NCBI GenBank assembly: GCA_963590435.1 | Contig: CAVAPG010000001.1 | Location: forward strand, 1-55,666 | Direction: 5' to 3' | Length of the DNA stretch: 55,666 nucleotides | From: a bacterium | Lineage (GTDB): Bacteria > Bacillota > Clostridia > Oscillospirales > Oscillospiraceae | Shown: positions 1 to 55,666 of the stretch, piece by piece | Layout: each line of letters starts with the position of its first letter | Position numbering within the stretch: the first letter of the stretch is position 1 | Notes under the pieces: generated by a model | Databases searched by the model: none | The model's input: only the letters and a program-made list of their open reading frames with translations | What the model was told of the DNA's origin: nothing | Program-made: the position numbers and the translations under genes

Positions 1-240
1 AAGCGGCTGGGCGACTGGTTATTCCACGCTGAGAACAGTCATATTCCCGAGTTCAAAGCCTGCATCAGGGCCATGCACAACTGGTCAGAATACATTCTCA
101 ACGGCTTCGATGTTCCCTACACAAACGGCTTCACAGAGGGCTGCAACAACAAGACCAAGGTTCTCAAACGCGTCTGCTTCGGCGTCAGAAACTTCGAAAC
201 ATTCAGAAACAGAATACTGCATTGCGCTTCATCTTACTGA
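1..240 (+). CDS. ISL3-family transposase, C-terminal 79 aa only (gene starts upstream of the window)
   Basis: Frame 1 is open from base 1 to TGA 238-240. The translation ...PYTNGFTEGCNNKTKVLKRVCFGVRNFETFRNRILH fits the conserved ISL3 transposase C-terminal signature (TNGxxEGxNNKxKxxKRxxxGxRNFxxFRxRIL). Confidence 0.8.
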   Translation, partial: KRLGDWLFHAENSHIPEFKACIRAMHNWSEYILNGFDVPYTNGFTEGCNNKTKVLKRVCFGVRNFETFRNRILHCASSY

Positions 241-326
241 CAAATGAGAGAGTGAGGCGCGCCTCACTCTCTCATTACTTCGATTTTCTTTATTTTTGCT
301 CTACCCCAACTATTGACACAGAGCCC
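1..326 (+). mobile_element. 3' portion of an ISL3-family insertion sequence, including a post-ORF palindrome and a putative right terminal inverted repeat
   Basis: The transposase stop is followed by a perfect palindrome atgagagagtgaggc/gcctcactctctcat (244-275). The reverse complement of 301-326 reads GGGCTCTGTGTCAATAGTTGGGGTAG, which resembles the GGCTCTT-type ISL3 terminal repeat. A foreign ORF on the opposite strand loses its native reading frame exactly here. Confidence 0.6.
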
Positions 327-415
327 TTTTTGACTGCACGGATAGCAATCTTTGCTGCCTCGTCAGCACCGGCCTCATCAAGTATGCCGAGAATCATATC
401 CCAAAGCTGTTCCAT
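290..415 (-). pseudogene. Small ORF with a strong RBS, apparently truncated by the IS insertion (native part about 327-415)
   Basis: ATG at 415-413 is preceded by AGGAGG (rc of 423-428) at 7-nt spacing. It encodes MEQLWDMILGILDEAGADEAAKIAIRAVKK, then crosses the putative IS end at ~326 and stops after 11 IS-encoded codons (TAA 292-290). Confidence 0.4.
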
Positions 416-548
416 TTTTGCGCCTCCTTATGTGTTACACTCCGCGGGCGGCGTTCAATGCAGCTGCTCAATTGAACTTTTCGTCCGTCAATGTATATTA
501 CAAAGTGCAAATGTTAGAAAAGAATTAAACTTTTTTCTCATATTTGTC

Positions 549-1343
549 TTATTTTTTCCGACTTAGCCTGTGCTCGCGTATGCGTTCGAACGCCGAGCGG
601 TATTCGTTCTGGCGCAGTCTTGGGAAAGCCGCAAGCAGATGGCTGTGGACGATGTTATGCTCTTCAAGCAGCGCTTTGAGCCGTGCGCGAAGCTGTTCGG
701 CCTCCGCGCGGCGCTCCTGAACCTTAAGCGTGCCGTCCGTAAGTCCGTCACCGATGCCGTAAGACAGCTTTTCGAGTGCCTCGGCAACATCATCGATGGC
801 GTGCATGTGCGCGTCGAGCTTGAGAGCATTGAAGCCCGTTATGCTGAGGTCGGAAAGGAACATTGCCGAAAGGATTATCAGCAGAATATGACCGTGCGTG
901 CGCGGTATTGCCTCGATTATATACACAAGCTTCAGAGCCATCGGGTGGAAGATATACAGAATGCAGATGCAGCCCACGCCCCAAAGAAGTGAAAACTTAA
1001 GGCAGACATAGCCGCCTATATTAAACGCATTGTCGCTGTAGTCCCAAAGTCGGGTGTGCATGAATTTCTCAGCCGCCCAGCCGACAATCAGCTCGAAAAC
1101 CGAGCATATAACAACACTGCCGACATAAACGAGGAAAACATTATCCTTTATCGGCGAAAGGATTAAGATTACCGCCACAAGTCCGTAGCCGTAGATTGGA
1201 CATATCGGTCCGATGAGAAAGCCGCGGTTAATAAAAATGCCCTTGTTCGCCGCGTGAAAGATAACCTCAACACACCAGCCGGCAAAGCCGTAGATGAAAA
1301 ACAGCCATAACAGCTGCGCGAAGCTGTAGCTCAATACAATCAT
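549..1343 (-). CDS. Polytopic membrane protein (CmpB/DUF1113-like 'putative ABC-transporter type IV' family) with a C-terminal charged helical tail
   Basis: 264-aa ORF with several hydrophobic helices. The N-terminus FIYGFAGWCVEVIFH...GPICPIYGYG is typical of that family. Confidence 0.6.
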   Translation of the reverse strand: MIVLSYSFAQLLWLFFIYGFAGWCVEVIFHAANKGIFINRGFLIGPICPIYGYGLVAVILILSPIKDNVFLVYVGSVVICSVFELIVGWAAEKFMHTRLWDYSDNAFNIGGYVCLKFSLLWGVGCICILYIFHPMALKLVYIIEAIPRTHGHILLIILSAMFLSDLSITGFNALKLDAHMHAIDDVAEALEKLSYGIGDGLTDGTLKVQERRAEAEQLRARLKALLEEHNIVHSHLLAAFPRLRQNEYRSAFERIREHRLSRKK

Positions 1344-1473
1344 TCCTTTTTAATAAAAATCAAATTTTTGAAAATAATAACATCATACGCCGAAATTTTT
1401 GCACCGTATAAGAACAAACATGAGGCGCCATATGCAACGCCTCAACGTGTTTTGTTATTTAATTGCTGTTTTT

Positions 1474-2121
1474 CTATTTATTAAGCAGCTGCTCAAACTC
1501 ATCTGCCGTGCCCGAGGCTGTGAATAATCCGTCGCCGAGGTCGGCATGGACGGTCTGGCCGTCTGCATCGATATAGATGAAAACCGTCTCTCCGTCCGGC
1601 AGTATGACCGTGTAGCTCGGCTCGCCGTCCGAATACGCCTGCGTATCGGCTTCATCGCGTGACGACGGCTCAAGCAGAGCCTTCAGTCGGAGCACATCGT
1701 CATCATCGGAAAGCGTAATCTCCGATGCATCATACACTGCTGACGGCACGGATTGTTCATATGTTCCGCCCAAGAGCATTTCATCCTCACTGCTGTCATC
1801 GGCAGGTGTGAAAATTCCGCTTTTCGCCCCGGCAAATATCACAAGGGCAAGGCATGCCGCGGCAGAGAGGGCTTTTAGCCAAACAATGCCGGCCTTTTTC
1901 TTCGGCTTTGCTTTTATGCCGGACATGATTTTTTCATGCAGGCCGTCCGGCAGAGGCTCTGTCCGACGCATTTGCTCCGAAACAGTGCAAAAAGCTTCAT
2001 AAACCCGGCGGCATTCGGGGCAGTCGGCAATATGCTCACGCACGAGTCTCTCCTGCTGCTCACTCAGCTCGTCGTCTATCATGCAGCTGATAAGCTCCCT
2101 GCACTCATCGCAGTTTATCAT
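1474..2121 (-). CDS. Anti-sigma factor (zf-HC2 N-terminal domain, one TM helix, extracytoplasmic C-terminal domain)
   Basis: CDECRELISCMIDDELSEQQERLVREHIADCPECRRV carries the H-x3-C-x2-C zinc motif. TM segment IVWLKALSAAACLALVIFAG. 4-nt overlap with the upstream ECF sigma gene. Confidence 0.8.
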   Translation of the reverse strand: MINCDECRELISCMIDDELSEQQERLVREHIADCPECRRVYEAFCTVSEQMRRTEPLPDGLHEKIMSGIKAKPKKKAGIVWLKALSAAACLALVIFAGAKSGIFTPADDSSEDEMLLGGTYEQSVPSAVYDASEITLSDDDDVLRLKALLEPSSRDEADTQAYSDGEPSYTVILPDGETVFIYIDADGQTVHADLGDGLFTASGTADEFEQLLNK

Positions 2122-2744
2122 ACTTTGCCGCCTCCCTTCGAATATTTTGACGAAATTTCATCCGGAATGTTCCCGTCCTTGATCAAAAAGGCGCACAGAT
2201 TTTTGCGCGCCCTGAAAATTCTCGACTTCACTGTCCCCTCATCGAGGGAAAGTGCCTTTTCTATCTCGGCATAGCTCAGACCTCCGAGCTCTCGCATGAC
2301 GAGTATCTGCCGCTGCTTATCCGGCAGACGCCGCAGTCCGTCGTTGAGCGACTGCATACTGAGCTTTTTCATAAGCTGCTGTTCGGGGTCATCTGCAGGA
2401 TCGGGAATTTCAAGCTGTTGCTCGGCACTGTCATCATCGGCATCCGTAACCGTCAGCGATACCTGCGGTCTGCGGCTTTTCGAGCGCAGGAAATCAAGGC
2501 AGACATTCGTTGTTATCCTGTAGAGCCATGTCGAAAATTTGCTGTCGCTTTTAAACGATGGCAAGCTATTATAGGCCTTGATAAATGCCTCCTGGGTCAT
2601 GTCCGCAGCGTCGTCCTCGCTGCCCGTCATGCGCAGGGCTATGTTATAGACCGTTTTTTCGTGCCTGAGCACAAGCTCCTCGAAGGCGTTTGCATCGCCG
2701 CCGAGAACTTTTCGGATAATTTCGTTTTCGGAAAGATTGTTCAT
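2118..2744 (-). CDS. ECF-type RNA polymerase sigma-70 family factor
   Basis: 208 aa. Region 2 (FEELVLRHEKTVYNIALRMTG..DAADMTQEAFIKAY) and region 4 (RQILVMRELGGLSYAEIEKALSLDEGTVKSRIFRARKNL) are recognisable. Confidence 0.85.
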   Translation of the reverse strand: MNNLSENEIIRKVLGGDANAFEELVLRHEKTVYNIALRMTGSEDDAADMTQEAFIKAYNSLPSFKSDSKFSTWLYRITTNVCLDFLRSKSRRPQVSLTVTDADDDSAEQQLEIPDPADDPEQQLMKKLSMQSLNDGLRRLPDKQRQILVMRELGGLSYAEIEKALSLDEGTVKSRIFRARKNLCAFLIKDGNIPDEISSKYSKGGGKV

Positions 2745-3712
2745 ACCAGATCTCTCTTTATTCCCGATATTATTTTTTCAAGCTCTTCAAGCGTTTCAAC
2801 CTTCACGAGGAGCTGCTTGTAATATCCCGCGTACGCCACGCCCTTGAGATACCACGGTATCTGATGGCGCGCCTCAAGGCAGGCAAGACGCTCGCCGAAC
2901 TGCTTGGCGTACATTTTCGTGTGACGGAATGCAAGCTCCATTCTCTCGGCAAGAGGAGGCTTTTCGGGAAGCTCGGCGCCCTCGATGTATGCATTTGCCT
3001 CGCGTATCAGCCACGGGTCGCCGAATATGCCGCGGCCTATCATGGCAAGATCACAGCCCGTGTAGCGCAGAATATGCTCGGCGTCCTGCGCGGAAAAGAC
3101 ATCTCCGTTTGCGATTACGGGAATCGAAACCGCACTTTTCACATCGCGTATAATATCCCAGTCGGCACGGCCGGAATACATCTGTGCGCGCGTTCTGCCG
3201 TGAACGGCTACGGCGGAGGCACCTGCCTGCTCCATAACGCGGGCAAACTCAACGGCGTTTACGCTTCCGCCGTCAAAGCCCTTGCGAAACTTCACCGTGA
3301 CGGGGACGTCAACCGTGGAAACGACTGCCTGCACTATCTTTCCTGCAAGCTCGGGATCGCGCATGAGCGCGGAACCGTCGCCGCTTTTGACAATCTTGCC
3401 GACGGGGCAGCCCATGTTTATATCCAGAATATCCGCGCCGGAATACTCAATCGCCATCGGTGCGGCCTGCGCCATAACATCCGGCTCGTGCCCGAATATC
3501 TGCGCGGCAAACGGGCGGCAGTCGGGCTGATTATACAGAAGACTTTTCGTTTTTTTATCGCCGTAGCAAAGCGCCTTCGCGCTGACCATTTCGGTCGTCG
3601 TCAGCGCCGCGCCCATCTCGGAGCATATTGCGCGGAAGGCAAAATCCGTAACGCCTGCCATAGGTGCGAGGGTCACGCGCCCGCTCAGCTCAACATTTCC
3701 TATCTTCACCAT
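2741..3712 (-). CDS. dusB: tRNA-dihydrouridine synthase
   Basis: 323 aa. LAPMAGVTDFAFR, DINMGCP and TVKFRKG...VAVHGRTR motifs of the Dus family. Confidence 0.9.
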   Translation of the reverse strand: MVKIGNVELSGRVTLAPMAGVTDFAFRAICSEMGAALTTTEMVSAKALCYGDKKTKSLLYNQPDCRPFAAQIFGHEPDVMAQAAPMAIEYSGADILDINMGCPVGKIVKSGDGSALMRDPELAGKIVQAVVSTVDVPVTVKFRKGFDGGSVNAVEFARVMEQAGASAVAVHGRTRAQMYSGRADWDIIRDVKSAVSIPVIANGDVFSAQDAEHILRYTGCDLAMIGRGIFGDPWLIREANAYIEGAELPEKPPLAERMELAFRHTKMYAKQFGERLACLEARHQIPWYLKGVAYAGYYKQLLVKVETLEELEKIISGIKRDLV

Positions 3713-4455
3713 AATATATCCAGCCCCACCGGACAGTGGTCCGAGCCGTATATCTCGGGCAGTATGTATGCGTCTTTTATGTTATCGCGCAGTCTTTCGG
3801 AGACGACAAAATAGTCAATACGCCAGCCGACGTTGCGCTCACGCGCCGCGGCACGGTAGCTCCACCATGAATAGGCATCGCGCTTGTCGGGATACAGCGT
3901 GCGGAAGCTGTCGATAAATCCGGCATCGAGAAGCTCTGTGAATTTGCCGCGCTCTTCATCGGAGAAGCCGGGGTTAAAATGGTTTGTATCCGGATTTTTA
4001 AGATCTATCTCCTCGTGGGCGACGTTCATATCGCCGCAGACTATAACGGGCTTGAGCTTGTCCAGCTCAACAAGATACTCACGGAAGTCATCCTCCCAGC
4101 TCATGCGATAGTCAATGCGCTTGAGCGAATCCTGCGAATTGGGTGTGTAAACACAGACAAGGAAAAACTCCTCATATTCAAGCGTCACAGCCCTGCCCTC
4201 TGTCTCGTGACCCGGTATATTATGCCGGACGCTCAGCGGCGTGTGCTTTGTGAATATCGCAGTGCCGGAATATCCCTTGCGCTCGGCATAGCTCCAGTAG
4301 CTCTCGTATCCGGGCAGATCAAGCTCAATCTGCCCCTGCTGAAGCTTCGTCTCCTGCAGGCAGAAGAAATCGGCGTCCAGTGCAGTGAATATATCCTCGA
4401 AGCCTTTTTTTACAACGGCGCGCAGGCCGTTTACATTCCAGCTTATAAATCTCAT
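3706..4455 (-). CDS. xth: Exodeoxyribonuclease III (AP endonuclease)
   Basis: 249 aa. MRFISWNVNGLRA...FFCLQETK...GDMNVAHEEIDL...GSDHCPV are classic EEP/ExoIII motifs. Confidence 0.9.
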   Translation of the reverse strand: MRFISWNVNGLRAVVKKGFEDIFTALDADFFCLQETKLQQGQIELDLPGYESYWSYAERKGYSGTAIFTKHTPLSVRHNIPGHETEGRAVTLEYEEFFLVCVYTPNSQDSLKRIDYRMSWEDDFREYLVELDKLKPVIVCGDMNVAHEEIDLKNPDTNHFNPGFSDEERGKFTELLDAGFIDSFRTLYPDKRDAYSWWSYRAAARERNVGWRIDYFVVSERLRDNIKDAYILPEIYGSDHCPVGLDILW

Positions 4456-5165
4456 TTATTAAGCCCCCTTGCATCGGACAGTGCCGCGTCGCGCAGCCTG
4501 GGTACCTGACCTGAGCTGCCGTTTTTGGTGCCTTCGTTCTTTATGGCGACAAGGCGGTTTATCTTAACACCCATCTCTCGGAATTTGCATTCGTAATCGG
4601 TCATGACTCCGCCTTCGCCGTCGGCGTGCAGATCGTTCGTCACATCACAGATCTCCCAGCCCTCGCTTTTTATCTGCTCAAGCGACCAGTTAAAAAGCGG
4701 CAGATTATCCGTCTTGAAGCATATTCTGCCTCCAATCGGCAGAATGTCGGCATAGATACGCAGGAAATTCGGGGATGTGAGTCTGTGTTTTGCGTCGCGG
4801 CTTTTCGGCCACGGGTCGCAGAAGTTAATGAATATACGCTCGACCTCATCCGGTGCGAACACCTCGCGCAGTCCGAGCGCGTCCATAGACACGAAGCGGA
4901 CATTATCCGTCTCTGCCTCGACCGTGCGCTCCATTGCAATCACCATTGCGTCCTCGACCTTCTCCAGGGCAATAAGCTCTGCCTCTGGATGCTCCTGTGC
5001 CGTGCCGACGGTGAAACGGCCTTTTCCGCAGCCTATCTCAAGCCACAGAGTCTTATCCGGATAATGCTCATGCCAGTGTCCGCGCAGGGCGGACGGCTGC
5101 TTTATCAAAACTGCAGCGCATTTTTCCATACGCGGCTGCAGATTGGGTTTCTTTCTCATTCGCAT
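4452..5165 (-). CDS. trmB: tRNA (guanine-N7)-methyltransferase
   Basis: EIGCGKGRF...FINFCDPWPK motifs. The listed ORF begins at a TTG (5192). I prefer ATG 5165-5163 with GGAGG 11 nt upstream, but the start is uncertain. Confidence 0.8.
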   Translation of the reverse strand: MRMRKKPNLQPRMEKCAAVLIKQPSALRGHWHEHYPDKTLWLEIGCGKGRFTVGTAQEHPEAELIALEKVEDAMVIAMERTVEAETDNVRFVSMDALGLREVFAPDEVERIFINFCDPWPKSRDAKHRLTSPNFLRIYADILPIGGRICFKTDNLPLFNWSLEQIKSEGWEICDVTNDLHADGEGGVMTDYECKFREMGVKINRLVAIKNEGTKNGSSGQVPRLRDAALSDARGLNK

Positions 5166-5293
5166 AATGCTGTCAACCTCCGATTCAATCAAGCCTTAAC
5201 ATATCATATATTCGACAAAACATCAATGCGAAAAAATTTGCAAAATTTTTCGCAATCGCGTCTGAAATCGAACATTTTATGGCATTTAACCAC

Positions 5294-5329
5294 TTGAAAT
5301 GGCAAAATCGTTGTGATATAATTCATTAA
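5294..5329 (+). promoter_or_regulatory. Sigma-70 promoter of rex overlapped by an imperfect Rex-box
   Basis: TTGAAA (5294-5299), 17-nt spacer, TG-extended TATAAT (5314-5322). TTGTGATATAATTCATTA (5311-5328) matches the Rex operator TTGTGAA-N4-TTCACAA at 12 of 14 half-site positions. Confidence 0.5.
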
Positions 5330-5372
5330 TCAAATTATTAACCAATTCCCCGCGCGTTAAGGAGAGTCATAT

Positions 5373-6044
5373 ATGAAGCGAGTTAAAGTATCAAATAACG
5401 TCATCCGCCGTATGCCCAGATATCTGAGAAAGCTCGATGAGCTTGACGAGGCAGGCGTGACGCGTATATCGTCCGGTGAGCTCGGTCAGCAGCTCGGTCT
5501 TACCCCTTCGCAGATCCGTCAGGATTTCAGCTGCTTCGGTGAGTTCGGCCAGCAGGGCTACGGATATAAAGTCACAGCTCTTCGTCAGGAGATTGCAAGC
5601 ATCCTCGGCATGGACAGAGGCTATAAGGCAATCATCATCGGCGTCGGCAATATCGGCCAGGCACTCATGTGCAACTTCTCATTCAAGGCCTGGGGCTTTG
5701 ATCTGATGGCTGCATTCGATGTCAAGCAGTCTCTTGTCGGAACGGAATATCAGGGTGTCACGATTCACGACATGTCCTCTCTGCCGCAGTATCTTGAAGA
5801 CAACAAGATTGACGCCGCCGTTCTGTGTGTCCCCAAGGCTCACGCCGTTGAGACCACCAAGCTCCTCACCGATCACGGCATAAACGCTATCTGGAACTTC
5901 ACGAATGTTGAGCTTACATCTCCGGAGAGCAGCACTATTGTTGAGAACATTCACTTCTCCGATTCTCTGCTGTCGCTGAGCTACTACATCTCTGAGGATA
6001 ACGACGAAAAGGCCGCAAGAGCCGCAAGACTGAATCGCCAATAA
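5373..6044 (+). CDS. rex: Redox-sensing transcriptional repressor Rex
   Basis: 223 aa. RRMPRYLRKL..., QIRQDFSCFGEFGQQGYGYKV and the Rossmann motif IIIGVGNIGQAL. Confidence 0.9.
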   Translation: MKRVKVSNNVIRRMPRYLRKLDELDEAGVTRISSGELGQQLGLTPSQIRQDFSCFGEFGQQGYGYKVTALRQEIASILGMDRGYKAIIIGVGNIGQALMCNFSFKAWGFDLMAAFDVKQSLVGTEYQGVTIHDMSSLPQYLEDNKIDAAVLCVPKAHAVETTKLLTDHGINAIWNFTNVELTSPESSTIVENIHFSDSLLSLSYYISEDNDEKAARAARLNRQ

Positions 6045-6050
6045 AACGAC

Positions 6051-6089
6051 ACATAAAAGGCGGGGCTTTTAAAGCCCCGCCTTTTATGT
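6051..6089. terminator. Rho-independent (bidirectional-looking) terminator after rex
   Basis: cataaaaggcggggc-ttttaaa-gccccgccttttatg: a 15-bp stem with A/T runs on both sides. Confidence 0.8.
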
Positions 6090-6277
6090 GCATCAAAAAT
6101 GTCTATGACATTTTTGATTGCTTCAATCTGATTTCGAGTGGGGCCTTTGCCCCCTCGAGCTCCCCTGCTGCGCGGTTGTCTTCCCTCATCAGCGCAGAGG
6201 CTTAGAAATTCTGAAAAACGAGGTTTCAACGCCCCGCCTTTTTATTCCACACTTATTTACACACCGGAGGATAGATT

Positions 6278-7636
6278 ATGTCAGACACAATAGCCGCTGT
6301 ATCAACCGGATCGCAGATCTGCGCGATTGGCATCGTGCGCTTGTCGGGAGATGCCGCAGTAGATATCGCCGATAAGCTCTTTGAGCCGCTTCGCGGCAAG
6401 CCGGTCGCCGAGCGTGAGGACAGAAAGCTCATATACGGTAATCTTCATGACGAGCAGGGCAGAATACTGGATATATGCCTATGCACGATAAGCCGTGCAC
6501 CCAACAGCTACACCGGCGAAAACACGGCCGAATTTCAATGCCACGGCTCGCCCGTGGTTCTCAGGGCCGTCCTCGAAGCGGCGTTTGCGCTCGGTGCAAG
6601 GCAGGCCCTCGCAGGAGAATTCACCAAAAGAGCATTTCTCAACGGACGCATGGATCTGTCGAGTGCGGAGGCCGTTGCCGATATCATAGACGCCGAAACC
6701 GCGGAGGCCGCGCGCAACGCCGCAGGTCAGCTCGGCGGTGCGATTGCAAAGCGCATCGATGCCGTGTACGACACGCTCACGAATATAAGCTCGCATTATC
6801 ATGCCGTTCTTGACTATCCCGATGAGGACATCGAGGATTTCACCCTTGCTCAGTACGAAGCGGATATTGCTTCCTGCACACAGACGCTTGAGAAGCTTCG
6901 TGCAAGCTATGACAGCGGCAGAGTTATGCACTCGGGCGTTCCTGCGGCGATTATAGGCCGCCCCAACGCCGGAAAAAGCTCACTGCTCAACGCCGTTCTG
7001 GGCTATGACCGCGCCATAGTGACGGATATACCCGGCACGACACGCGACACCATTGAGGAAAAGCTGAAGCTCGGCGGCGTTCTGCTTCGCCTGACCGATA
7101 CCGCCGGCATACGTGAAACCGATGACGAGATTGAACGCCTCGGCGTTGACCGCTCGCGCCGCGCAATGGAGCAGGCCGAGCTTGTTCTTGCCGTGATTGA
7201 CGGAAGTCGTGAAATGAGCGATGAGGACAGAGAGCTTATAAAATGCGCTGAGGATGCGCCGCACGGAATCGTTGTAATCTCAAAGCACGACCTCGGCAGT
7301 GCATTTGAAGCTCCCGAAACGGCGCTTCCCGTTGTCGAGATAAGCTCCCTGACCGGTGAAGGGCTTGATAAGCTTGAGAACACGGTGCGTGCACTGTTTC
7401 CGATGCCGACTGTCCCTGCCGGCGAGATACTCACAAATGCCCGTCAGTTTGATGCCGTTTCGCGCGCGCTTGAGTCGATGAAGGCCGCAGCGGATGCCAT
7501 GCATGCCGGATGCACGCCCGATATAGTTCTGACAGAAACGGAAACCGCCATGTCGGCTCTCGGCGAGCTGACCGGAAAAACCGTCCGCGAGGAGATCACG
7601 AACCGCATCTTCTCCCGATTCTGCGTCGGAAAATAG
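6278..7636 (+). CDS. mnmE: tRNA uridine-5-carboxymethylaminomethyl modification GTPase
   Basis: 452 aa. DTIAAVST N-terminus, G1 GRPNAGKSSLLN, DTAGIR and the C-terminal FCVGK tail. Confidence 0.9.
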   Translation: MSDTIAAVSTGSQICAIGIVRLSGDAAVDIADKLFEPLRGKPVAEREDRKLIYGNLHDEQGRILDICLCTISRAPNSYTGENTAEFQCHGSPVVLRAVLEAAFALGARQALAGEFTKRAFLNGRMDLSSAEAVADIIDAETAEAARNAAGQLGGAIAKRIDAVYDTLTNISSHYHAVLDYPDEDIEDFTLAQYEADIASCTQTLEKLRASYDSGRVMHSGVPAAIIGRPNAGKSSLLNAVLGYDRAIVTDIPGTTRDTIEEKLKLGGVLLRLTDTAGIRETDDEIERLGVDRSRRAMEQAELVLAVIDGSREMSDEDRELIKCAEDAPHGIVVISKHDLGSAFEAPETALPVVEISSLTGEGLDKLENTVRALFPMPTVPAGEILTNARQFDAVSRALESMKAAADAMHAGCTPDIVLTETETAMSALGELTGKTVREEITNRIFSRFCVGK

Positions 7637-7687
7637 AAAAAATCCGCATTGTCTGTGAGCCCGATGTTAAGATGCCGGGCGGAGCGG

Positions 7688-7715
7688 TTGACATTTGGAA
7701 ATAAAACACTATAAT
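7688..7715 (+). promoter_or_regulatory. Sigma-70 promoter for the CBS-DHH pyrophosphatase gene
   Basis: TTGACA (7688-7693), 16-nt spacer, TATAAT (7710-7715). Confidence 0.6.
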
Positions 7716-7780
7716 TGTGTGGCGCTCGGAATGAGGGGCACAGGAGCTGTGCAGACCTCGGGCGCAGGGGGAATTTTCGG

Positions 7781-9391
7781 ATGAATGAGATTTTTGTTGT
7801 CGGCCACCGCAATCCGGACACGGATTCGATTGTTGCGGCCATGAGCTATGCGGCGCTCAGAAACGCGCTCGGCGACAGGGAATACACCGCCGCCTGTCTC
7901 GGACATGTAAGCGACGAGACGCAGCGCATGCTTGATAAATTCGGCTTTGAGCCGCCGCACCAGATAAACGACGTGCGCACGCAGGTGCGTGATCTGGATT
8001 TTGACACGCCGCCCGCTCTCAACTCCTCGGTTACAATGAACAGAGCATGGCACATGATGCGCGAGCAGAAGATTTCCGTCATACCTGTCATAGACGAGGA
8101 CGGCACGCTTTACGGCACGCTGTCGGCAGGCGACATAGCATCATACAGTCTTCTGACGATTATAGATCCGCATATTGACGATGTTCCGCTGTGCAATATT
8201 CTCAGTGTTCTCGAGGGCAAGGTCCTCAATGAGGACGCTGAGATGTTCGACTGCATTGCAGGCAATGTTGCCATCGCGCTTCCGCAAAGCTGCGAAACGC
8301 TGTTGTTTAATGACCCCGACAGTATTGTCCTGTGCGGCGAGCAGCCGGATATGGTTGAGCGCGCGCTCAATCTCGGCGTAAACTGCATTATTCTCTGCCA
8401 GACGGAGGCCAAAAAGCAGTGGCTTGACAAAGCCGGCAGGACCTGCATTATATCAACGCCCTTCGATGCGGCGCGTGTGGCAAAGCTTATATACCAGGCA
8501 ATCCCCATATCGCGTCCGTGCCATACGGAAGATACGATATGCTTCCATCTGAGTGATTACATAGACGATGTACGCGAAGAGGTTCTCAAAAGCCGCTACC
8601 GCTGCTATCCTGTTTTGGATGAAAACGAAAAAGTAGTCGGCACACTCTCGCGCTATCACCTGCTGCGTCCGCGCAGAAAGCGCGTGGTTCTGGTTGACCA
8701 CAACGAGAAAGCTCAGGCAGTTGCCGGTCTTGAACAGGCGGAGATACTTGAGATTATCGACCACCACAGGCTTGCCGACATTCAGACAGCACAGCCCATA
8801 CGCATGAGAAACGAGCCTGTCGGCAGCACCACGACAATAATCTGCGGCATGTATCAGGAGCACGGCGTGATGCCCTCACCCGCCATGGCCGGACTTATGA
8901 CAGCCGCCATTCTGTCGGACACGGTAATGTTCAAATCCCCGACCTGCACGAAGCGCGACATTGCCCTTGCCGAACGCATGGCACGCATTGCGAATGTATC
9001 TCTCGAAGCCCTGGGCAAGGAGCTTTTCTCCGGCTCATCGGACTCCAAGCCGGCATCGGAGCTTATAGGCTCGGACTTCAAGGAGTTCCACATCTCCGGT
9101 CAGATACTCGGTGTCGGACAGATTACAACGCTCGACTCGGCAAAAATGCTCGAGCGGCGCGAGGAGTTCCTCGATGAAATGCGCCGCATGAAAAGCAACC
9201 GCGGATACGACATTGTCATCCTCATGCTCACCGATGTTCTGCTTGAGGGCACACAGCTTTTATATATAGGAAGCGATGATACCATACGCCGCGCCTTTTC
9301 GGCAGAGCCGAAGGACAATATGCTCTTCCTCCCCGGAGTAATGAGCCGCAAGAAGCAGATAATCCCGATGCTGACCGCCCTGTGGGGCTGA
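7781..9391 (+). CDS. CBS-domain-containing DHH/DHHA2 family (manganese-dependent) inorganic pyrophosphatase
   Basis: VVGHRNPDTDS (DHH motif I), two CBS repeats, DHN/DHHR motifs and a DHHA2-type C-terminus. Start moved to ATG 7781 (MNEIFVVGH); the upstream extension lies within the promoter. Confidence 0.85.
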   Translation: MNEIFVVGHRNPDTDSIVAAMSYAALRNALGDREYTAACLGHVSDETQRMLDKFGFEPPHQINDVRTQVRDLDFDTPPALNSSVTMNRAWHMMREQKISVIPVIDEDGTLYGTLSAGDIASYSLLTIIDPHIDDVPLCNILSVLEGKVLNEDAEMFDCIAGNVAIALPQSCETLLFNDPDSIVLCGEQPDMVERALNLGVNCIILCQTEAKKQWLDKAGRTCIISTPFDAARVAKLIYQAIPISRPCHTEDTICFHLSDYIDDVREEVLKSRYRCYPVLDENEKVVGTLSRYHLLRPRRKRVVLVDHNEKAQAVAGLEQAEILEIIDHHRLADIQTAQPIRMRNEPVGSTTTIICGMYQEHGVMPSPAMAGLMTAAILSDTVMFKSPTCTKRDIALAERMARIANVSLEALGKELFSGSSDSKPASELIGSDFKEFHISGQILGVGQITTLDSAKMLERREEFLDEMRRMKSNRGYDIVILMLTDVLLEGTQLLYIGSDDTIRRAFSAEPKDNMLFLPGVMSRKKQIIPMLTALWG

Positions 9392-9453
9392 TTTGCCCCC
9401 ATCTTGAACAAAACGCGGCGGCGAGGGCGGCCAAATTTGTTCAAAAGCGGCAA

Positions 9454-9482
9454 TTGACAATATTAATAAGCCTGAGTATAAT
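9454..9482 (+). promoter_or_regulatory. Perfect consensus sigma-70 promoter of the aromatic amino-acid operon
   Basis: TTGACA (9454-9459), 17-nt spacer, TATAAT (9477-9482). It lies ~280 nt upstream of the pheA ATG. Confidence 0.75.
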
Positions 9483-9516
9483 TTACTCATCTTACAGGGA
9501 AAGCGAGGATACGGTC

Positions 9517-9675
9517 ATGACTGATTGCCGCAATAGCATGCGCAGCTGTTCCGTGTCTGAGTCTGCCCTCAGTGCATCTGTGTCCTTTAACGCAGTACGA
9601 TTTTATTCGTACTGCGATTTTTATTATTTTTGCTTTTCTCCCGAACGGCAAAGGACGACGGCAATGCACGGTTAA
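9517..9675 (+). CDS. Putative Phe/Tyr-rich leader peptide (52 aa) of the aromatic operon
   Basis: GAGGA (9505-9509) lies 7 nt before ATG 9517. The peptide MTDCRNSMRSCSVSESALSASVSFNAVRFYSYCDFYYFCFSPERQRTTAMHG has 5 Phe and 4 Tyr among residues 24-40, and this stretch overlaps terminator 1. The F/Y run may partly be a by-product of the U-tract. Confidence 0.4.
   Translation: MTDCRNSMRSCSVSESALSASVSFNAVRFYSYCDFYYFCFSPERQRTTAMHG
9591..9637 (+). terminator. Leader terminator/attenuator 1
   Basis: cgcagtacg-attttatt-cgtactgcg (9-bp perfect stem) followed by atttttattatttttgctttt. Confidence 0.7.
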
Positions 9676-9708
9676 GGCTGCGTGAGCGGCGTATATAAGT
9701 CATTGAAT

Positions 9709-9753
9709 GCGGTTTCTTTGCCAGAAAAGAAATCGCATATTTTTATTTTTATT
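9709..9753 (+). terminator. Leader terminator/attenuator 2
   Basis: gcggtttcttt-gccaga-aaagaaatcgc (11-bp stem with one G-U pair) followed by atatttttatttttatt. It ends 16 nt before the pheA ATG. Confidence 0.7.
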
Positions 9754-9768
9754 GAAAAAAACAGAGGT

Positions 9769-10881
9769 ATGAACATGAACGATCTTGAGACTTCCAGAAA
9801 CGAAATAAGCCGCATTGATGCCGAAATGGCAAAACTTTTTGAGCAGCGCATGAACGCCTGCGCCGCCGTTGCGGAATATAAAAAGCAGCACGGGCTCTCC
9901 GTCAAGGACTCGGCCCGCGAGCATGAGCTTATCGAGCGCAACCGTACGCTCATCGGCAGTGCCGATATCGAGAGCTATTATGTTCAGTTCCTCAGAAAGA
10001 CCATTGACCTGTCCTGCGAGTATCAATCGAAGCTACTCGAGGGAATGCGCGTGACCTACTGCGGCGTTGAGGGTGCGTTTGCTTACATGGCGGCAAAGCG
10101 CATGTTCCCGGGTGCTGAGCTTATCGCCTACTCCAACTTCGGCGATGCATACAAGGCCGTTGAGCGTGGCGAATACGACTGTGTGGTGCTTCCGCTTGAA
10201 AACAGCGCCGCCGGCGAGGTCGGAACGGTTATGGATCTTATATTCTCCGGCGACCTGTACATAAATCAGGTTATTGACCTGCCAATCGAGCACAATCTGC
10301 TCGGAGTTGAGTCGGCAACCCTCGACAGCGTGAAGACCGTAATCAGCCATCCGCAGGCACTCGACCAGTGCGAGGAATATATACGCAGTCACGGCTTCGA
10401 AACCGAGGCATTTTCAAACACCGCGCTCGCCGCGCAGTATGTCAAGGCGAAAAACGATCCGGCTCTTGCGGCAATAGCCTCGGACGAGACGAGCGAGATA
10501 TTCGGGCTGAGCGTGCTCGACAAGGTCGTAAACGATATAAAGACCAACACCACGCGTTTTGCGGCACTCTCGCGTGCGCAGAACAGACCCGTTGCGAAGT
10601 CAAACCGCGCCGAGGAGAATTTCATTCTCGTGTTCACAGTCAAAAACGAGGCAGGCTCTCTGGCACAGACGCTGAATATAATCGGCGCGCACGGCTTTAA
10701 CATGCGCAACCTGCGCTCGCGCCCGATGAAGGATCTGCAATGGAACTACTTCTTCTACATTGAGGCAGAGGGAAACATAAACAACGAAAACGGACAGGAT
10801 ATGCTCCGCGAGCTGTCGGCAGTGTGTGCAAAGCTCAAGCTCGTCGGAACCTACTACTCAAATCTTACGCTCGGAGAGTGA
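9769..10881 (+). CDS. pheA: Bifunctional chorismate mutase / prephenate dehydratase (P-protein) with a C-terminal ACT domain
   Basis: N-terminal CM_2 helix (ISRIDAEMAKLFEQRMN), PDT core (VTYCGVEGAFAY...TRF) and an ACT region (ILVFTVKNEAGSLAQTLNIIG). Start set at ATG 9769. Confidence 0.9.
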   Translation: MNMNDLETSRNEISRIDAEMAKLFEQRMNACAAVAEYKKQHGLSVKDSAREHELIERNRTLIGSADIESYYVQFLRKTIDLSCEYQSKLLEGMRVTYCGVEGAFAYMAAKRMFPGAELIAYSNFGDAYKAVERGEYDCVVLPLENSAAGEVGTVMDLIFSGDLYINQVIDLPIEHNLLGVESATLDSVKTVISHPQALDQCEEYIRSHGFETEAFSNTALAAQYVKAKNDPALAAIASDETSEIFGLSVLDKVVNDIKTNTTRFAALSRAQNRPVAKSNRAEENFILVFTVKNEAGSLAQTLNIIGAHGFNMRNLRSRPMKDLQWNYFFYIEAEGNINNENGQDMLRELSAVCAKLKLVGTYYSNLTLGE

Positions 10882-10886
10882 TTGAT

Positions 10887-11885
10887 ATGATAATCCCCGT
10901 AAAAAACGAAACAGGCGGCTATGACATAGTTCTCGAAGCGGGTGCGCTCAAAAATGTCGGCAGGCTTTTGAATCTCAAGCGCCGAGTGTTCATCGTGACC
11001 GACAGCGGAGTTCCGGCGCAGTATGCCGAAACCGTTGCCGCACAGTGCGAAAGCCCGATTATTCTGACGGTTGAGCAGGGCGAGGCGAGCAAATGCTTTG
11101 AGGAGCTTCGCAGACTTCTTGAGGGCATGCTCAATACCTCAATGATGCGGTCTGACTGCGTTGTCGCGGTCGGCGGCGGCGTTGTCGGCGACCTGAGCGG
11201 CTTTGCCGCATCGTGCTATATGCGCGGAATTGATTTTTACAACATTCCGACGACGCTGCTTGCGCAGGTTGACTCCTCCATCGGCGGAAAAACGGCAATT
11301 GACCTAAACGGCGTTAAAAACATAGTCGGTGCGTTCTATCAGCCAAAATGCGTCGTCATAGACCCCGAGGTCCTGTCAACTCTTTCGCCGCGTCAGACCG
11401 CGGCTGGTCTTGCAGAGGCAATAAAAATGGCGGCGACGAGCGATGCTGAGCTGTTTTCACTCATCGAAAACAGCAGCTGTCTTACAGACGACCTGCCCGA
11501 GATAATCCGCAGGGCACTGCTTATAAAGCGAAATGTCGTCGAGCAGGATCCGCGTGAGAGGGGACTGCGAAAGGTTTTAAACTTCGGCCACACGATAGGT
11601 CATGCCGTTGAAAGCTATAACGGCGGCAGGCTTCTGCACGGCGAGTGCGTTGCGCTCGGCATGATGCCGATGTCAGGCGGCAGTGCTCGGCAGAGAATTA
11701 AAGCCGTGCTGGATAAATATAATCTGCCGACAGAGATCTCACAGAGCGCCGATGAGCTCAGACCGTTTCTGGAGCATGACAAAAAAGCCGGCGCAGACGG
11801 TATATCCGCGGTGCTCACGAATGAGATAGGCTCATTTGAAATTTGCCGCATGAGCGTGGATGAAATACTCGCGCGCCTGATATGA
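10887..11885 (+). CDS. aroB: 3-dehydroquinate synthase
   Basis: VGGGVVGDLSGFAA...IPTTLLAQVDSSIGGKTAIDL...NFGHTIGHA motifs. Start at ATG 10887 (MIIPVKNE). Confidence 0.85.
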   Translation: MIIPVKNETGGYDIVLEAGALKNVGRLLNLKRRVFIVTDSGVPAQYAETVAAQCESPIILTVEQGEASKCFEELRRLLEGMLNTSMMRSDCVVAVGGGVVGDLSGFAASCYMRGIDFYNIPTTLLAQVDSSIGGKTAIDLNGVKNIVGAFYQPKCVVIDPEVLSTLSPRQTAAGLAEAIKMAATSDAELFSLIENSSCLTDDLPEIIRRALLIKRNVVEQDPRERGLRKVLNFGHTIGHAVESYNGGRLLHGECVALGMMPMSGGSARQRIKAVLDKYNLPTEISQSADELRPFLEHDKKAGADGISAVLTNEIGSFEICRMSVDEILARLI

Positions 11886-11901
11886 TAAGAGAGGATAAGA
11901 T

Positions 11902-13002
11902 ATGAAAAACAGCTTCGGTCAGAGTCTGTGCCTGACGCTTTTCGGCGAAAGCCACGGTCAGGCGGTCGGCTGCGTCATTGACGGGCTTGCGCCCGGCATG
12001 CCGGTGGATACGGATTTTATCGCGCATCAGCTCTCGCGCCGCCGCCCATCCTCGCCGCTGGACACGCCCAGGCAGGAAAGGGATAATTTCAGCATAATAA
12101 GCGGCGTATTCAACGGAAAAACGACAGGCACGCCGCTGTGCATAGTCATTCCGAACGAGAACACGCAAAGCCGCGATTATAACTACGGTCCTGCGAGGCC
12201 GTCACACGCCGATTACTCGGCATACTGCAAATACCACGGCTTCGAGGACTACCGCGGCGGAGGGCATTTCTCCGGCAGAATCACCGCGGCGCTGACTGCG
12301 GCAGGCGGCATTATAATTCCCGCTCTGGGCCCTCTCGGCATAGGCATTGCAACACATATATCGAGTTGCGGCGGCGTTTACGACCGCGAGTTTGAAAGCA
12401 TGGCGGAGGACATAAGGTCTCTCGGTGAAAAAAACTTCCCCGTGCTTGACGATGAGCGCGGCATGGAAATGGCGCAGCGCATTCTCGAGGCCAGGCAGGA
12501 TTCCGACAGTATCGGAGGAGTGACCGAAACGCTTATTCTCGGCCTTCCGGCAGGTTTGGGCGAGCCGTGGTTTGACAGCGTTGAGAGCATTTTATCGCAT
12601 GCGGCGTTTTCCTTAGGCGGCATAAAGGGCATCGAGTTCGGCGCAGGCTTTGCCGCCGGTGCCATGCGCGGCAGTCAGTTTAACGATGCGATGAGAATTT
12701 CCGATGGCAAAGTGGTCACCCTGAGCAATAATAACGGCGGCATAAACGGCGGCATAACAAACGGCATGCCCGTTATCTTCCGCTGTGCGGTGAAGCCCAC
12801 GCCATCAATTTCAAGGACGCAGGGCACTGTTGATTTTATAAAAGGCGAAAACACTTCGCTGAGCATTCAGGGGCGGCACGATCCGGCAATAATCCGCAGG
12901 ATATGTCCGGTGCTCGACAGCGTTGCGGCGCTGTGCGTTGCGGATATGCTCAGTGTGCGATACGGCACGGATGTGCTTACAAAGAAAGCGGAGGATTTAT
13001 GA
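11902..13002 (+). CDS. aroC: Chorismate synthase
   Basis: FGESHG...RPSHADY...GGGHFSGR...GRHDP signatures; 366 aa. Confidence 0.9.
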   Translation: MKNSFGQSLCLTLFGESHGQAVGCVIDGLAPGMPVDTDFIAHQLSRRRPSSPLDTPRQERDNFSIISGVFNGKTTGTPLCIVIPNENTQSRDYNYGPARPSHADYSAYCKYHGFEDYRGGGHFSGRITAALTAAGGIIIPALGPLGIGIATHISSCGGVYDREFESMAEDIRSLGEKNFPVLDDERGMEMAQRILEARQDSDSIGGVTETLILGLPAGLGEPWFDSVESILSHAAFSLGGIKGIEFGAGFAAGAMRGSQFNDAMRISDGKVVTLSNNNGGINGGITNGMPVIFRCAVKPTPSISRTQGTVDFIKGENTSLSIQGRHDPAIIRRICPVLDSVAALCVADMLSVRYGTDVLTKKAEDL

Positions 13003-14237
13003 AATACGGACTTATAGGTGAGCATCTGACGCACAGCTACTCATGCGAAATTCATGCGCAGATAGCCGATTACGAATACGAGCTGCACGAGCTGTCCCCC
13101 GATGAGCTGGGCGAATTTCTGACAAGGCGCGAGTTTAACGCCATAAACGTGACCATACCGTACAAGCAGACCGTCATTCCCTATCTTGACGAAATTTCCG
13201 AGACGGCGCAGCGTATAGGCGCGGTGAACACGATAGTAAACCGCGACGGCCGCCTCTTCGGCGACAACACCGACTTCCCCGGCATGCTGGCGCTGGCAAA
13301 GCACGCCGGAGTTGACATGAAGGGCAAAAAGGTCCTCATCCTCGGTACAGGCGGCGCATCGAAAACGGCACATGCTCTGGCCGAATACATGGGCTGTGAG
13401 AGCGTCAATTATGTCTCACGCGGCGGCAGAGACGGCACCGTGAGCTATGAGCAGGCCGTAAGTGAGCACTCTGACGCGCAGGTTATCATAAACGCGACCC
13501 CTGTCGGAATGTTCCCGAAGCAGAACGCCTGCCCTATCGACATATCCGCCTTCCCGAAGCTGGAGGGCGTACTTGACGCGATATACAATCCCCTGCGCAC
13601 GAACCTTATTCTCTCGGCACAGGAAAGAGGCATTGCCGCAGAAGGCGGACTTTACATGCTCTCGGCTCAGGCGGTGTACGCCTCGGCAATCTTCCGCGGC
13701 ATTGAAGTCGATGAGACGCTGGTCGGCAAGGCTTTCGGCACTGTAAAGCGCGATAAGCAGAACATTGTTCTTATCGGCATGCCGTCAAGCGGAAAGACAA
13801 CAGTCGGCGGCATACTGGCAGAAAAGCTCGGCAGAACACTCGACGACACGGACGAGCATATAGTCAGAAAAATTGGCATGTCGATATCCGATTTCTTTGC
13901 AAAATACGGCGAGTCTGAGTTCAGAAGGATTGAAAAAGAGACCGTTAATGAGCTTGCCGCAATGGGCGGCAGAATAATCGCGACAGGCGGCGGTGCAGTG
14001 CTCGACCCTGAAAATGTACGCACTCTCAGGCAAAACGGCGTTCTCATTTTCCTCGACCGCAGGCCGGAAAATCTCATTGCAACCGATGACAGACCCCTCG
14101 CCTCGCGCCGCAGTGCGCTTGAGAAGCTTTACGGTGAGCGATACGGAATATACACGGCAGCCGCGGAAATTCACATTGATGCCAATACGACCCCGGAGGC
14201 TGAGGCAGACGAAATAATAAAGGAGCTTCTCAAATGA
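12999..14237 (+). CDS. aroE: Fused shikimate dehydrogenase (N-terminal, ~270 aa) and shikimate kinase (C-terminal, ~165 aa)
   Basis: AroE-like: YGLIGEHLTHSYS...NVTIPYK...GAVNT...GTGGASK. AroK-like: NIVLIGMPSSGKTTVGGILAEKLGRTLDDTDE...GESEFRRIE. ATGA overlap with aroC. A single uninterrupted frame. Confidence 0.85.
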   Translation: MKYGLIGEHLTHSYSCEIHAQIADYEYELHELSPDELGEFLTRREFNAINVTIPYKQTVIPYLDEISETAQRIGAVNTIVNRDGRLFGDNTDFPGMLALAKHAGVDMKGKKVLILGTGGASKTAHALAEYMGCESVNYVSRGGRDGTVSYEQAVSEHSDAQVIINATPVGMFPKQNACPIDISAFPKLEGVLDAIYNPLRTNLILSAQERGIAAEGGLYMLSAQAVYASAIFRGIEVDETLVGKAFGTVKRDKQNIVLIGMPSSGKTTVGGILAEKLGRTLDDTDEHIVRKIGMSISDFFAKYGESEFRRIEKETVNELAAMGGRIIATGGGAVLDPENVRTLRQNGVLIFLDRRPENLIATDDRPLASRRSALEKLYGERYGIYTAAAEIHIDANTTPEAEADEIIKELLK

Positions 14238-14683
14238 AAATTCTCGTAATGAACGGACCGAATATAAACATTCTCGGCATAAGAGAGCCGGAGATATACG
14301 GCAAAAGGAGCTATAGAGATCTTCTTGAGCTTGTTTCCGCGCACGCGAAGGAAAAGGGCGTAAACGTCGAATTTTATCAGTCAAACCACGAGGGCGACCT
14401 CGTTGACGCGATACAAAACGCCTATTATGACGGCATTGACGGCATAGTTTTCAATCCTGCAGCCTACACGCACACCTCGCTTGCCATAGCCGATGCGGTT
14501 AAAGGCGTCGCAATTCCGACGGTCGAGGTTCACATATCCGAGGTGTCCGAGCGTGAGGCATTCAGACAGATAAGCTACATCCGCGATGTTGCAGTGAAAA
14601 CCATCTGCGGTCACGGTCTTGAGGGCTACAACGAGGCGCTTGACTTCCTTATAGATTACATCGGAGAGAAAAATGAAGCTTAA
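14234..14683 (+). CDS. aroQ: Type II 3-dehydroquinate dehydratase
   Basis: MKILVMNGPNINILGIREPEIYG...QSNHEGDL..INPAAYTHTS signature. Confidence 0.9.
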   Translation: MKILVMNGPNINILGIREPEIYGKRSYRDLLELVSAHAKEKGVNVEFYQSNHEGDLVDAIQNAYYDGIDGIVFNPAAYTHTSLAIADAVKGVAIPTVEVHISEVSEREAFRQISYIRDVAVKTICGHGLEGYNEALDFLIDYIGEKNEA

Positions 14684-15881
14684 AATAAAACCCTCACGGC
14701 TTCAAGGCACGGTCAATGCGCCTCCGTCGAAAAGTTATGCCCACCGCATGATGATATGCGCCGCACTTGCCGACGGCAGGAGCGAGATAAGCGGAATTTC
14801 CGACAGCGAGGATATGCTCGCAACGCTCGACTGTCTGACAGCACTCGGTGCGGAATGCAAAATGAATTCCGGCAGTGTGAGCATAACGGGAAAGCCCAAA
14901 AAAACTCCGCACGGTGCCGTACTGCGCTGCCGTGAAAGCGGAAGCACCCTGCGCTTTATGATTCCACTTTCGCTCACAGGTGAGCGAGTGCGCTTCGAGG
15001 GCGCCGAGCGGCTTTTGGAGCGCGGCATCGGCATATACGAGACTCTCCTGTCCGAAAAGGGCATTGAGATAAAAAAAGACCCCCTCGGTATCGAGCTTTG
15101 CGGCGCGCTGCCTTCGGGAGAATATATCCTGTGCGGCGATGTGAGCAGCCAGTTCGTTTCGGGGCTTCTGTTCGCGCTACCGGGGCTTGACTGGGACAGT
15201 TCGATAAGGGTCCTGCCGCCGGTTGAAAGCCGCGCATATATAGACATCACCCTTGATGTGCTGAAGTCATTCGGCGTTGAAATTGCAGAGCCGGAGCCTA
15301 ATTTCTTCGTCATCCCCGGCGGACAGAGCTATACGGCGCATGACGCAAATGTTGAGGGCGACTGGTCAAACGCCGCCGCGCTTGAGGCATTTAATTACAC
15401 AGGCGGCAAGCTTTCCGTCATCGGGCTCAACTCGAGCAGCATACAGGGCGACAGGGTCTGCCTTGAATATTTTAAAGCTCTCACACAGCCCGGGGCACGG
15501 CTCGATATCTCCGGCTGTCCCGACCTCGGGCCTGTTCTGTTTGCGCTTGCCGCCTGCCTCGGCGGCGGAGCCGTATTCACTGGAACGCGCAGGCTTCGGA
15601 TAAAAGAGAGCGACAGGGCATCGGTCATGGCCTGTGAGCTTGCCGCCTTCGGCGCGGAGACCGAGCTTTCGGACAACAGCCTTGTTATAAAGCCGTGTAC
15701 GCTTCACGCACCGGAAATTGTTCTGTCATCGCACAATGACCACCGCATCGTGATGGCGCTCACGCTTCTTTGCAGCGTGACCGGCGGCGTTATCGAAAAT
15801 CCGCAGGCGGTGCGCAAGAGTTACCCCGATTATTTTGACGAGCTTAGCAGGCTCGGTCTGGAGATTGAATATGAAGCTTAG
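14673..15881 (+). CDS. aroA: 3-phosphoshikimate 1-carboxyvinyltransferase (EPSP synthase)
   Basis: PPSKSYAHR, RESGSTLRF and DHRIVMAL motifs; 402 aa. Confidence 0.9.
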   Translation: MKLKIKPSRLQGTVNAPPSKSYAHRMMICAALADGRSEISGISDSEDMLATLDCLTALGAECKMNSGSVSITGKPKKTPHGAVLRCRESGSTLRFMIPLSLTGERVRFEGAERLLERGIGIYETLLSEKGIEIKKDPLGIELCGALPSGEYILCGDVSSQFVSGLLFALPGLDWDSSIRVLPPVESRAYIDITLDVLKSFGVEIAEPEPNFFVIPGGQSYTAHDANVEGDWSNAAALEAFNYTGGKLSVIGLNSSSIQGDRVCLEYFKALTQPGARLDISGCPDLGPVLFALAACLGGGAVFTGTRRLRIKESDRASVMACELAAFGAETELSDNSLVIKPCTLHAPEIVLSSHNDHRIVMALTLLCSVTGGVIENPQAVRKSYPDYFDELSRLGLEIEYEA

Positions 15882-16746
15882 TAAGGACACGAAAATACTC
15901 ATTCTCGGCCTCGGTCTTATGGGCGGAAGCTACGCCAAGGCTCTGACAGAGCGCGGCTTTGAGGTCGGCGCCGTGACGCGGCGGCAGGAGACGATTGATT
16001 ATGCCCTCACCGAGGGTATAATCGCCCACGGCAGGGCCGATATTGACCCCGAATACATCTCACGCTTTGATCTGCTTATATTCGCCATGTATCCCCACGG
16101 TTTTGTCGAGTGGATTGAAAACTATCAGCAGTATATCAGATCCGGTGCGATAATAAGCGATGTTACGGGCGTAAAGTGCAGCATAATATATAAAATTCAG
16201 GATATCCTGCGCCCCGATCTGGAATACATCGGTGCACATCCCATGGCAGGGCGCGAGTGCAGCGGAGTTGAAAACGCGAAGTCTGAGATATTCGAGGGTG
16301 CAAACTACATAGTAACGCCGACGGATAAAAACACGCCCGAGGCAATCGAGCTGTGCAAGAATCTCGGCAGAGTGATGGGCTTTCGCATGATAGCCGAGCT
16401 TACACCGGAAAAGCATGACGAAATGATAGGCTTCCTGTCACAGCTTGCCCACTGCATAGCCGTGTCGCTTATGGTCTGCAAGGATTCCAAACATCTTGTT
16501 GACTACACGGGTGACTCGTTCCGTGACCTGACGCGAATTGCGAAGATAAACGATGAAATGTGGAGCGAGCTGTTCCTGCTCAACCGCGATGAGCTTGTGC
16601 GTCAGATGGATCTGTTTTCGGAAAATTTCACGCTTCTGCGTGACAGCATAGCCGACGGCGACAGGGAAACCATACGCCGCATGATGCGCCTTTCAACCGA
16701 GCGCAGAAAATATTTTGATGTTGAAAAAGAGGATGAGACGTCATGA
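15871..16746 (+). CDS. tyrA: Prephenate dehydrogenase
   Basis: ILILGLGLMGGSYAKAL Rossmann motif and GAHPMAGRE catalytic motif. Start at ATG 15871, overlapping the aroA end. Confidence 0.85.
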   Translation: MKLSKDTKILILGLGLMGGSYAKALTERGFEVGAVTRRQETIDYALTEGIIAHGRADIDPEYISRFDLLIFAMYPHGFVEWIENYQQYIRSGAIISDVTGVKCSIIYKIQDILRPDLEYIGAHPMAGRECSGVENAKSEIFEGANYIVTPTDKNTPEAIELCKNLGRVMGFRMIAELTPEKHDEMIGFLSQLAHCIAVSLMVCKDSKHLVDYTGDSFRDLTRIAKINDEMWSELFLLNRDELVRQMDLFSENFTLLRDSIADGDRETIRRMMRLSTERRKYFDVEKEDETS

Positions 16747-17771
16747 ACATGGAATTTAAAAGAAAAATGCCCACGCCGCAGGCCGTGAAGGAAATGTATC
16801 CGATAACATCCGAGCTTGCAGGCAGAAAAAAGGAGACCGATGCGGCGCTCAGAAAAATATTCACGGGTGAGGATGACAGACTCGTGCTGATTATCGGTCC
16901 ATGCTCTGCCGACCGCGAGGACGCGGTGCTTGATTATATATCGCGCCTGCGCCCCGTGCAGGAAAAGGTCAGCGATAAAATTCTTATCGTGCCGAGAGTT
17001 TACACGAATAAGCCCAGAACTACCGGCGACGGCTACAAGGGCATGCTCCATCAGCCCGATCCAAACAGCTCACCGGACATGCTGCGCGGCATCATTGCCA
17101 TACGCAAAATGCACATGAAGGTTCTTGCCGAGACGGGATTTTCCTGCGCCGATGAGATGCTCTATCCGGAAAACCACCACTATCTGTCGGATATGCTCAG
17201 CTATGTCGCCGTCGGTGCAAGATCGGTAGAAAACCAGCTGCACAGGCTCACTGCCAGCGGCCTTGACCTGCCTGTCGGCATGAAAAATCCCACAAGCGGC
17301 GATCTTTCCGTCATGATGAACTCCATCACCGCAGGTCAGCATCCGCACACATTCGTCTACTCCAACTGGGAGGTCAACAGCAAGGGCAATCCCCTCACCC
17401 ACGCCATTCTGCGCGGCTCGTCAAACAAGCACGGCAGAACCATTCCCAACTACCACTATGAGGATATAAAGCTATTGTGCGAGCTGTATGCCGAAAAGGG
17501 GCTCAAAAATCCTGCCGTCGTTATCGACACAAATCACTCAAACTCCGGCAAGCAATGGGATGAGCAGCCGCGCATCGCAAAGGAGATACTCCACAATGCC
17601 CGCCATTCAGAGGATATTCACCGCCTTGTCAAGGGTCTGATGATAGAATCATACATAGTTGACGGCAATCAGAAGCCAGACGGCGGCGTTTACGGCAAGA
17701 GCATAACCGATGCCTGCTTAGGCTGGGAGAAAACCGAAAGGCTCATATACGAGCTTGCCGATCTGAGATAA
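16743..17771 (+). CDS. 3-deoxy-7-phosphoheptulonate (DAHP) synthase, class I-alpha (E. coli AroG-like)
   Basis: LIIGPCSADRED...RVYTNKPRTTGDGYKGML...IDTNHSNS resemble AroF/G/H-type enzymes. Confidence 0.85.
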   Translation: MNMEFKRKMPTPQAVKEMYPITSELAGRKKETDAALRKIFTGEDDRLVLIIGPCSADREDAVLDYISRLRPVQEKVSDKILIVPRVYTNKPRTTGDGYKGMLHQPDPNSSPDMLRGIIAIRKMHMKVLAETGFSCADEMLYPENHHYLSDMLSYVAVGARSVENQLHRLTASGLDLPVGMKNPTSGDLSVMMNSITAGQHPHTFVYSNWEVNSKGNPLTHAILRGSSNKHGRTIPNYHYEDIKLLCELYAEKGLKNPAVVIDTNHSNSGKQWDEQPRIAKEILHNARHSEDIHRLVKGLMIESYIVDGNQKPDGGVYGKSITDACLGWEKTERLIYELADLR

Positions 17772-17810
17772 TCCGATTATTTATAATTCAATCTTTAAGG
17801 AGGTCTTATT

Positions 17811-19004
17811 ATGATATCCGAAAAAATGCTTTCACTCGGAAAGAGCGAAAATGTCATTCGTGCGATTGCCGCCTATGCAGACGCACGCCGTGCCGAGATA
17901 GGCAGTGAGAATGTCTTTGACTTCAGCATCGGAAACCCGAATGTTCCCACGCCCGAAAAAGTCAGGCAGACGCTCATCGAGCTTCTTCGCGATGAGGACA
18001 GTCTCGCCCTGCACAGCTACACTGCCGCACCCGGAATAATGGCGGCGCGAAAAGCCGCCGCGGCACAGGAGAGTATAAGAGCAGGATATGAAATTCCGGC
18101 AGAGAGCATATATCTGACCTCCGGTGCGTCATCTTCGCTGGCGATAGTCATGGCAGCTCTGACAGGAAGTGGAGAGCGCGTTGCCGTGCTTGCGCCGTAC
18201 TTCCCCGAATACAGGGTATTTGCGGAAAACGCAGGTGCCGAGCTTGTGGAAATTCCGCCTGCAGGCGAGGATATGCAGCCGTTTATGGCAGCCTTTGAGG
18301 CAGCTGTCGATCAGGGCGTTGCGGCGGTTATCATAAACTCCCCGAACAATCCTTCGGGTGCGATACTCAGCGAGCAGACACTGCGCGTCATGTCGAAAAT
18401 TCTTCAGGTTGCCGAGCAGGAGCAGGGCCACAGCATATATCTCATCTCCGATGAGCCGTACCGTGAGCTGGTCTACGGCGGTCAGAGCGTTCCGTTTGTG
18501 CCGAATTTCTACCATAACACCATCGTGTGCTACTCATATTCCAAGAGTCTGTCCCTGCCGGGCGAAAGACTCGGCTATATCATGGTGCCGCCCTGCGTTT
18601 CGGACAGCAGTGACGTCTTCGCCGCCGTGTGCGGAGCCGGCAGAGCTCTGGGATATATTAACGCACCAAGTTTGATGCAGCATATGCTTGCAAAATGCGC
18701 CGATCTGCGGCCCGACATAACAAGCTACGCGAAAAACCGCGACACACTGTACAATGCGCTGACGGGCTTCGGCTTTGACTGCGTAAAGCCGGACGGCGCG
18801 TTCTATCTGTTCATAAAAGCACCCAAGGGCGACAGCGCCGATGAGTTCTGCGAAAAGGCAAAGCGCTTTGAGATACTGCTCGTTCCGTCCGACAGCTTCG
18901 GCGTTTCAGGATATGCCCGCCTTGCCTACTGTGTTTCCGAGGACACCGCTGAGCACTCCCTGCCGGCATTCGAAAAGCTCGCCTGCGCCTACGGGCTGAA
19001 ATGA
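17811..19004 (+). CDS. PLP-dependent class I/II aminotransferase (aspartate/aromatic type), last gene of the aromatic operon
   Basis: 397 aa. NSPNNPSG and YSYSKSLSLPGERLGY (PLP-lysine) motifs. Confidence 0.85.
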   Translation: MISEKMLSLGKSENVIRAIAAYADARRAEIGSENVFDFSIGNPNVPTPEKVRQTLIELLRDEDSLALHSYTAAPGIMAARKAAAAQESIRAGYEIPAESIYLTSGASSSLAIVMAALTGSGERVAVLAPYFPEYRVFAENAGAELVEIPPAGEDMQPFMAAFEAAVDQGVAAVIINSPNNPSGAILSEQTLRVMSKILQVAEQEQGHSIYLISDEPYRELVYGGQSVPFVPNFYHNTIVCYSYSKSLSLPGERLGYIMVPPCVSDSSDVFAAVCGAGRALGYINAPSLMQHMLAKCADLRPDITSYAKNRDTLYNALTGFGFDCVKPDGAFYLFIKAPKGDSADEFCEKAKRFEILLVPSDSFGVSGYARLAYCVSEDTAEHSLPAFEKLACAYGLK

Positions 19005-19042
19005 CGATAATTAATCCGTGAAATTGATAAGATGAAAAGACG

Positions 19043-19073
19043 CCCTCCCGATGCAGAACATACATCGAGAGGG
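19043..19073. terminator. Hairpin between the convergent aminotransferase and UPF0126 genes
   Basis: ccctcccgatg-N9-catcgagaggg (one mismatch). On the minus strand it is followed by tcttttcatctt. Confidence 0.55.
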
Positions 19074-19125
19074 TGTCAAACTTTATGATTAAGTTGGATA
19101 CCGGGGTACAGCAAGTCAATTGGTT

Positions 19126-19761
19126 CTACTCCAAATCGACTGACGGGAGATTCCATTTATATATGGTTGCAAAAAGGCGCAGGGCAAATATAAGCAGCAT
19201 TCCGCAGCCTATCGACACAAGCTGGTTTACCCCCACGGCAAGCATTGCATAATACAATCCGCCGCCGAGCAGAGACGCAACGGCGTACACGCGCTTTCTG
19301 AGCACCTTCGGCATGGTGTTGGTCATAATATCACGCAGCATTCCGCCGCCGACGCCTGTGCACATGCCGACAAACAGCACAAGGATTACATTATCACTCA
19401 CGGGGATTGCGGCATTCATGCCCGATATGGTGAACACGGCAAGTCCGATTGCGTCAAAGATATTGTTGACGGCATCAAGCTTGTCCAGGTGCTTTTTATA
19501 CTTCTCGCGCCTGAGGTAGGCATCGACAAACACAGCCAGTGCCGCCGCGGCGGAAATGAGAAGATAGTAATAGCTTGTGAACATAACAGGCGGTATCCTG
19601 CCTATCAGCAGATCGCGGATAACACCGCCGCCGAGGGCTGTTGTTATTGCAAGAAACAGCACTCCGAACACATCGGCTTTTTTCTCAATCCCCACCATCG
19701 CGCCGGACACGGCAAATGCCGCCGCACCGACAAGCTCGAGAATGAACATTACATCATCCAT
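19126..19761 (-). CDS. Trimeric intracellular cation channel-like / UPF0126 (YadS/YicG) membrane protein
   Basis: Two UPF0126 repeats containing the GGG(V/M)(I/L)RD motif (GGGVIRDLL, GGGMLRDIM). Confidence 0.8.
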   Translation of the reverse strand: MDDVMFILELVGAAAFAVSGAMVGIEKKADVFGVLFLAITTALGGGVIRDLLIGRIPPVMFTSYYYLLISAAAALAVFVDAYLRREKYKKHLDKLDAVNNIFDAIGLAVFTISGMNAAIPVSDNVILVLFVGMCTGVGGGMLRDIMTNTMPKVLRKRVYAVASLLGGGLYYAMLAVGVNQLVSIGCGMLLIFALRLFATIYKWNLPSVDLE

Positions 19762-19775
19762 GTTTGATATATTTA

Positions 19776-20867
19776 TCAGACATTGAACCTGAACAGCGTA
19801 ACATCGCCGTCATGCATTACATATTCCTTGCCCTCGGAGCGTACGAGGCCTTTTTCTTTCGCCGCCGCCATGCTTCCGCAGGCCTTGAGATCGTCAAAGG
19901 CAACTATTTCGGCGCGTATGAAGCCGCGCTCAAAGTCCGTGTGGATTTTTCCGGCAGCCTGCGGTGCCTTTGTTCCGCGCTTTATCATCCATGCTCTGCA
20001 CTCATCGCTTCCGCAGGTGAGGAAGGATATGAGACCGAGCAGGGAGTATGACGTTTTTATCATGCGGTCGAGTCCCGACTGACTCATGCCGAGCTCTTCA
20101 AGGAACATCTCGCGTTCATCCGGCTCAAGTACGGCAATTTCCGCCTCTATCTTCGCGCAGATTGGCAGAACCTGAGCTCCCTCCTTTGCGGCGATGTCGC
20201 AAAGCTGCTTGTAGTAGGCGTTGTTCTCATAATCGGCGATGCCGTCCTCATCCATATTCGCGGCATAGATGACAGGCTTTATCGTCAGCAGATCACTCGT
20301 CGCGATAAGCTCCATGTCATCGGGCTCACACTCGTAGCTGCGCACGCTTTTCCCCTCATTGAGGTGCTCAAGCAGGCCCTTGAAAACCTCCGCCTCGTGC
20401 AGATATTTCTTATCGCCCTTGGCGTTTTTGTTTGCCTTTTCTATTCTGCGCTCAACCATTTCCATGTCTGCCATGATAAGCTCAAGGTCGATAATTTCGA
20501 CATCGCGCACAGGATCTGTTCCGCCTTCGACATGGATGACGTTTTCATCGTCGAAGCATCTTACCACATGGACTATCGCATCGGTATTGCGTATGTTCGA
20601 CAGGAATTTATTTCCGAGGCCCTCGCCCTTGGATGCACCCTTGACAAGTCCTGCTATATCGACAAATTCTATAACAGCAGGTGTGTATTTTTTCGGCTCA
20701 TATATAGACGCGAGGAAGTCCAGTCGCTCATCGGGCACCGTGACCATGCCGACATTGGGCTCTATCGTGCAGAACGGATAGTTTGCACTCTCGGCTCCTG
20801 CGTTTGTTATTGCATTGAAAAGTGTTGATTTGCCGACATTCGGCAGTCCGACGATACCAAGCTTCAT
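19776..20867 (-). CDS. ychF: Redox-regulated ribosome-binding ATPase YchF
   Basis: MKLGIVGLPNVGKSTLFNAIT..., a TGS-like C-terminus and FIRAEIV. Confidence 0.9.
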   Translation of the reverse strand: MKLGIVGLPNVGKSTLFNAITNAGAESANYPFCTIEPNVGMVTVPDERLDFLASIYEPKKYTPAVIEFVDIAGLVKGASKGEGLGNKFLSNIRNTDAIVHVVRCFDDENVIHVEGGTDPVRDVEIIDLELIMADMEMVERRIEKANKNAKGDKKYLHEAEVFKGLLEHLNEGKSVRSYECEPDDMELIATSDLLTIKPVIYAANMDEDGIADYENNAYYKQLCDIAAKEGAQVLPICAKIEAEIAVLEPDEREMFLEELGMSQSGLDRMIKTSYSLLGLISFLTCGSDECRAWMIKRGTKAPQAAGKIHTDFERGFIRAEIVAFDDLKACGSMAAAKEKGLVRSEGKEYVMHDGDVTLFRFNV

Positions 20868-20976
20868 TTTTTCGTCTCCTTAGAAATCAGAAAATGTTGA
20901 CTTACACTGTTGTTCCGCAATTAATAGATTATAACAGCATTGCGGATTTCTCTCAAGCTGTTTTATGCGTTTTTCA

Positions 20977-21639
20977 TCATATTTTGAGCACAAAGTGGCT
21001 TTTATGAAAGTCGAGCAGACCCTCATCGCGCATTTTGCCAAGCTCCAGCGACAGTCCGCTGCGCTCAACCGCAAGATAGTCGGCAAGCTGCTGCCTTGAA
21101 AATGGAATATCGAACTCATAGCACCCACGGCGCTGGGCCTCCGCTGAAAAATACGAAAGCAGCTTTGCGCGCGTTGTGCGCTGGCTCATATGAACAAGCT
21201 TTTCATTAAAACGCAGGTTTTTTTCGGCAAGCTCTCCGAGCAGATTACGGATAATACGGCTGTGGTGCTCACAGGCAGAGGAGCAAACCGTCAGAATCCG
21301 CTTCACATTCAGATTCAGCACCGTGACGGGCGTCTGCGCCGTCACACTGACATTGAGCAGCTCACCCGGAGCGCAGGCAAAGGACGCGGCAAAGGTCTGC
21401 CCGGCTCCGACCTTCGACAGGATATTCCGATTGCCCCAGACATCCTCCTGTATCACCAGCACGCTTCCTTCAAGGACCATGCCTATCGTATCGATTGCAT
21501 CTCCGGCGCGGCGAATAAATGCGTCCTTGGGAAATCTCTCCGTCTTTGCGTCAAGGCAGCCCAGCATTGCCGTAAGCTCAGTTTCGGAAATACCGTTAAA
21601 GAGCTGCGACGAGCGTATTATTTGAAGAAATTCTTTCAT
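20977..21639 (-). CDS. Crp/Fnr-family transcriptional regulator (HcpR-like by context)
   Basis: cNMP-binding fold followed by a C-terminal HTH (SRQQLADYLAVERSGLSLELGKM). Start moved to ATG 21639 (AGGAG upstream); the listed 21666 start is a TTG. Confidence 0.8.
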   Translation of the reverse strand: MKEFLQIIRSSQLFNGISETELTAMLGCLDAKTERFPKDAFIRRAGDAIDTIGMVLEGSVLVIQEDVWGNRNILSKVGAGQTFAASFACAPGELLNVSVTAQTPVTVLNLNVKRILTVCSSACEHHSRIIRNLLGELAEKNLRFNEKLVHMSQRTTRAKLLSYFSAEAQRRGCYEFDIPFSRQQLADYLAVERSGLSLELGKMRDEGLLDFHKSHFVLKI

Positions 21640-21653
21640 GTTGCTCCTTTTTT

Positions 21654-21667
21654 GTTGAAATTTCAAC
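21654..21667. promoter_or_regulatory. Perfect 14-bp palindrome GTTGAAATTTCAAC in the divergent crp-like/hcp intergenic region (candidate Crp/Fnr-type operator)
   Basis: 5-N4-5 symmetry like the FNR/CRP box TTGAT-N4-ATCAA. It sits 15 nt upstream of the regulator ATG and ~105 nt upstream of hcp. Confidence 0.5.
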
Positions 21668-21771
21668 GGACATGTTTAATTTATTATAATATAATGCGCT
21701 CACAAAGGCAAGTTATGAATTTATTCTAATCTATCTGATTTATTAGAAACAGTGAAAAAGGAGTGCATAAA

Positions 21772-23367
21772 ATGGATAACAAAATGTTTTGCTTCCAGTG
21801 TGAACAGACGGCAGGCTGCACCGGATGCACCGGCAAAGCCGGCGTGTGCGGAAAGACAGCGGAGATTGCGGCGTTGCAGGACAAGCTGACCGGAGCCCTT
21901 ATAGGTCTGGCAAGAGCAACAAACGGCGGCACACAGACAAGCCCCGACACATGGCGTCTTATAATCGAGGGACTGTTTACAACAGTAACCAATGTCAATT
22001 TCAACGAGAAAACCCTCAATGCTCTTATAGAGCAGGTTCACAATGAGAAAAACCGTCTTGCTCCGAACTGCTCGGCATGCGAGTCTGTCTGCGGCAAAAG
22101 CGATGACTACGACATGAACAATGTCTGGACTGCAAACGAAGATATCCGCAGCCTGAAATCGCTTATTCTCTTCGGCGTGCGCGGCATGGCAGCTTACGCT
22201 CACCACGCAATGGTGCTCGGCTACACCGATGACGAAGTCAACGGCTTCTTTGCAAAGGCTCTGTGCGCAGTCGGCGAGGACTGGGGCATGGACGAGCTGC
22301 TCCCCATCGTCATGGAAGTCGGCGAGAAGAACCTCAAGTGCATGGCACTTCTGGACAAGGCCAACACCGAAGCCTACGGAACTCCCGCACCTGTCACGGT
22401 TCCTCTGACGGTCGAAAAGGGTCCGTTCATCGTTATCACAGGTCACGATCTGCGCGATCTTAAAATGCTTCTGGAGCAGACCGAGGGCAAGGGCATAAAT
22501 ATCTACACCCACGGCGAGATGCTTCCGGCTCACGCTTATCCCGAGCTCAAGAAATATCCTCACCTCAAGGGCAATTTCGGCACCGCATGGCAGAATCAGC
22601 AGAAGGAGTTTGCAAATCTCCCCGCTCCCGTACTGTACACAACAAACTGCCTCATGCCGCCGAAGGCGAGCTACTCCGACCGCATTTTCACAACAGCGCT
22701 GGTCTCATACCCCGAGATGATCCATATTGATGACAATAAGGACTTCACTCCCGTAATCGAAAAGGCCCTGGAGCTCGGCGGATATTCCGAGGATCAGCAC
22801 TTTACCGGAATCAACGGCGGCAGCAGCGTTATGACAGGCTTTGCGCGTGGAACCGTTCTCGGCGTTGCAGATAAAGTCATAGATGCCGTCAAGGCAGGCG
22901 ACATAAAGCATTTCTTCCTCGTTGCAGGATGTGACGGCGCCCGTCCCGGCCGCAATTACTACACCGAGTTTGTAAAGCAGACTCCGGCAGACACAGTCGT
23001 TCTGACGCTTGCCTGCGGCAAATACCGCTTCAATGACCTCGACCTCGGTACAATCGGCGGACTGCCGCGTCTGATGGATGTCGGTCAGTGCAATGACGCA
23101 TACAGCGCAATTCAGATTGCCGTGGCTCTTGCCGATGCTTTCGGCTGCGGCGTAAACGATCTGCCTCTGTCCATGGTCCTGTCCTGGTACGAGCAGAAGG
23201 CCGTATGCATCCTGCTGACGCTGCTGTATCTCGGCATAAAAAACATCCGCCTCGGCCCCACACTTCCGGCGTTTATATCCCCGAATGTGCTCAACTTCCT
23301 TGTTGAAAACTTCGGCATTGCACCGATTACCACTCCCGAAGAGGACATCGCCGCTCTTCTGAAATAA
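21772..23367 (+). CDS. hcp: Hybrid-cluster protein / hydroxylamine reductase
   Basis: N-terminal MFCFQCEQT..C..C..GVCGK cysteine motif; ~530 aa. AGGAG lies 8 nt before ATG 21772. Confidence 0.9.
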   Translation: MDNKMFCFQCEQTAGCTGCTGKAGVCGKTAEIAALQDKLTGALIGLARATNGGTQTSPDTWRLIIEGLFTTVTNVNFNEKTLNALIEQVHNEKNRLAPNCSACESVCGKSDDYDMNNVWTANEDIRSLKSLILFGVRGMAAYAHHAMVLGYTDDEVNGFFAKALCAVGEDWGMDELLPIVMEVGEKNLKCMALLDKANTEAYGTPAPVTVPLTVEKGPFIVITGHDLRDLKMLLEQTEGKGINIYTHGEMLPAHAYPELKKYPHLKGNFGTAWQNQQKEFANLPAPVLYTTNCLMPPKASYSDRIFTTALVSYPEMIHIDDNKDFTPVIEKALELGGYSEDQHFTGINGGSSVMTGFARGTVLGVADKVIDAVKAGDIKHFFLVAGCDGARPGRNYYTEFVKQTPADTVVLTLACGKYRFNDLDLGTIGGLPRLMDVGQCNDAYSAIQIAVALADAFGCGVNDLPLSMVLSWYEQKAVCILLTLLYLGIKNIRLGPTLPAFISPNVLNFLVENFGIAPITTPEEDIAALLK

Positions 23368-23385
23368 AACGGCATATATTGCAAA

Positions 23386-23423
23386 ACCTCCGTCGGATAT
23401 GCATCCGCCGGAGGTCTTTTTTC
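23386..23423 (+). terminator. Rho-independent terminator after hcp
   Basis: acctccgtcgg-N8-ccgccggaggt followed by cttttttctt. Confidence 0.8.
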
Positions 23424-23486
23424 TTGTAACTTACGCAAAACAGGTGTATAATTAGTGCCCGATTAATTGTTTTCTTGAGGTGCTGT

Positions 23487-24206
23487 ATGCTGCAGCTTGC
23501 TATTTGCGACGATGACGAATTATTCAGAGAACAGGCCGCTAAAATTGCGGACGGGGCACTGCAGGCAGTGCCGCATTCACTGCGCCTTTTTGACAATGCC
23601 GAGGCACTGCAGTTTGAAATAAGCGAAGGCGGATATGTTCCCGATATTGCCGTTCTGGACATTCGCATGACCGGCACGGACGGTATAACGCTGGCAAAGG
23701 ACATAAACAAGCTCGTTCCCGACTGCAGAGTTATATTTATCTCAAGCTACAGCGACTATCTCATGGATGCATATGAGACAGAGCATATATATTATGTCCT
23801 GAAGTCCGACATGGAGCGCAGGCTGCCCGTTGCGCTTGGCAAAGCGCTCAGCGCAAACAGCATATGCAGACAGTTCGTTGTTAAAACAGGCTCCACGCGC
23901 AGGGTTATTCCGCTGCGCGATGTTCTGTATCTTGAGCGGCAGCTGCACAAAACAATCGTACATACCTGCACTGAAATGCTGGACACGAGCCAATCGCCGC
24001 AGAACATACTCGATTCAGCCGAGGCCGCATCGGAATTTATACGCTGCCACCAGAGCTATTGGGTCAACTGCCGCGCAATACTGTCAGTTGACGGCGATGC
24101 CTTTGAGCTCTCCGACGGCCGCCGCATACCCATTAGCCGTGCGCGCAAGGCCGAAGCACGAGAAGCATTTTTCCGTATTCTGTCCGGCACTGCGGCAAGG
24201 CAGTAA
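23487..24206 (+). CDS. LytTR/AlgR-family response regulator
   Basis: Receiver domain (ICDDD...LDIRMTGTDG) plus a LytTR DNA-binding C-terminus (RVIPLRDVLYLE...HQSYWVN). Confidence 0.85.
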   Translation: MLQLAICDDDELFREQAAKIADGALQAVPHSLRLFDNAEALQFEISEGGYVPDIAVLDIRMTGTDGITLAKDINKLVPDCRVIFISSYSDYLMDAYETEHIYYVLKSDMERRLPVALGKALSANSICRQFVVKTGSTRRVIPLRDVLYLERQLHKTIVHTCTEMLDTSQSPQNILDSAEAASEFIRCHQSYWVNCRAILSVDGDAFELSDGRRIPISRARKAEAREAFFRILSGTAARQ

Positions 24207-24227
24207 GGCCTGAATATATGAGAGGAT

Positions 24228-25553
24228 GTGTCTTATTTGGAGTATAACGGATATGTTGCGGATGTGCTGTTTCAGCTTGTTATCTTTGCATTATGGACGG
24301 CATTCCTGTGGCGCGTACTGGATGGGAGGCGTTTCTCCGTTCCGGTCACATGCCTGCTTGCGCTCATCATAGCTCTGGCATATAACCTGCCGATACTGGC
24401 TTTGACCGAGTCCGGAAGCACGACGAGGCTTCTGCTTTATCCTGTCGGCTCGCTTGCCGCGGCGTTTCTGCTGTTTTACGGCAAGCCCATGCGCAAAATT
24501 TTTGCTTCCGCCGTGGAACTGGCAGGCTCAATGCTGGCAGAAAGCTTGATAGTTCCGATGATGAACGGCACCGAAATTACCGGCAAGATCGGACCGTGGG
24601 GTGATCCGAAAATGCTCATTATCGGAGCGATAATGATACCGCTTGTCGCGATTGTCCTCCTGCTGCTTTCAATACCCATGACAAGACTAAGGGATAATCT
24701 GTCCGCAAAGCAGATGATTGTTTTCGCCGTACTGCCGCTGTCGCAGATTGCAAGCTTCATTTCGACTGAAACGGCATTTACCACAACCGGACGGTATGAT
24801 CACATCGCGGTTTTGTTTGGCTCCATGGTTGTCAGTGTGCTCGCGGATATTGCCCTTTATATCATGATGATTCGAACCGAACAGCGTGTTGCGCTTGAGA
24901 CGGAAAACAAGCTTCTTGAAAAGCAGCTTGAGCTGCAGCTTTCGCATTATGAGGCGCTCACCGAGCAGTATGAGCAGGTGCGCACCATGCGGCACGATAT
25001 ATACCACCATCTGAACACGATTAATATTCTTCTGCGCGAGGGCAACACATCGGAGGCCGCGGAGTATGCAGACCAGCTCATGCCCATGCAGCAGCACATT
25101 TCAAAGCTCGGCAGCTGTCTGAATCCCGTGGTTGATGCATTTCTGTTCAGCCGTGTTCGGGACGCGCGTGAGGGCGGCATTGATGTAACGGTCGATGTAA
25201 CCCTGCCGCCGGAGCTTGGGGTTTCAAACACCGATCTTATTGTTCTGTTCGGCAACATCATGGATAACGCCGTCGAAGCCTGCACACGCGAAAGTGAAAA
25301 GCATATTGATCTGCATGCGCACATGGCAAAGGGCTATCTGATAGTAACGGAAACAAATCCCGCACATTCGAAGGACGCGGAAAAGAAGCGCAGAATTCCC
25401 GAGCTGGAGCGCGGCGTCGGCTTCCGCATTCTCTCGTCGCTTGCGAAAAAATATGACGGCAGCTTTGAGCACAATCTTGCCGACGGAGCATACACCGTCA
25501 CGGTAATTCTGAAATCATCCCCTGCAAAGGAAAATAAAAAAGACGATAAATAA
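24228..25553 (+). CDS. Membrane sensor histidine kinase, AgrC/ComD-like GHKL (HPK10-type)
   Basis: GTG start with a GAGAGGA RBS. About 6 TM helices, an MRHDIYHHLN H-box and a GHKL ATPase region (FGNIMDNAVEA ... GVGFRILSSLAKKYDG). Confidence 0.8.
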   Translation: MSYLEYNGYVADVLFQLVIFALWTAFLWRVLDGRRFSVPVTCLLALIIALAYNLPILALTESGSTTRLLLYPVGSLAAAFLLFYGKPMRKIFASAVELAGSMLAESLIVPMMNGTEITGKIGPWGDPKMLIIGAIMIPLVAIVLLLLSIPMTRLRDNLSAKQMIVFAVLPLSQIASFISTETAFTTTGRYDHIAVLFGSMVVSVLADIALYIMMIRTEQRVALETENKLLEKQLELQLSHYEALTEQYEQVRTMRHDIYHHLNTINILLREGNTSEAAEYADQLMPMQQHISKLGSCLNPVVDAFLFSRVRDAREGGIDVTVDVTLPPELGVSNTDLIVLFGNIMDNAVEACTRESEKHIDLHAHMAKGYLIVTETNPAHSKDAEKKRRIPELERGVGFRILSSLAKKYDGSFEHNLADGAYTVTVILKSSPAKENKKDDK

Positions 25554-25568
25554 AGGTGGGCAGTAATT

Positions 25569-26270
25569 ATGAATAAGAAAATAATCGGAATTCTCGGTGG
25601 AATGGGTCCTGCCGCAACGGCGGATCTGTTCAGCAAAATCATAAGGTCAACCAAGGCAGCCTGCGATCAGGAGCATCTGCATGTTATCATCGACAGCAAC
25701 ACCGACATTCCCGACCGCACCGCGGCGCTTCTGAGCGGCGGTGCCGACCCCACACAGCAGCTTGTTTTAAGCGCGAGGCGGCTTGAGGCCGCAGGGGCCG
25801 AGCTTATTATCATGCCCTGCAACACGGCGCACTGCTTCCATGACGCGGTAAGCTCGAGCGTGTCGGTCCCTGTGCTGCATATGATAAAGCTTACAGCCGA
25901 AGAGCTGAAGCGTCAGGGGATTACCTGCGCCGGGCTTCTGGCAACCGACGGGACCGTGCGCACGGGCATTTATGAGCGCTGCTTTGAGGGGAGCGGTATT
26001 GAGCTTATAACTCCGTCGGAGACGGCTCAGCGCGCGGTTATGGATATAATCTATAAGGGCGTCAAGGCCGGAGAGAGCGACTTTGACACCACAGAATTCG
26101 AACAGGCCGCACGGGAGCTGCTTGAGCGCGGTGCGCAGACGCTTATCCTCGGCTGTACGGAGCTTCCGCCGGCTTTTGAAATTTACAATCTCGATTATCC
26201 CCACACGGACCCGACACTGGTGCTTGCGCGTGCCGCTGTGCTTGCCGCAGGCGGCGCTCTCAATGACTGA
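25569..26270 (+). CDS. Aspartate/glutamate-family amino-acid racemase
   Basis: IGILGGMGPAAT, MPCNTAH and LGCTELP motifs with two catalytic Cys. Confidence 0.85.
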   Translation: MNKKIIGILGGMGPAATADLFSKIIRSTKAACDQEHLHVIIDSNTDIPDRTAALLSGGADPTQQLVLSARRLEAAGAELIIMPCNTAHCFHDAVSSSVSVPVLHMIKLTAEELKRQGITCAGLLATDGTVRTGIYERCFEGSGIELITPSETAQRAVMDIIYKGVKAGESDFDTTEFEQAARELLERGAQTLILGCTELPPAFEIYNLDYPHTDPTLVLARAAVLAAGGALND

Positions 26271-26285
26271 ATAACGGCTGATTTG

Positions 26286-26323
26286 CACATCCCTTGAAGC
26301 ATAATCCGGGGGATGTGTTTTTT
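26286..26323 (+). terminator. Rho-independent terminator after the racemase gene
   Basis: cacatccc-N15-ggggatgtg followed by tttttt. Confidence 0.75.
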
Positions 26324-27506
26324 ACGGAATGCTTATCTCACGGTCATAGCCTGTTCCGAAGCAGAATGAGTATATCTTCCCCTCCGTCGGGTTTACGACA
26401 TTCACCGTGACGGACGTGAAGTCTGCATCGGTGACGCCCTTATCACATGTCGTGCCCTCGGTGTAGCTTATGCCGTTTGCATCGGTCACGGCCTCGTTGT
26501 TCTGCAGCCAGCCCATATTCGGAACGGCAATGCGCAGGATGTTAAACTCCGCAAGGGAGTCCTGTGCGTCACGCAGCTTCGCGTAGGCGTAATTGTGCGT
26601 GTGCCCGTGGAACGTGCCGTATATTTTAGTCTTGTTATATTCGCCGAAATCAACCTTGACCCCCTGCAGCGTAACCGAGCCGCCGAGGGTGTACTGCCTG
26701 AGTATAGTTCCGACGGCACTTGCATTTGTATCGGAGCTTGTATCGCCGGTGAAGTCAAGCGGATAATGCGACAGGATTATAACTCCCCAGCCGTCCTTCG
26801 CGCCGACCTTTTTCAGTTCCCTTGCAAACCAGAGCTGCTGTGACTTGCTGACATTGGCATAGTCATAATATCCGTCGGAGGTGTTCAGGCAGAACACGCG
26901 CAGCTTCAGGTCGCTGAAATCGTTGTAGTTCCATCCGTTATCGTAGCTACCGGCGATTGAGTCCTCCGAATATGCGGCGTATTTGCTTATAAGCGAATAA
27001 TAATTTGACTTTGAAAGAGCGACCATATCGTCCTCGCCGGCTGTGCGAAACTGCACCATCTCCTCGAAGCCCTCGCTGAGCAGGGCATTGATTGATTTAA
27101 TCTGCACTATCCCATCGTCCTTTGTCGTGCCCTCGCTGAGATAATCCCCAAGAAAGCAGCGGAATGCCACATTCGGCACGACATAGCTGAGCGCCTTGAT
27201 TCCCATGCAGGCGTATGTGATTGCCGTCTCGGTACGCGAATCCGTTGCAAGCTTATGCGCATCGGATGCGGCAATGAATGTTATGCTGTCGCTTGTCTGA
27301 ACCGCCGCGGCCTTTTTCGCCGTTTCAAGGGCTGCGTTTTTTACTCCTTCGGGCAAATCCTTTATCTGTATAAGCTCACTGAGCGTAAGACTGTCAATCG
27401 CACCTGCCATTTCCGAGAGCTTGTATTTCGTACTGCCACCGTTCTTTGCGCGAATTGAGTTTGCGATTTCCCGAACATCGCTCTCCTCATAAAGCTTGTC
27501 TGCCAT
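26322..27506 (-). CDS. Phage tail-fibre-like N-terminal module fused to a calcineurin-like metallophosphoesterase domain
   Basis: The N-terminus (VREIANSIRAKNGGSTKYKLSEMAGAIDSL) resembles a motif I recall from Firmicutes prophage tail/receptor-binding proteins. The phosphoesterase motifs are FIAASDAH, ILSHYP and GTFHGHTHNY. Confidence 0.55.
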   Translation of the reverse strand: MADKLYEESDVREIANSIRAKNGGSTKYKLSEMAGAIDSLTLSELIQIKDLPEGVKNAALETAKKAAAVQTSDSITFIAASDAHKLATDSRTETAITYACMGIKALSYVVPNVAFRCFLGDYLSEGTTKDDGIVQIKSINALLSEGFEEMVQFRTAGEDDMVALSKSNYYSLISKYAAYSEDSIAGSYDNGWNYNDFSDLKLRVFCLNTSDGYYDYANVSKSQQLWFARELKKVGAKDGWGVIILSHYPLDFTGDTSSDTNASAVGTILRQYTLGGSVTLQGVKVDFGEYNKTKIYGTFHGHTHNYAYAKLRDAQDSLAEFNILRIAVPNMGWLQNNEAVTDANGISYTEGTTCDKGVTDADFTSVTVNVVNPTEGKIYSFCFGTGYDREISIP

Positions 27507-27943
27507 CAGTAGCTCACCTCGTTTCCGTCCTCGACTTCAATGGTTTTATCCTGCAAACCGATGTACTCATAGCACTCGATGACATCACCGAGCTTTATCG
27601 TCAGGGTCCTATATGACGGCGCATCGGTTTTTTCCTCTGCCGCAACGTCGGTTATGCAGCCGGCACAGCGGAACACCGCCGGCGTTGACGTTCTGAGCTG
27701 ACCGGAGTACAGGCCGACCGAAATCCACGGCTGATTTTTTATAACGGGAAGCGCACAGCTTCTTCCGGAAAACTCGACATCTTCAAATTCTCCGTTTCGA
27801 TAAGCCGTGCGCATGGTTTTGGTTTCATACTCGTCCCACTCGGAGTCCAGCTCGAAATTGACCGTATAGTCGCTGTTGCCGCAGACTATGACAGTGCCGT
27901 CTCCGTGCGCGATTTTGTCCTTCACGCTGATATTTATATCCAT
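27506..27943 (-). CDS. Phage structural (tail/baseplate-associated)-like hypothetical protein
   Basis: 145 aa. IVCGNSDYTVNFELDSEWDEY...KTMRT...VGLYSGQLRTSTPA resembles, from memory, small prophage tail-module proteins. Its TGA shares one base with the ATG of the downstream gene. Confidence 0.45.
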   Translation of the reverse strand: MDINISVKDKIAHGDGTVIVCGNSDYTVNFELDSEWDEYETKTMRTAYRNGEFEDVEFSGRSCALPVIKNQPWISVGLYSGQLRTSTPAVFRCAGCITDVAAEEKTDAPSYRTLTIKLGDVIECYEYIGLQDKTIEVEDGNEVSY

Positions 27944-27967
27944 GCAATTCTCCTTATTATTAAATCC

Positions 27968-28030
27968 GGGGAGAAAAGCCGAAGTTTTTCTCCCTACTTT
28001 CTATGTTAGCAGAAATGCAGGATCTGTCAA
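27968..28030 (-). promoter_or_regulatory. Promoter plus 5'-terminal stem-loop of the phage-like gene pair
   Basis: On the minus strand: TTGACA (28030-28025), 16-nt spacer, TAACAT (28008-28003). Immediately after comes gggagaaaa-A-C(UUCG)G-C-uuuucuccc (27994-27968), a 9-bp stem capped by a C(UUCG)G tetraloop. Confidence 0.45.
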
Positions 28031-28126
28031 TGCAAGTACTTTACCTCTCAATGTTTTTGCTTTATGGACAATTCCGATCTGATATGTTATGATGAGGGCA
28101 CAAATAATTTTCAAGAGGTAAATGCA

Positions 28127-28603
28127 ATGTCAAACGCCGAGCTGAGTCAGGCGCAGATAGATAAAATATCGCGCGCGGGAATAAAAAAGCTTATTGAGAA
28201 ATATAATCAGTCACAGGGCAAGGATAAACAGTCGCTGTCGCTTCTGCTTGAGCAGCTTGCAAAAACGCCCATGTATTTTGCCGTGAAGAAAAACAGCACG
28301 TCCTCGGCGATGATGAATTTCATAACGCTCACGGTGAACAATCAGGTTTTTATTCCGATTTTCACCTCGCCCGAAGATTTCGGCAAGCTCAAGGATCAGT
28401 GCGAGTGCGTATGCCTCAAGCCGATGGATTATTTTCAGATGCTTGTTGACAACAACCGCCACGCCGTTGTCAATCCCTTCGGGACGTATTTTCTCCTGTG
28501 GCCGGAGCTTGTGCGCGACCATATGCTGCCGTATATGAAGCAGGCCGAGGACTTTGAACGCGCGCAAAAGGAGCAGAAAGGCGGCTTTGCTCCCATATCC
28601 TGA
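28127..28603 (+). CDS. SseB-like family protein (hypothetical)
   Basis: 158 aa from ATG 28127. The pattern ...PMYFAVKK...VFIPIFTSPEDF...AVVNPFG resembles the SseB N-terminal domain family. Confidence 0.5.
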   Translation: MSNAELSQAQIDKISRAGIKKLIEKYNQSQGKDKQSLSLLLEQLAKTPMYFAVKKNSTSSAMMNFITLTVNNQVFIPIFTSPEDFGKLKDQCECVCLKPMDYFQMLVDNNRHAVVNPFGTYFLLWPELVRDHMLPYMKQAEDFERAQKEQKGGFAPIS

Positions 28604-28620
28604 GCCGAATAAAGCTATAA

Positions 28621-28657
28621 AACGACTCCCTTGCTCTATCCGAGCAAGGGAGTCGTT
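28621..28657. terminator. Strong hairpin between the convergent SseB-like gene and clpB
   Basis: aacgactcccttgctc-tatcc-gagcaagggagtcgtt: a 16-bp perfect stem with weak U-tracts. Confidence 0.6.
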
Positions 28658-28680
28658 GATTATGTGATTGTGCCCGTTTA

Positions 28681-31260
28681 TTATTCGCAGAACAGCTCGC
28701 CGTCTCGGACATCGACCTTTATCACATGGTCTGCCGGCATATCTCCCGCGAGAATTGCGCGGGCAATGAGCGTTTCGACGGTGCTCTGGAGATATCTCTT
28801 GAGCGGACGCGCACCGAACACGGGGTCAAAGCCGCGGTCGATTATAAGCTGCTTTGCGCTGTCTGTTATCTCAAGGCCGAGGCCCTTGTCCTCAAGGCGC
28901 TGTCTGAGTGACGAGGTAAGGATGTCTATAATGCCGTCAAGCTCTGTCTTTGTCAGCGGCTTGAAGCAGATAATCTCATCGAGGCGGTTGAGGAATTCCG
29001 GTCTGAACTGCTGATGCAGCTGTGCCATGACCTGATCCTTCGCGCTCTGCTCAATCTCACCGTTATCGTTTATGCCATCGAGCAGGAACTGACTGCCGAG
29101 GTTGGAGGTCATGATGATAATGGTGTTTTTGAAGTCAACCGTGCGGCCCTGCGAGTCGGTCACGCGGCCGTCATCGAGAATCTGAAGCAGAATGTTGAAC
29201 ACATCGGGATGCGCCTTTTCGATCTCATCAAACAGCACTACGGAATAGGGCTTCCTGCGCACAGCCTCGGTAAGCTGACCGCCCTCGTCATAGCCGACGT
29301 ATCCCGGAGGTGCACCGATGAGTCTGGAAACCGAGAATTTTTCCATATACTCGGTCATATCGATTCTGACCATATTGTGCTCGTCATCAAACAGGCATCT
29401 TGCCAGAGCCTTTGCAAGCTCCGTCTTGCCGACGCCGGTCGGACCGAGGAACATGAACGAACCTATGGGCCTGTTGGGGTCTCCGATACCTGCACGCGAG
29501 CGCCATATTGCCTCGGTGACCTTCTGTACGGCCTCATCCTGACCGATAACCGATTTGTGCAGAACCTTATCGAGATTCAGAAGCTTTTCACGTTCACCCT
29601 CAAGCAGCTTGGACACGGGTATGCCCGTCCATTTTGCGACGATGCCGGCTATTTCCTCTTCGGTTACGGTATCGTGCACCATGCTGTCGCTCTTGCGCTC
29701 TTCGCTGTGCTTTTCGGCTTCCGCAAGCTGTTTTTCAAGGGCCGGCAGGTCGGAATATTTGAGCTTCGCAGCCGTTTCGTATTCGTAACGGAGCTGAGCC
29801 TTCTCAATATCGGCATTCATCTGCTCGATCTGAGCTTTGATTTTCTTTACATCGTCAACGCTGTTCTTTTCGGCCTCCCAGCGTGACTTGCGCTCGTTGA
29901 ATTCGTCTTTAAGATTTGCAAGCTCCTCCGTGAGCTTTGCAAGGCGGTCCTGCGAGAGCTTATCCGTCTCCTTCTTAAGGGCGGTTTCCTCAATCTCAAG
30001 CTGCATAATCTTGCGGCGCATATCGTCAAGCTCGGCCGGCATGGAGTCTATCTCCGTGCGGATAAGTGCGCATGCTTCATCGACAAGGTCGATTGCCTTA
30101 TCGGGCAGAAATCTGTCGGATATATATCTGTTTGAGAGCGTTGCCGCCGCGACGATTGCGTTATCGTGAATGCGCACGCCGTGATATACCTCATAGCGTT
30201 CCTTAAGTCCGCGCAGGATTGATATCGTGTCCTCAACGGTCGGTTCATCGACCTGAACGGGCTGGAATCTACGTTCGAGTGCCGCATCTTTTTCGATATA
30301 TTTTCTGTACTCATCAAGCGTCGTTGCACCAATGCAGTGCAATTCGCCGCGTGCAAGCATAGGCTTAAGCAGGTTGCCGGCATCCATGCTGCCTTCGGTT
30401 TTGCCAGCTCCGACTATCGTGTGCAGCTCATCTATGAACAGTATAATCTGTCCGTCGGACTGCTTTATCTCTTCAAGAACGGCCTTCAGGCGTTCCTCAA
30501 ACTCGCCGCGGTACTTTGCGCCGGCTATCAGTGCGCCCATATCGAGAGAGAAGATTGTCTTATCCTTCAGGCCCTCCGGCACATCGCCGCGGACTATACG
30601 CTGGGCCAGGCCCTCTGCAATTGCCGTTTTGCCGACGCCGGGTTCGCCGATAAGCACCGGGTTATTCTTCGTTTTTCTTGAAAGAATGCGGACGACATTT
30701 CTTATCTCCGTATCACGGCCTATGACAGGGTCAAGCTTATTGCTTTTTGCTCTCTCGACAAGGTCTGTGCCGTATTTCTTCAGTGCGTCATAGCTGCTTT
30801 CGGGGTTATCGCCCGTAACCGGACCTTTTTTGACCTTTGACAGCTCTTCGCTGAACTTTGCCTTTGTTATGCCGTGGTCTTCGAAAATGCGCTTTATCGC
30901 AGGCGTCGGGGAGGCGAAAATGCCGATCATGATATGCTCAACCGAGAGGTATTCGTCATTCATGCTCTTTGCGGATTTCTCTGCGGCATTTATGACGCGG
31001 TCTGCCTCGCGCGAAAGATATATATCATAATCGCCCGAAACCTTCGGCATTGCGTCTATTGCAGTATCGAGTTCAGAGAGGACCGCGTTGCAGTCGACTC
31101 CCATACGCTCGAACAGTGACGGAATAAGGCCTCCGTCCTGATCGACAAGGGCATACAGCAGATGCTCCGGAGTTATGTATTGATTGTTATTTTCCATGGC
31201 CATTGACTTGGCCGTCTGGATCATTTCAAGTGTCTTTTGAGTAAAATTCTGTGCGTTCAT
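28681..31260 (-). CDS. clpB: ATP-dependent chaperone/disaggregase ClpB
   Basis: 859 aa. Clp_N repeats, two AAA+ modules ([18 protein letters not shown]) and a long coiled-coil middle domain. Confidence 0.95.
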
Positions 31261-31299
31261 AAAAACACCTTCTTTTCAAATTCGGTAAATTTCAGGGAA

Positions 31300-31950
31300 T
31301 TAAATTAATATATTCGCTCTTCTCAGCTGGGAGAAGTAGCATGCCTCTATGTCGCGGGCGCTGAAGCGTCCGTTCAGATAGCCTTTCATCATCGTGTCAA
31401 ACAGTTTTATGTATTCCGAGAGCGTCTTGGCAAGCTCATCGGATGTGCAGTCACGCGACGGCAATGAAATGGAACGGATAAACTTGCCTTCGTACAGGGC
31501 GTACTTCGGAGGCTCCTGCTCCATAACCGGACGCAGATGCGCATCCTCTATGCTCTTCCATATGCGGAAGAACTCAGTCATTGAACGGATAAGTGCCGCC
31601 GACTGCGTGCGGAATATAACCGTCAGCTCGCCCAGGCAGTCACTGTCGCCTCTGTAAAGCTCAACCTCGTATTTTACCGTCGGTCGGTATTTATATTCCA
31701 GCGATGATTTGAGCGACATCGTCAATGCGTTCGGCGAGACAAACGGAACAAGCTCGCGCGATGATGTCATGAGCTGCTCAATTGCCGAAAAGACATCGTT
31801 TATGCGCCGCTCGGGCGTGACGAGATTCACATGCTCGGCAAGAATCTGATTTATAAGGTTTGAGCGGTTAGTCCCGAGTCTGTGGGCAAGTCTGTCCACC
31901 TCCGCGACAACCTCTTCGGAAAGCATAAGGCTGTAAAGCGTCTTTTTCAT
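31300..31950 (-). CDS. Ribbon-helix-helix (CopG/Arc-like) N-terminal domain protein with an uncharacterised ~160-aa C-terminal domain
   Basis: YSLMLSEEVVAEVDRLAHRLGTNRSNLINQILAEHV is an RHH pattern. The stop is only 39 nt before the clpB ATG, with no terminator between them. Confidence 0.6.
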   Translation of the reverse strand: MKKTLYSLMLSEEVVAEVDRLAHRLGTNRSNLINQILAEHVNLVTPERRINDVFSAIEQLMTSSRELVPFVSPNALTMSLKSSLEYKYRPTVKYEVELYRGDSDCLGELTVIFRTQSAALIRSMTEFFRIWKSIEDAHLRPVMEQEPPKYALYEGKFIRSISLPSRDCTSDELAKTLSEYIKLFDTMMKGYLNGRFSARDIEACYFSQLRRANILI

Positions 31951-32025
31951 GGTTGAATCTCTCTTTCAAAATTTATAGCTTATGGGTCGTGCGCAACCGC
32001 CGACCCCAATTTTCCCTGTGAGCTT

Positions 32026-32054
32026 ATATTAATCCGAACATGATAATTTGTCAA
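32026..32054 (-). promoter_or_regulatory. Sigma-70 promoter of the RHH-clpB unit
   Basis: On the minus strand: TTGACA (32054-32049), 17-nt spacer, TAATAT (32031-32026). Confidence 0.6.
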
Positions 32055-32103
32055 TAGTTTTATATAAATTTTTTTACGAATTATATATTGGAGGCATTTT
32101 AAA

Positions 32104-32124
32104 GGCAGAGCATACGGCTCTGCC
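32104..32124. terminator. Terminator hairpin after the YlmH-like gene
   Basis: ggcagagc-atacg-gctctgcc with short T/A runs on both sides. Confidence 0.6.
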
Positions 32125-32133
32125 TGTTTTAGA

Positions 32134-32883
32134 TTATTTATATATCTCCGCTTCGACAAAAAGCCGTCCCTTTCGGCTTACGCCGCCGGATGACGAGATC
32201 GTTCCCTTGCCGTGACCGCGCAGAGATATGACATCTCCCGGGGACACTGCGGCATCGTTTTTCAGGCACTGGGCGTAATTCAGGCTCGCCGCGCCCTCGG
32301 ATATATATGAGGATGCCGCCGTGCGCGACAGGCCGAACATCCCGGCAAGAACCGCATCAAAGCGCATGCTCTTGACGGAAAATGACACGCGTTTTACCTT
32401 TCGCTCCGGCTGCCGGAGCGATGACAGCTCCGCTTTTTCGAGTTTGACTCCGTATCTGCCGACCTTATCGAGTCCGTCCGCGACATGACGCTCGACAGAG
32501 TTCATGAGGAATATAACAGCCTCATCGCCGTCAAGCCATATATCTCCGAGCCACTCACGCTTTATGCCCAGGCCGAGTATGGCACCCATGTAGTCGCGGT
32601 GAGACGGCGTGCCGAAATGCGCCTTGGAGCACAGTGCGCTTATATATTCCGAGGCATCGAAGCTCTCGGCCTCCATATAAAACGGCAGGAAAAATGCCGC
32701 ACGGCGCTCGCACCCGTCCGCGCCGCCTGTCAGCAGCATATTGCAGTCCGCCGCCGTCTGCGCCCATTTTTCAAGCGCAAACTGCTCTGCCGGAGTCAGA
32801 AACGCCGTATGCGTAACAGCTGATGTTCTCTCGCATCGGCGGCACAGATCCTCCGCACGGCGGATAAGCTCATCGTTTTCCAT
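32134..32883 (-). CDS. YlmH-like RNA-binding S4-domain protein
   Basis: 249 aa, collinear with B. subtilis YlmH motifs (FLTPAEQ, GG.D.CERRAAFF.P, HRDYMGAILGLGIKREWLGDI, MRFDAVL, GDVISLRGHGK). Confidence 0.8.
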   Translation of the reverse strand: MENDELIRRAEDLCRRCERTSAVTHTAFLTPAEQFALEKWAQTAADCNMLLTGGADGCERRAAFFLPFYMEAESFDASEYISALCSKAHFGTPSHRDYMGAILGLGIKREWLGDIWLDGDEAVIFLMNSVERHVADGLDKVGRYGVKLEKAELSSLRQPERKVKRVSFSVKSMRFDAVLAGMFGLSRTAASSYISEGAASLNYAQCLKNDAAVSPGDVISLRGHGKGTISSSGGVSRKGRLFVEAEIYK

Positions 32884-35356
32884 CTACATACTCCATGATC
32901 TTTTTCATAACCCCGTCAATTTCATCTGAGAACTCCTTCACGGACATTCTCAGCACACCCGAGCGCATTGCCGACAGGCGAATGAGCGAATCGTTGGTGA
33001 CAACCTTGACAGAGTAGTTTTTGCCGATATCGTTTGCAAGCTTTTCGATGTACATATCGGCGGTTTCGTTTTCCTTTGTGTAAACCGTTCTGATGCCGTG
33101 CGTTTCACGCTCACCGACATTTCCCGCAACCCGATAGCCGTCGAAAACAAGCACAAGCTCACAGTCACGCATTGCCCTGTAGCTTCGGAGCACATCGGAC
33201 AGATGCTCGCGTGCAAGCGATAGCGAGGACGCGGCAAGGTTTTTATATTCCTCCGTTCCGAATATGAAATTATACCCGTCCACGATGACATATTCGCGCT
33301 TTGACGGCGCAACGGCATATTCCTGCGTCTGTTGGGTCTGCGTCTTCGTGTACATCCTGCGGCGCACCGGTCCGAACTCGCGCTCCATTATCGCCTCGAG
33401 CTCCTTATCGTCAATGTTGAAAAATCTCGGGCGCTGCACAGCTTCGACCTGACTGCCGCCGATTGTCGGATTCAAGTGCATATACTTTTCGGTTTCGTTC
33501 CATTTGACGACCGTTCCCGCTCCGTGCGAGCAGAAAACGGAATCGGGCGTGTTTTCAACATCCGCCTCGGGGTTATAGGCAATCTCCTCTATGACCCGCT
33601 TTTCGTTGTGGCAGGGATAGTATCCGGCCGCGCGGCAGACGAGTCTGCCCTTGCCCGATGTATATGACGCAAGAGTTTCGGCATAGCCGTTCATTTCCGA
33701 AACAGGAGCAATGCCTGTGATTACACTGCTGCCCTCGGTCTCGAATTTTCCGCTCATGGCGCGGATATCCGAAATTGCCCTGCCTATCTGCTCGGCAGGC
33801 AGCTCAAGTCGGAACTCATACCACGGCTCAAGCAGTACGCTTTTTGCCTTCATAAGTCCCTGACGCACGGCGCGGTAGACTGCCTCACGGAAATCGCCGC
33901 CCTCGGTGTGCTTTACATGTGCGCGTCCGGCAATCAGGCTTATCTTAACATCCGTAAGCGGAGAGCCCGTCAGAACGCCCAAATGAGTTTTTTCTGCAAG
34001 ATTGGTCATAATAAGGCTCTGCCAGTTTCGGTCAAGATCATCTGTCGGGCAGCGGCTCTCAAAGCTCAGCCCCGAGCCGCGCTCGGCAGGCTCTATAAGC
34101 AGATGCACCTCGGCATAGTGCCGCAGAGGCTCGAAATGCCCGACACCATGCACCGGCTCGGCTATGGTTTCCTTATAGGCAATGCCGCCCGACGTTAGCG
34201 TGACGGCAAGCTCGAATCTTTCGCGTATAAGCTCCGTCAGGACCTCGGTCTGCACCCTGCCCATGATGCGCACGCTTATCTCGCGCAGGCGGTCATTCCA
34301 TTCTATGTGAAGCTGAGGATCTTCGTCCTCAAGCTGTTTGAGCTGTCTGTATGCAACGAGGGCATCAACACCGTCGGGAAGCTCTATCTTATAGCTCATC
34401 ACGGCCTCGGTTTCGGGGCTTATATCATCACGCTCAAAGCCGAGCCCCTGTCCGGCATACGTTCCGTCAAGTCCCTGCACGGCGACGATGCTTCCGGCCT
34501 GCGCCTCCTGCACGGTTTCATAATTGGCACCGGAGTAAATGCGAAGCTCGGTTGCCGTCTGCCCGTTAATATTATCGCGGTTGTGCAGTGCTCCGCCGGT
34601 TATTTTCATGCAGCTTAAGCGTCTGCCGCGGGCATCGCGCATTATCTTATAAACCCTTGCGCCGAATGAATCGGGATATTCGGGGCTCACAGTGTATTTT
34701 TCGATAAATTCAATAAGCTCAGACACGCCGTCAAGCTTAAGTCCCGAGCCGAAGAGAACCGGGAAAAGCTTTCTTTCCTTTATAAGTCGCGAGATATCGC
34801 TGTCGGAAATATCCTCACCGCCGGCAAACTTCTCCAGAAGCTGCTCATCGCACATGGCGATGCTCTCTCGCGTTTCCTGCGATGCATCCGAAAGGTCAAA
34901 GCAGTTTTCCGAAAGGCGCTTTCGCAGGTCGTCGATTATCCGCTCCCTGTCGCTGCCGCTGAGATCCATTTTGGTTGCGAATATAATAACCGGCACATTG
35001 TGCCGCTGTATAAGACGCCACAGCGTTTCCGTATGCGCCTGAACGCCGTCGGTTCCGGATATTACGAGGATAGCATAATCTATTACGCCGAGCGTGCGCT
35101 CGGTTTCCGCGGTCAGATCCGCGTGCCCCGGCGTGTCAAGAAGGCACAGCTCCATATTATCCGTACGGAGCTGCGCCTGTTTCGAAAATACTGTTATCCC
35201 GCGTTCACGCTCAATCTGATGCGTATCGAGCGCTGTGTTGCGGTGGTCCACCCTGCCGAGCTTTCTTATGCTGCCGCAGGTATACAGCATTGCTTCGGAC
35301 AGAGTGGTTTTTCCGGCATCGACATGCGCAAGGATGCCGAGAACAAGCTTTTTCAT
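32870..35356 (-). CDS. TetM/EF-G-like translational GTPase fused to a C-terminal Rae1/YacP-type NYN endoribonuclease domain
   Basis: 828 aa. G1 AHVDAGKTT, G3 DTPGH, G4 TKMD and EF-G domain IV/V-like segments run to about residue 640. A linker follows (..TKTQTQQTQ..). Residues ~687-828 (nt 32873-33298) carry VDGYN, LVFDG, YTKENETADMYIEKLA and VVTND, matching YacP/Rae1. Confidence 0.85.
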   Translation of the reverse strand: MKKLVLGILAHVDAGKTTLSEAMLYTCGSIRKLGRVDHRNTALDTHQIERERGITVFSKQAQLRTDNMELCLLDTPGHADLTAETERTLGVIDYAILVISGTDGVQAHTETLWRLIQRHNVPVIIFATKMDLSGSDRERIIDDLRKRLSENCFDLSDASQETRESIAMCDEQLLEKFAGGEDISDSDISRLIKERKLFPVLFGSGLKLDGVSELIEFIEKYTVSPEYPDSFGARVYKIMRDARGRRLSCMKITGGALHNRDNINGQTATELRIYSGANYETVQEAQAGSIVAVQGLDGTYAGQGLGFERDDISPETEAVMSYKIELPDGVDALVAYRQLKQLEDEDPQLHIEWNDRLREISVRIMGRVQTEVLTELIRERFELAVTLTSGGIAYKETIAEPVHGVGHFEPLRHYAEVHLLIEPAERGSGLSFESRCPTDDLDRNWQSLIMTNLAEKTHLGVLTGSPLTDVKISLIAGRAHVKHTEGGDFREAVYRAVRQGLMKAKSVLLEPWYEFRLELPAEQIGRAISDIRAMSGKFETEGSSVITGIAPVSEMNGYAETLASYTSGKGRLVCRAAGYYPCHNEKRVIEEIAYNPEADVENTPDSVFCSHGAGTVVKWNETEKYMHLNPTIGGSQVEAVQRPRFFNIDDKELEAIMEREFGPVRRRMYTKTQTQQTQEYAVAPSKREYVIVDGYNFIFGTEEYKNLAASSLSLAREHLSDVLRSYRAMRDCELVLVFDGYRVAGNVGERETHGIRTVYTKENETADMYIEKLANDIGKNYSVKVVTNDSLIRLSAMRSGVLRMSVKEFSDEIDGVMKKIMEYVDGKR

Positions 35357-36216
35357 AGTCTTATAAGTTCGTATTCGCGGCTTCCGACACCGATCTCCGC
35401 CGCGGCTTCAACGGTGTGGATGCCGTTTCTTGATTCAATGCGTTCTATGAGGTCGCCCTTGTCGGGATCATCGCTTGCATACACGAGATCAACGCAGGCC
35501 TGATCGAGTGCAACGGGATCAAGAGAGGATAAAATACCGATATCGCCTATCTTCGGATCTGCCGCGACGGCACAGCAGTCGCAGTCAACGGACATGTTCT
35601 TCATTATGTTCACGAATGCCATGTTTCCGCCGAAGTGATCCACAATGCTCTTTGCGGCATCTGCCATGCATTCAAGGAAGCTGTCATGATCAGAATGCCA
35701 GAAGTTATTGACATCCTTTACGCCGTGGATATATTTCTTGCCGTAGCTTGATGCAAGACCGATTGATATATTCTTCAGTGCACCGCCGAAGCCGCCCATC
35801 GGGTGGCCCTTAAAATGCGAGAGAACGAGCATGGAATCATACTCCGGAAGGGTTTTTCCGACATAGTTTACATCCAGGTGCATGCCGCCGACAACGGGAA
35901 TTGTCATATCGCCGTCTGCGTCCATGATATCGACATCCGCAATCTCGATCCAGCCGTGCAGCTGCATGGTTTTCCTGTGGTGCTCGGTGGTATCTCTTCC
36001 GCCGTCATATGCCGTGTTGCATTCGACTATCGTTCCGCCGACATGGCTGACAGCCGGCTTCATAAAGCTCGGACGCAGAAAATTCTGATTGCCCGGCTCT
36101 CCGCTGTGAAGCTTCACCGCGACATTCCCTCCGAGGGCAACGCCGAGAGCCTCGTATGCCTTTATAACATTTTCGGGACTTATCTCATTTATGAAATACA
36201 CCTTTGATTTTTCCAC
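35353..36216 (-). CDS. DUF362-domain protein
   Basis: 287 aa. KVYF....VKLHSGEPGN..F..P...ECNTAY pattern and a CDCC cluster. GTG start with an AAAGGA RBS. 4-nt overlap with the GTPase gene. Confidence 0.7.
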   Translation of the reverse strand: MEKSKVYFINEISPENVIKAYEALGVALGGNVAVKLHSGEPGNQNFLRPSFMKPAVSHVGGTIVECNTAYDGGRDTTEHHRKTMQLHGWIEIADVDIMDADGDMTIPVVGGMHLDVNYVGKTLPEYDSMLVLSHFKGHPMGGFGGALKNISIGLASSYGKKYIHGVKDVNNFWHSDHDSFLECMADAAKSIVDHFGGNMAFVNIMKNMSVDCDCCAVAADPKIGDIGILSSLDPVALDQACVDLVYASDDPDKGDLIERIESRNGIHTVEAAAEIGVGSREYELIRL

Positions 36217-36246
36217 GGTACATCATCCTTTCTGTTTCTTGCAGTT

Positions 36247-36275
36247 ATTATATAATATTATTCCCCTCTGTTCAA
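36247..36275 (-). promoter_or_regulatory. Sigma-70 promoter of the DUF362 / GTPase-NYN / YlmH-like operon
   Basis: On the minus strand: TTGAAC (36275-36270), 17-nt spacer, TATAAT (36252-36247). Confidence 0.6.
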
Positions 36276-36329
36276 TATTCGCTATTCCAATTTTATTGAA
36301 AATGTAATAGAATAGCCGCAGGTGATTTA

Positions 36330-37286
36330 ATGAAAGCTGTGCTTATTGTTTTAATAGTTGTCTGTGTCGTACTTGCGATATTATACGCGGTTGGGCTGTG
36401 CTTTGTGCGGATACTCATCCGAAGGCAGGATAATTTCCCGACGCCGGAAACGGGTGCGGAATCGTCCGCGCTTCTGGAGCCGACGGGCAAAGCCCTCTGG
36501 GCGTACAACATTCCGCATTTTCAGCTGTTTCGTGAGCTGCCGTTTGAGGAAATTCAGTGCCGGTCCGACGACGGGCTTACTCTTCGCGCCGATATGCTTC
36601 GCGGCAGCGGCACGGGCGTAACGCTTATCTTCTTCCACGGATATAAATCCGAACCGGTCTACGATTTTGCGGCGATGTATGATTTTTATAAATCCCTCGG
36701 CTGCAATCTTATATATGTCCATATGCGCGCCCACTGCAAAAGCGACGGGACCTACATAGGCTTCGGTGCTCTGGACAGATATGATGTCGTCAAATGGACG
36801 GACACGGTCGCCGGATTTTTCCCGAATGATGATATATATCTGCACGGCATGTCCATGGGGGCGGCAAGCATTCTGCAGAGCATGGATCTTGAGCTTAATA
36901 AAAATGTGCGTGGCGTTATCGCCGACTGCGGATACTCAGACCTCAACACGGTTTTCCGCAATCTTGTCGGGACGCTGTTCCACCTGCCGACCATGTTCGT
37001 GGACGTTTTCGAATATGTCAATCTACTCAAAGCAGGCTATGGCTTCAGGGAGGCGAGCTCCGTGCGAAGCGTGAGCGCAGCCGAGATACCGCTTTTATAT
37101 ATCTGCGGAGATTCCGACCGTTATGTTCCTAAGGATATGGCGCTTGAGATATTTAACGCCTGCAAAAGTCCGAAGAAGCTGCTGCTTGTACCCGGCGTGG
37201 GGCATGCGGCGTGCTATATGTGCGCAAAGGAGCAATATGAGGCTTGCGTGACGGAGCTTATAGATAAAACTCGGAGGAATAAATAA
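36330..37286 (+). CDS. Alpha/beta hydrolase with an N-terminal membrane anchor
   Basis: N-terminal TM helix, nucleophile elbow HGMSMGA and a C-terminal GHA motif. Confidence 0.75.
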   Translation: MKAVLIVLIVVCVVLAILYAVGLCFVRILIRRQDNFPTPETGAESSALLEPTGKALWAYNIPHFQLFRELPFEEIQCRSDDGLTLRADMLRGSGTGVTLIFFHGYKSEPVYDFAAMYDFYKSLGCNLIYVHMRAHCKSDGTYIGFGALDRYDVVKWTDTVAGFFPNDDIYLHGMSMGAASILQSMDLELNKNVRGVIADCGYSDLNTVFRNLVGTLFHLPTMFVDVFEYVNLLKAGYGFREASSVRSVSAAEIPLLYICGDSDRYVPKDMALEIFNACKSPKKLLLVPGVGHAACYMCAKEQYEACVTELIDKTRRNK

Positions 37287-37287
37287 A

Positions 37288-38712
37288 ATGGGCAAGAAAA
37301 AGGGCATCGGCGCGCTCAACTGGGCGCTGCTGCTGGTCATCGGATTTTCCGCGCAGATAGCATGGGTTATCGAAAACAACTGGTTTGCAAACTTCCTGTA
37401 TTCCGACTTCGGCGCACAGCTCGGCGTTGTGACGGCAATGACAATATGCTCGGCAACGGCCACAACATTTTCAGCACTTTTCTTCGGAACTCTTTCCGAC
37501 CGCATGGGATCACGCAAGAAGCTCATAACGTGGGGCTCGATTCTGTGGGGAATTTTCACGATTGCCTTCGGTCTGACGCACTATCTGCGCGACAGCATTT
37601 ATAACAATGTCATGCTCGTCGGCGTTACAATCGTTGCGGCTGATACTATTATGAGCTTTTTCGGTTCAATGGCAAACGATGCGGGCTATAATGCCTGGTA
37701 TGCGGATATGATGGATGACTCAAACTCCGGTCAGATAGGTGCGGTCGCCGCAACGCTGCCCGTTATCGGCACACTGGTCGGCACACTGGTCGGCGGAATG
37801 TTCGTGAGCGGTCTTGCGACGCAGGAAAATCCGCAGGCGGGCTATATAATATTTTTCTCCGTTGCCGGCGGCATCACGGTTCTTGTCGGCATAGCATCGT
37901 TTTTTCTGCTCAAGGACTCTCCGGAGCTCAAGCCCGTCAAGGACGGCGGATTCTGGCATCAGTTTGCCTCGACATTTAATTTCAAACGCTTCGTTTCAAA
38001 CCGCGAGCTTGCGCTTGTATTTTTAACCCTGTGCATATTCTTCATCGGATACAACTGCTATTTTATCCACATCATGAACTGGATGAACTACACCCTCGGC
38101 TTTAACGATCCGAGCCTTATCCTCGGTATTCCGCTGCTGATAGCCGTCGCCGTATCCGTTCCGTTTGTGAAGGTCATAAACAACAGAAAAGTCCCTGCCG
38201 TTGCGGCATTTGCGACGATTCTGAGCATTCTCGGCTGCCTGTTTGTATATTTCGTCGTCGGCAGAATGCAGAGCTCATTCGACACGGAAAACGCATTGAA
38301 CATTGCGGCAAACTGGCCCTGCTTTGTCGGCATAATTTTAGTCGGCGTGGGCTATGTCGTTTTCATGCAGTCAATGACCGTTTGGATGAAGCGTCTGTAT
38401 CCCGAGGAGCATCGCGGGCAATTTGAGGGTATAAGAATCATGTTCTTTGTGTTCTTCCCCATGATTGCCGGGCCTCTGCTGGCTGACCCTATCTGCCGTG
38501 CCTTCGGCGAGAAGGTCTATCAGGTTGTGGACAACGGCAGTCTCATTTTCGTAACCGCCGAGCGGGCAGGCGAAATGGGATATGATATAAGCAGTATAGC
38601 CGAGGGCTATCTGCCGGTAAACGAGCTGTTCATTGCCGCCGCCGTTGTTACGGCGCTCGCGCTTATTCCGATGAGCAAGGCGGCAAAAATGTATAAAGAA
38701 AGGAACAAATGA
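37288..38712 (+). CDS. MFS-type (GPH-like) transporter
   Basis: 474 aa with ~12 predicted TM helices and the loop motif GTLSDRMGSRKK. Confidence 0.75.
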   Translation: MGKKKGIGALNWALLLVIGFSAQIAWVIENNWFANFLYSDFGAQLGVVTAMTICSATATTFSALFFGTLSDRMGSRKKLITWGSILWGIFTIAFGLTHYLRDSIYNNVMLVGVTIVAADTIMSFFGSMANDAGYNAWYADMMDDSNSGQIGAVAATLPVIGTLVGTLVGGMFVSGLATQENPQAGYIIFFSVAGGITVLVGIASFFLLKDSPELKPVKDGGFWHQFASTFNFKRFVSNRELALVFLTLCIFFIGYNCYFIHIMNWMNYTLGFNDPSLILGIPLLIAVAVSVPFVKVINNRKVPAVAAFATILSILGCLFVYFVVGRMQSSFDTENALNIAANWPCFVGIILVGVGYVVFMQSMTVWMKRLYPEEHRGQFEGIRIMFFVFFPMIAGPLLADPICRAFGEKVYQVVDNGSLIFVTAERAGEMGYDISSIAEGYLPVNELFIAAAVVTALALIPMSKAAKMYKERNK

Positions 38713-38713
38713 A

Positions 38714-38890
38714 ATGGCTGAAAAAAGATTTGAGAAAACATATTCACAGGGCGCGCTCGATATTATGGAGATATGGGTCGACAAGCAGACCGGCGTAAAC
38801 TATCTCTTCCACTACTCGGGCAACGGCGGCGGCATTACCCCTCTGCTTGACCGCGACGGCAAACCCATAATAAGCACGACGATTAACTGA
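38714..38890 (+). CDS. Small conserved hypothetical protein (58 aa, DUF6440-like)
   Basis: Not in the ORF track because it is under 60 aa. MAEKRFEKTYSQGALDIMEIWVDKQTGVNYLFHYSGNGGGITPLLDRDGKPI. The core DKQTGVNYLF..SG..GG.TPLLD.DGKP is, from memory, conserved in Firmicutes. Confidence 0.55.
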   Translation: MAEKRFEKTYSQGALDIMEIWVDKQTGVNYLFHYSGNGGGITPLLDRDGKPIISTTIN

Positions 38891-38904
38891 TACGGCATAG
38901 AAAA

Positions 38905-38939
38905 ACACGGTCCGAATTTATCGGGCCGTGTTTCTTCTT
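38905..38939. terminator. Bidirectional terminator between the small ORF and panB
   Basis: acacggtccga-attta-tcgggccgtgt (one mismatch), flanked by aaaaa and ttcttctt. Confidence 0.75.
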
Positions 38940-38946
38940 ATATCTT

Positions 38947-39813
38947 TTATATATCAAGCGTTTTTTCAAGCTCTGCGGTAAAGGCAGCAAACTCTTCCTT
39001 GTCGCCGGTAAATTTATATTTGTGCTCGGGAGCCGGGAATGCACCGGATTTAACCTCGTCAATGTAATCCTTCATGCCCTGGGTTGCGATATCGCCGAGG
39101 TTGCAATATTTCTTTGCAAACTTGGGTGTAAAGTTTTTGTACACTCCCAGTGCATCGGCGGCAAGAATGACCTGACCGTCGCAGTCTGCACCGGCTCCGA
39201 TACCGTAAACGGGTATGGGCAGTATCTTGTGGATAAATGCTGCAGTCTCCTCGGGAACGCCCTCGAGCAGCAAAACTCTTGCGCCTGCTTTATATACGGC
39301 AATAGCGTCATCAATGACAGCCTTTGCCGCTTCGGTGTTCTTGCCCTGCACCTTAAAACCGCCCATTGCGGCACTGCTCTGCGGAGTAAGACCGATATGG
39401 CCGAACACGACGATACCTGCGTTTGCAATCGCATGGATCTTATCGGCAACCGCAACGCCGCCCTCGAGCTTAATTGCGTCAACGCCGCCTTCCTTCATGA
39501 AGCGCACTGCGTTGTTTACCGCATCCTCCGTGCTTGCGTGATATGCGCCGAAGGGCATATCGCCGATGATATATGTGTTCGGAGCACCGCGGCGCACGCC
39601 CTGGCAGTGTGCGATGGACATATCCATAGTAACGGGCACCGTACCCTCATAGCCGTAGATTATCATGCCCATGGAGTCGCCGACCAGTATCATGTCCATG
39701 CCGGCTTCCTCTGCAAATGATGCCATGCATGAGTCGTAAATGACCATCCATGCGGCCTTTTCGCCGGTTTCTTTCATTTTCTGAAGATCAAGTATGGTTT
39801 TCTTCTTTGCCAT
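38947..39813 (-). CDS. panB: 3-methyl-2-oxobutanoate hydroxymethyltransferase
   Basis: LVGDSMGM, IGDMPFG and IKLEGG motifs. Start at ATG 39813 with a GAGGAGG RBS. A consensus promoter lies on the minus strand: TTGATA 39887-39882, 17-nt spacer, TATAAT 39864-39859. Confidence 0.9.
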   Translation of the reverse strand: MAKKKTILDLQKMKETGEKAAWMVIYDSCMASFAEEAGMDMILVGDSMGMIIYGYEGTVPVTMDMSIAHCQGVRRGAPNTYIIGDMPFGAYHASTEDAVNNAVRFMKEGGVDAIKLEGGVAVADKIHAIANAGIVVFGHIGLTPQSSAAMGGFKVQGKNTEAAKAVIDDAIAVYKAGARVLLLEGVPEETAAFIHKILPIPVYGIGAGADCDGQVILAADALGVYKNFTPKFAKKYCNLGDIATQGMKDYIDEVKSGAFPAPEHKYKFTGDKEEFAAFTAELEKTLDI

Positions 39814-40022
39814 TATTAAATGCCTCCTCAATTTTTATAATTTTAATATTTTTATATAATTATATCAATTTATGAAGTGTATATCAACCGAAAAAAACGG
39901 GCATGTGAAATTTTGCCGATAAAAGGTGCAAAGCAAAACACGGCGAAGCACCAATTTCAAAGGGACTTCACCGCATCTTACATACTATTCAGCTATCAGC
40001 CGAGCCGAAAGCTCCGTGATTT

Positions 40023-40544
40023 TTATCTCAGCTTTTTCTCAAACAGAACCAGGTTCACATCGGAAATGCCGTTAAACTCGCACGGAACCACATCCGCTTC
40101 GCGGTAGCCGAGCTTTGAATACATTGCTCTTGCCGCGGCGTTAATGGCATTTGTATCTATGCGCAGAACCGCGCAGTGGCGCGAAAGCGCATATTTTTCG
40201 TAAAAGGCAACAAATCTTTTGCCTATGCCCTGTCCGGCGTACTGAGGGTCAACCACCAGCGTGTGCAGAACGCACACATCCGTGTCGGCTGCTTCAAAGC
40301 TCCATGCCGCTCCCTCATACACGTCAACCTGAATCTTATTGATTATTGCCGCGGCCTTTATGCATCCGTCTTCCTCAAGGGCGAACATATCGCGGCGGCG
40401 TATTGCTTCCTCGGCTGTCTCACGCACGGGGTAGACTCCGCTCTCCCAGCCGATTTTCATTTTGCCACTGTTTTCCGCGGCGTGGATGTTTTCGTAGATC
40501 TTCGCTATTGCGTCAAGGTCAATGGGTCTTGCTTCTCTGATCAC
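40023..40544 (-). CDS. GNAT-family N-acetyltransferase
   Basis: 173 aa. Acetyl-CoA motif VDPQYAGQGIGKRFV. Confidence 0.8.
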   Translation of the reverse strand: MIREARPIDLDAIAKIYENIHAAENSGKMKIGWESGVYPVRETAEEAIRRRDMFALEEDGCIKAAAIINKIQVDVYEGAAWSFEAADTDVCVLHTLVVDPQYAGQGIGKRFVAFYEKYALSRHCAVLRIDTNAINAAARAMYSKLGYREADVVPCEFNGISDVNLVLFEKKLR

Positions 40545-41383
40545 TGCTTTTCTTTGTCTCCTAAAATTTTATTTAATATATCTGCAACGCCGTGCTCATC
40601 GTTTGGACCGCACACAATGTCGGCCGATTCAATGCACACTGCGGTAGCATTCTTCACTGCGACGCCGAGTCCAGCAAATGAAAGCATATCGGCATCATTA
40701 TCTCCGTTGCCGAATGCGGCGGTCTGCTCCGGCAAAACGCCGAGCAGGGCACACAGTTTGCGCAGTGACGCGCCCTTTCCGGCTTCGGCGTCGGATATTT
40801 CAACGAGTCTGGGCGATGAGCTTGTTATATATGCATCGGGAAGCTGTTTTGCTTTTTCCCGAAGAGTCGCCCTGTGCTCGGGTGATGAGCACAAAACATC
40901 AACACTGTCGAGTCTGTCGGCATTCTCGCGCATAAACGCCGGCATATTCTCCACAGGCAGGCGCGTTGTTTTTACATACCGGACATAGGCCGGCGAGCAG
41001 CCGTAACGCTCCGGATCGGCAATATAACGGGCATCGCAGTATGCCTGCCCTTCGATGAAGCATTCAAGAAGCTCGTTTCCGAAAAGCTCAAGCAGCACGG
41101 AAACCGTATTCGGGCGCAGGGTGAAGCTTATTATGCGCTCTCCGTCCGGAAGCATGGCAACAGATGCGCCGTTTGATGTTATCGCATAGCGTATGCCCGG
41201 TATTTCCGTAACCGAAGCAGGCAGTGATCTGAACGACCTGCCCGATGCTATGGCAACCTCAATGCCGGCGTCTATCACGGCTTTAATCGCATCGCGCGTG
41301 CAGTCGGCAAGGCTTCCGTCCGAGCGAAGCGTTGTGTCGTCCAAATCAAGGGCAACGAGGCGAATGTCTTTGTGCTCTGTCAT
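40541..41383 (-). CDS. Cof-type HAD-IIB family hydrolase/phosphatase
   Basis: VALDLDDTTL (DxDxT) and FGNGDNDADML motifs. Confidence 0.85.
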   Translation of the reverse strand: MTEHKDIRLVALDLDDTTLRSDGSLADCTRDAIKAVIDAGIEVAIASGRSFRSLPASVTEIPGIRYAITSNGASVAMLPDGERIISFTLRPNTVSVLLELFGNELLECFIEGQAYCDARYIADPERYGCSPAYVRYVKTTRLPVENMPAFMRENADRLDSVDVLCSSPEHRATLREKAKQLPDAYITSSSPRLVEISDAEAGKGASLRKLCALLGVLPEQTAAFGNGDNDADMLSFAGLGVAVKNATAVCIESADIVCGPNDEHGVADILNKILGDKEKQ

Positions 41384-41384
41384 A

Positions 41385-43436
41385 TCAGTAAACTATCCTC
41401 ATGCGGCGCGTCAGCATTTCCAGCGTATGATGGCTTCCTCCGATGCACTTTTCACCGTCAAGCGCCCACGCAAGCTTTTTGATGCATTCAATTTCGATCT
41501 TATCCGTGCGGCAGAAGCTTATAAGCTCGTTATTGAGATTCTGCTCGCGCAAGGCGGAAATGGTTGACTGAAGCTCTGCCGGCGATGAGGGGCGGCGGAT
41601 AAGCAGTACCTCGAACAGTCCGTCATCGGCAACGACCTTCTGCCCGAAGAAGTCGAGCGCTCCGGCAAGTGCGCTTGATGATGCAACCACTCCGAATATA
41701 TACTCGCCCTCATTGGTCTGACCGTTTATCGTGACGCGCAGATGCTCGCTCTGGAGCTTGGCAATATCTTTTATTCCGTCAAGCACGTACGCATAGAAGC
41801 CCATTTTATTTTTAAGGCACTGCGGAGTCGTGTACGGCAGCCATGTAAATGCGCCGAAATCAGCCGCATTTATAAAGAACTTTCCGCCGAGTGTGCCGAC
41901 ATCAACGCGGTGCTCGCTGCCGCTCACTATGCGCTTGGCTGTTTTGACGACATCATTGCTTATGCCGTGGAACTCGGCAAAGTCATTCGTGCTTCCTGCC
42001 GGCATGTATCCTACGGGTATATCGAGCCCTGCCTCTATGATGCCGGAGACCGTCTCGTTGAGTGTGCCGTCGCCGCCGGAGCAGCAGATTATATCATAGC
42101 CCTTGCCGTACGCCTTGACATATTCGGTCGCGTCGCCCTTGCCCCGTGTGGGATAAAAGCTGACCCTGTAGCCGGCGTCCATAAACACGCCTGTAACCTC
42201 CGTAAGGGAGCGCATCATCTCGCCCTTGCCGGCAACGGGATTTATTATGAGCATCATGTTCTTCTCCGCACCGGGCAGGCTTCGGCTCGGCTGCGGCTCG
42301 GGAGCCGCTTTTGAATCGGAGCGTGAGGCATCAAAGCGCGCATATTCCTCGCAGACGGTGTCGTAGATGGTCTTTGCCGCCTCAAAGGGGAAGTCCCTTT
42401 CCCTCTGCCGCACCATTTCCATGGGATCGACCGCGCCGCTCAGGCAGGTCTCGACAAGATGCACCATACCCGATGCCGTATCGGCTTCAAGCGCGTAGGC
42501 GTTCTCGGTCATAAACTCTATATTCCGGCTCTCGCATCCGGGCACGGCATCGATGAACAGTATCGGCAGACGCTTCATAACGGCTTCTGTTGTGCTCAGG
42601 CCGCCGGCCTTTGTGATGATGATGTCGGCGGCGTCCATATATATGCTCATCTTATCTGTAAAGCCGCACACTTTTATTCTTATATCATCACCGGCAAGGA
42701 ACTGCAGCTCCTTTTCAAGTTGGTGATTGCTTCCGCAGATTATAACAAGGCTGTCGTTTTCGCCCATAACCTCGCCGATTCGCAGAGCTATGCTTCGTAT
42801 CGGTCCGCAGCCCATGCTTCCGCAGCAGAGAAGAAGCATGCGCCCCTCCTCGCTCATACCGAGGGCGCGGCGTGCGGCGGCCTTATCGTGCTTATGGCAG
42901 AACTCATCGCGCACGGGAATGCCCGAGGCGACAATTCTGTTTATCGGGACGCCCTGACCGGCAAATTCTCCGCGCAGCTTTTCATGCGGGATGAAATATT
43001 TATCCGCATCTATCTCCGAAACTCCCGGGCTGCAGGTGTAGTCGGTTGCGACAAAGAAGCTGGGTATATTTATCTCGCGGTTGACCCTCAGCTCGGTCAT
43101 CATCATTGCGGCAAAAATGTGCACGCTGATAACGACGTCATAGTTGCCCGAAAACAGCACCTTGCACAGCTCGTCGGCGCCCTTCGCGTTTTGCTCGTAG
43201 AGATGGTTCTGCGGCATCATTTCGCTGATTCGATAGCCTGCTCCGTAAAGGCGCGGCGTGTATTTATATGCAAGCTCGTGACCACGGCTTATGAACTCCG
43301 CACGGGCCTTGGGCAGAAAATCGAGGGCGTTTACAATATCGCACTCGCAGTTCATTTTTTCAAAATATTCGCATATTGCGGAAGCGGCACTGTTGTGTCC
43401 GCCGCCGGTATTGCAGCTGAGCAAAAGTACTTTCAT
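41385..43436 (-). CDS. Fusion of an MGDG-synthase/UgtP-like glycosyltransferase (residues 1-~370) and a DagK/YegS-type lipid kinase (residues ~394-683)
   Basis: N-terminus: LLSCNTGGGHNSAA...ITKAGGLSTTEA (GT28/MGDG_synth). C-terminus: LIINPVAGKG...CCSGGDGTLNE (DAGK_cat). The linker is Pro/Ser-rich. GGAGAAGAAC-ATGATG lies at the junction (42252-42267). Confidence 0.8.
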   Translation of the reverse strand: MKVLLLSCNTGGGHNSAASAICEYFEKMNCECDIVNALDFLPKARAEFISRGHELAYKYTPRLYGAGYRISEMMPQNHLYEQNAKGADELCKVLFSGNYDVVISVHIFAAMMMTELRVNREINIPSFFVATDYTCSPGVSEIDADKYFIPHEKLRGEFAGQGVPINRIVASGIPVRDEFCHKHDKAAARRALGMSEEGRMLLLCCGSMGCGPIRSIALRIGEVMGENDSLVIICGSNHQLEKELQFLAGDDIRIKVCGFTDKMSIYMDAADIIITKAGGLSTTEAVMKRLPILFIDAVPGCESRNIEFMTENAYALEADTASGMVHLVETCLSGAVDPMEMVRQRERDFPFEAAKTIYDTVCEEYARFDASRSDSKAAPEPQPSRSLPGAEKNMMLIINPVAGKGEMMRSLTEVTGVFMDAGYRVSFYPTRGKGDATEYVKAYGKGYDIICCSGGDGTLNETVSGIIEAGLDIPVGYMPAGSTNDFAEFHGISNDVVKTAKRIVSGSEHRVDVGTLGGKFFINAADFGAFTWLPYTTPQCLKNKMGFYAYVLDGIKDIAKLQSEHLRVTINGQTNEGEYIFGVVASSSALAGALDFFGQKVVADDGLFEVLLIRRPSSPAELQSTISALREQNLNNELISFCRTDKIEIECIKKLAWALDGEKCIGGSHHTLEMLTRRMRIVY

Positions 43437-43906
43437 TGATTTGCGCTCCTCCTCTTTCTGCGCTGCTCAAGCAGCACAAGTCTCGGTCTGTTATATCTCT
43501 GAATTATCATAAACGGGACATTACCCAGGATATTATACACAAGCCAGAAGACAACGGCCCACGCTCCGTGACAGAAGAAAAATATGCCGAGCGATAGAAT
43601 AATCAACCAGAAATGCACGCATTCGGCAACGCAGGTTTCGGCAATGAGCGTCCCCATCCCCTGCTCGCGGGTCTGCTTTGTCATCTTCTTCTTCACCATA
43701 TCAGGCATAATGCGGCTCATATCCGGCAGGAAATCCTTCCACCGTTTTATGCCGAGCTTTTCATATATCTTGCCGCCCTTTTCCCACTGTGCGCAGCGGT
43801 ATGGGAATTTTTCTGCCGAAAACGCCGAGCGCGGCAGTGCCTGACCGACAAAATGCGACAGTATGCCCAGCACTGCTATATAAAGCACCGCATAGAGAAA
43901 ATTCAT
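43433..43906 (-). CDS. CrtO-like membrane acyltransferase (glycosyl-4,4'-diaponeurosporenoate acyltransferase family)
   Basis: 157 aa. The C-terminal VPFMIIQRYNRPRL matches the family signature seen in S. aureus CrtO. Confidence 0.7.
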   Translation of the reverse strand: MNFLYAVLYIAVLGILSHFVGQALPRSAFSAEKFPYRCAQWEKGGKIYEKLGIKRWKDFLPDMSRIMPDMVKKKMTKQTREQGMGTLIAETCVAECVHFWLIILSLGIFFFCHGAWAVVFWLVYNILGNVPFMIIQRYNRPRLVLLEQRRKRRSANQ

Positions 43907-43930
43907 TTTGTCCCTCCGAAATATTATTTA

Positions 43931-43968
43931 TTTCTATTTCCTATTTATATTTCTATTTCCTATTTATA
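43931..43968. repeat. Perfect 19-bp tandem direct repeat x2 (tttctatttcctatttata)
   Basis: 43931-43949 is identical to 43950-43968. It lies 25-62 nt upstream of the CrtO-like gene ATG. On the coding strand each unit reads TATAAATAGGAAATAGAAA, which contains a -10-like box. Confidence 0.9.
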
Positions 43969-44034
43969 TTGTAATTATTTTATAGTTATTTTTTCAACGC
44001 GTCAAGATTCCGGTATTAAACACTTATCCGCAAA

Positions 44035-44064
44035 TGTCGAAAATAAGGTGTATATTGTCGAAAA
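44035..44064. repeat. 9-bp direct repeat TGTCGAAAA-N12-TGTCGAAAA (LytTR-site-like geometry)
   Basis: 44035-44043 and 44056-44064 are identical, separated by a 12-nt spacer. They sit upstream of a TATAAT (44103-44108) that has a poor -35, ahead of the FAD-protein gene. Confidence 0.85.
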
Positions 44065-44153
44065 ATTTACAATTTATTAATTACTGCCGCGTGCGAAATT
44101 CTTATAATTTTTAGGGCTTATTTGGGCCTATACTACAAATGGGGGCACTTATA

Positions 44154-45545
44154 ATGAACAATTCATATGATGTTGCAATCATCGGATGCGGCACAGCCGG
44201 AATTTTCGCAGGATACGAGCTTATCGCGCGCCATCCAGAGCTTAAGATCTGCGTACTCGATCAGGGCGGAGACATATATTCCAGACACTGCCCCATCGTT
44301 GCCGGCAAGGTTAAGGAATGCATCCACTGCAGCATATGCGATACAATGTGTGGCTTCGGCGGCGCAGGTGCTTTTTCAGACGGCAAATATAACTTCACGA
44401 CTCAGTTCGGCGGCTGGCTGACAGACTTCATGGACGATGACGAGGTCATGGAGCTTATAAACTATGTTGACACCGTCAACATGAAATACGGTGCAACAGA
44501 CAAGACCTTCTCCACCGACACTCCCGAGGCAAGAGCGCTCGAGCGCGAGGCACTGAAATACGACCTGCATCTTCTTCAGGCCAAGGTAAAGCATCTCGGA
44601 ACAGAAAACAATCTGCGCATTCTTCAGAACATGTACGAGGATCTGTGCAAGGTTATAGAGTATCGCTTCCGCACGGAGGTCTGCAGCATTGACCGTGACG
44701 GCGACGGATACACACTCGGTCTGAAAAAGGGCGATGACGTAAAATGCCGCTATCTCATAGTCGCACCGGGCAGAAGCGGAGCGGAATGGTTTTCCGAGCA
44801 GTGCCGCAAGCTCGGCGTAAAGCTCATAAACAATCAGGTTGACATCGGCGTCCGCGTTGAGCTTCCCGCGACGGTGTTCGAGCACATCACCAATGTCGTC
44901 TATGAATCCAAGCTTATATACCGCACAAAGCAGTACGGCGACAAGGTGCGCACCTTCTGCATGAACCCTTACGGCCATGTTGTTGCGGAGAATGTTGAGG
45001 GCATAAACACCGTAAACGGTCATTCATATTCCGATCCCGCTCTTCAGAGCAGCAACACGAACTTCGCTCTTCTGGTTTCCAACCGCTTCACAGAGCCGTT
45101 TGACCAGCCGTATCGCTACGGCAAGCACATCGCATCGCTCAGCAACATGCTCTCCGGCGGCGTTCTCGTTCAGCGCTTCGGCGATCTTGTCAAGGGTGTG
45201 CGCACAAATGAGCATCGCCTCGCGCAGTCCTACACCCGTCCCACGCTTACTGCCGCTGTTCCCGGCGATCTGAGCCTTGCTCTGCCGAAGAGACAGCTTG
45301 ACGACATAATCGAAATGATATACGCGCTTGATAAGATAGCTCCGGGCACTGCCAATTATGACACACTGCTCTACGGTGCGGAGGTTAAGTTCTATTCTTC
45401 GCGGCTTGAGCTTTCCGGCGAGCTTGAAACGAAGTTTTCAAACTTCTTTGCCATCGGCGACGGTGCCGGCATAACACGCGGTCTGGCACAGGCGGCCGCC
45501 TCCGGCGTTAAGGTCGCGCAGGTCATATCCGAGCGTCTGGGGTAA
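44154..45545 (+). CDS. FAD/NAD(P)-binding oxidoreductase (uncharacterised FAD-dependent dehydrogenase family)
   Basis: YDVAIIGCGTAGIFAG dinucleotide-binding motif and a C-terminal GDGAG motif. Start at ATG 44154. Confidence 0.75.
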   Translation: MNNSYDVAIIGCGTAGIFAGYELIARHPELKICVLDQGGDIYSRHCPIVAGKVKECIHCSICDTMCGFGGAGAFSDGKYNFTTQFGGWLTDFMDDDEVMELINYVDTVNMKYGATDKTFSTDTPEARALEREALKYDLHLLQAKVKHLGTENNLRILQNMYEDLCKVIEYRFRTEVCSIDRDGDGYTLGLKKGDDVKCRYLIVAPGRSGAEWFSEQCRKLGVKLINNQVDIGVRVELPATVFEHITNVVYESKLIYRTKQYGDKVRTFCMNPYGHVVAENVEGINTVNGHSYSDPALQSSNTNFALLVSNRFTEPFDQPYRYGKHIASLSNMLSGGVLVQRFGDLVKGVRTNEHRLAQSYTRPTLTAAVPGDLSLALPKRQLDDIIEMIYALDKIAPGTANYDTLLYGAEVKFYSSRLELSGELETKFSNFFAIGDGAGITRGLAQAAASGVKVAQVISERLG

Positions 45546-45576
45546 GCGCAATCATTAAAATGCGAGGGAGCGCAAC

Positions 45577-45924
45577 ATGAAGATAATCAAAAAATGGATC
45601 GGCCGCCAACCGGAGAGCGCCGGTGAGATAAGACTTTTAGAGGTCACACAGGCTGAAATGTTTGAGCAGATGTATCCGCTGCTCGGTCAGCTTGCCCTGC
45701 ACGCGACGAGCGGCCATGATGTCGATTTCCGTCTGTATTTTATCTGCGAGGACGGCCGCCGCATACTGCCGGTGGATAAGCCGAGCGTCATGAGCGGAGC
45801 GTTCAACAACGGTGTTAATCCGCTTGCAGACTGCGATATAATCACGGCCGAGAATATCTCGGAGCTTGTTGACACAGGCTCTCTGCTCCCCGCCGTCAAG
45901 GCAAGCGAGTATCTGTTTAAATAG
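45577..45924 (+). CDS. Hypothetical protein (115 aa), no recognisable motif
   Basis: ORF with a GAGGGAG RBS 6-7 nt upstream, followed directly by terminator copy A. Confidence 0.5.
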   Translation: MKIIKKWIGRQPESAGEIRLLEVTQAEMFEQMYPLLGQLALHATSGHDVDFRLYFICEDGRRILPVDKPSVMSGAFNNGVNPLADCDIITAENISELVDTGSLLPAVKASEYLFK

Positions 45925-46074
45925 AAAAGCTCAGGTCAAGCGACCTGAGTTTTTTATTATTTATCATCCTATGCCGCCGAGGGCTGCACCTGCGACGAGG
46001 GCAATCAATACGCAGGCGCAGTAGACATATTTGCCGAGGGGATAGAACCATTTACCGATGGGCTTGCGTACCGA
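45924..46074. repeat. Direct repeat copy A (~151 bp): terminator hairpin plus the duplicated 3' end of the NSS transporter gene
   Basis: About 95% identical by eye to 46591-46745. Contains the ctcaggtc-N4-gacctgag hairpin with flanking A and T runs (45925-45955). Confidence 0.9.
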
Positions 46075-46075
46075 C
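45964..46075 (-). pseudogene. Orphan 3' fragment of an NSS/SNF transporter gene
   Basis: Encodes RKPIGKWFYPLGKYVYCACVLIALVAGAALGGIG*, which is 33/34 identical to the C-terminus of the intact gene at 46633-47973. Similarity stops abruptly at ~46075. Confidence 0.8.
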
Positions 46076-46365
46076 GAGCAATAGATTCCTGTTTCGTCAA
46101 AATTTACATATTCATTGCAAGGAATATGTTCAAAACGCAGAATGCATAAATATTTCCAATTTGGCATTGAGTTTCTATACCCGGTTATGGTAATATGTGT
46201 ACAATAGCTCTTTCAATTGCAACTGTAAGCGAAAACTATATAGAAAAAATCAGCAACGGAAAAAGTATGAAAAAATCACTTTCAAATGGACTTATATGGG
46301 TGCCCAGAATGGCACAGAAGCTTATACAAAACCGCTGACGGTTACAGGCAGGTGGTAATCAGCTT

Positions 46366-46578
46366 ATGAAAAAGTTTCTTTTAGGACTGGCCTTATTTCT
46401 CGGAGGTCAGATAGGGCTTGCCGGATGGCTTATCGCAAGCGCGCTCCTCGGCGGCGGGGGTGTCCGTATCACGCTGCTCTACATTCTGATGTCTTTGGTC
46501 GGCCTTGTGCTCTCTGTTTATGAAGCATTCGCGCAGCGCCCTAAAGACGGGCAGGATGATAAACGCGAAAATCAATAA
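46366..46578 (+). CDS. Small two-TM membrane protein (70 aa), hypothetical
   Basis: MKKFLLGLALFLGGQIGLAGWLIASALLGGGGVRITLLYILMSLVGLVLSVYEAF followed by a charged tail. AGGTGG lies 10 nt upstream. It sits inside the cassette bounded by the direct repeats. Confidence 0.5.
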   Translation: MKKFLLGLALFLGGQIGLAGWLIASALLGGGGVRITLLYILMSLVGLVLSVYEAFAQRPKDGQDDKRENQ

Positions 46579-46590
46579 CAGCCCAGATAT

Positions 46591-46745
46591 GAAAAAGCTC
46601 AGGTCAATCGACCTGAGTTTTTTTATTCTTTATCATCCTATGCCGCCGAGGGCTGCACCTGCGACGAGGGCAATCAGTGCACAGGCGCAGTAGACATATT
46701 TGCCGAGGGGATAGAACCATTTGCCGATGGGCTTGCGTGCGCCGA
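46591..46745. repeat. Direct repeat copy B (~155 bp): the authentic 3' end and terminator of the NSS transporter gene
   Basis: See copy A. The hairpin ctcaggtc-aatc-gacctgag (46598-46617) is flanked by an A-run and a T-run, so it is a bidirectional terminator. Confidence 0.9.
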
Positions 46746-47973
46746 GGTTGACGGATTCGAGTGCGAATTTTTCTCCGCCTATCCAGAAGAACATAATTGC
46801 CGCAATCAGCGCACCGAGCGGGCATATGTAAATGGACACAACATCCATCCACTCGGACACAATCGCCTGAATGCACAGGGCAACGCCGCAGCCAATAACA
46901 TGTATCACAGCCGTCGCGGGCACGCGCTTTAATTTGAATTTCTCCTGCAGAAACGCAACGGGGGCTTCGTAAAGATTTATTATCGAGGTAAGGCCGGCAA
47001 ACGTGACGCAGATGAAGAACACGATGCCGACTATGCGTCCGCCTGCCATGCCGTTTATGACGTTGACAAGGTATATGAACATAAGGCCCGGGCCGCCGGA
47101 GTCAAGCTGCGCTCCGCCCGTTGCCATGGCCGGAATGATGACAAACGCCGCAAGCAGTGCTGCGAGCGTATCGAACACGGCAACATTGCGCGCCGATGAC
47201 GGGATGCATTCGTCCTTGCTCAGATACGAGCCGTATATGACGCTTCCGTTGCCTGCAACCGACAGCGAGAAGAACGCCTGACCGAAGGCATATATCCACA
47301 GCTTCGGATCTGCAAGTCCCTTGGGATTTATCGTGAGGATATATTTATATCCGTCGGATGCTCCGGCGAGAGTTGATATATAAGTACCCAATCCGAGAAA
47401 CAGTACGAACAGCACGGGCATCATGACCTTGTTGGCCTTTTCAATGCCGCCGGATATGCCGAAGGACATAATGGCAAAGCTCACGGCAATGGCGACTATT
47501 ATCCAGATATTTGCGCCCCATGCGCTCGCTGTCGCGCCGAATGTTCCGCCTATGACATCCATATCCTGGCCCATGCCGAACAGGCTTCCGGTGAATGACA
47601 TGAATGTGTATTTGAATATCCAGCCCATTACGCAGGTGTAGCCTATGGCCAGTGCAAGCGAACCGAGGATGGGGATATATCCTATTGTCTCGCCGATCTT
47701 GCGCTTGCCGTATCTGAGCTCGGTGCATTTGCCGAACGAGCCCATAGGTCCGGCTCCGCCTGCCCTGCCGAGGGCAAACTCCTCAATAACGCCCGTGGAC
47801 GCTATAAGTGCAACAAAGATGAAATACGGAAGCAGGAATGTCAGGCCGCCCCATGTTGAAACCAGCATCGGGAATCGCCATATGTTCCCCATTCCGACCG
47901 CCGAGCCTATGCATGCGATGATAAATCCGCTTCGACTGCGAAATCCGTCGCGCTTGTGTTCGTTTTTCTCCAT
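46633..47973 (-). CDS. Sodium-dependent transporter, NSS/SNF family
   Basis: GSAVGMGNIWRFP signature and ~11-12 TM helices. Preferred start is ATG 47973 (MEKNEH, AGAGGAAA RBS). In-frame upstream ATGs lie inside a tandem repeat. Confidence 0.85.
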   Translation of the reverse strand: MEKNEHKRDGFRSRSGFIIACIGSAVGMGNIWRFPMLVSTWGGLTFLLPYFIFVALIASTGVIEEFALGRAGGAGPMGSFGKCTELRYGKRKIGETIGYIPILGSLALAIGYTCVMGWIFKYTFMSFTGSLFGMGQDMDVIGGTFGATASAWGANIWIIVAIAVSFAIMSFGISGGIEKANKVMMPVLFVLFLGLGTYISTLAGASDGYKYILTINPKGLADPKLWIYAFGQAFFSLSVAGNGSVIYGSYLSKDECIPSSARNVAVFDTLAALLAAFVIIPAMATGGAQLDSGGPGLMFIYLVNVINGMAGGRIVGIVFFICVTFAGLTSIINLYEAPVAFLQEKFKLKRVPATAVIHVIGCGVALCIQAIVSEWMDVVSIYICPLGALIAAIMFFWIGGEKFALESVNLGARKPIGKWFYPLGKYVYCACALIALVAGAALGGIG

Positions 47974-47987
47974 TGCAGTTTCCTCTT

Positions 47988-48034
47988 GCTCTCTCATTTT
48001 AATTTGCTCTCTCATTTTAATTTGCTTTCTCAAC
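47988..48034. repeat. 18-bp tandem repeat, ~2.6 copies (gctctctcattttaattt)
   Basis: 47988-48005 is identical to 48006-48023, followed by a partial third copy. On the coding strand each unit carries AAAATGAGAGAG, an in-frame ATG plus a purine-rich stretch. Confidence 0.85.
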
Positions 48035-48060
48035 TATACATTGCCTGAACAGTAAAGTCA

Positions 48061-48092
48061 AGAAAAGCCCGTCATGCTTTCACATGACGGGC
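48061..48092 (-). terminator. Rho-independent terminator after the class-III aminotransferase gene
   Basis: gcccgtcatg-N6-catgacgggc, followed on the minus strand by ttttct. Confidence 0.8.
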
Positions 48093-48111
48093 AAATTGCG
48101 CTTATTTATTA

Positions 48112-49620
48112 TTACTTAAGAAGTCCCTTTACGAGGCCCTTGTCGGTTTTCTGAACATGTTTGAAGACCTCTTCGAAACGGTTGAGTGCTTCGTCGATAA
48201 TCTCCGGCGTGTCGGCCAGGGAGGTGTACAGGCGGCTGCCTGCAAGCGTTACGATGCCGTTTGCCATATATGCCGCGCCCATGCGCTCCATGGAGTCCTT
48301 GCGGACATACATCATATCCTTGTTTCTGAGCAGTCCGACCGCGGACTTTACAAAGGACATGGACGAGAAGTCAAAGCTCATTGCGCCGGTGCATTCAAGA
48401 TGGACAATCGAGCCCTGGTTGTACGCGACGAAGGGCAGTCCGTAACGGTCGATGAGCTCCTTGAGTCCGTCGCAGAGTCTGTCACCCATTTTGCCGGCGA
48501 CTTCGCAGGCGTTGGTGCGCTCGATCTCCTGAATTGCGGTGTAGCCGGCCAGGCAGGACAGGGGGTTAGCTGCCAGGGTTCCGCCGACATACGCTCTGTG
48601 CTTGCCGGTTGCAAGTCCTGCCGCCATAAGCTGCGCATACTCTCTCTTACCGCCGACGCCGCCTGCGGAGGGATATCCGCCTGCAACAATTTTGCCGAAC
48701 ACGGTCAGATCGGGGACAACATCGAAGTAGCCCTGTGCGCCGGAAAGTGCCACGCGGAAGCCGGTTACGACCTCATCGAATATCATCAGTGCGCCATACT
48801 GATCGCACAGTGCGCGAACACCCTTATTGTATTCGTGTGCGATGGGACGGGTGCCGCTTTCGGGACCGACCGGTTCGACGATAACTGCCGCCGTTCCGCC
48901 GAGGAGCTTATTGCGCTTGAGCATGCGCTCGAGCATGTCGAGATCGTTCGGACGAACCTCATCGGTGGTGCTGTATGCGCCCTTGGGTATACCGTGGGAC
49001 TCGAGCAGTGCGCGGCTGCCGGGAATCTTCAGGCCATAGACCATCTGGTCTGACCAGCCGTGGTATGCGCCGCCGATTTTTATTACGCGGCGGTTGCCGG
49101 TTGCTATACGGGCAATGCGCAGGGATGCCATGACCGCCTCGGTGCCGGAGCCGAGCATACGGAACATCTCGACATTGGGCATATGCTTATTAATCTCGCG
49201 TGCTATGAGCATCTCGGACTCATGCAGAAGACCGGTTACGGGGCCGCACTCGTTGAGCAGCTTTATTACTCTCTCACGGATGACGGGGTAGTTGCTGCCG
49301 AGGATGGTCGGGCCGCCCGCCTGCAGAAAGTCAATGTATTTATTGCCGTCTTTGTCGTAAAGATATGCGCCCTCGGCCTTTGCCATGCACATGGGGAAGG
49401 GCTTGTTGAAGGCGAGGTTGTGCTGAACACCGCCGGGTATGTATTTCTGCGACTCCTCGAACACTGCCTTGGACTGGGTGCACTTCTCGTCGTAGTATTT
49501 CATAATGACGTCTTTATAATACTCGTCGGTGACCTCCCAAATGGGCTGGCTTGTCAGATTTTTGAGTCTTGCGTTGATTTCGTTGGGGTCGTCCCATCTG
49601 CTTATTGCACAGTTATTCAT
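48112..49620 (-). CDS. Class-III PLP-dependent aminotransferase/aminomutase (glutamate-1-semialdehyde aminomutase-like) with a ~60-aa N-terminal extension
   Basis: GGVQHN, GSGTEAVMASLRIAR, FDEVVTGFR and FGKIVAGGYP (PLP lysine). Confidence 0.8.
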   Translation of the reverse strand: MNNCAISRWDDPNEINARLKNLTSQPIWEVTDEYYKDVIMKYYDEKCTQSKAVFEESQKYIPGGVQHNLAFNKPFPMCMAKAEGAYLYDKDGNKYIDFLQAGGPTILGSNYPVIRERVIKLLNECGPVTGLLHESEMLIAREINKHMPNVEMFRMLGSGTEAVMASLRIARIATGNRRVIKIGGAYHGWSDQMVYGLKIPGSRALLESHGIPKGAYSTTDEVRPNDLDMLERMLKRNKLLGGTAAVIVEPVGPESGTRPIAHEYNKGVRALCDQYGALMIFDEVVTGFRVALSGAQGYFDVVPDLTVFGKIVAGGYPSAGGVGGKREYAQLMAAGLATGKHRAYVGGTLAANPLSCLAGYTAIQEIERTNACEVAGKMGDRLCDGLKELIDRYGLPFVAYNQGSIVHLECTGAMSFDFSSMSFVKSAVGLLRNKDMMYVRKDSMERMGAAYMANGIVTLAGSRLYTSLADTPEIIDEALNRFEEVFKHVQKTDKGLVKGLLK

Positions 49621-50068
49621 GCGTATTTTGCTCCTTTTCTTGTTTTTTCTTAGCTATATTATTTGTGTCCTTGCTGTTGCGGTAGACAACGAAGTTATCC
49701 CATAAATATTCAAGGGAAAGATTCAGTGCCATGTTAATGGCGAGAACTGCGTATTCATTCCAGCCGTGGATATCCGCGAGGAAATGCTCGTTCCAGATCG
49801 TAAACGGTGCAAACGGTACATAGAACAGGAACACCAGCAGCATTGCCTTAGGAACATTCTCGGCGCTCTGGAATGTGAACTTTCTGTTGAATGTGAAGTT
49901 CCAGAGAACGCTCAGGACAAGTGCTATCGTGTAGCACACCCAGTGCCCGGGGATTTTGATTATCTCTTCGCACAGTACCATCGCAACGGTTTCGATTATA
50001 CCTGCCGAAGCTGAAAAAAGAATGAATTTAATAACCCTTGCGGTTTCTTTTTTCTTTTCCGATTTCAT
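49613..50068 (-). CDS. GtrA-family membrane protein
   Basis: 151 aa with 4 TM helices and the NFTFNRKFTF motif typical of GtrA-like proteins. Confidence 0.75.
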   Translation of the reverse strand: MKSEKKKETARVIKFILFSASAGIIETVAMVLCEEIIKIPGHWVCYTIALVLSVLWNFTFNRKFTFQSAENVPKAMLLVFLFYVPFAPFTIWNEHFLADIHGWNEYAVLAINMALNLSLEYLWDNFVVYRNSKDTNNIAKKKQEKEQNTHE

Positions 50069-50071
50069 ATG

Positions 50072-51070
50072 TCATCCCTTCCTCTTAGAATATTTTTTCT
50101 TATAAACAAAGCGCATAAGCGCAGTGTCGGCGGTTTTAAGACGCACTTTTGCTCCCGCTCCGGCGGTGTGCAGTGCGCACAGCGCGGATTTTTCGGTCAG
50201 AATTTTCAGTGCCTCGCGGTCATCGGGATCGTCTGCCTTGACCACGGCTCCGACACCGCGCACAAACACGGCATCGCGCTGCTCGAGGGCTCTGATGGCT
50301 TTCTTCGGTTTTGCCTTAACGCATGCGACATGCGAGCCGAGCATCTGAGCCATATCGTCAAGCTGAGCATGAAGCGTTTTCTTTCTGTCTGCCCACATGA
50401 CGGCATATTCTCCGTCGGAAAGCTCCGCTGTGGGTATCTCGGCTCTGACGGCGGAGATAAACTCATCCTTTTTCTTATCCGACAGCTTTTTGACCGAAGC
50501 CTTGGCAATGCGCAGATTGCGGCGGCAGATATCCTCGAGGAGTCTTGCCCTCTCCATCGCCTGCTGCTTATCCTTTCCGCAGATTACAACACCATGGTTT
50601 ACCATGAACACGGTGTGGGCGCCGGTCTGCATCGCGGTGCCAACGGCATTTTTGAGCTTTTTCATACCCGGGAGACCGTATTCGGCTTTGGCAATGCCGC
50701 CGAGGGCTTCGCGCTCGGCTTCGCTTATATCCATGCTCTCAAAGCCTGCAAGTCCCAGTGCGGAGGCACAGTTCTGATGCGTATGGATTACAAAATTTAC
50801 ATCGTCAAACAGTTCATATGCCGCGGCATGGACGCCTTTTTCACTTGACGGCTTATGTCTGCCATCCCATTTCATCGTTTGCAGGTCAACGTGCACTATA
50901 TCCTCGGGCGTTGTTTTCAGATAGTCAAGTCCGCTCGGGGTTATGAGGAAGCTTTTCTTGTCCGCGCGACAGCTGACATTGCCCCATGTTCTTGCCACGA
51001 GTCCGTTCTTGAGCAGCTCACGCCCTGTTTGGCAGATAAGCTCTCTTGCAGTTTTCTCGTCCATACTCAT
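50072..51070 (-). CDS. Class II aldolase/adducin-domain protein with a ~130-aa C-terminal extension
   Basis: GLVARTWGNVSCR...FLITPSG...VIHTHQ...VNHGVVICG make up a complete aldolase_II core (~195 aa). The extra C-terminal region looks like a degenerate half-repeat. Confidence 0.75.
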   Translation of the reverse strand: MSMDEKTARELICQTGRELLKNGLVARTWGNVSCRADKKSFLITPSGLDYLKTTPEDIVHVDLQTMKWDGRHKPSSEKGVHAAAYELFDDVNFVIHTHQNCASALGLAGFESMDISEAEREALGGIAKAEYGLPGMKKLKNAVGTAMQTGAHTVFMVNHGVVICGKDKQQAMERARLLEDICRRNLRIAKASVKKLSDKKKDEFISAVRAEIPTAELSDGEYAVMWADRKKTLHAQLDDMAQMLGSHVACVKAKPKKAIRALEQRDAVFVRGVGAVVKADDPDDREALKILTEKSALCALHTAGAGAKVRLKTADTALMRFVYKKKYSKRKG

Positions 51071-52662
51071 CCCTCCTGATTGAGCGCGGCAAAGTTCTTT
51101 TTGTTTGCCGCATAAAGTTTTTTGAATACCTCATAATTTCTGTCGTAAAGCGGTTTATTGTCCGCATTCGGCTCGTACCTTCCAGATGGCTTCACAAGTG
51201 CACCTGCCTTTGAAAGGCTGTCTATCTGTCCGCTTCCGACGGCGACGAGCATCGCCGCGCCGACGGCACCGACGTCTTTTGTTGAAGAGACCGTTTCGAC
51301 CGGTCTGCCCGTTACATCGGCGAGAATCTGGCATGTGACCCTTGAGAGTGCGCCACCGCCGACAAAGCGAAGCGTATCGGATGTTTTGACTTTTTTATCC
51401 TCGCATTCGAGCATCCAGCGCAGGTGATAGCATATGCCCTCAAGAACGGCACGGAGCATCTCGGTTTTGCCGGTGTCAAGCTTAATATTGAAAAACATTC
51501 CGGCGGCATTCGAGTCCTCAAACGGGCAGCGGTTTCCGTGCAGCCACGGCGTGAACATGACGCCGCCTGCTCCGGGCGGTATTGCAGCAATCGTATCGGT
51601 CATGTAATCATAAAGGCTCTCATACATGCTCTCGGTACTCTCGGCAACGTGTATCTTTTTAAGATAGACTCCTATCTCATCAAGGACAAGGTGCTCCTTG
51701 ACCCACTCGAAGCATTTGCCCGCCGTTTCCATCTCGGCAAAATAATTATACCTGCCCTCCTGCGCGCTGACAATACCGCAGATCATGGAGATGAGATCTA
51801 CCTTCTGCCTGTCTATAACCGTGCCTACCCAGCCGGAGGTTCCGGAATATATATGCGTCTGACCGACTTGGGTGCAGCCTGCGCCGAGGCCTATGAGCGT
51901 TGCGTCGCCTCCGCCGCCGTATACGGGGGTTTGGGGTGCAAGGCCGAGCTCGGATGCCGCCTTTTCACTGAGCAGTCCGGCCACATCGGTGCATTCGATA
52001 AGTTCGGGCAGATGATCGGGATTCACGCCGTACATGCTGCACAGTGCCTTGCTCCAGCAGGCCTTGCCGGGCCGGCTGTCGTACAGAAATGTTGAGTACG
52101 CCGAGTCTCGCGTCATGACGAAATTTCCCGTGCAGCGGCAGATGAGGTATTCCTTGACATCGAGCCATTTATAGACCTTCTCAAAAATCTCCGGCTCATT
52201 TTTCTTAACCCACTTATACTTCCACAGCGGATCTTTTACGCTCGTCGATGCCGCCCTTGTTCGGATAAGACTTTTGAGCAGCATGATGACATTCACTCCC
52301 GACACCGTAATGCCGTGCGTCTGACACTCGGCAAACTCCTTTGCCGCGCGCTGATCCATATAGCTCATGGGTCTGCGCAGTGCATTGCCGTTTTCATCGA
52401 CAAGCACAAGTCCCTGCATCTGCGAGCAGAAGGATATTCCTCCTATCTTCTTCGGATCAACTCCGGTTTTTTCGATGAGACTGCGAGTGCTCCTCTTCAT
52501 CGCCTCCCACCATTCGTCCGCATCCTGCTCGGCCCCTCCGTTAGGCAGGATATAAAGTCCGTAGCCTTCGTATTCACCCGCAAGCAGTCTGATAGTTTCG
52601 CCGACTTCGAAAAGGCAGGTTTTCACGCCCGTTGTTCCGATGTCATAAGCGATAACAAACAT
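51067..52662 (-). CDS. FGGY-family carbohydrate kinase
   Basis: IAYDIGTTGVKTCLF N-terminus and GGGALS... C-terminal FGGY motifs; 531 aa. Confidence 0.85.
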   Translation of the reverse strand: MFVIAYDIGTTGVKTCLFEVGETIRLLAGEYEGYGLYILPNGGAEQDADEWWEAMKRSTRSLIEKTGVDPKKIGGISFCSQMQGLVLVDENGNALRRPMSYMDQRAAKEFAECQTHGITVSGVNVIMLLKSLIRTRAASTSVKDPLWKYKWVKKNEPEIFEKVYKWLDVKEYLICRCTGNFVMTRDSAYSTFLYDSRPGKACWSKALCSMYGVNPDHLPELIECTDVAGLLSEKAASELGLAPQTPVYGGGGDATLIGLGAGCTQVGQTHIYSGTSGWVGTVIDRQKVDLISMICGIVSAQEGRYNYFAEMETAGKCFEWVKEHLVLDEIGVYLKKIHVAESTESMYESLYDYMTDTIAAIPPGAGGVMFTPWLHGNRCPFEDSNAAGMFFNIKLDTGKTEMLRAVLEGICYHLRWMLECEDKKVKTSDTLRFVGGGALSRVTCQILADVTGRPVETVSSTKDVGAVGAAMLVAVGSGQIDSLSKAGALVKPSGRYEPNADNKPLYDRNYEVFKKLYAANKKNFAALNQEG

Positions 52663-52692
52663 TTTTCTTCCTTCTCTCTATATTAAATTTTA

Positions 52693-53325
52693 CTAATTTC
52701 CTATTTTCAGCGCATTTTTCACAAAATGCATAAAGCTCTCCGTCATCTTTTCGGTATCGCCCGAAATATCTTCTCCGCAGAAAATTTTCATTCTCTCCCT
52801 GTAGTAATCACAGCTGTATGAAAACTGGAGCATCATGAAAAGATTATCGAGGAAAAATGCAAAACACTTCGGATCAAGCTCGGGATCGACAACTCCCGCC
52901 TGTCTGGCGTTCTCCAAAAGCTGTGAATATACCCTCGCTGTACGGCCCTCTATCTCGCGCGCCAGTGCCGATGCGTATTTTTTGCAGCCGCCGGAGGATA
53001 TCTCGTTGTACATTGCATTATGGTTTTTATGCTCCGCGGCATGGACGATAAGCGAGTGCACGATGCATCTCATGCCGGTTTCGACATCGTTTTGATGAGA
53101 AACCGCCTCACTGAGCACCTCATCGAGGCTGTCGAGCGAATGACGAACGCAGGCGAGAAAAAAGCTGTCCTTATCGCCGAAATATTTATATATAACGCCG
53201 ACTGACACGCCGGCCTTTTTTGCGATTGTATTTATATTGGCCTTGTCAAGACCGCACTCGGCAAATTCATCGATGCCCGTCTCGAGGATGAGCATTTTTG
53301 CATTGTCGTCAAGTTTTTTATACAT
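52693..53325 (-). CDS. TetR/AcrR-family transcriptional regulator
   Basis: HTH NINTIAKKAGVSVGVIYKYFGDKDSFF. An inverted repeat GTGAGC-GGCG-GCTCAC (53351-53366) lies in its upstream region. Confidence 0.85.
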   Translation of the reverse strand: MYKKLDDNAKMLILETGIDEFAECGLDKANINTIAKKAGVSVGVIYKYFGDKDSFFLACVRHSLDSLDEVLSEAVSHQNDVETGMRCIVHSLIVHAAEHKNHNAMYNEISSGGCKKYASALAREIEGRTARVYSQLLENARQAGVVDPELDPKCFAFFLDNLFMMLQFSYSCDYYRERMKIFCGEDISGDTEKMTESFMHFVKNALKIGN

Positions 53326-53438
53326 AATTCTGCCTCCGTCGCGCTGTGTCGTGAGCGGCGGCTCACAAGATGTGTGTATTATACTCCCGCATGCTACGTT
53401 CCGTCAATGCTTTGATGCTATTATCTGACAAGATAGTT

Positions 53439-53477
53439 TAAAAAAATCAACGGACACCGTATCGGGCATCCGTTGAT
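53439..53477 (-). terminator. Rho-independent terminator after htrA
   Basis: atcaacgga-N14-tccgttgat, followed on the minus strand by a T7 run. Confidence 0.8.
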
Positions 53478-53501
53478 TGGGATATTAAATTTTATTTATT
53501 A

Positions 53502-54875
53502 TCAGCCGCCGAAGCCGAAGCCGGGGATTGTCTGTTGCTGCTGGCTCTGTGAGCTTTGAGTGCTGCTCGACTGACTTTCGGTTGCCGAGCTCGTCTGCTC
53601 TCCGATCTCGACCGTTATGCTCAGCGTCTCTCCCTGGCGGTAGACGCTCAGGGTTATCTTATCTCCTGCGGAATGATCGGATATTGCCGAGCTCAAGTCG
53701 CTTCTGCCGCTTATCTCCTCACCGTCAACAGCCGTGATAATGTCGTTTGCCTGGATTCCGGCCTTATCTGCAGGGCCTCCTTCCGTTACGGATGCGACTG
53801 CCGCACCTGCGGGTGTACCGTAGTTTTTGGCCTCATCGCTGACATCGCCGACCATTACGCCGATGTACGGTTTTGATACATATCCCTTTTCGATGATGCT
53901 CTCGACTATCGGCTTTACGGTGTTGATGGGGATTGCAAAGCCTATGTTGTCAATCGATGCGCCCGAGCTTGATGAGCCGGAGTATTTTGCGTTTGTGATG
54001 CCGATTACCTCGCCGTAGAGGTTAAACAGTGCGCCGCCCGAGTTACCGGAGTTGATGGCGCAGTCGGTCTGGATAAGCTCCATGGTAATATTCGATGAAA
54101 GCGTAACCTCACGGTCAAGTGCGCTCACCGCGCCGGAGGTCAGCGAAAATGTCAGCTCACCGAGCGGATTGCCTATTGCCACGACACTGTCGCCGACATT
54201 GAGGTTGTCGGAATCGCCGAGTGTGACCGGAGTGAGGTTTTCGGCGCTTATCTTCAAGACGGCGATATCATTGCTCTCGTCATAGCCGACAAGCGTTGCA
54301 TCATAGCTTGTTCCGTCATAGAGTGTGACCTTTATGGAGCTTGCCGATTCGATAACGTGGTAGTTTGTGAGTATATATCCGTCAGAGGAGTATATAAATC
54401 CAGAGCCGGACGCCGCAGACTGGGTTGTGTATCCCCAATAGTTTGTCGTGACCTGAGTTGTTATGCCAACGGTTGAATTTACATTTGTCGCATACACCTC
54501 GGCGGCAGTCATCTGCTTGCTTGTGTCGACATCAACCGTATTTATGACCGACGTCTCGCGCTTGCCCTGATATACTGTCGTGCTGCCGGACGAACCGAAC
54601 ACCGCATTCCCGATTGCCGAACCTCCGAAGCCTGCCAGCAGCGCAACAACGAGCACACCTGCGATCATGACGCCGGGCTTTTTCCAGAACGGCTTTTTGA
54701 AGAATGACTCTTTCGGCGGCTTCGGAGCTTTTGATGTTTCGTACGATGCAGTCTCTGCCGAGGATGTCTGTTCCTCCTCGGGCTTGTGTCCGTAGAAGAT
54801 GCGGTACTCGCCGTCAACCGGTTCGCTGCTCTCGCCGTTTATGTTGTTATTATTGTTGTTATCCATATTATCCAT
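53502..54875 (-). CDS. htrA: HtrA/DegP-family trypsin-like serine protease with an N-terminal membrane anchor and a C-terminal PDZ domain
   Basis: Catalytic triad contexts TNYHVIE, DIAVLKI and GNSGGALFN. PDZ segment (GAAVASVTEGGPADKAGIQANDIITAVDG). Low-complexity Asn-rich N-terminus and Ser/Gln-rich C-terminus. Confidence 0.85.
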   Translation of the reverse strand: MDNMDNNNNNNINGESSEPVDGEYRIFYGHKPEEEQTSSAETASYETSKAPKPPKESFFKKPFWKKPGVMIAGVLVVALLAGFGGSAIGNAVFGSSGSTTVYQGKRETSVINTVDVDTSKQMTAAEVYATNVNSTVGITTQVTTNYWGYTTQSAASGSGFIYSSDGYILTNYHVIESASSIKVTLYDGTSYDATLVGYDESNDIAVLKISAENLTPVTLGDSDNLNVGDSVVAIGNPLGELTFSLTSGAVSALDREVTLSSNITMELIQTDCAINSGNSGGALFNLYGEVIGITNAKYSGSSSSGASIDNIGFAIPINTVKPIVESIIEKGYVSKPYIGVMVGDVSDEAKNYGTPAGAAVASVTEGGPADKAGIQANDIITAVDGEEISGRSDLSSAISDHSAGDKITLSVYRQGETLSITVEIGEQTSSATESQSSSTQSSQSQQQQTIPGFGFGG

Positions 54876-55219
54876 TTCAAAATCCTCCTTATTCTGTATC
54901 CGCGCTGTTTTTCTGTCTGATATATCCTATATATAATCGCAGCTGTTATTAATGCCGCGCTCATTGGTGGTCTGCCGCTTTCGTGTGGGTAATTCACGCG
55001 GTGGGCAGTTACCGAGCTTGTGAGGTTTGTTTGTTGTTTTTGTTGTTGTATTTTGTGGAACTGGTATGAGAATAAGCTCTGAACCTGAAATGAACTGAAA
55101 AATATTGTTATTAAATTATGAATTTCAAAAACATGCTTTGATTTTTTCGCTTATGCTGATAAAATGATTTCAGGTCTGTTTCGGCTCGGTGATTTATTAT
55201 ATGTACAGGAGATGATACT

Positions 55220-55666
55220 ATGCGTGTTCTTATAGCAGAGGATGAGGTCGGCATCGCAAAGGCCCTTAAGCTTGTGCTTGAGAAAAACCGTTTTGCGGTC
55301 GACATGGTGCATAACGGCCTTGATGCGCTTGAATATATGATATCCGTAAGTTACGACGCCGTTGTTCTCGATATAATGATGCCCGGTCTCGACGGGCTTG
55401 AGGTCTTAAAACGTGCGCGTGAAAAAGGCATCGGAACCCCTGTTTTGTTCCTGACAGCCAAAGCCGAGGTCGAAGACCGCATTGCCGGTCTTGACGCGGG
55501 GGCGGACGATTATCTGCCGAAGCCTTTTGCAATGGGCGAATTTATCTCACGTGTTCGGGCGCTGACAAGGCGCAGCGGAAACTACGCGCCGGATATTATC
55601 CGTGTCGGGGACACCAGTCTGGACCTGAGCTCCTATACGCTGTCCTCAAACGGACAGAATGTTCGC
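55220..55666 (+). CDS. OmpR/PhoB-family response regulator, 3'-truncated by the window end (CssR-like by context)
   Basis: ATG 55220 with a CAGGAG RBS. MRVLIAEDE...VVLDIMMPGLDG...LTAK...GADDYLPKPF, then the start of a winged-helix domain. Open to base 55666. Confidence 0.85.
   Translation, partial: MRVLIAEDEVGIAKALKLVLEKNRFAVDMVHNGLDALEYMISVSYDAVVLDIMMPGLDGLEVLKRAREKGIGTPVLFLTAKAEVEDRIAGLDAGADDYLPKPFAMGEFISRVRALTRRSGNYAPDIIRVGDTSLDLSSYTLSSNGQNVR

Follow-up and report, generated by a model that had tools for sequence, protein, structure and literature searches.

Pairing of ylmH with an EF-G-like GTPase-nuclease fusion gene points to a candidate ribosome-rescue module

In Bacillus subtilis, the endoribonuclease Rae1 (YacP, ribosome-associated endoribonuclease 1) is a free protein of ~170 amino acids encoded in the gltX-cysS-mrnC-yacO-yacP operon. 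It cleaves mRNA in stalled ribosomes 12 nt upstream of the codon in the A site, feeds trans-translation, and has recently been tied to both stalled and collided ribosomes (PMC12407103, PMC13622287). YlmH of the same organism, an RqcP-like S4 factor (PDB 8S1P/8S1U), binds the 50S subunit with P-site tRNA and works in ribosome-associated quality control (PMC11317155). By functional analogy only, the logic predicted below also resembles that of mRNA nucleases with separate sensors acting at collisions or stalls, namely E. coli SmrB and yeast Cue2 with Hbs1-Dom34, and of the B. subtilis splitter MutS2, but these families are unrelated to the protein described here, and none of them joins a translational GTPase to a nuclease. 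A GTPase-NYN fusion was already recorded in surveys from 2015 and 2017 (PMC4342817, PMC5499597). Here, we describe a locus encoding such a fusion beside a YlmH-family protein, found in a member of the gut Clostridia, in a stretch of 55,666 nucleotides analysed as a whole (the window).

Domain architecture of the fusion protein

The fusion gene (32870..35356, minus strand) encodes 828 amino acids, comprising a five-domain EF-G/Tet-like GTPase, a linker of ~100 residues modelled with low confidence, and an NYN domain of the Rae1/YacP type; Pfam detects GTP_EFTU, EF-G domains 2, III, IV and C, and NYN_YacP. The G domain of the translational GTPase (residues 1-222, 34691..35356, minus strand; GTP_EFTU, E=3e-48) carries the P-loop AHVDAGKT, the DTPGH motif with the catalytic His, and TKMD, not NKxD, as its G4 motif. 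All of these are invariant in an alignment of 39 fusion sequences at 62-89% identity, and the pLDDT of the domain is mostly >80 in the structure model. EF-G-like domains II, III, IV and V follow (residues 232-586, 33599..34663, minus strand; Pfam EF-G_D2, EFG_III, EFG_IV and EFG_C). The fold is that of EF-G, which gave the best Foldseek matches to the model (E=1e-51), and two histidines of EF-G are kept, namely the catalytic one in DTPGH and another at the tip of loop II in domain IV. Nevertheless, the fusion scores under the EF-G equivalog cutoff (268 vs 659 bits), lacks most of the G' insertion and has family-specific invariant loops of its own (GHFEPLRHYAEVH and AGRAHxKHTEGGDFR). Loop I of domain IV is moreover shortened by a 4-residue deletion relative to EF-G, and A-site contacts of the fusion are thus not a given.

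The linker (residues 587-689, 33290..33598, minus strand) gave no Pfam match at E-values up to 10. Its sequence is conserved, with the motifs PDSVFCSHGAG and DDKELEAIMEREFGP and the invariant residues C582, C609 and H611 in or near it, though pLDDT falls below 50 at residues 603-614, 632-654 and 661-686. Among the 150 best matches listed, the linker region lies at about residue 600 in proteins of ~830-1000 amino acids; in a few proteins of ~650 amino acids, which look like fragments, it is C-terminal.

The first-pass annotation had proposed an RNase domain on the GTPase, and this was borne out. The C-terminal 139 residues (690-828; 32873..33289, minus strand) form a predicted Rae1/YacP-type NYN endoribonuclease domain (NYN_YacP, residues 690-822, E=3e-35), which aligns with residues 3-136 of B. 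subtilis Rae1 (5MQ8/5MQ9, E=8e-17). The catalytic residues are intact: in this alignment D693 and D767 correspond to Rae1 D7 and D81, the pair exchanged in the published catalytic mutant D7N D81N (PMC10351889), and both are invariant across the 39 sequences. In contrast to free Rae1, the domain is encoded beside ylmH as the C-terminus of a GTPase, and it stops ~30 positions before the end of both the Pfam model and B. subtilis Rae1. This architecture is widespread, and all 80 inspected relatives were full-length fusions.

Pairing of the fusion gene with ylmH

As described in the first-pass annotation, the locus consists of three overlapping minus-strand genes with a promoter in front and a hairpin at the 3' end, and we could confirm this anatomy in all its parts. 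The DUF362 gene (35353..36216; 287 amino acids, GTG start, Shine-Dalgarno-like sequence AAGGATGA upstream) and the fusion gene overlap by exactly 4 nt (ATGA), while the fusion gene and the YlmH-family gene (32134..32883; 249 amino acids) overlap by 14 nt (ATGGAAAACGATGA), with GGAG 9 nt upstream. By this 14-nt overlap, ylmH is judged to be translationally coupled to the fusion gene.

The sigma-70-type promoter (36247..36275, minus strand) consists of TTGAAC (36275-36270), a 17-nt spacer and TATAAT (36252-36247). The consensus scan that found it was noisy overall (16 sites vs 7.0±2.8 expected); no change is seen in the −35-like TTGA or in the TATAAT across relatives with fusion identities of 88, 77, 72 and 65%. 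At the other end, 9 nt past the ylmH stop codon, scanning and folding revealed a stem-loop with a 9-bp stem and a 5-nt loop (32103..32125, minus strand; -16.1 kcal/mol, z=-5.35 relative to shuffles), whose pairing is preserved by compensatory substitutions in four relatives (L081, L088, L089 and L001). It is likely the operon terminator; its U-tract on the minus strand is weak (UUUAAAAUG), and the scanner called it on the plus strand, where the T-tail is better. Beyond the stem-loop lies a second conserved promoter (TTGACA-17-TAATAT, 32054-32026), predicted to drive the next gene, and this separate promoter supports the 3' end of the operon unit.

The YlmH-like protein matches YlmH_RBD (E=3e-13) and is a full-length homologue of B. 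subtilis YlmH, aligning with residues 31-251 of the 275-residue PDB chain (8S1P chain V, E=2e-25); its close homologues are annotated as YlmH/Sll1252 family in the source records. Unlike the B. subtilis gene, the window copy lies outside the ylm/dcw (sepF-divIVA) neighbourhood and is coupled to a GTPase-nuclease gene. Among the 72 species loci with enough sequence around the fusion (neighbourhood ±6 kb), 17 have ylmH immediately downstream in the same orientation, and a further case is partial; in 11 of the 17, ylmH overlaps the fusion stop codon. YlmH is the only recurrent neighbour of the fusion. Conversely, all YlmH homologues looked up (60-63% identity) adjoin a fusion gene, and outside the window's genus the pairing was present in 5 of 5 look-ups from the YlmH side or the fusion side, in five flanking contexts unlike that of the window, making six distinct contexts altogether. 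The earlier suggestion that the YlmH-like gene does not stand beside the GTPase-NYN gene by chance thus gains support from a pair that recurs, mostly with stop and start codons overlapping.

On the other hand, ylmH was absent within ±6 kb in ~75% of the fusion-bearing species inspected, and the whole Ruminococcus/Faecalibacterium/Lachnospiraceae/Intestinimonas branch is unpaired. The fusion is therefore independent of an adjacent ylmH, and its link with ylmH may be clade-specific or loose; a rough neighbour-joining tree is compatible both with one ancestral pairing followed by several losses and with repeated gains. The limited occurrence of the pair and its absence from this large sister branch would also fit phylogenetic inertia, in which a housekeeping ylmH landed beside the fusion once, in an ancestor shared by some of the Oscillospirales, and the two, functionally uncoupled, are yet to be separated. 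So would the ordinary architecture of the YlmH-like protein, which runs end-to-end with B. subtilis YlmH, and the fact that no second ylmH was seen in 55 kb of this genome or within ~±6-10 kb in the others. We nevertheless hold inertia to be rather unlikely: the surroundings have been reshuffled into unrelated flanking contexts, where other neighbours at any consistent position recur in at most 12 loci, but the pair stays contiguous at ~50-60% protein identity, conservation extends to its promoter and terminator as a single unit, and both partner families have published roles at stalled ribosomes (PMC12407103, PMC11317155).

A possible role at stalled ribosomes

While the architecture of the fusion was known beforehand, its pairing with ylmH points to a putative ribosome-rescue module. 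We give a probability of roughly one half to the reading, drawn from sequence comparison, that an ancestral fusion-ylmH operon served in the handling of stalled ribosomes and that DUF362 was inserted later in the window's genus. The conserved core would then be the promoter, the EF-G-like GTPase-NYN fusion gene, ylmH and the terminator, with DUF362 carried on the same transcript in the window's genus but not conserved as a functional partner. Residues 1-586, the GTPase part, would dock in GTP form where factors bind on a ribosome that has a free A site or is stalled or collided, with domain IV toward the decoding region. The linker, conserved in sequence though modelled with low confidence, would let the NYN domain reach mRNA at or near the docked ribosome and cleave it, much as in B. 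subtilis, where free Rae1 cuts at the trailing edge of stalled ribosomes. The cut, perhaps along with remodelling or splitting driven by GTP, would leave either non-stop ribosomes as substrates of tmRNA or 50S subunits with peptidyl-tRNA, and co-translated YlmH could bind such 50S subunits and support RqcH-type tailing and clearance. The steps of docking, mRNA cleavage and passing on to tmRNA or quality control are modelled by analogy on the literature (PMC12407103, PMC13622287). Binding to ribosomes, mRNA as the target, the sequence of steps and the joint action with YlmH are all inferred.

A module for maturation of ribosomes or tRNA, in which YlmH would be an assembly factor and the GTPase would bring the NYN domain to subunits under assembly for the trimming of rRNA or tRNA precursors, appears improbable to us. 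The B. subtilis operon originally prompted the prediction that NYN_YacP functions in rRNA/tRNA maturation (PMC5499597, PMC4342817), and the YlmH paper leaves a role in ribosome biogenesis possible (PMC11317155), but the experiments on Rae1 show cleavage of mRNA that depends on translation rather than processing of rRNA (PMC12407103, PMC13622287, PMC10351889), and the target of an EF-G-type domain IV is the decoding site of assembled ribosomes. Another fusion subclade has TrmO downstream (a 4-locus cluster, Pfam-confirmed in L043 and L064), and one locus has a TadA-like deaminase in this position; such tRNA-related neighbours are, however, few and none is common to the YlmH clade.

Similarly, there is little to recommend the view of the fusion as a ribosomal protection protein conferring tetracycline resistance, with an accessory nuclease and an irrelevant ylmH. 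Atkinson (2015) put such proteins in the Tet subfamily and speculated on a resistance role (PMC4342817); one source record names a homologue 'TetM/TetW/TetO/TetS family', and some NCBI records name the fusion as such a resistance protein. The fusion shares with Tet(M)/Tet(O) the five domains of an EF-G-like translational GTPase and a G' insertion that is reduced, its alignment with TetO/TetM spans residues 1-582 unbroken, and its best NCBIfam match is tet_protect (NF012153, E=7e-114). By the score of this match, 381 bits and thus under half of the curated cutoff of 775, tetracycline-resistance identity was rejected, and the fusion is likewise far under the cutoffs of the Tet(M), Tet(Q) and Otr(A) models. 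Furthermore, domains IV-V, which in Tet proteins carry the drug-dislodging loops, are nearer to EF-G (76 bits) than to TetO/TetM (46-51 bits), and the fusion adds a C-terminal linker and a nuclease whose invariant catalytic residues would be unexpected in a passive accessory domain. The gene is also chromosomal, with relatives in at least 597 species-level genomes, and no mobile-element gene recurred beside it in at least 80 species loci, where the flanks are varied, unrelated chromosomal genes.

The DUF362 gene

The reading of an ancestral fusion-ylmH operon leaves DUF362 as a late addition. Its product matches PF04015 (E=1e-45). Only L001 and the P0012, P0050 and P0059 loci, all with fusion identity of at least 72%, carry the gene upstream of the fusion; it was absent in L084 (65% fusion identity) and in all other loci examined. 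Given that it occurs in close relatives only, where it separates the conserved promoter from the fusion gene, DUF362 looks like a late, lineage-specific insertion. Of the conservation in relatives raised by the first-pass annotation, the association of YlmH with the fusion therefore recurs, whereas DUF362 is confined to the window's genus-level clade, and the idea of the three genes as one functional unit did not hold.

That all three genes form one system, with DUF362 giving metal or redox input to the GTPase-nuclease, is very improbable even though the fusion gene lacks a good Shine-Dalgarno sequence in the window and begins within the ATGA overlap, and DUF362 is kept throughout the clade and is more conserved there than the fusion (83-86% vs 72-77%), because 79 of 80 species loci lack DUF362, as do all look-ups in which fusion identity is below 72%, the DUF362 and fusion genes of L088 and L089 are apart rather than overlapping, and the conserved promoter is older than the insertion. 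Indeed, in L084 this same promoter lies immediately 5' of the fusion gene.

Organisation and boundaries of the putative operon

The fusion gene (32870..35356, minus strand) encodes an 828-aa protein in which Pfam recognises GTP_EFTU, EF-G domains 2, III, IV and C, and NYN_YacP. It follows a DUF362 gene (35353..36216, minus strand; 287 aa, GTG start; Pfam DUF362, E=1e-45), with which it shares a 4-nt ATGA overlap, and it precedes a ylmH-like gene (32134..32883, minus strand; 249 aa; Pfam YlmH_RBD). The latter junction is a 14-nt overlap, ATGGAAAACGATGA, and GGAG lies 9 nt upstream of the ylmH start. A promoter scan placed TTGAAC-17-TATAAT at 36275-36247 (minus strand), while a 9-bp hairpin (32103-32125, minus strand; -16.1 kcal/mol, z=-5.35) stands 9 nt past the ylmH stop. 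The U-tract of this hairpin is weak on the minus strand, and the scanner placed it on the plus strand. The hairpin is directly followed by TTGACA-17-TAATAT (32054-32026, minus strand), another promoter-like block with strong conservation, which is predicted to serve the next gene.

When the two intergenic regions were aligned with those of relatives at 88, 86, 77, 72 and 65% fusion identity, a -35-like TTGA and the TATAAT hexamer proved invariant down to 65%, and the hairpin pairing was found to be kept by compensatory changes, CAGAG/CTCTG becoming CGGAG/CTCCG in one relative and AGGAG/CTCCT in another. Given the conserved promoter, the compensated hairpin and the separate downstream promoter block, the operon is bounded as the first-pass annotation had said, and its anatomy of three ORFs joined by 4-nt and 14-nt overlaps is confirmed. 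The coupled ORFs, together with the predicted shared promoter and predicted terminator and the conservation of these signals, identify the three genes as a putative single operon. Rfam matched no RNA family in 31200-36400, and PADLOC at E≤0.001 gave no defence-system match for the DUF362, fusion, YlmH or RHH (see below) protein. In a promoter-consensus scan of 31000-37500 we counted 16 sites where shuffles predict 7.0±2.8; several of the 16 fall within the fusion coding sequence (e.g. 34035-34008 and 33414-33387, minus strand); such predicted internal promoters may be able to drive ylmH.

The gene beyond the hairpin encodes a 216-aa protein with a ribbon-helix-helix (RHH) N-terminus (RHH_1, E=1e-4), and clpB (28681-31260) comes next. 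Its region (31300-32054, minus strand) carries, besides the AT-rich TTGACA-17-TAATAT block, a 5'-UTR stem-loop at about 31984-32007 (GGGGTCG...CGACCC) that three out of four relatives preserve and that has no Rfam match. Together, the RHH gene and clpB may form a stress-regulated regulator-clpB unit.

Conservation of the fusion-YlmH pair

We surveyed the fusion family by means of two family-specific peptides, taking one genome per species, and found relatives in at least 597 species. Each of the best 80 is a full-length fusion (48-89% identity), and these 80 span Oscillospiraceae, Ruminococcaceae, Acutalibacteraceae, Lachnospiraceae, Faecalibacterium, Intestinimonas and further groups. One full-length fusion lies on a contig binned as Alloprevotella (Bacteroidota; CAVEPP010000094.1, locus L071); because all other matches are Clostridia, faulty binning is the likely explanation, rather than horizontal transfer.

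YlmH was sought within ±6 kb of the fusion gene by a profile built from fusion neighbours. It immediately follows the fusion, on the same strand, in 17 of the 72 loci with enough downstream sequence (one further case is cut by a contig end) and nowhere else within ±6 kb in those 72; the two genes overlap in 11 of the 17 paired loci. Clustering of all ORFs within ±3.5 kb across the 80 loci revealed no recurrent partner other than YlmH, and 20 other downstream neighbours typed with Pfam were heterogeneous, with a sigma factor, CBS proteins, TrmO, a TadA-like deaminase, GreA, AhpC and MerR among them. The window's fusion protein itself has no exact record, and its neighbourhood was looked up through close homologues. 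At 88, 77 and 72% fusion identity the same block recurs, consisting of a divergent abhydrolase/MFS, DUF362, fusion, YlmH, the 216-aa gene and ClpB. At 65% identity (locus L084) the upstream abhydrolase/MFS is the same, YlmH again follows the fusion with a 14-nt overlap, and RNase Y is found further on. Starting from the YlmH side, homologues at 60-63% identity were immediately downstream of a fusion in four of four cases, with overlaps of 1-11 nt and each in a different flank: hydrogenase, two-component system and ABC transporter in the first, radical SAM and WYL in the second, PGM and NUDIX in the third, and ABC permease and FAD oxidase in the fourth. One fusion at 62% identity stands alone. 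Since the pair is adjacent across such differing flanks, it has outlived complete reshuffling of its surroundings, and the link between fusion and YlmH drawn in the first-pass annotation holds. We read the core as an ancestral two-gene operon of fusion and ylmH.

A neighbour-joining tree of the fusions, built with a fast MAFFT setting and identity distances and hence a rough guide too weak to count gains or losses, confines the ylmH-paired loci to one half, where they are mixed with unpaired ones; the half containing Ruminococcus, Faecalibacterium, Lachnospiraceae and Intestinimonas has none. Such clade-limited pairing is a point for the reading that the adjacency was simply inherited and carries no function, which is to be weighed with the persistence of the pair in unrelated flanks, and which we regard as a less likely alternative. 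That fusion and ylmH form a module acting in maturation strikes us as improbable.

The YlmH-like protein belongs to its family by YlmH_RBD (50.5 bits, cutoff 23), and its alignment with B. subtilis YlmH covers residues 31-251 (E=2e-25). Its relatives bear PF21278, PF17774 and a weak PF01479; Pfam S4 was not reported for the window's protein at E≤0.01. The cyanobacterial Sll1252 equivalog TIGR03069 scored 92.5 bits, below its cutoff of 201.55, which places the protein in a related family and not among cyanobacterial orthologues. In all loci that were gene-annotated with Pfam families, sepF and divIVA are absent near the YlmH-like gene, and the fusion gene is upstream instead; the location of ylmH differs between taxa anyway (PMC11317155).

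Two further observations come from particular loci. In a different subclade of the fusion, TrmO, a tRNA methyltransferase, is directly downstream of the fusion in a four-locus cluster (L043, 7398-8072; L064, 7385-8062); it also lies 4 kb off on the opposite strand in a YlmH-paired locus (L092, 9245-9952). This is a second, if weak, pointer to a tRNA or translation context. On one metagenome contig (L087, 7419-10008) the fusion is split into a number of short ORFs with one ORF of the opposite strand between them, and an intact ylmH lies downstream; this broken fusion is a pseudogene or else reflects faulty assembly.

The fusion protein and its possible role at stalled ribosomes

In an AlphaFold2 model built from a 39-sequence alignment (mean pLDDT 78.3), residues 1-590 form a confident EF-G-like body, and Foldseek ranked EF-G structures on top (E=1e-51) and TetM at rank 47. 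At the sequence level, TetO/TetM align in one stretch (residues 1-582), whereas the alignment to EF-G is broken in two by the absence of most of the G' insertion, about 47 aa. For domains IV-V the score is higher with EF-G (76 bits) than with TetO/TetM (46-51 bits); domain IV loop I has a 4-residue deletion relative to EF-G, and the family-specific domain IV loops are invariant among fusion relatives. GTP_EFTU (E=3e-48) and the G1-G4 motifs identify a translational GTPase: AHVDAGKT, RGIT, DTPGH and TKMD, including the catalytic His, are all invariant in the 39 sequences, T replacing N in G4. GRAHVKHTEGGD is the putative counterpart of the Tet(M) YSPVST loop.

The best NCBIfam model was tet_protect (NF012153) at 381.3 bits against a cutoff of 775, with Tet(M)/(W)/(O)/(S) at 269 against 1100 and Tet(M) at 217 against 1420; the EF-G equivalog TIGR00484 reached 268 against 659. 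These sub-cutoff scores, the split and one-stretch alignments and the EF-G-like domains IV-V place the fusion on a distinct branch of the EF-G/Tet group, as a bona fide member of neither. The fusion genes, frequent among gut Clostridia of humans and animals, carry a tetracycline-resistance label in some records, but the case for a Tet-type resistance protein is weak, as the Tet score falls below cutoff, domain IV is EF-G-like, and the genes are chromosomal with unrelated neighbours and no recurrent mobile-element genes. If they were shown not to confer resistance, false positives could be dropped from resistome surveys.

The nuclease domain (NYN_YacP, PF05991) occupies residues 690-822 (122 bits, cutoff 24.6; model positions 1-136 of 166), is modelled with moderate confidence and aligns to B. 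subtilis Rae1 (5MQ8/5MQ9) residues 3-136 with E=8e-17. D693 and D767 correspond to Rae1 D7 and D81, the residues mutated in the catalytic-dead D7N D81N protein (PMC10351889), and both are invariant in 39 sequences. As judged from the alignment, strong constraint acts on the active sites of both nuclease and GTPase. Whereas Rae1 is a free single-domain protein of about 170 aa with a C-terminal tail, the fusion's nuclease domain sits at the C-terminus of a GTPase and stops at about Rae1 residue 141.

Between the two parts, the model has low confidence over about residues 600-690 (pLDDT <50 at 603-614, 632-654 and 661-686), and no Pfam family matched residues 560-692 at E up to 10. C582, C609 and H611 are invariant in this region and H583 nearly so, making a metal site possible. 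Among the 150 best matches listed in a representative search, the linker lies at about residue 600 in proteins of ~830-1000 aa, and its first half closes a few proteins of ~650 aa that are probably GTPases without NYN; many short matches resemble fragments, and none of those long enough to judge had a C-terminal extension of YlmH length. In three homologues of about 650-700 aa (P0361, P0384 and P0352) only the first half (CHN...PDSVFCSHGAG) was matched, at the extreme C-terminus, which suggests a related GTPase subfamily lacking the NYN domain. As these NYN-less proteins end with the Cys/His motif, the motif would then be part of the GTPase's C-terminal extension.

Tet-subfamily proteins with a YacP-like NYN domain were described in ten Clostridiales species by Atkinson (2015; PMC4342817), and TetM-NYN_YacP fusions in Clostridia, of unclear role, by Matelska et al. 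(2017; PMC5499597). The architecture is therefore already known. We found no paper linking YlmH to the NYN fusion, and the conserved operon of the two appears to be unreported. Both core products come from families with roles on stalled ribosomes. Rae1 cleaves mRNA 12 nt upstream of the A-site codon at stalled ribosomes (PMC12407103) and feeds collided ribosomes into trans-translation (PMC13622287), and YlmH binds the 50S subunit with P-site tRNA and acts in ribosome-associated quality control (PMC11317155).

The most likely function of the pair is that the EF-G-like body would recognise stalled or collided ribosomes, the NYN domain would then cut the mRNA, and YlmH would handle the resulting 50S-peptidyl-tRNA products; a mechanism of this kind, put forward in the first-pass annotation, is plausible, every step being inferred. 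The linker, which is long, conserved and probably flexible, is consistent with a tethered nuclease reaching the mRNA from a factor at the GTPase centre. In its fullest form, to which we give about one chance in four, fusion and YlmH would constitute an unrecognised rescue pathway in which GTP-driven sensing of stalls or collisions and a Rae1-type cut are followed by direct passage of the 50S-peptidyl-tRNA to YlmH/RqcH. Such a pathway would provide a physical link between two routes that are separate in B. subtilis, 'cut and trans-translate' and 'split and tail', and the fusion would show where on the ribosome Rae1-type nucleases work. The architecture suggests that they do so from the factor-binding side. 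Structural work on how Rae1 binds stalled or collided ribosomes is under way (2025 NAR paper). The fusion is a 'Rosetta stone' hint on how free Rae1 finds and binds them, and a protein well suited to structural work; the conserved pairing with YlmH in one operon is a testable genomic link between mRNA-cleavage rescue and ribosome-associated quality control.

The DUF362 gene

A true three-gene system including DUF362 is contradicted by the distribution of that gene, and the link to it proposed in the first-pass annotation fails: DUF362 adjoins the fusion in one of 80 loci, a near relative, and is absent at 65% fusion identity. A conserved Fe-S partner was likewise rejected on its distribution. 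Because in L084, at 65% identity, the conserved promoter directly precedes the fusion gene, DUF362 appears to be a recent entrant into an existing operon. A search for DUF362 homologues returned the same genus-level clade only (82-100% identity) and is uninformative on other contexts.

In those genus-level genomes conservation is higher for DUF362 than for the fusion, for instance 86% against 72% identity on a 63,944-bp contig and 85% against 77% on a 257,514-bp contig. In L084 (9890-10012), only some 20 nt separate the conserved TATAAT from the start codon annotated for the fusion, and no clear Shine-Dalgarno sequence is seen; from this spacing the ancestral fusion mRNA may have had a very short leader.

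Follow-up and report, generated by a model that had tools for sequence, protein, structure and literature searches.

Does the 828-residue reading frame on the minus strand of the window (the whole 55,666-nucleotide stretch analysed here, a single MAG-type contig) encode a genuine fusion of a translational GTPase with a Rae1/YacP-type endoribonuclease and, if so, what might such a protein do? The question is of some consequence, as the fusion could reveal how bacteria cut mRNA on stalled ribosomes. The earlier note on this DNA did not recognise the architecture as a known system; however, TetM-like-NYN_YacP fusions of Clostridia had already been noted, with no function, by Atkinson 2015 (BMC Genomics, PMC4342817), who assigned them to the Tet subfamily, and by Matelska 2017 (NAR, PMC5499597), their extent being given as ten species and 'some Clostridia'. 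The window protein, with the same domain order and from the same taxon, falls within this described group and shows no structural difference from it. Our literature search found no paper characterising the GTPase-NYN_YacP fusion.

Domain architecture of the fusion protein

The frame is uninterrupted, and each motif quoted in the earlier note is found in its translation. Profile-HMM searches covering both halves place a complete EF-G/Tet-type body (G domain and domains II-V; GTP_EFTU, E = 3e-48) ahead of a C-terminal NYN_YacP domain (E = 3.3e-35), which confirms, at the level of sequence, the predicted covalent fusion of a Tet/EF-G-like translational GTPase with a Rae1/YacP-type NYN nuclease (Table 1). 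The junction had been flagged as a potential frameshift, and the trivial explanation would be an artefact in which misassembly or a frameshift has merged two separate genes; its probability is negligible. The co-linear frame recurs in independent assemblies, with 16 members sharing at least 90% identity and over 100 at 62-89%, and in 80/80 retained genome loci and ~140/150 distant representatives, while conserved motifs lie within the junction region itself. The artefact is thus refuted by conservation of the co-linear fusion across assemblies.

Table 1. Coordinates of the fusion gene, its protein segments and the adjoining features in the window
Feature	Residues	Position	Strand	Evidence
Whole gene, Tet-like translational GTPase + Rae1-type NYN endoribonuclease	828 aa	32870..35356	-	ORF; Pfam and NCBIfam matches; full-length homologues
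G domain	5-222	34691..35344	-	PF00009 GTP_EFTU, E = 3e-48
Domain II	232-301	34454..34663	-	PF22042 EF-G_D2; Foldseek match to EF-G
Domain III	317-388	34193..34408	-	PF14492 EFG_III, 24.3 bits (slightly below its cut-off, 27); fold confirmed by Foldseek
Domain IV	391-505	33842..34186	-	PF03764 EFG_IV, E = 3e-18
Domain V + terminal helix	507-592	33581..33838	-	PF00679 EFG_C (507-586), E = 5e-15
Family-specific C-terminal module, beta-hairpin + helix	593-627	33476..33580	-	Fixed length; conservation counts; pLDDT ~88
Variable linker 1	628-648	33413..33475	-	Length variation; low pLDDT
Conserved helix DDKELEAIMEREFGPVRRR	649-669	33350..33412	-	Conserved in two alignments
Variable linker 2, Thr/Gln-rich in window protein	670-687	33296..33349	-	Length variation
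NYN_YacP (Rae1-type) endoribonuclease domain	688-828	32873..33295	-	PF05991; Rae1 match by sequence and fold
ylmH orthologue, S4-domain RQC factor		32134..32883	-	PF17774; B. subtilis YlmH 8S1P_V, E = 2e-25, full length
DUF362 gene, first gene of apparent operon		35353..36216	-	PF04015; stop overlaps fusion start codon (ATGA)
Promoter-like -35/-10 (TTGAAC, 17 nt, TATAAT) upstream of DUF362 gene		36247..36275	-	Consensus scan only
9-bp G+C-rich hairpin, 8 nt past ylmH stop		32103..32125	.	Weak T-run on minus strand

The G domain contains G1 (AHVDAGKTT), the switch-I T55, G3 (DTPGH, with the catalytic H78) and G4 (TKMD). Conservation was counted over 151 sequences (150 representatives sharing at most ~50% identity with one another); in this alignment G1, G3, G4, the switch-I Thr and His78 are nearly invariant, TKMD being a minority variant of the family consensus NKxD (137/151). 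The G' region is short and of the Tet type, with TetO aligning as one stretch whereas EF-G needs two. The N-terminal ~680 residues adopt an EF-G-like fold (Foldseek E = 1e-50), but the EF-G-type domains themselves stop at about residue 592, rather than at ~640 as had been proposed, with a helix at 585-592 predicted in both structure models. The tip loops of domain IV are family-specific, namely GHFEPLRHY (406-414) and GRAHVKHTEGGDF (477-489): H407, E409, P410 and L411 are present in all 151 sequences, H413 and D488 in 150 and H483 in 149. The HFEPLRHY element is thus ~100% conserved, in a tip that differs from those of both EF-G and TetM. Unfused orthologues of the GTPase also exist, and the GTPase therefore has a function of its own; the GTPase and nuclease halves are each under strong purifying selection.

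The region between the halves, first described as a Thr/Gln-rich linker, comprises a fixed-length Cys/His module, a conserved helix and two variable linkers, the Thr/Gln-rich stretch corresponding to the second linker only. The module after domain V spans 34 residues in nearly all of 140 fusions, is present in the unfused GTPase orthologues too, and gave no match in sequence searches of Pfam and the PDB. Its conserved set of C609, H611, W619 and H627, together with C582/H583 just upstream, might possibly form a metal site. The helix that follows, predicted at 650-661 in the structure models, was compared with the C-terminal helix of TetM/TetO and did not match it. The flanking linkers vary widely across the family: linker 1 measures 5-145 residues between anchors 627 and 652 (median 36; 24 in the window protein) and linker 2 measures 26-92 between anchors 661 and 693 (median 42; 31 in the window protein). 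Both tethers together amount to 45-186 residues, in contrast to the constant length of the preceding module.

The nuclease domain matches PF05991 over residues 690-822 with 122 bits, where the cut-off is 24.6, and B. subtilis YacP/Rae1 (5MQ8/5MQ9) at E = 3e-17 with 30-32% identity; its model superimposes on Rae1 with an rmsd of 1.5 A (TM 0.77), and no other fold comes close. Its acidic residues are D693, D739, E762/E764/D767 and D789, of which D693, D739, D767 and D789 align with Rae1 D7, D53, D81 and D104. These four aspartates are retained in 140-141 of ~142 NYN-bearing sequences; the acidic active-site positions are intact, as had been predicted, and the active sites of GTPase and nuclease are both conserved. 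In Rae1 the D7N/D81N mutant is catalytically dead (PMC10351889). The domain covers profile positions 1-136 of 166 and is devoid of the ~30-residue C-terminal tail of free Rae1, which fits with the GTPase providing the ribosome contact. Identity between the NYN domain of the fusion and stand-alone YacP proteins does not exceed 37%.

Phyletic spread and gene neighbourhoods

A survey of the architecture, suggested by the earlier note, showed that the fusion is widespread in Clostridia and common in those of the gut. As judged from sequence matches, the family is far larger than the earlier papers (PMC4342817, PMC5499597) indicated, with members in at least 587 species-level genomes that form no fewer than 140 clusters at 50% identity; all 80 loci retained were full length, and the best 150 representatives at 50% identity were all family members. 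Also new with respect to those papers are the conserved catalytic sites, the specific domain IV tip, the Cys/His module and the flexible tether. The gene is a single-copy core gene in hundreds of species, is inherited across entire Clostridia families and lies in an ordinary metabolic or housekeeping context. It is nearly absent from plasmids, phages and viral contigs; among 72,556 plasmid records it occurs on 2, each of them a large and atypical replicon. One full-length copy was seen on an UNVERIFIED faecal virome scaffold.

In the window the fusion gene lies in an apparent operon, and the ylmH orthologue overlaps its last 14 nt. YlmH acts in RQC (PMC11317155). In 8 related loci the two genes remain adjacent although the flanks differ, an arrangement confined to one subclade (~5% of sampled species loci); apart from this, none of the 80 loci showed a conserved neighbour hinting at a rescue role. 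It is likely that ylmH is a co-translated partner of the fusion in the window's lineage only. The DUF362 neighbour is kept only in relatives of at least 72% identity, being absent at 65% identity and in the genome loci, and it is doubtful that it belongs to a functional unit with the fusion. The hairpin past ylmH is a possible terminator ending the operon. Two genes downstream of the fusion there is a gene for a ribbon-helix-helix protein.

A proposed role on stalled ribosomes and its rivals

Rae1 is a translation-dependent mRNA endonuclease that acts on stalled or collided ribosomes and feeds tmRNA (PMC12407103, PMC13622287). The free protein has ~170 residues including its C-terminal tail, associates transiently with the ribosome, and no structure of it on the ribosome is available. 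The proposal of GTP-gated delivery of an RNase to ribosomes had assumed cleavage at the A site, but this placement has since been withdrawn by its originating laboratory and the cut is now reported 12 nt upstream of the A site; with an EF-G/Tet-type factor bound, the A site would itself be filled by domain IV. While this premise is outdated and the toxin-like variant discussed below is unsupported, the fusion and its intact sites stand, and the most economical reading is still that the GTPase directs an RNase to ribosomes. In its specific form, namely a ribosome-targeted mRNA endonuclease that serves to survey or rescue stalled ribosomes, we give the proposal about an even chance. We infer that the protein binds ribosomes, prefers stalled or collided ones and has mRNA as its substrate, as well as where it cuts and its link to tmRNA or RQC.

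Residues 1-592 make up a five-domain EF-G/Tet-type translational GTPase, whose GTP form might dock at the factor-binding site of the ribosome with the tip of domain IV probing the A-site/decoding region. The Cys/His module and the conserved helix, with the two disordered, length-variable tethers, would hold the intact Rae1-type nuclease, which might then cut mRNA on or next to the ribosome while the GTPase is engaged, the factor being released upon GTP hydrolysis. The cut by free Rae1 falls on the side where mRNA exits the stalled ribosome, but EF-G-type factors bind close to the side of entry, so that the geometry demands either a factor placed on the trailing ribosome or a long tether. The cut would most plausibly fall in the mRNA exposed close to the entry side of the ribosome that the factor binds; in a collided pair this segment would lie immediately upstream of the stalled leader, where free Rae1 cuts. 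With their mRNA truncated, the ribosomes would become targets of tmRNA or of other rescue systems. The ylmH product is predicted to be an S4-domain cofactor of RqcH-dependent alanine tailing, and its co-translation with the fusion in the window's lineage suggests that cutting and 50S clean-up might be co-ordinated.

Atkinson 2015 (PMC4342817), who placed such proteins in the Tet subfamily, suggested a variant resistance mechanism, in which a tetracycline ribosomal-protection protein has acquired an accessory RNase domain. Consistent with this, tet_protect is the top NCBIfam model (381 bits), TetO and TetM align end to end, the EF-G G' insert is missing, and the NCBI and IMG label is 'ribosomal protection tetracycline resistance protein'. 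Yet all curated Tet cut-offs are missed by far (381 vs 775, 269 vs 1100 and 217 vs 1420), identity to the TetM/TetO-type genes on mobile elements is only ~30%, and the drug-displacing loop III (TetO GLYYSPVSTPADF) is replaced by GRAHVKHTEGGDF, a sequence conserved across the fusion family. Given also the core chromosomal setting, with its scarcity of plasmid records, and inheritance across whole Clostridia families, we regard this explanation as quite improbable. A genuine tetracycline-protection protein was rejected on the scores, the replaced loop and the core-chromosome setting.

A role in ribosome biogenesis or turnover, with the GTPase acting on (pre-)ribosomes and the NYN domain cleaving rRNA or tRNA precursors rather than mRNA, appears unlikely but retains an appreciable probability. 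Processing of rRNA and tRNA by NYN_YacP has been proposed by Matelska 2017 (PMC5499597) and by Anantharaman & Aravind, the original prediction for YacP stemming from its operon with Mini-III and RlmB. GTPases are numerous among ribosome-assembly factors, a domain IV tip so extremely conserved would fit contact with an invariant rRNA element, and NYN/PIN relatives, seen among the lower Foldseek matches, function in SSU processing. However, Rae1, the sole characterised PF05991 member, cuts mRNA in a way that depends on translation and an rRNA role for it was not found; the GTPase belongs to the elongation-factor type, which binds mature 70S ribosomes, and not to the assembly type; and no linkage to rRNA-processing genes was seen in the 80 loci. 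The toxin-like or abortive module of the earlier note, which as a defence system would halt translation by cutting ribosome-bound RNA upon phage attack, could draw on the ribbon-helix-helix gene and the virome copy mentioned above, but we consider it very improbable, as PADLOC gave no match for the fusion protein or its neighbours, no antitoxin-like partner is conserved in the 80 loci, and the wide spread of a core chromosomal gene in Clostridia, essentially missing from mobile and viral DNA, speaks against it.

Relation to known systems

With Rae1/YacP the fusion shares the NYN_YacP fold, the catalytic D7 and D81 and other acidic residues, and presumably the substrate, mRNA on stalled or collided ribosomes. 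The difference is that Rae1 is free and tailed, whereas in the fusion a tailless nuclease is joined in cis, by a tether, to a GTPase of 590 aa. Like Tet(M) and Tet(O) (PDB 3J9Y, 4V6V), which align along its full GTPase length, the fusion contains an EF-G paralogue of five domains that lacks the long G' insert, and loop I of its domain IV is similar in its H-x-E-P character. It differs from them in its low identity and sub-threshold scores, in the replacement of loop III (TetO YYSPVS), in a C-terminus unmatched to the Tet C-terminal helix, and in being chromosomal, vertically inherited and equipped with a nuclease. Its likeness to EF-G extends to the overall fold, the GTPase motifs and Pfam domains III-V; unlike EF-G it lacks the G' subdomain, has a domain IV loop I shorter by 4 residues with the translocation tip residues replaced, and scores below the EF-G model cut-offs.

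In its proposed job, to sense a stall or collision and then cut the mRNA or split the ribosome for rescue, the fusion resembles SmrB of E. coli, Cue2/NONU-1 of eukaryotes and MutS2/RqcU of B. subtilis. These proteins have SMR domains, are recruited by the disome interface or ubiquitin, and have nuclease folds unrelated to the NYN domain; to our knowledge, none of them employs a translational GTPase. In Pelota/Dom34-Hbs1 and other GTPase-delivered A-site factors, an effector is carried to the stalled ribosome by a translational GTPase, in a step gated by GTP hydrolysis; the GTPase, of EF-Tu/eRF3 type, and the effector, which is not a nuclease, are separate proteins. The fusion would follow the same logic in one chain, with an EF-G-type GTPase and a nuclease as its effector.

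Domain architecture of the fused protein

The fusion is encoded by a single unbroken ORF of 828 aa (32870..35356, minus strand), in whose translation every motif quoted in the earlier note was found. Profile searches of the two halves placed EF-G-type Pfam domains in the N-terminal part and NYN_YacP in the C-terminal part, as that note had proposed (see table). The GTPase motifs of the protein are AHVDAGKTT, T55, DTPGH78 and TKMD. Conservation was assessed in an alignment of 151 sequences, comprising the window protein and 150 diverse representatives, in which K16, T55, D74 and G77 are invariant (151/151), the catalytic H78 is present in 150 of the 151 and the G4 motif takes the form [NTS]KxD. 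Domains II, III, IV and V follow in the order and fold of EF-G according to both Pfam and Foldseek, and Foldseek aligns a full-length model (pLDDT 74) with EF-G structures across ~680 columns (E = 1e-50). The tip of domain IV carries the motif HFEPLRHY, with H407, E409, P410 and L411 invariant (151/151), and the second loop of this domain is marked by H483 (149/151) and D488 (150/151).

The top NCBIfam model for the fusion is the generic tetracycline-protection model NF012153, which it matches with 381 bits against a cut-off of 775. Scores likewise lie below the cut-off for NF033148 (269 against 1100), NF012155 (217 against 1420), NF012154 (227 against 1425) and NF000120 (266 against 900), and for the EF-G models TIGR00484 (268 against 659) and NF009381 (316 against 583). 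Residues 1-613 of TetO align with residues 1-582 of the fusion as a single stretch, whereas EF-G requires two because the fusion lacks the long G' insert; residues ~162-209 of EF-G, which form the G' subdomain, are without counterpart in it. The short G' region is common to the fusion and Tet(M)/Tet(O), and the short loop I of domain IV is also shared with the Tet proteins. In TetM and TetO, loop III of domain IV is the drug-displacing element. This loop (Y-S-P-V-S; GLYYSPVSTPADF in TetO) is replaced in the fusion by GRAHVKHTEGGDF, a replacement that is itself conserved across the fusion family, and identity to genuine tet genes on mobile elements is only ~30%. Taken together, the Tet and EF-G scores below cut-off, the altered loop III and the low identity to tet genes indicate that, as judged from sequence, the fusion is a separate subfamily of Tet-like EF-G paralogues and, by the tests applied, not a resistance determinant.

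The region between domain V and the nuclease, described in the earlier note as a Thr/Gln-rich linker, instead holds a folded module of fixed length and a conserved helix. Residues 593-627 are constant in length (34 residues in almost all members) and are modelled as a β-hairpin and a helix with pLDDT ~88. Together with C582 the module holds positions conserved in the 151-sequence alignment, namely C582 (134/151), C609 (132), H611 (114), W619 (134) and H627 (135), and C582, C609, H611 and H627 could constitute a putative metal (Zn) site. The connector (593-690) matched no known domain in Pfam at E <= 5 and no sequence in the PDB. The conserved helix (649-669; DDKELEAIMEREFGP..RR) sits between two disordered stretches whose anchor-to-anchor lengths across the family are 5-145 and 26-92 residues, and the nuclease is therefore tethered flexibly rather than docked rigidly; the shortest tether of the family measures 45 residues. 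A counterpart of the Tet-type C-terminal helix was sought with a profile of residues 567-690, which matched no TetM/TetO chain at E <= 10; on this result the conserved helix at 649-661 was rejected as a homologue of the TetM/TetO C-terminal helix. The gene segment that codes for the conserved helix (ELEAIMEREF) contains a short imperfect 18-nt tandem repeat at 33377-33410, probably by chance. A separate NYN product arising from an internal promoter and start was also considered, as a promoter-like site (33387-33414) accompanies the M668 codon, and was set aside because M668 is not conserved in the family.

The NYN part matches the crystal-structure sequence of B. subtilis YacP/Rae1 (PDB 5MQ8/5MQ9) with E = 3e-17. 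As the earlier note had anticipated, the acidic active-site positions are intact: D693, D739, D767 and D789 align with D7, D53, D81 and D104 of Rae1, whose D7N/D81N form is the catalytic-dead mutant of published work (PMC10351889). The four aspartates are retained in 140-141 of the ~142 domain-bearing sequences of the 151-sequence alignment. In an AlphaFold model of residues 575-828 (mean pLDDT 86.5) the NYN core reaches pLDDT >= 95, and its best matches in the PDB are 5MQ9 and 5MQ8 (rmsd 1.5-3.0 Å, TM 0.69-0.77). The best superposition on Rae1 has an rmsd of 1.5 Å and a TM of 0.77, and the next match is 1e7-fold weaker. The domain covers positions 1-136 of the 166 in the PF05991 profile and ends ~6 residues later. 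Free Rae1 is a single-domain protein of ~170 aa with a C-terminal tail, whereas the NYN domain of the fusion lies behind 687 residues and lacks the tail.

Domains of the 828-aa fusion, genes and sites of its putative operon, and unfused GTPase orthologues in further loci (L086, L087, L169)
Feature	Position	Strand	Remarks
GTP_EFTU (PF00009)	residues 5-222		Pfam, E = 3e-48
EF-G_D2	residues 232-301		Pfam
EFG_III	residues 317-388		Pfam, 24.3 bits, slightly below the cut-off of 27
EFG_IV	residues 391-505		Pfam
EFG_C	residues 507-586		Pfam
NYN_YacP (PF05991)	residues 690-822		Pfam, E = 3.3e-35, 122 bits against a gathering score of 24.6
Promoter-like site	36247-36275		upstream of DUF362 gene
DUF362 gene	35353-36216	-	stop overlaps fusion start codon (ATGA)
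ylmH orthologue, 249 aa	32134-32883	-	overlaps last 14 nt of fusion (ATGGAAAACGATGA), GGAG upstream
Hairpin			after ylmH, end of putative operon
Unfused GTPase orthologue	L086, 4001-5971		ends directly after Cys/His module; no NYN gene nearby
Unfused GTPase orthologue	L087, 4001-5905		ends directly after Cys/His module; no NYN gene nearby
Unfused GTPase orthologue LSL_RS10690	L169, 4986-6920		Ligilactobacillus salivarius UCC118 megaplasmid pMP118; ends directly after Cys/His module; no NYN gene nearby

Phyletic spread, unfused orthologues and gene neighborhoods

The architecture had seemed unfamiliar as a system on first inspection, but TetM-like-NYN_YacP fusions in Clostridia have already been reported twice (Atkinson 2015, PMC4342817; Matelska et al. 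2017, PMC5499597). The window protein has the composition by which that family was defined, a clostridial polypeptide in which NYN_YacP comes after a Tet-like GTPase; thus the bare fusion is not new, and the window protein is a further member of a described family. No paper characterising the fusion was found in the literature searched. What is added here is the size and breadth of the family, the finding that the GTPase also occurs unfused, a clade in which the gene is translationally coupled to ylmH, the departures from the Tet-resistance families, the structured Cys/His module, the variable tethers, and evidence for the predicted activity of both enzymes.

The family is represented by 16 near-identical fusion entries and more than 100 others at 62-89% identity. 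In a scan of species-representative genomes at least 587 of the 600 matches listed encode relatives, all 80 of the genome loci kept carry the co-linear fusion, and so do ~140 of the best 150 representatives of 50%-identity clusters. The carriers are Clostridia, including Oscillospiraceae, Ruminococcaceae, Acutalibacteraceae and Lachnospiraceae (Blautia, Agathobacter, Herbinix and others), together with Flavonifractor, Intestinimonas, Monoglobus, Anaerovorax and Fusibacter. Proteins of the DUF362 family (287 aa) are grouped with 829-aa fusions in the protein collection built at 90% identity (cluster of entry P0009). This shared cluster is a clustering artefact, probably caused by read-through ORFs, that inflates the count of "3649 members".

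Complete unfused orthologues of the GTPase (protein entries P0250 and P0258; see also table) end just past the Cys/His module and have no adjoining NYN gene. This end point indicates that the module is part of the GTPase, and that the NYN domain is an addition to a pre-existing factor. A free Rae1 alongside the fusion was sought: the window contains no second NYN gene, and a Monoglobus genome that seems to be deposited in pieces, perhaps incompletely, in the plasmid collection showed the fused copy only. In L. salivarius, rpsN (ribosomal protein S14) and a gene annotated "putative metal homeostasis protein" are oriented divergently to LSL_RS10690, a curious setting given the Cys/His module.

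In the window the fusion apparently lies second of three genes in a small operon, flanked by a DUF362 gene and ylmH (see table). Over its full length the ylmH product is orthologous to YlmH of B. subtilis (8S1P chain V; E = 2e-25, residues 22-243 against 31-251); it matches PF17774, and Pfam supports its S4 domain weakly (E = 0.17). When obstructed 50S subunits undergo RqcH-dependent alanine tailing, YlmH, an S4-domain factor, can take the place of RqcP (PMC11317155). Adjacency of fusion and ylmH recurs in 8 related loci, down to ~54% protein identity, despite differences in the other neighbors; in one of these settings (locus L084) RNase Y lies downstream and DUF362 is missing. Of the 80 species loci, 76 lack the adjacency, and neither clustering of flanking ORFs in these 80 loci nor a Pfam scan of same-strand adjacent genes identified a family-wide conserved neighbor. 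Recurring neighbor families are generic only (ABC, MatE, two-component, AraC), each in at most 3 of ~54 adjacent genes. In 13 of the 80 species loci (e.g. L013, 6260-7723) an efflux gene of the MatE family is found no more than 8 kb from the fusion, usually on its strand. A transporter gene of this kind (MatE or MFS) also lies at 9329-10672 of locus L085, and an MFS transporter adjoins the operon in the clade of the window; this proximity may reflect the mere commonness of these families, or local synteny.

Functional inferences and alternative readings

The premise of the earlier note that Rae1 cleaves at the ribosomal A site is outdated, as the A-site docking idea for Rae1 has been explicitly retracted (PMC12407103). 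According to a 2026 preprint Rae1 acts on collided ribosomes, making tmRNA substrates in a pathway named "CART", and there is no structure of ribosome-bound Rae1 as the interaction is transient (PMC13622287).

The most likely mechanism, to which we would give about even confidence, is GTPase-targeted, tethered cutting of mRNA of the Rae1 type on or beside the ribosome. The EF-G/Tet-type body in its GTP state would dock in the factor site, the conserved tip of domain IV would read the A-site region, the tethered Rae1-type domain would cleave mRNA on or beside the bound ribosome, and GTP hydrolysis would release the factor. Simultaneous cleavage inside the A site is unlikely because domain IV would fill it. 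From the general architecture of the 70S ribosome, the factor site is expected close to where the mRNA enters. If the factor sits on the trailing member of a collided pair, its tether would extend to the mRNA between the two ribosomes, directly upstream of the stalled leader, the stretch in which free Rae1 cuts. That the fusion has lost the Rae1 tail and acquired a ribosome-binding module is consistent with the GTPase providing a gated contact to the ribosome in place of a weak and transient one, and the coupling to ylmH in the clade of the window fits a role in quality control.

The affinity of the GTPase to Tet proteins, with the shared G' region and loop I, might suggest that the nuclease is an accessory domain of a tetracycline-protection protein; given the replacement of the drug-displacing loop and the scores against the resistance models, we regard this as improbable. 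Processing of rRNA or tRNA, or turnover of ribosomes, could use the same two predicted activities on the ribosome, and the close structural match of the nuclease is to Rae1, for which cutting of mRNA is the described activity; we consider this reading unlikely, while leaving it some weight. The remaining probability belongs to functions outside the readings listed here.

A toxin-like or abortive module, as entertained in the earlier note, would join a ribosome-directed factor to an RNase, and appears very improbable since the window has no PADLOC defence-model match and the family has no conserved partner gene. A mobile-element or defence origin was likewise rejected, as searches of PADLOC models, plasmids, phages and viral contigs gave nothing bar three records. 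Among 72,556 plasmid records the fusion occurs in 2, both of them large, atypical replicons of chromosomal appearance. A full-length copy with 47% identity occurs on a human faecal scaffold labelled "Bacteriophage sp." and UNVERIFIED (L170, MT835563.1, 3958-6555), which is most likely bacterial DNA within a virome data set. The idea that frameshift or mis-joining produced the architecture is refuted by the recurrence of the co-linear protein in several independent sequence sets, and an assembly artefact can be given almost no credence.

A more inclusive form of the tethered-cutting mechanism is tentative: the fusion would be the Rae1 of much of Clostridia, a GTP-gated nuclease acting in cis in no-go or collision decay. 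Its body would sense the state of the ribosome (whether the A site is empty or blocked, or the ribosome is the trailing one in a collision) and license the NYN cut, and in the clade of the window co-translation of YlmH would let one operon couple mRNA cleavage to RqcH-type clean-up of 50S subunits. By "Rosetta stone" logic, the unfused GTPase of Lactobacillales might then be an unrecognised partner of free Rae1. The ylmH coupling may also point to communication between two branches currently held to be independent, cleavage (Rae1/tmRNA) and splitting (RQC).

The fusion could provide a handle on the placement of Rae1-type nucleases on stalled or collided ribosomes, since its own nuclease is joined to a factor that a non-hydrolysable GTP analogue could trap there. 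With the catalytic-dead substitutions D693N/D767N, it could reveal the position of the nuclease and the mRNA segment within its reach. The family is very common in human and animal gut Clostridia, and the routine mis-annotation of its genes as tetracycline resistance inflates resistome counts in gut metagenomes; the evidence argues for a housekeeping factor of translation quality control rather than a resistance gene.

Other features of the surrounding chromosome

The window is an ordinary stretch of core chromosome, with genes for MnmE, YchF, the shikimate and aromatic amino-acid pathways, Dus, PanB, ClpB and HtrA, and contains no tRNA genes or Rfam features. Just downstream of the operon (28681-31950, minus strand) a 216-aa protein, with an N-terminal ribbon-helix-helix match only, is followed by ClpB, an order kept in relatives at 72-88% identity and not further. 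At 26322-27943 (minus strand) two adjoining genes, for proteins of 394 aa and 145 aa, overlap at stop and start, lack Pfam and PADLOC matches, and lie next to an SseB-like gene (28064-28603). The 3' end of an SNF-family transporter gene (46633-48033) is duplicated ~0.6 kb downstream of the gene (45917-46167, 46604-46740), such that a 67-aa ORF repeats the last ~35 residues of the transporter almost exactly; the duplication flanks a 70-aa membrane-protein ORF (46366-46578).
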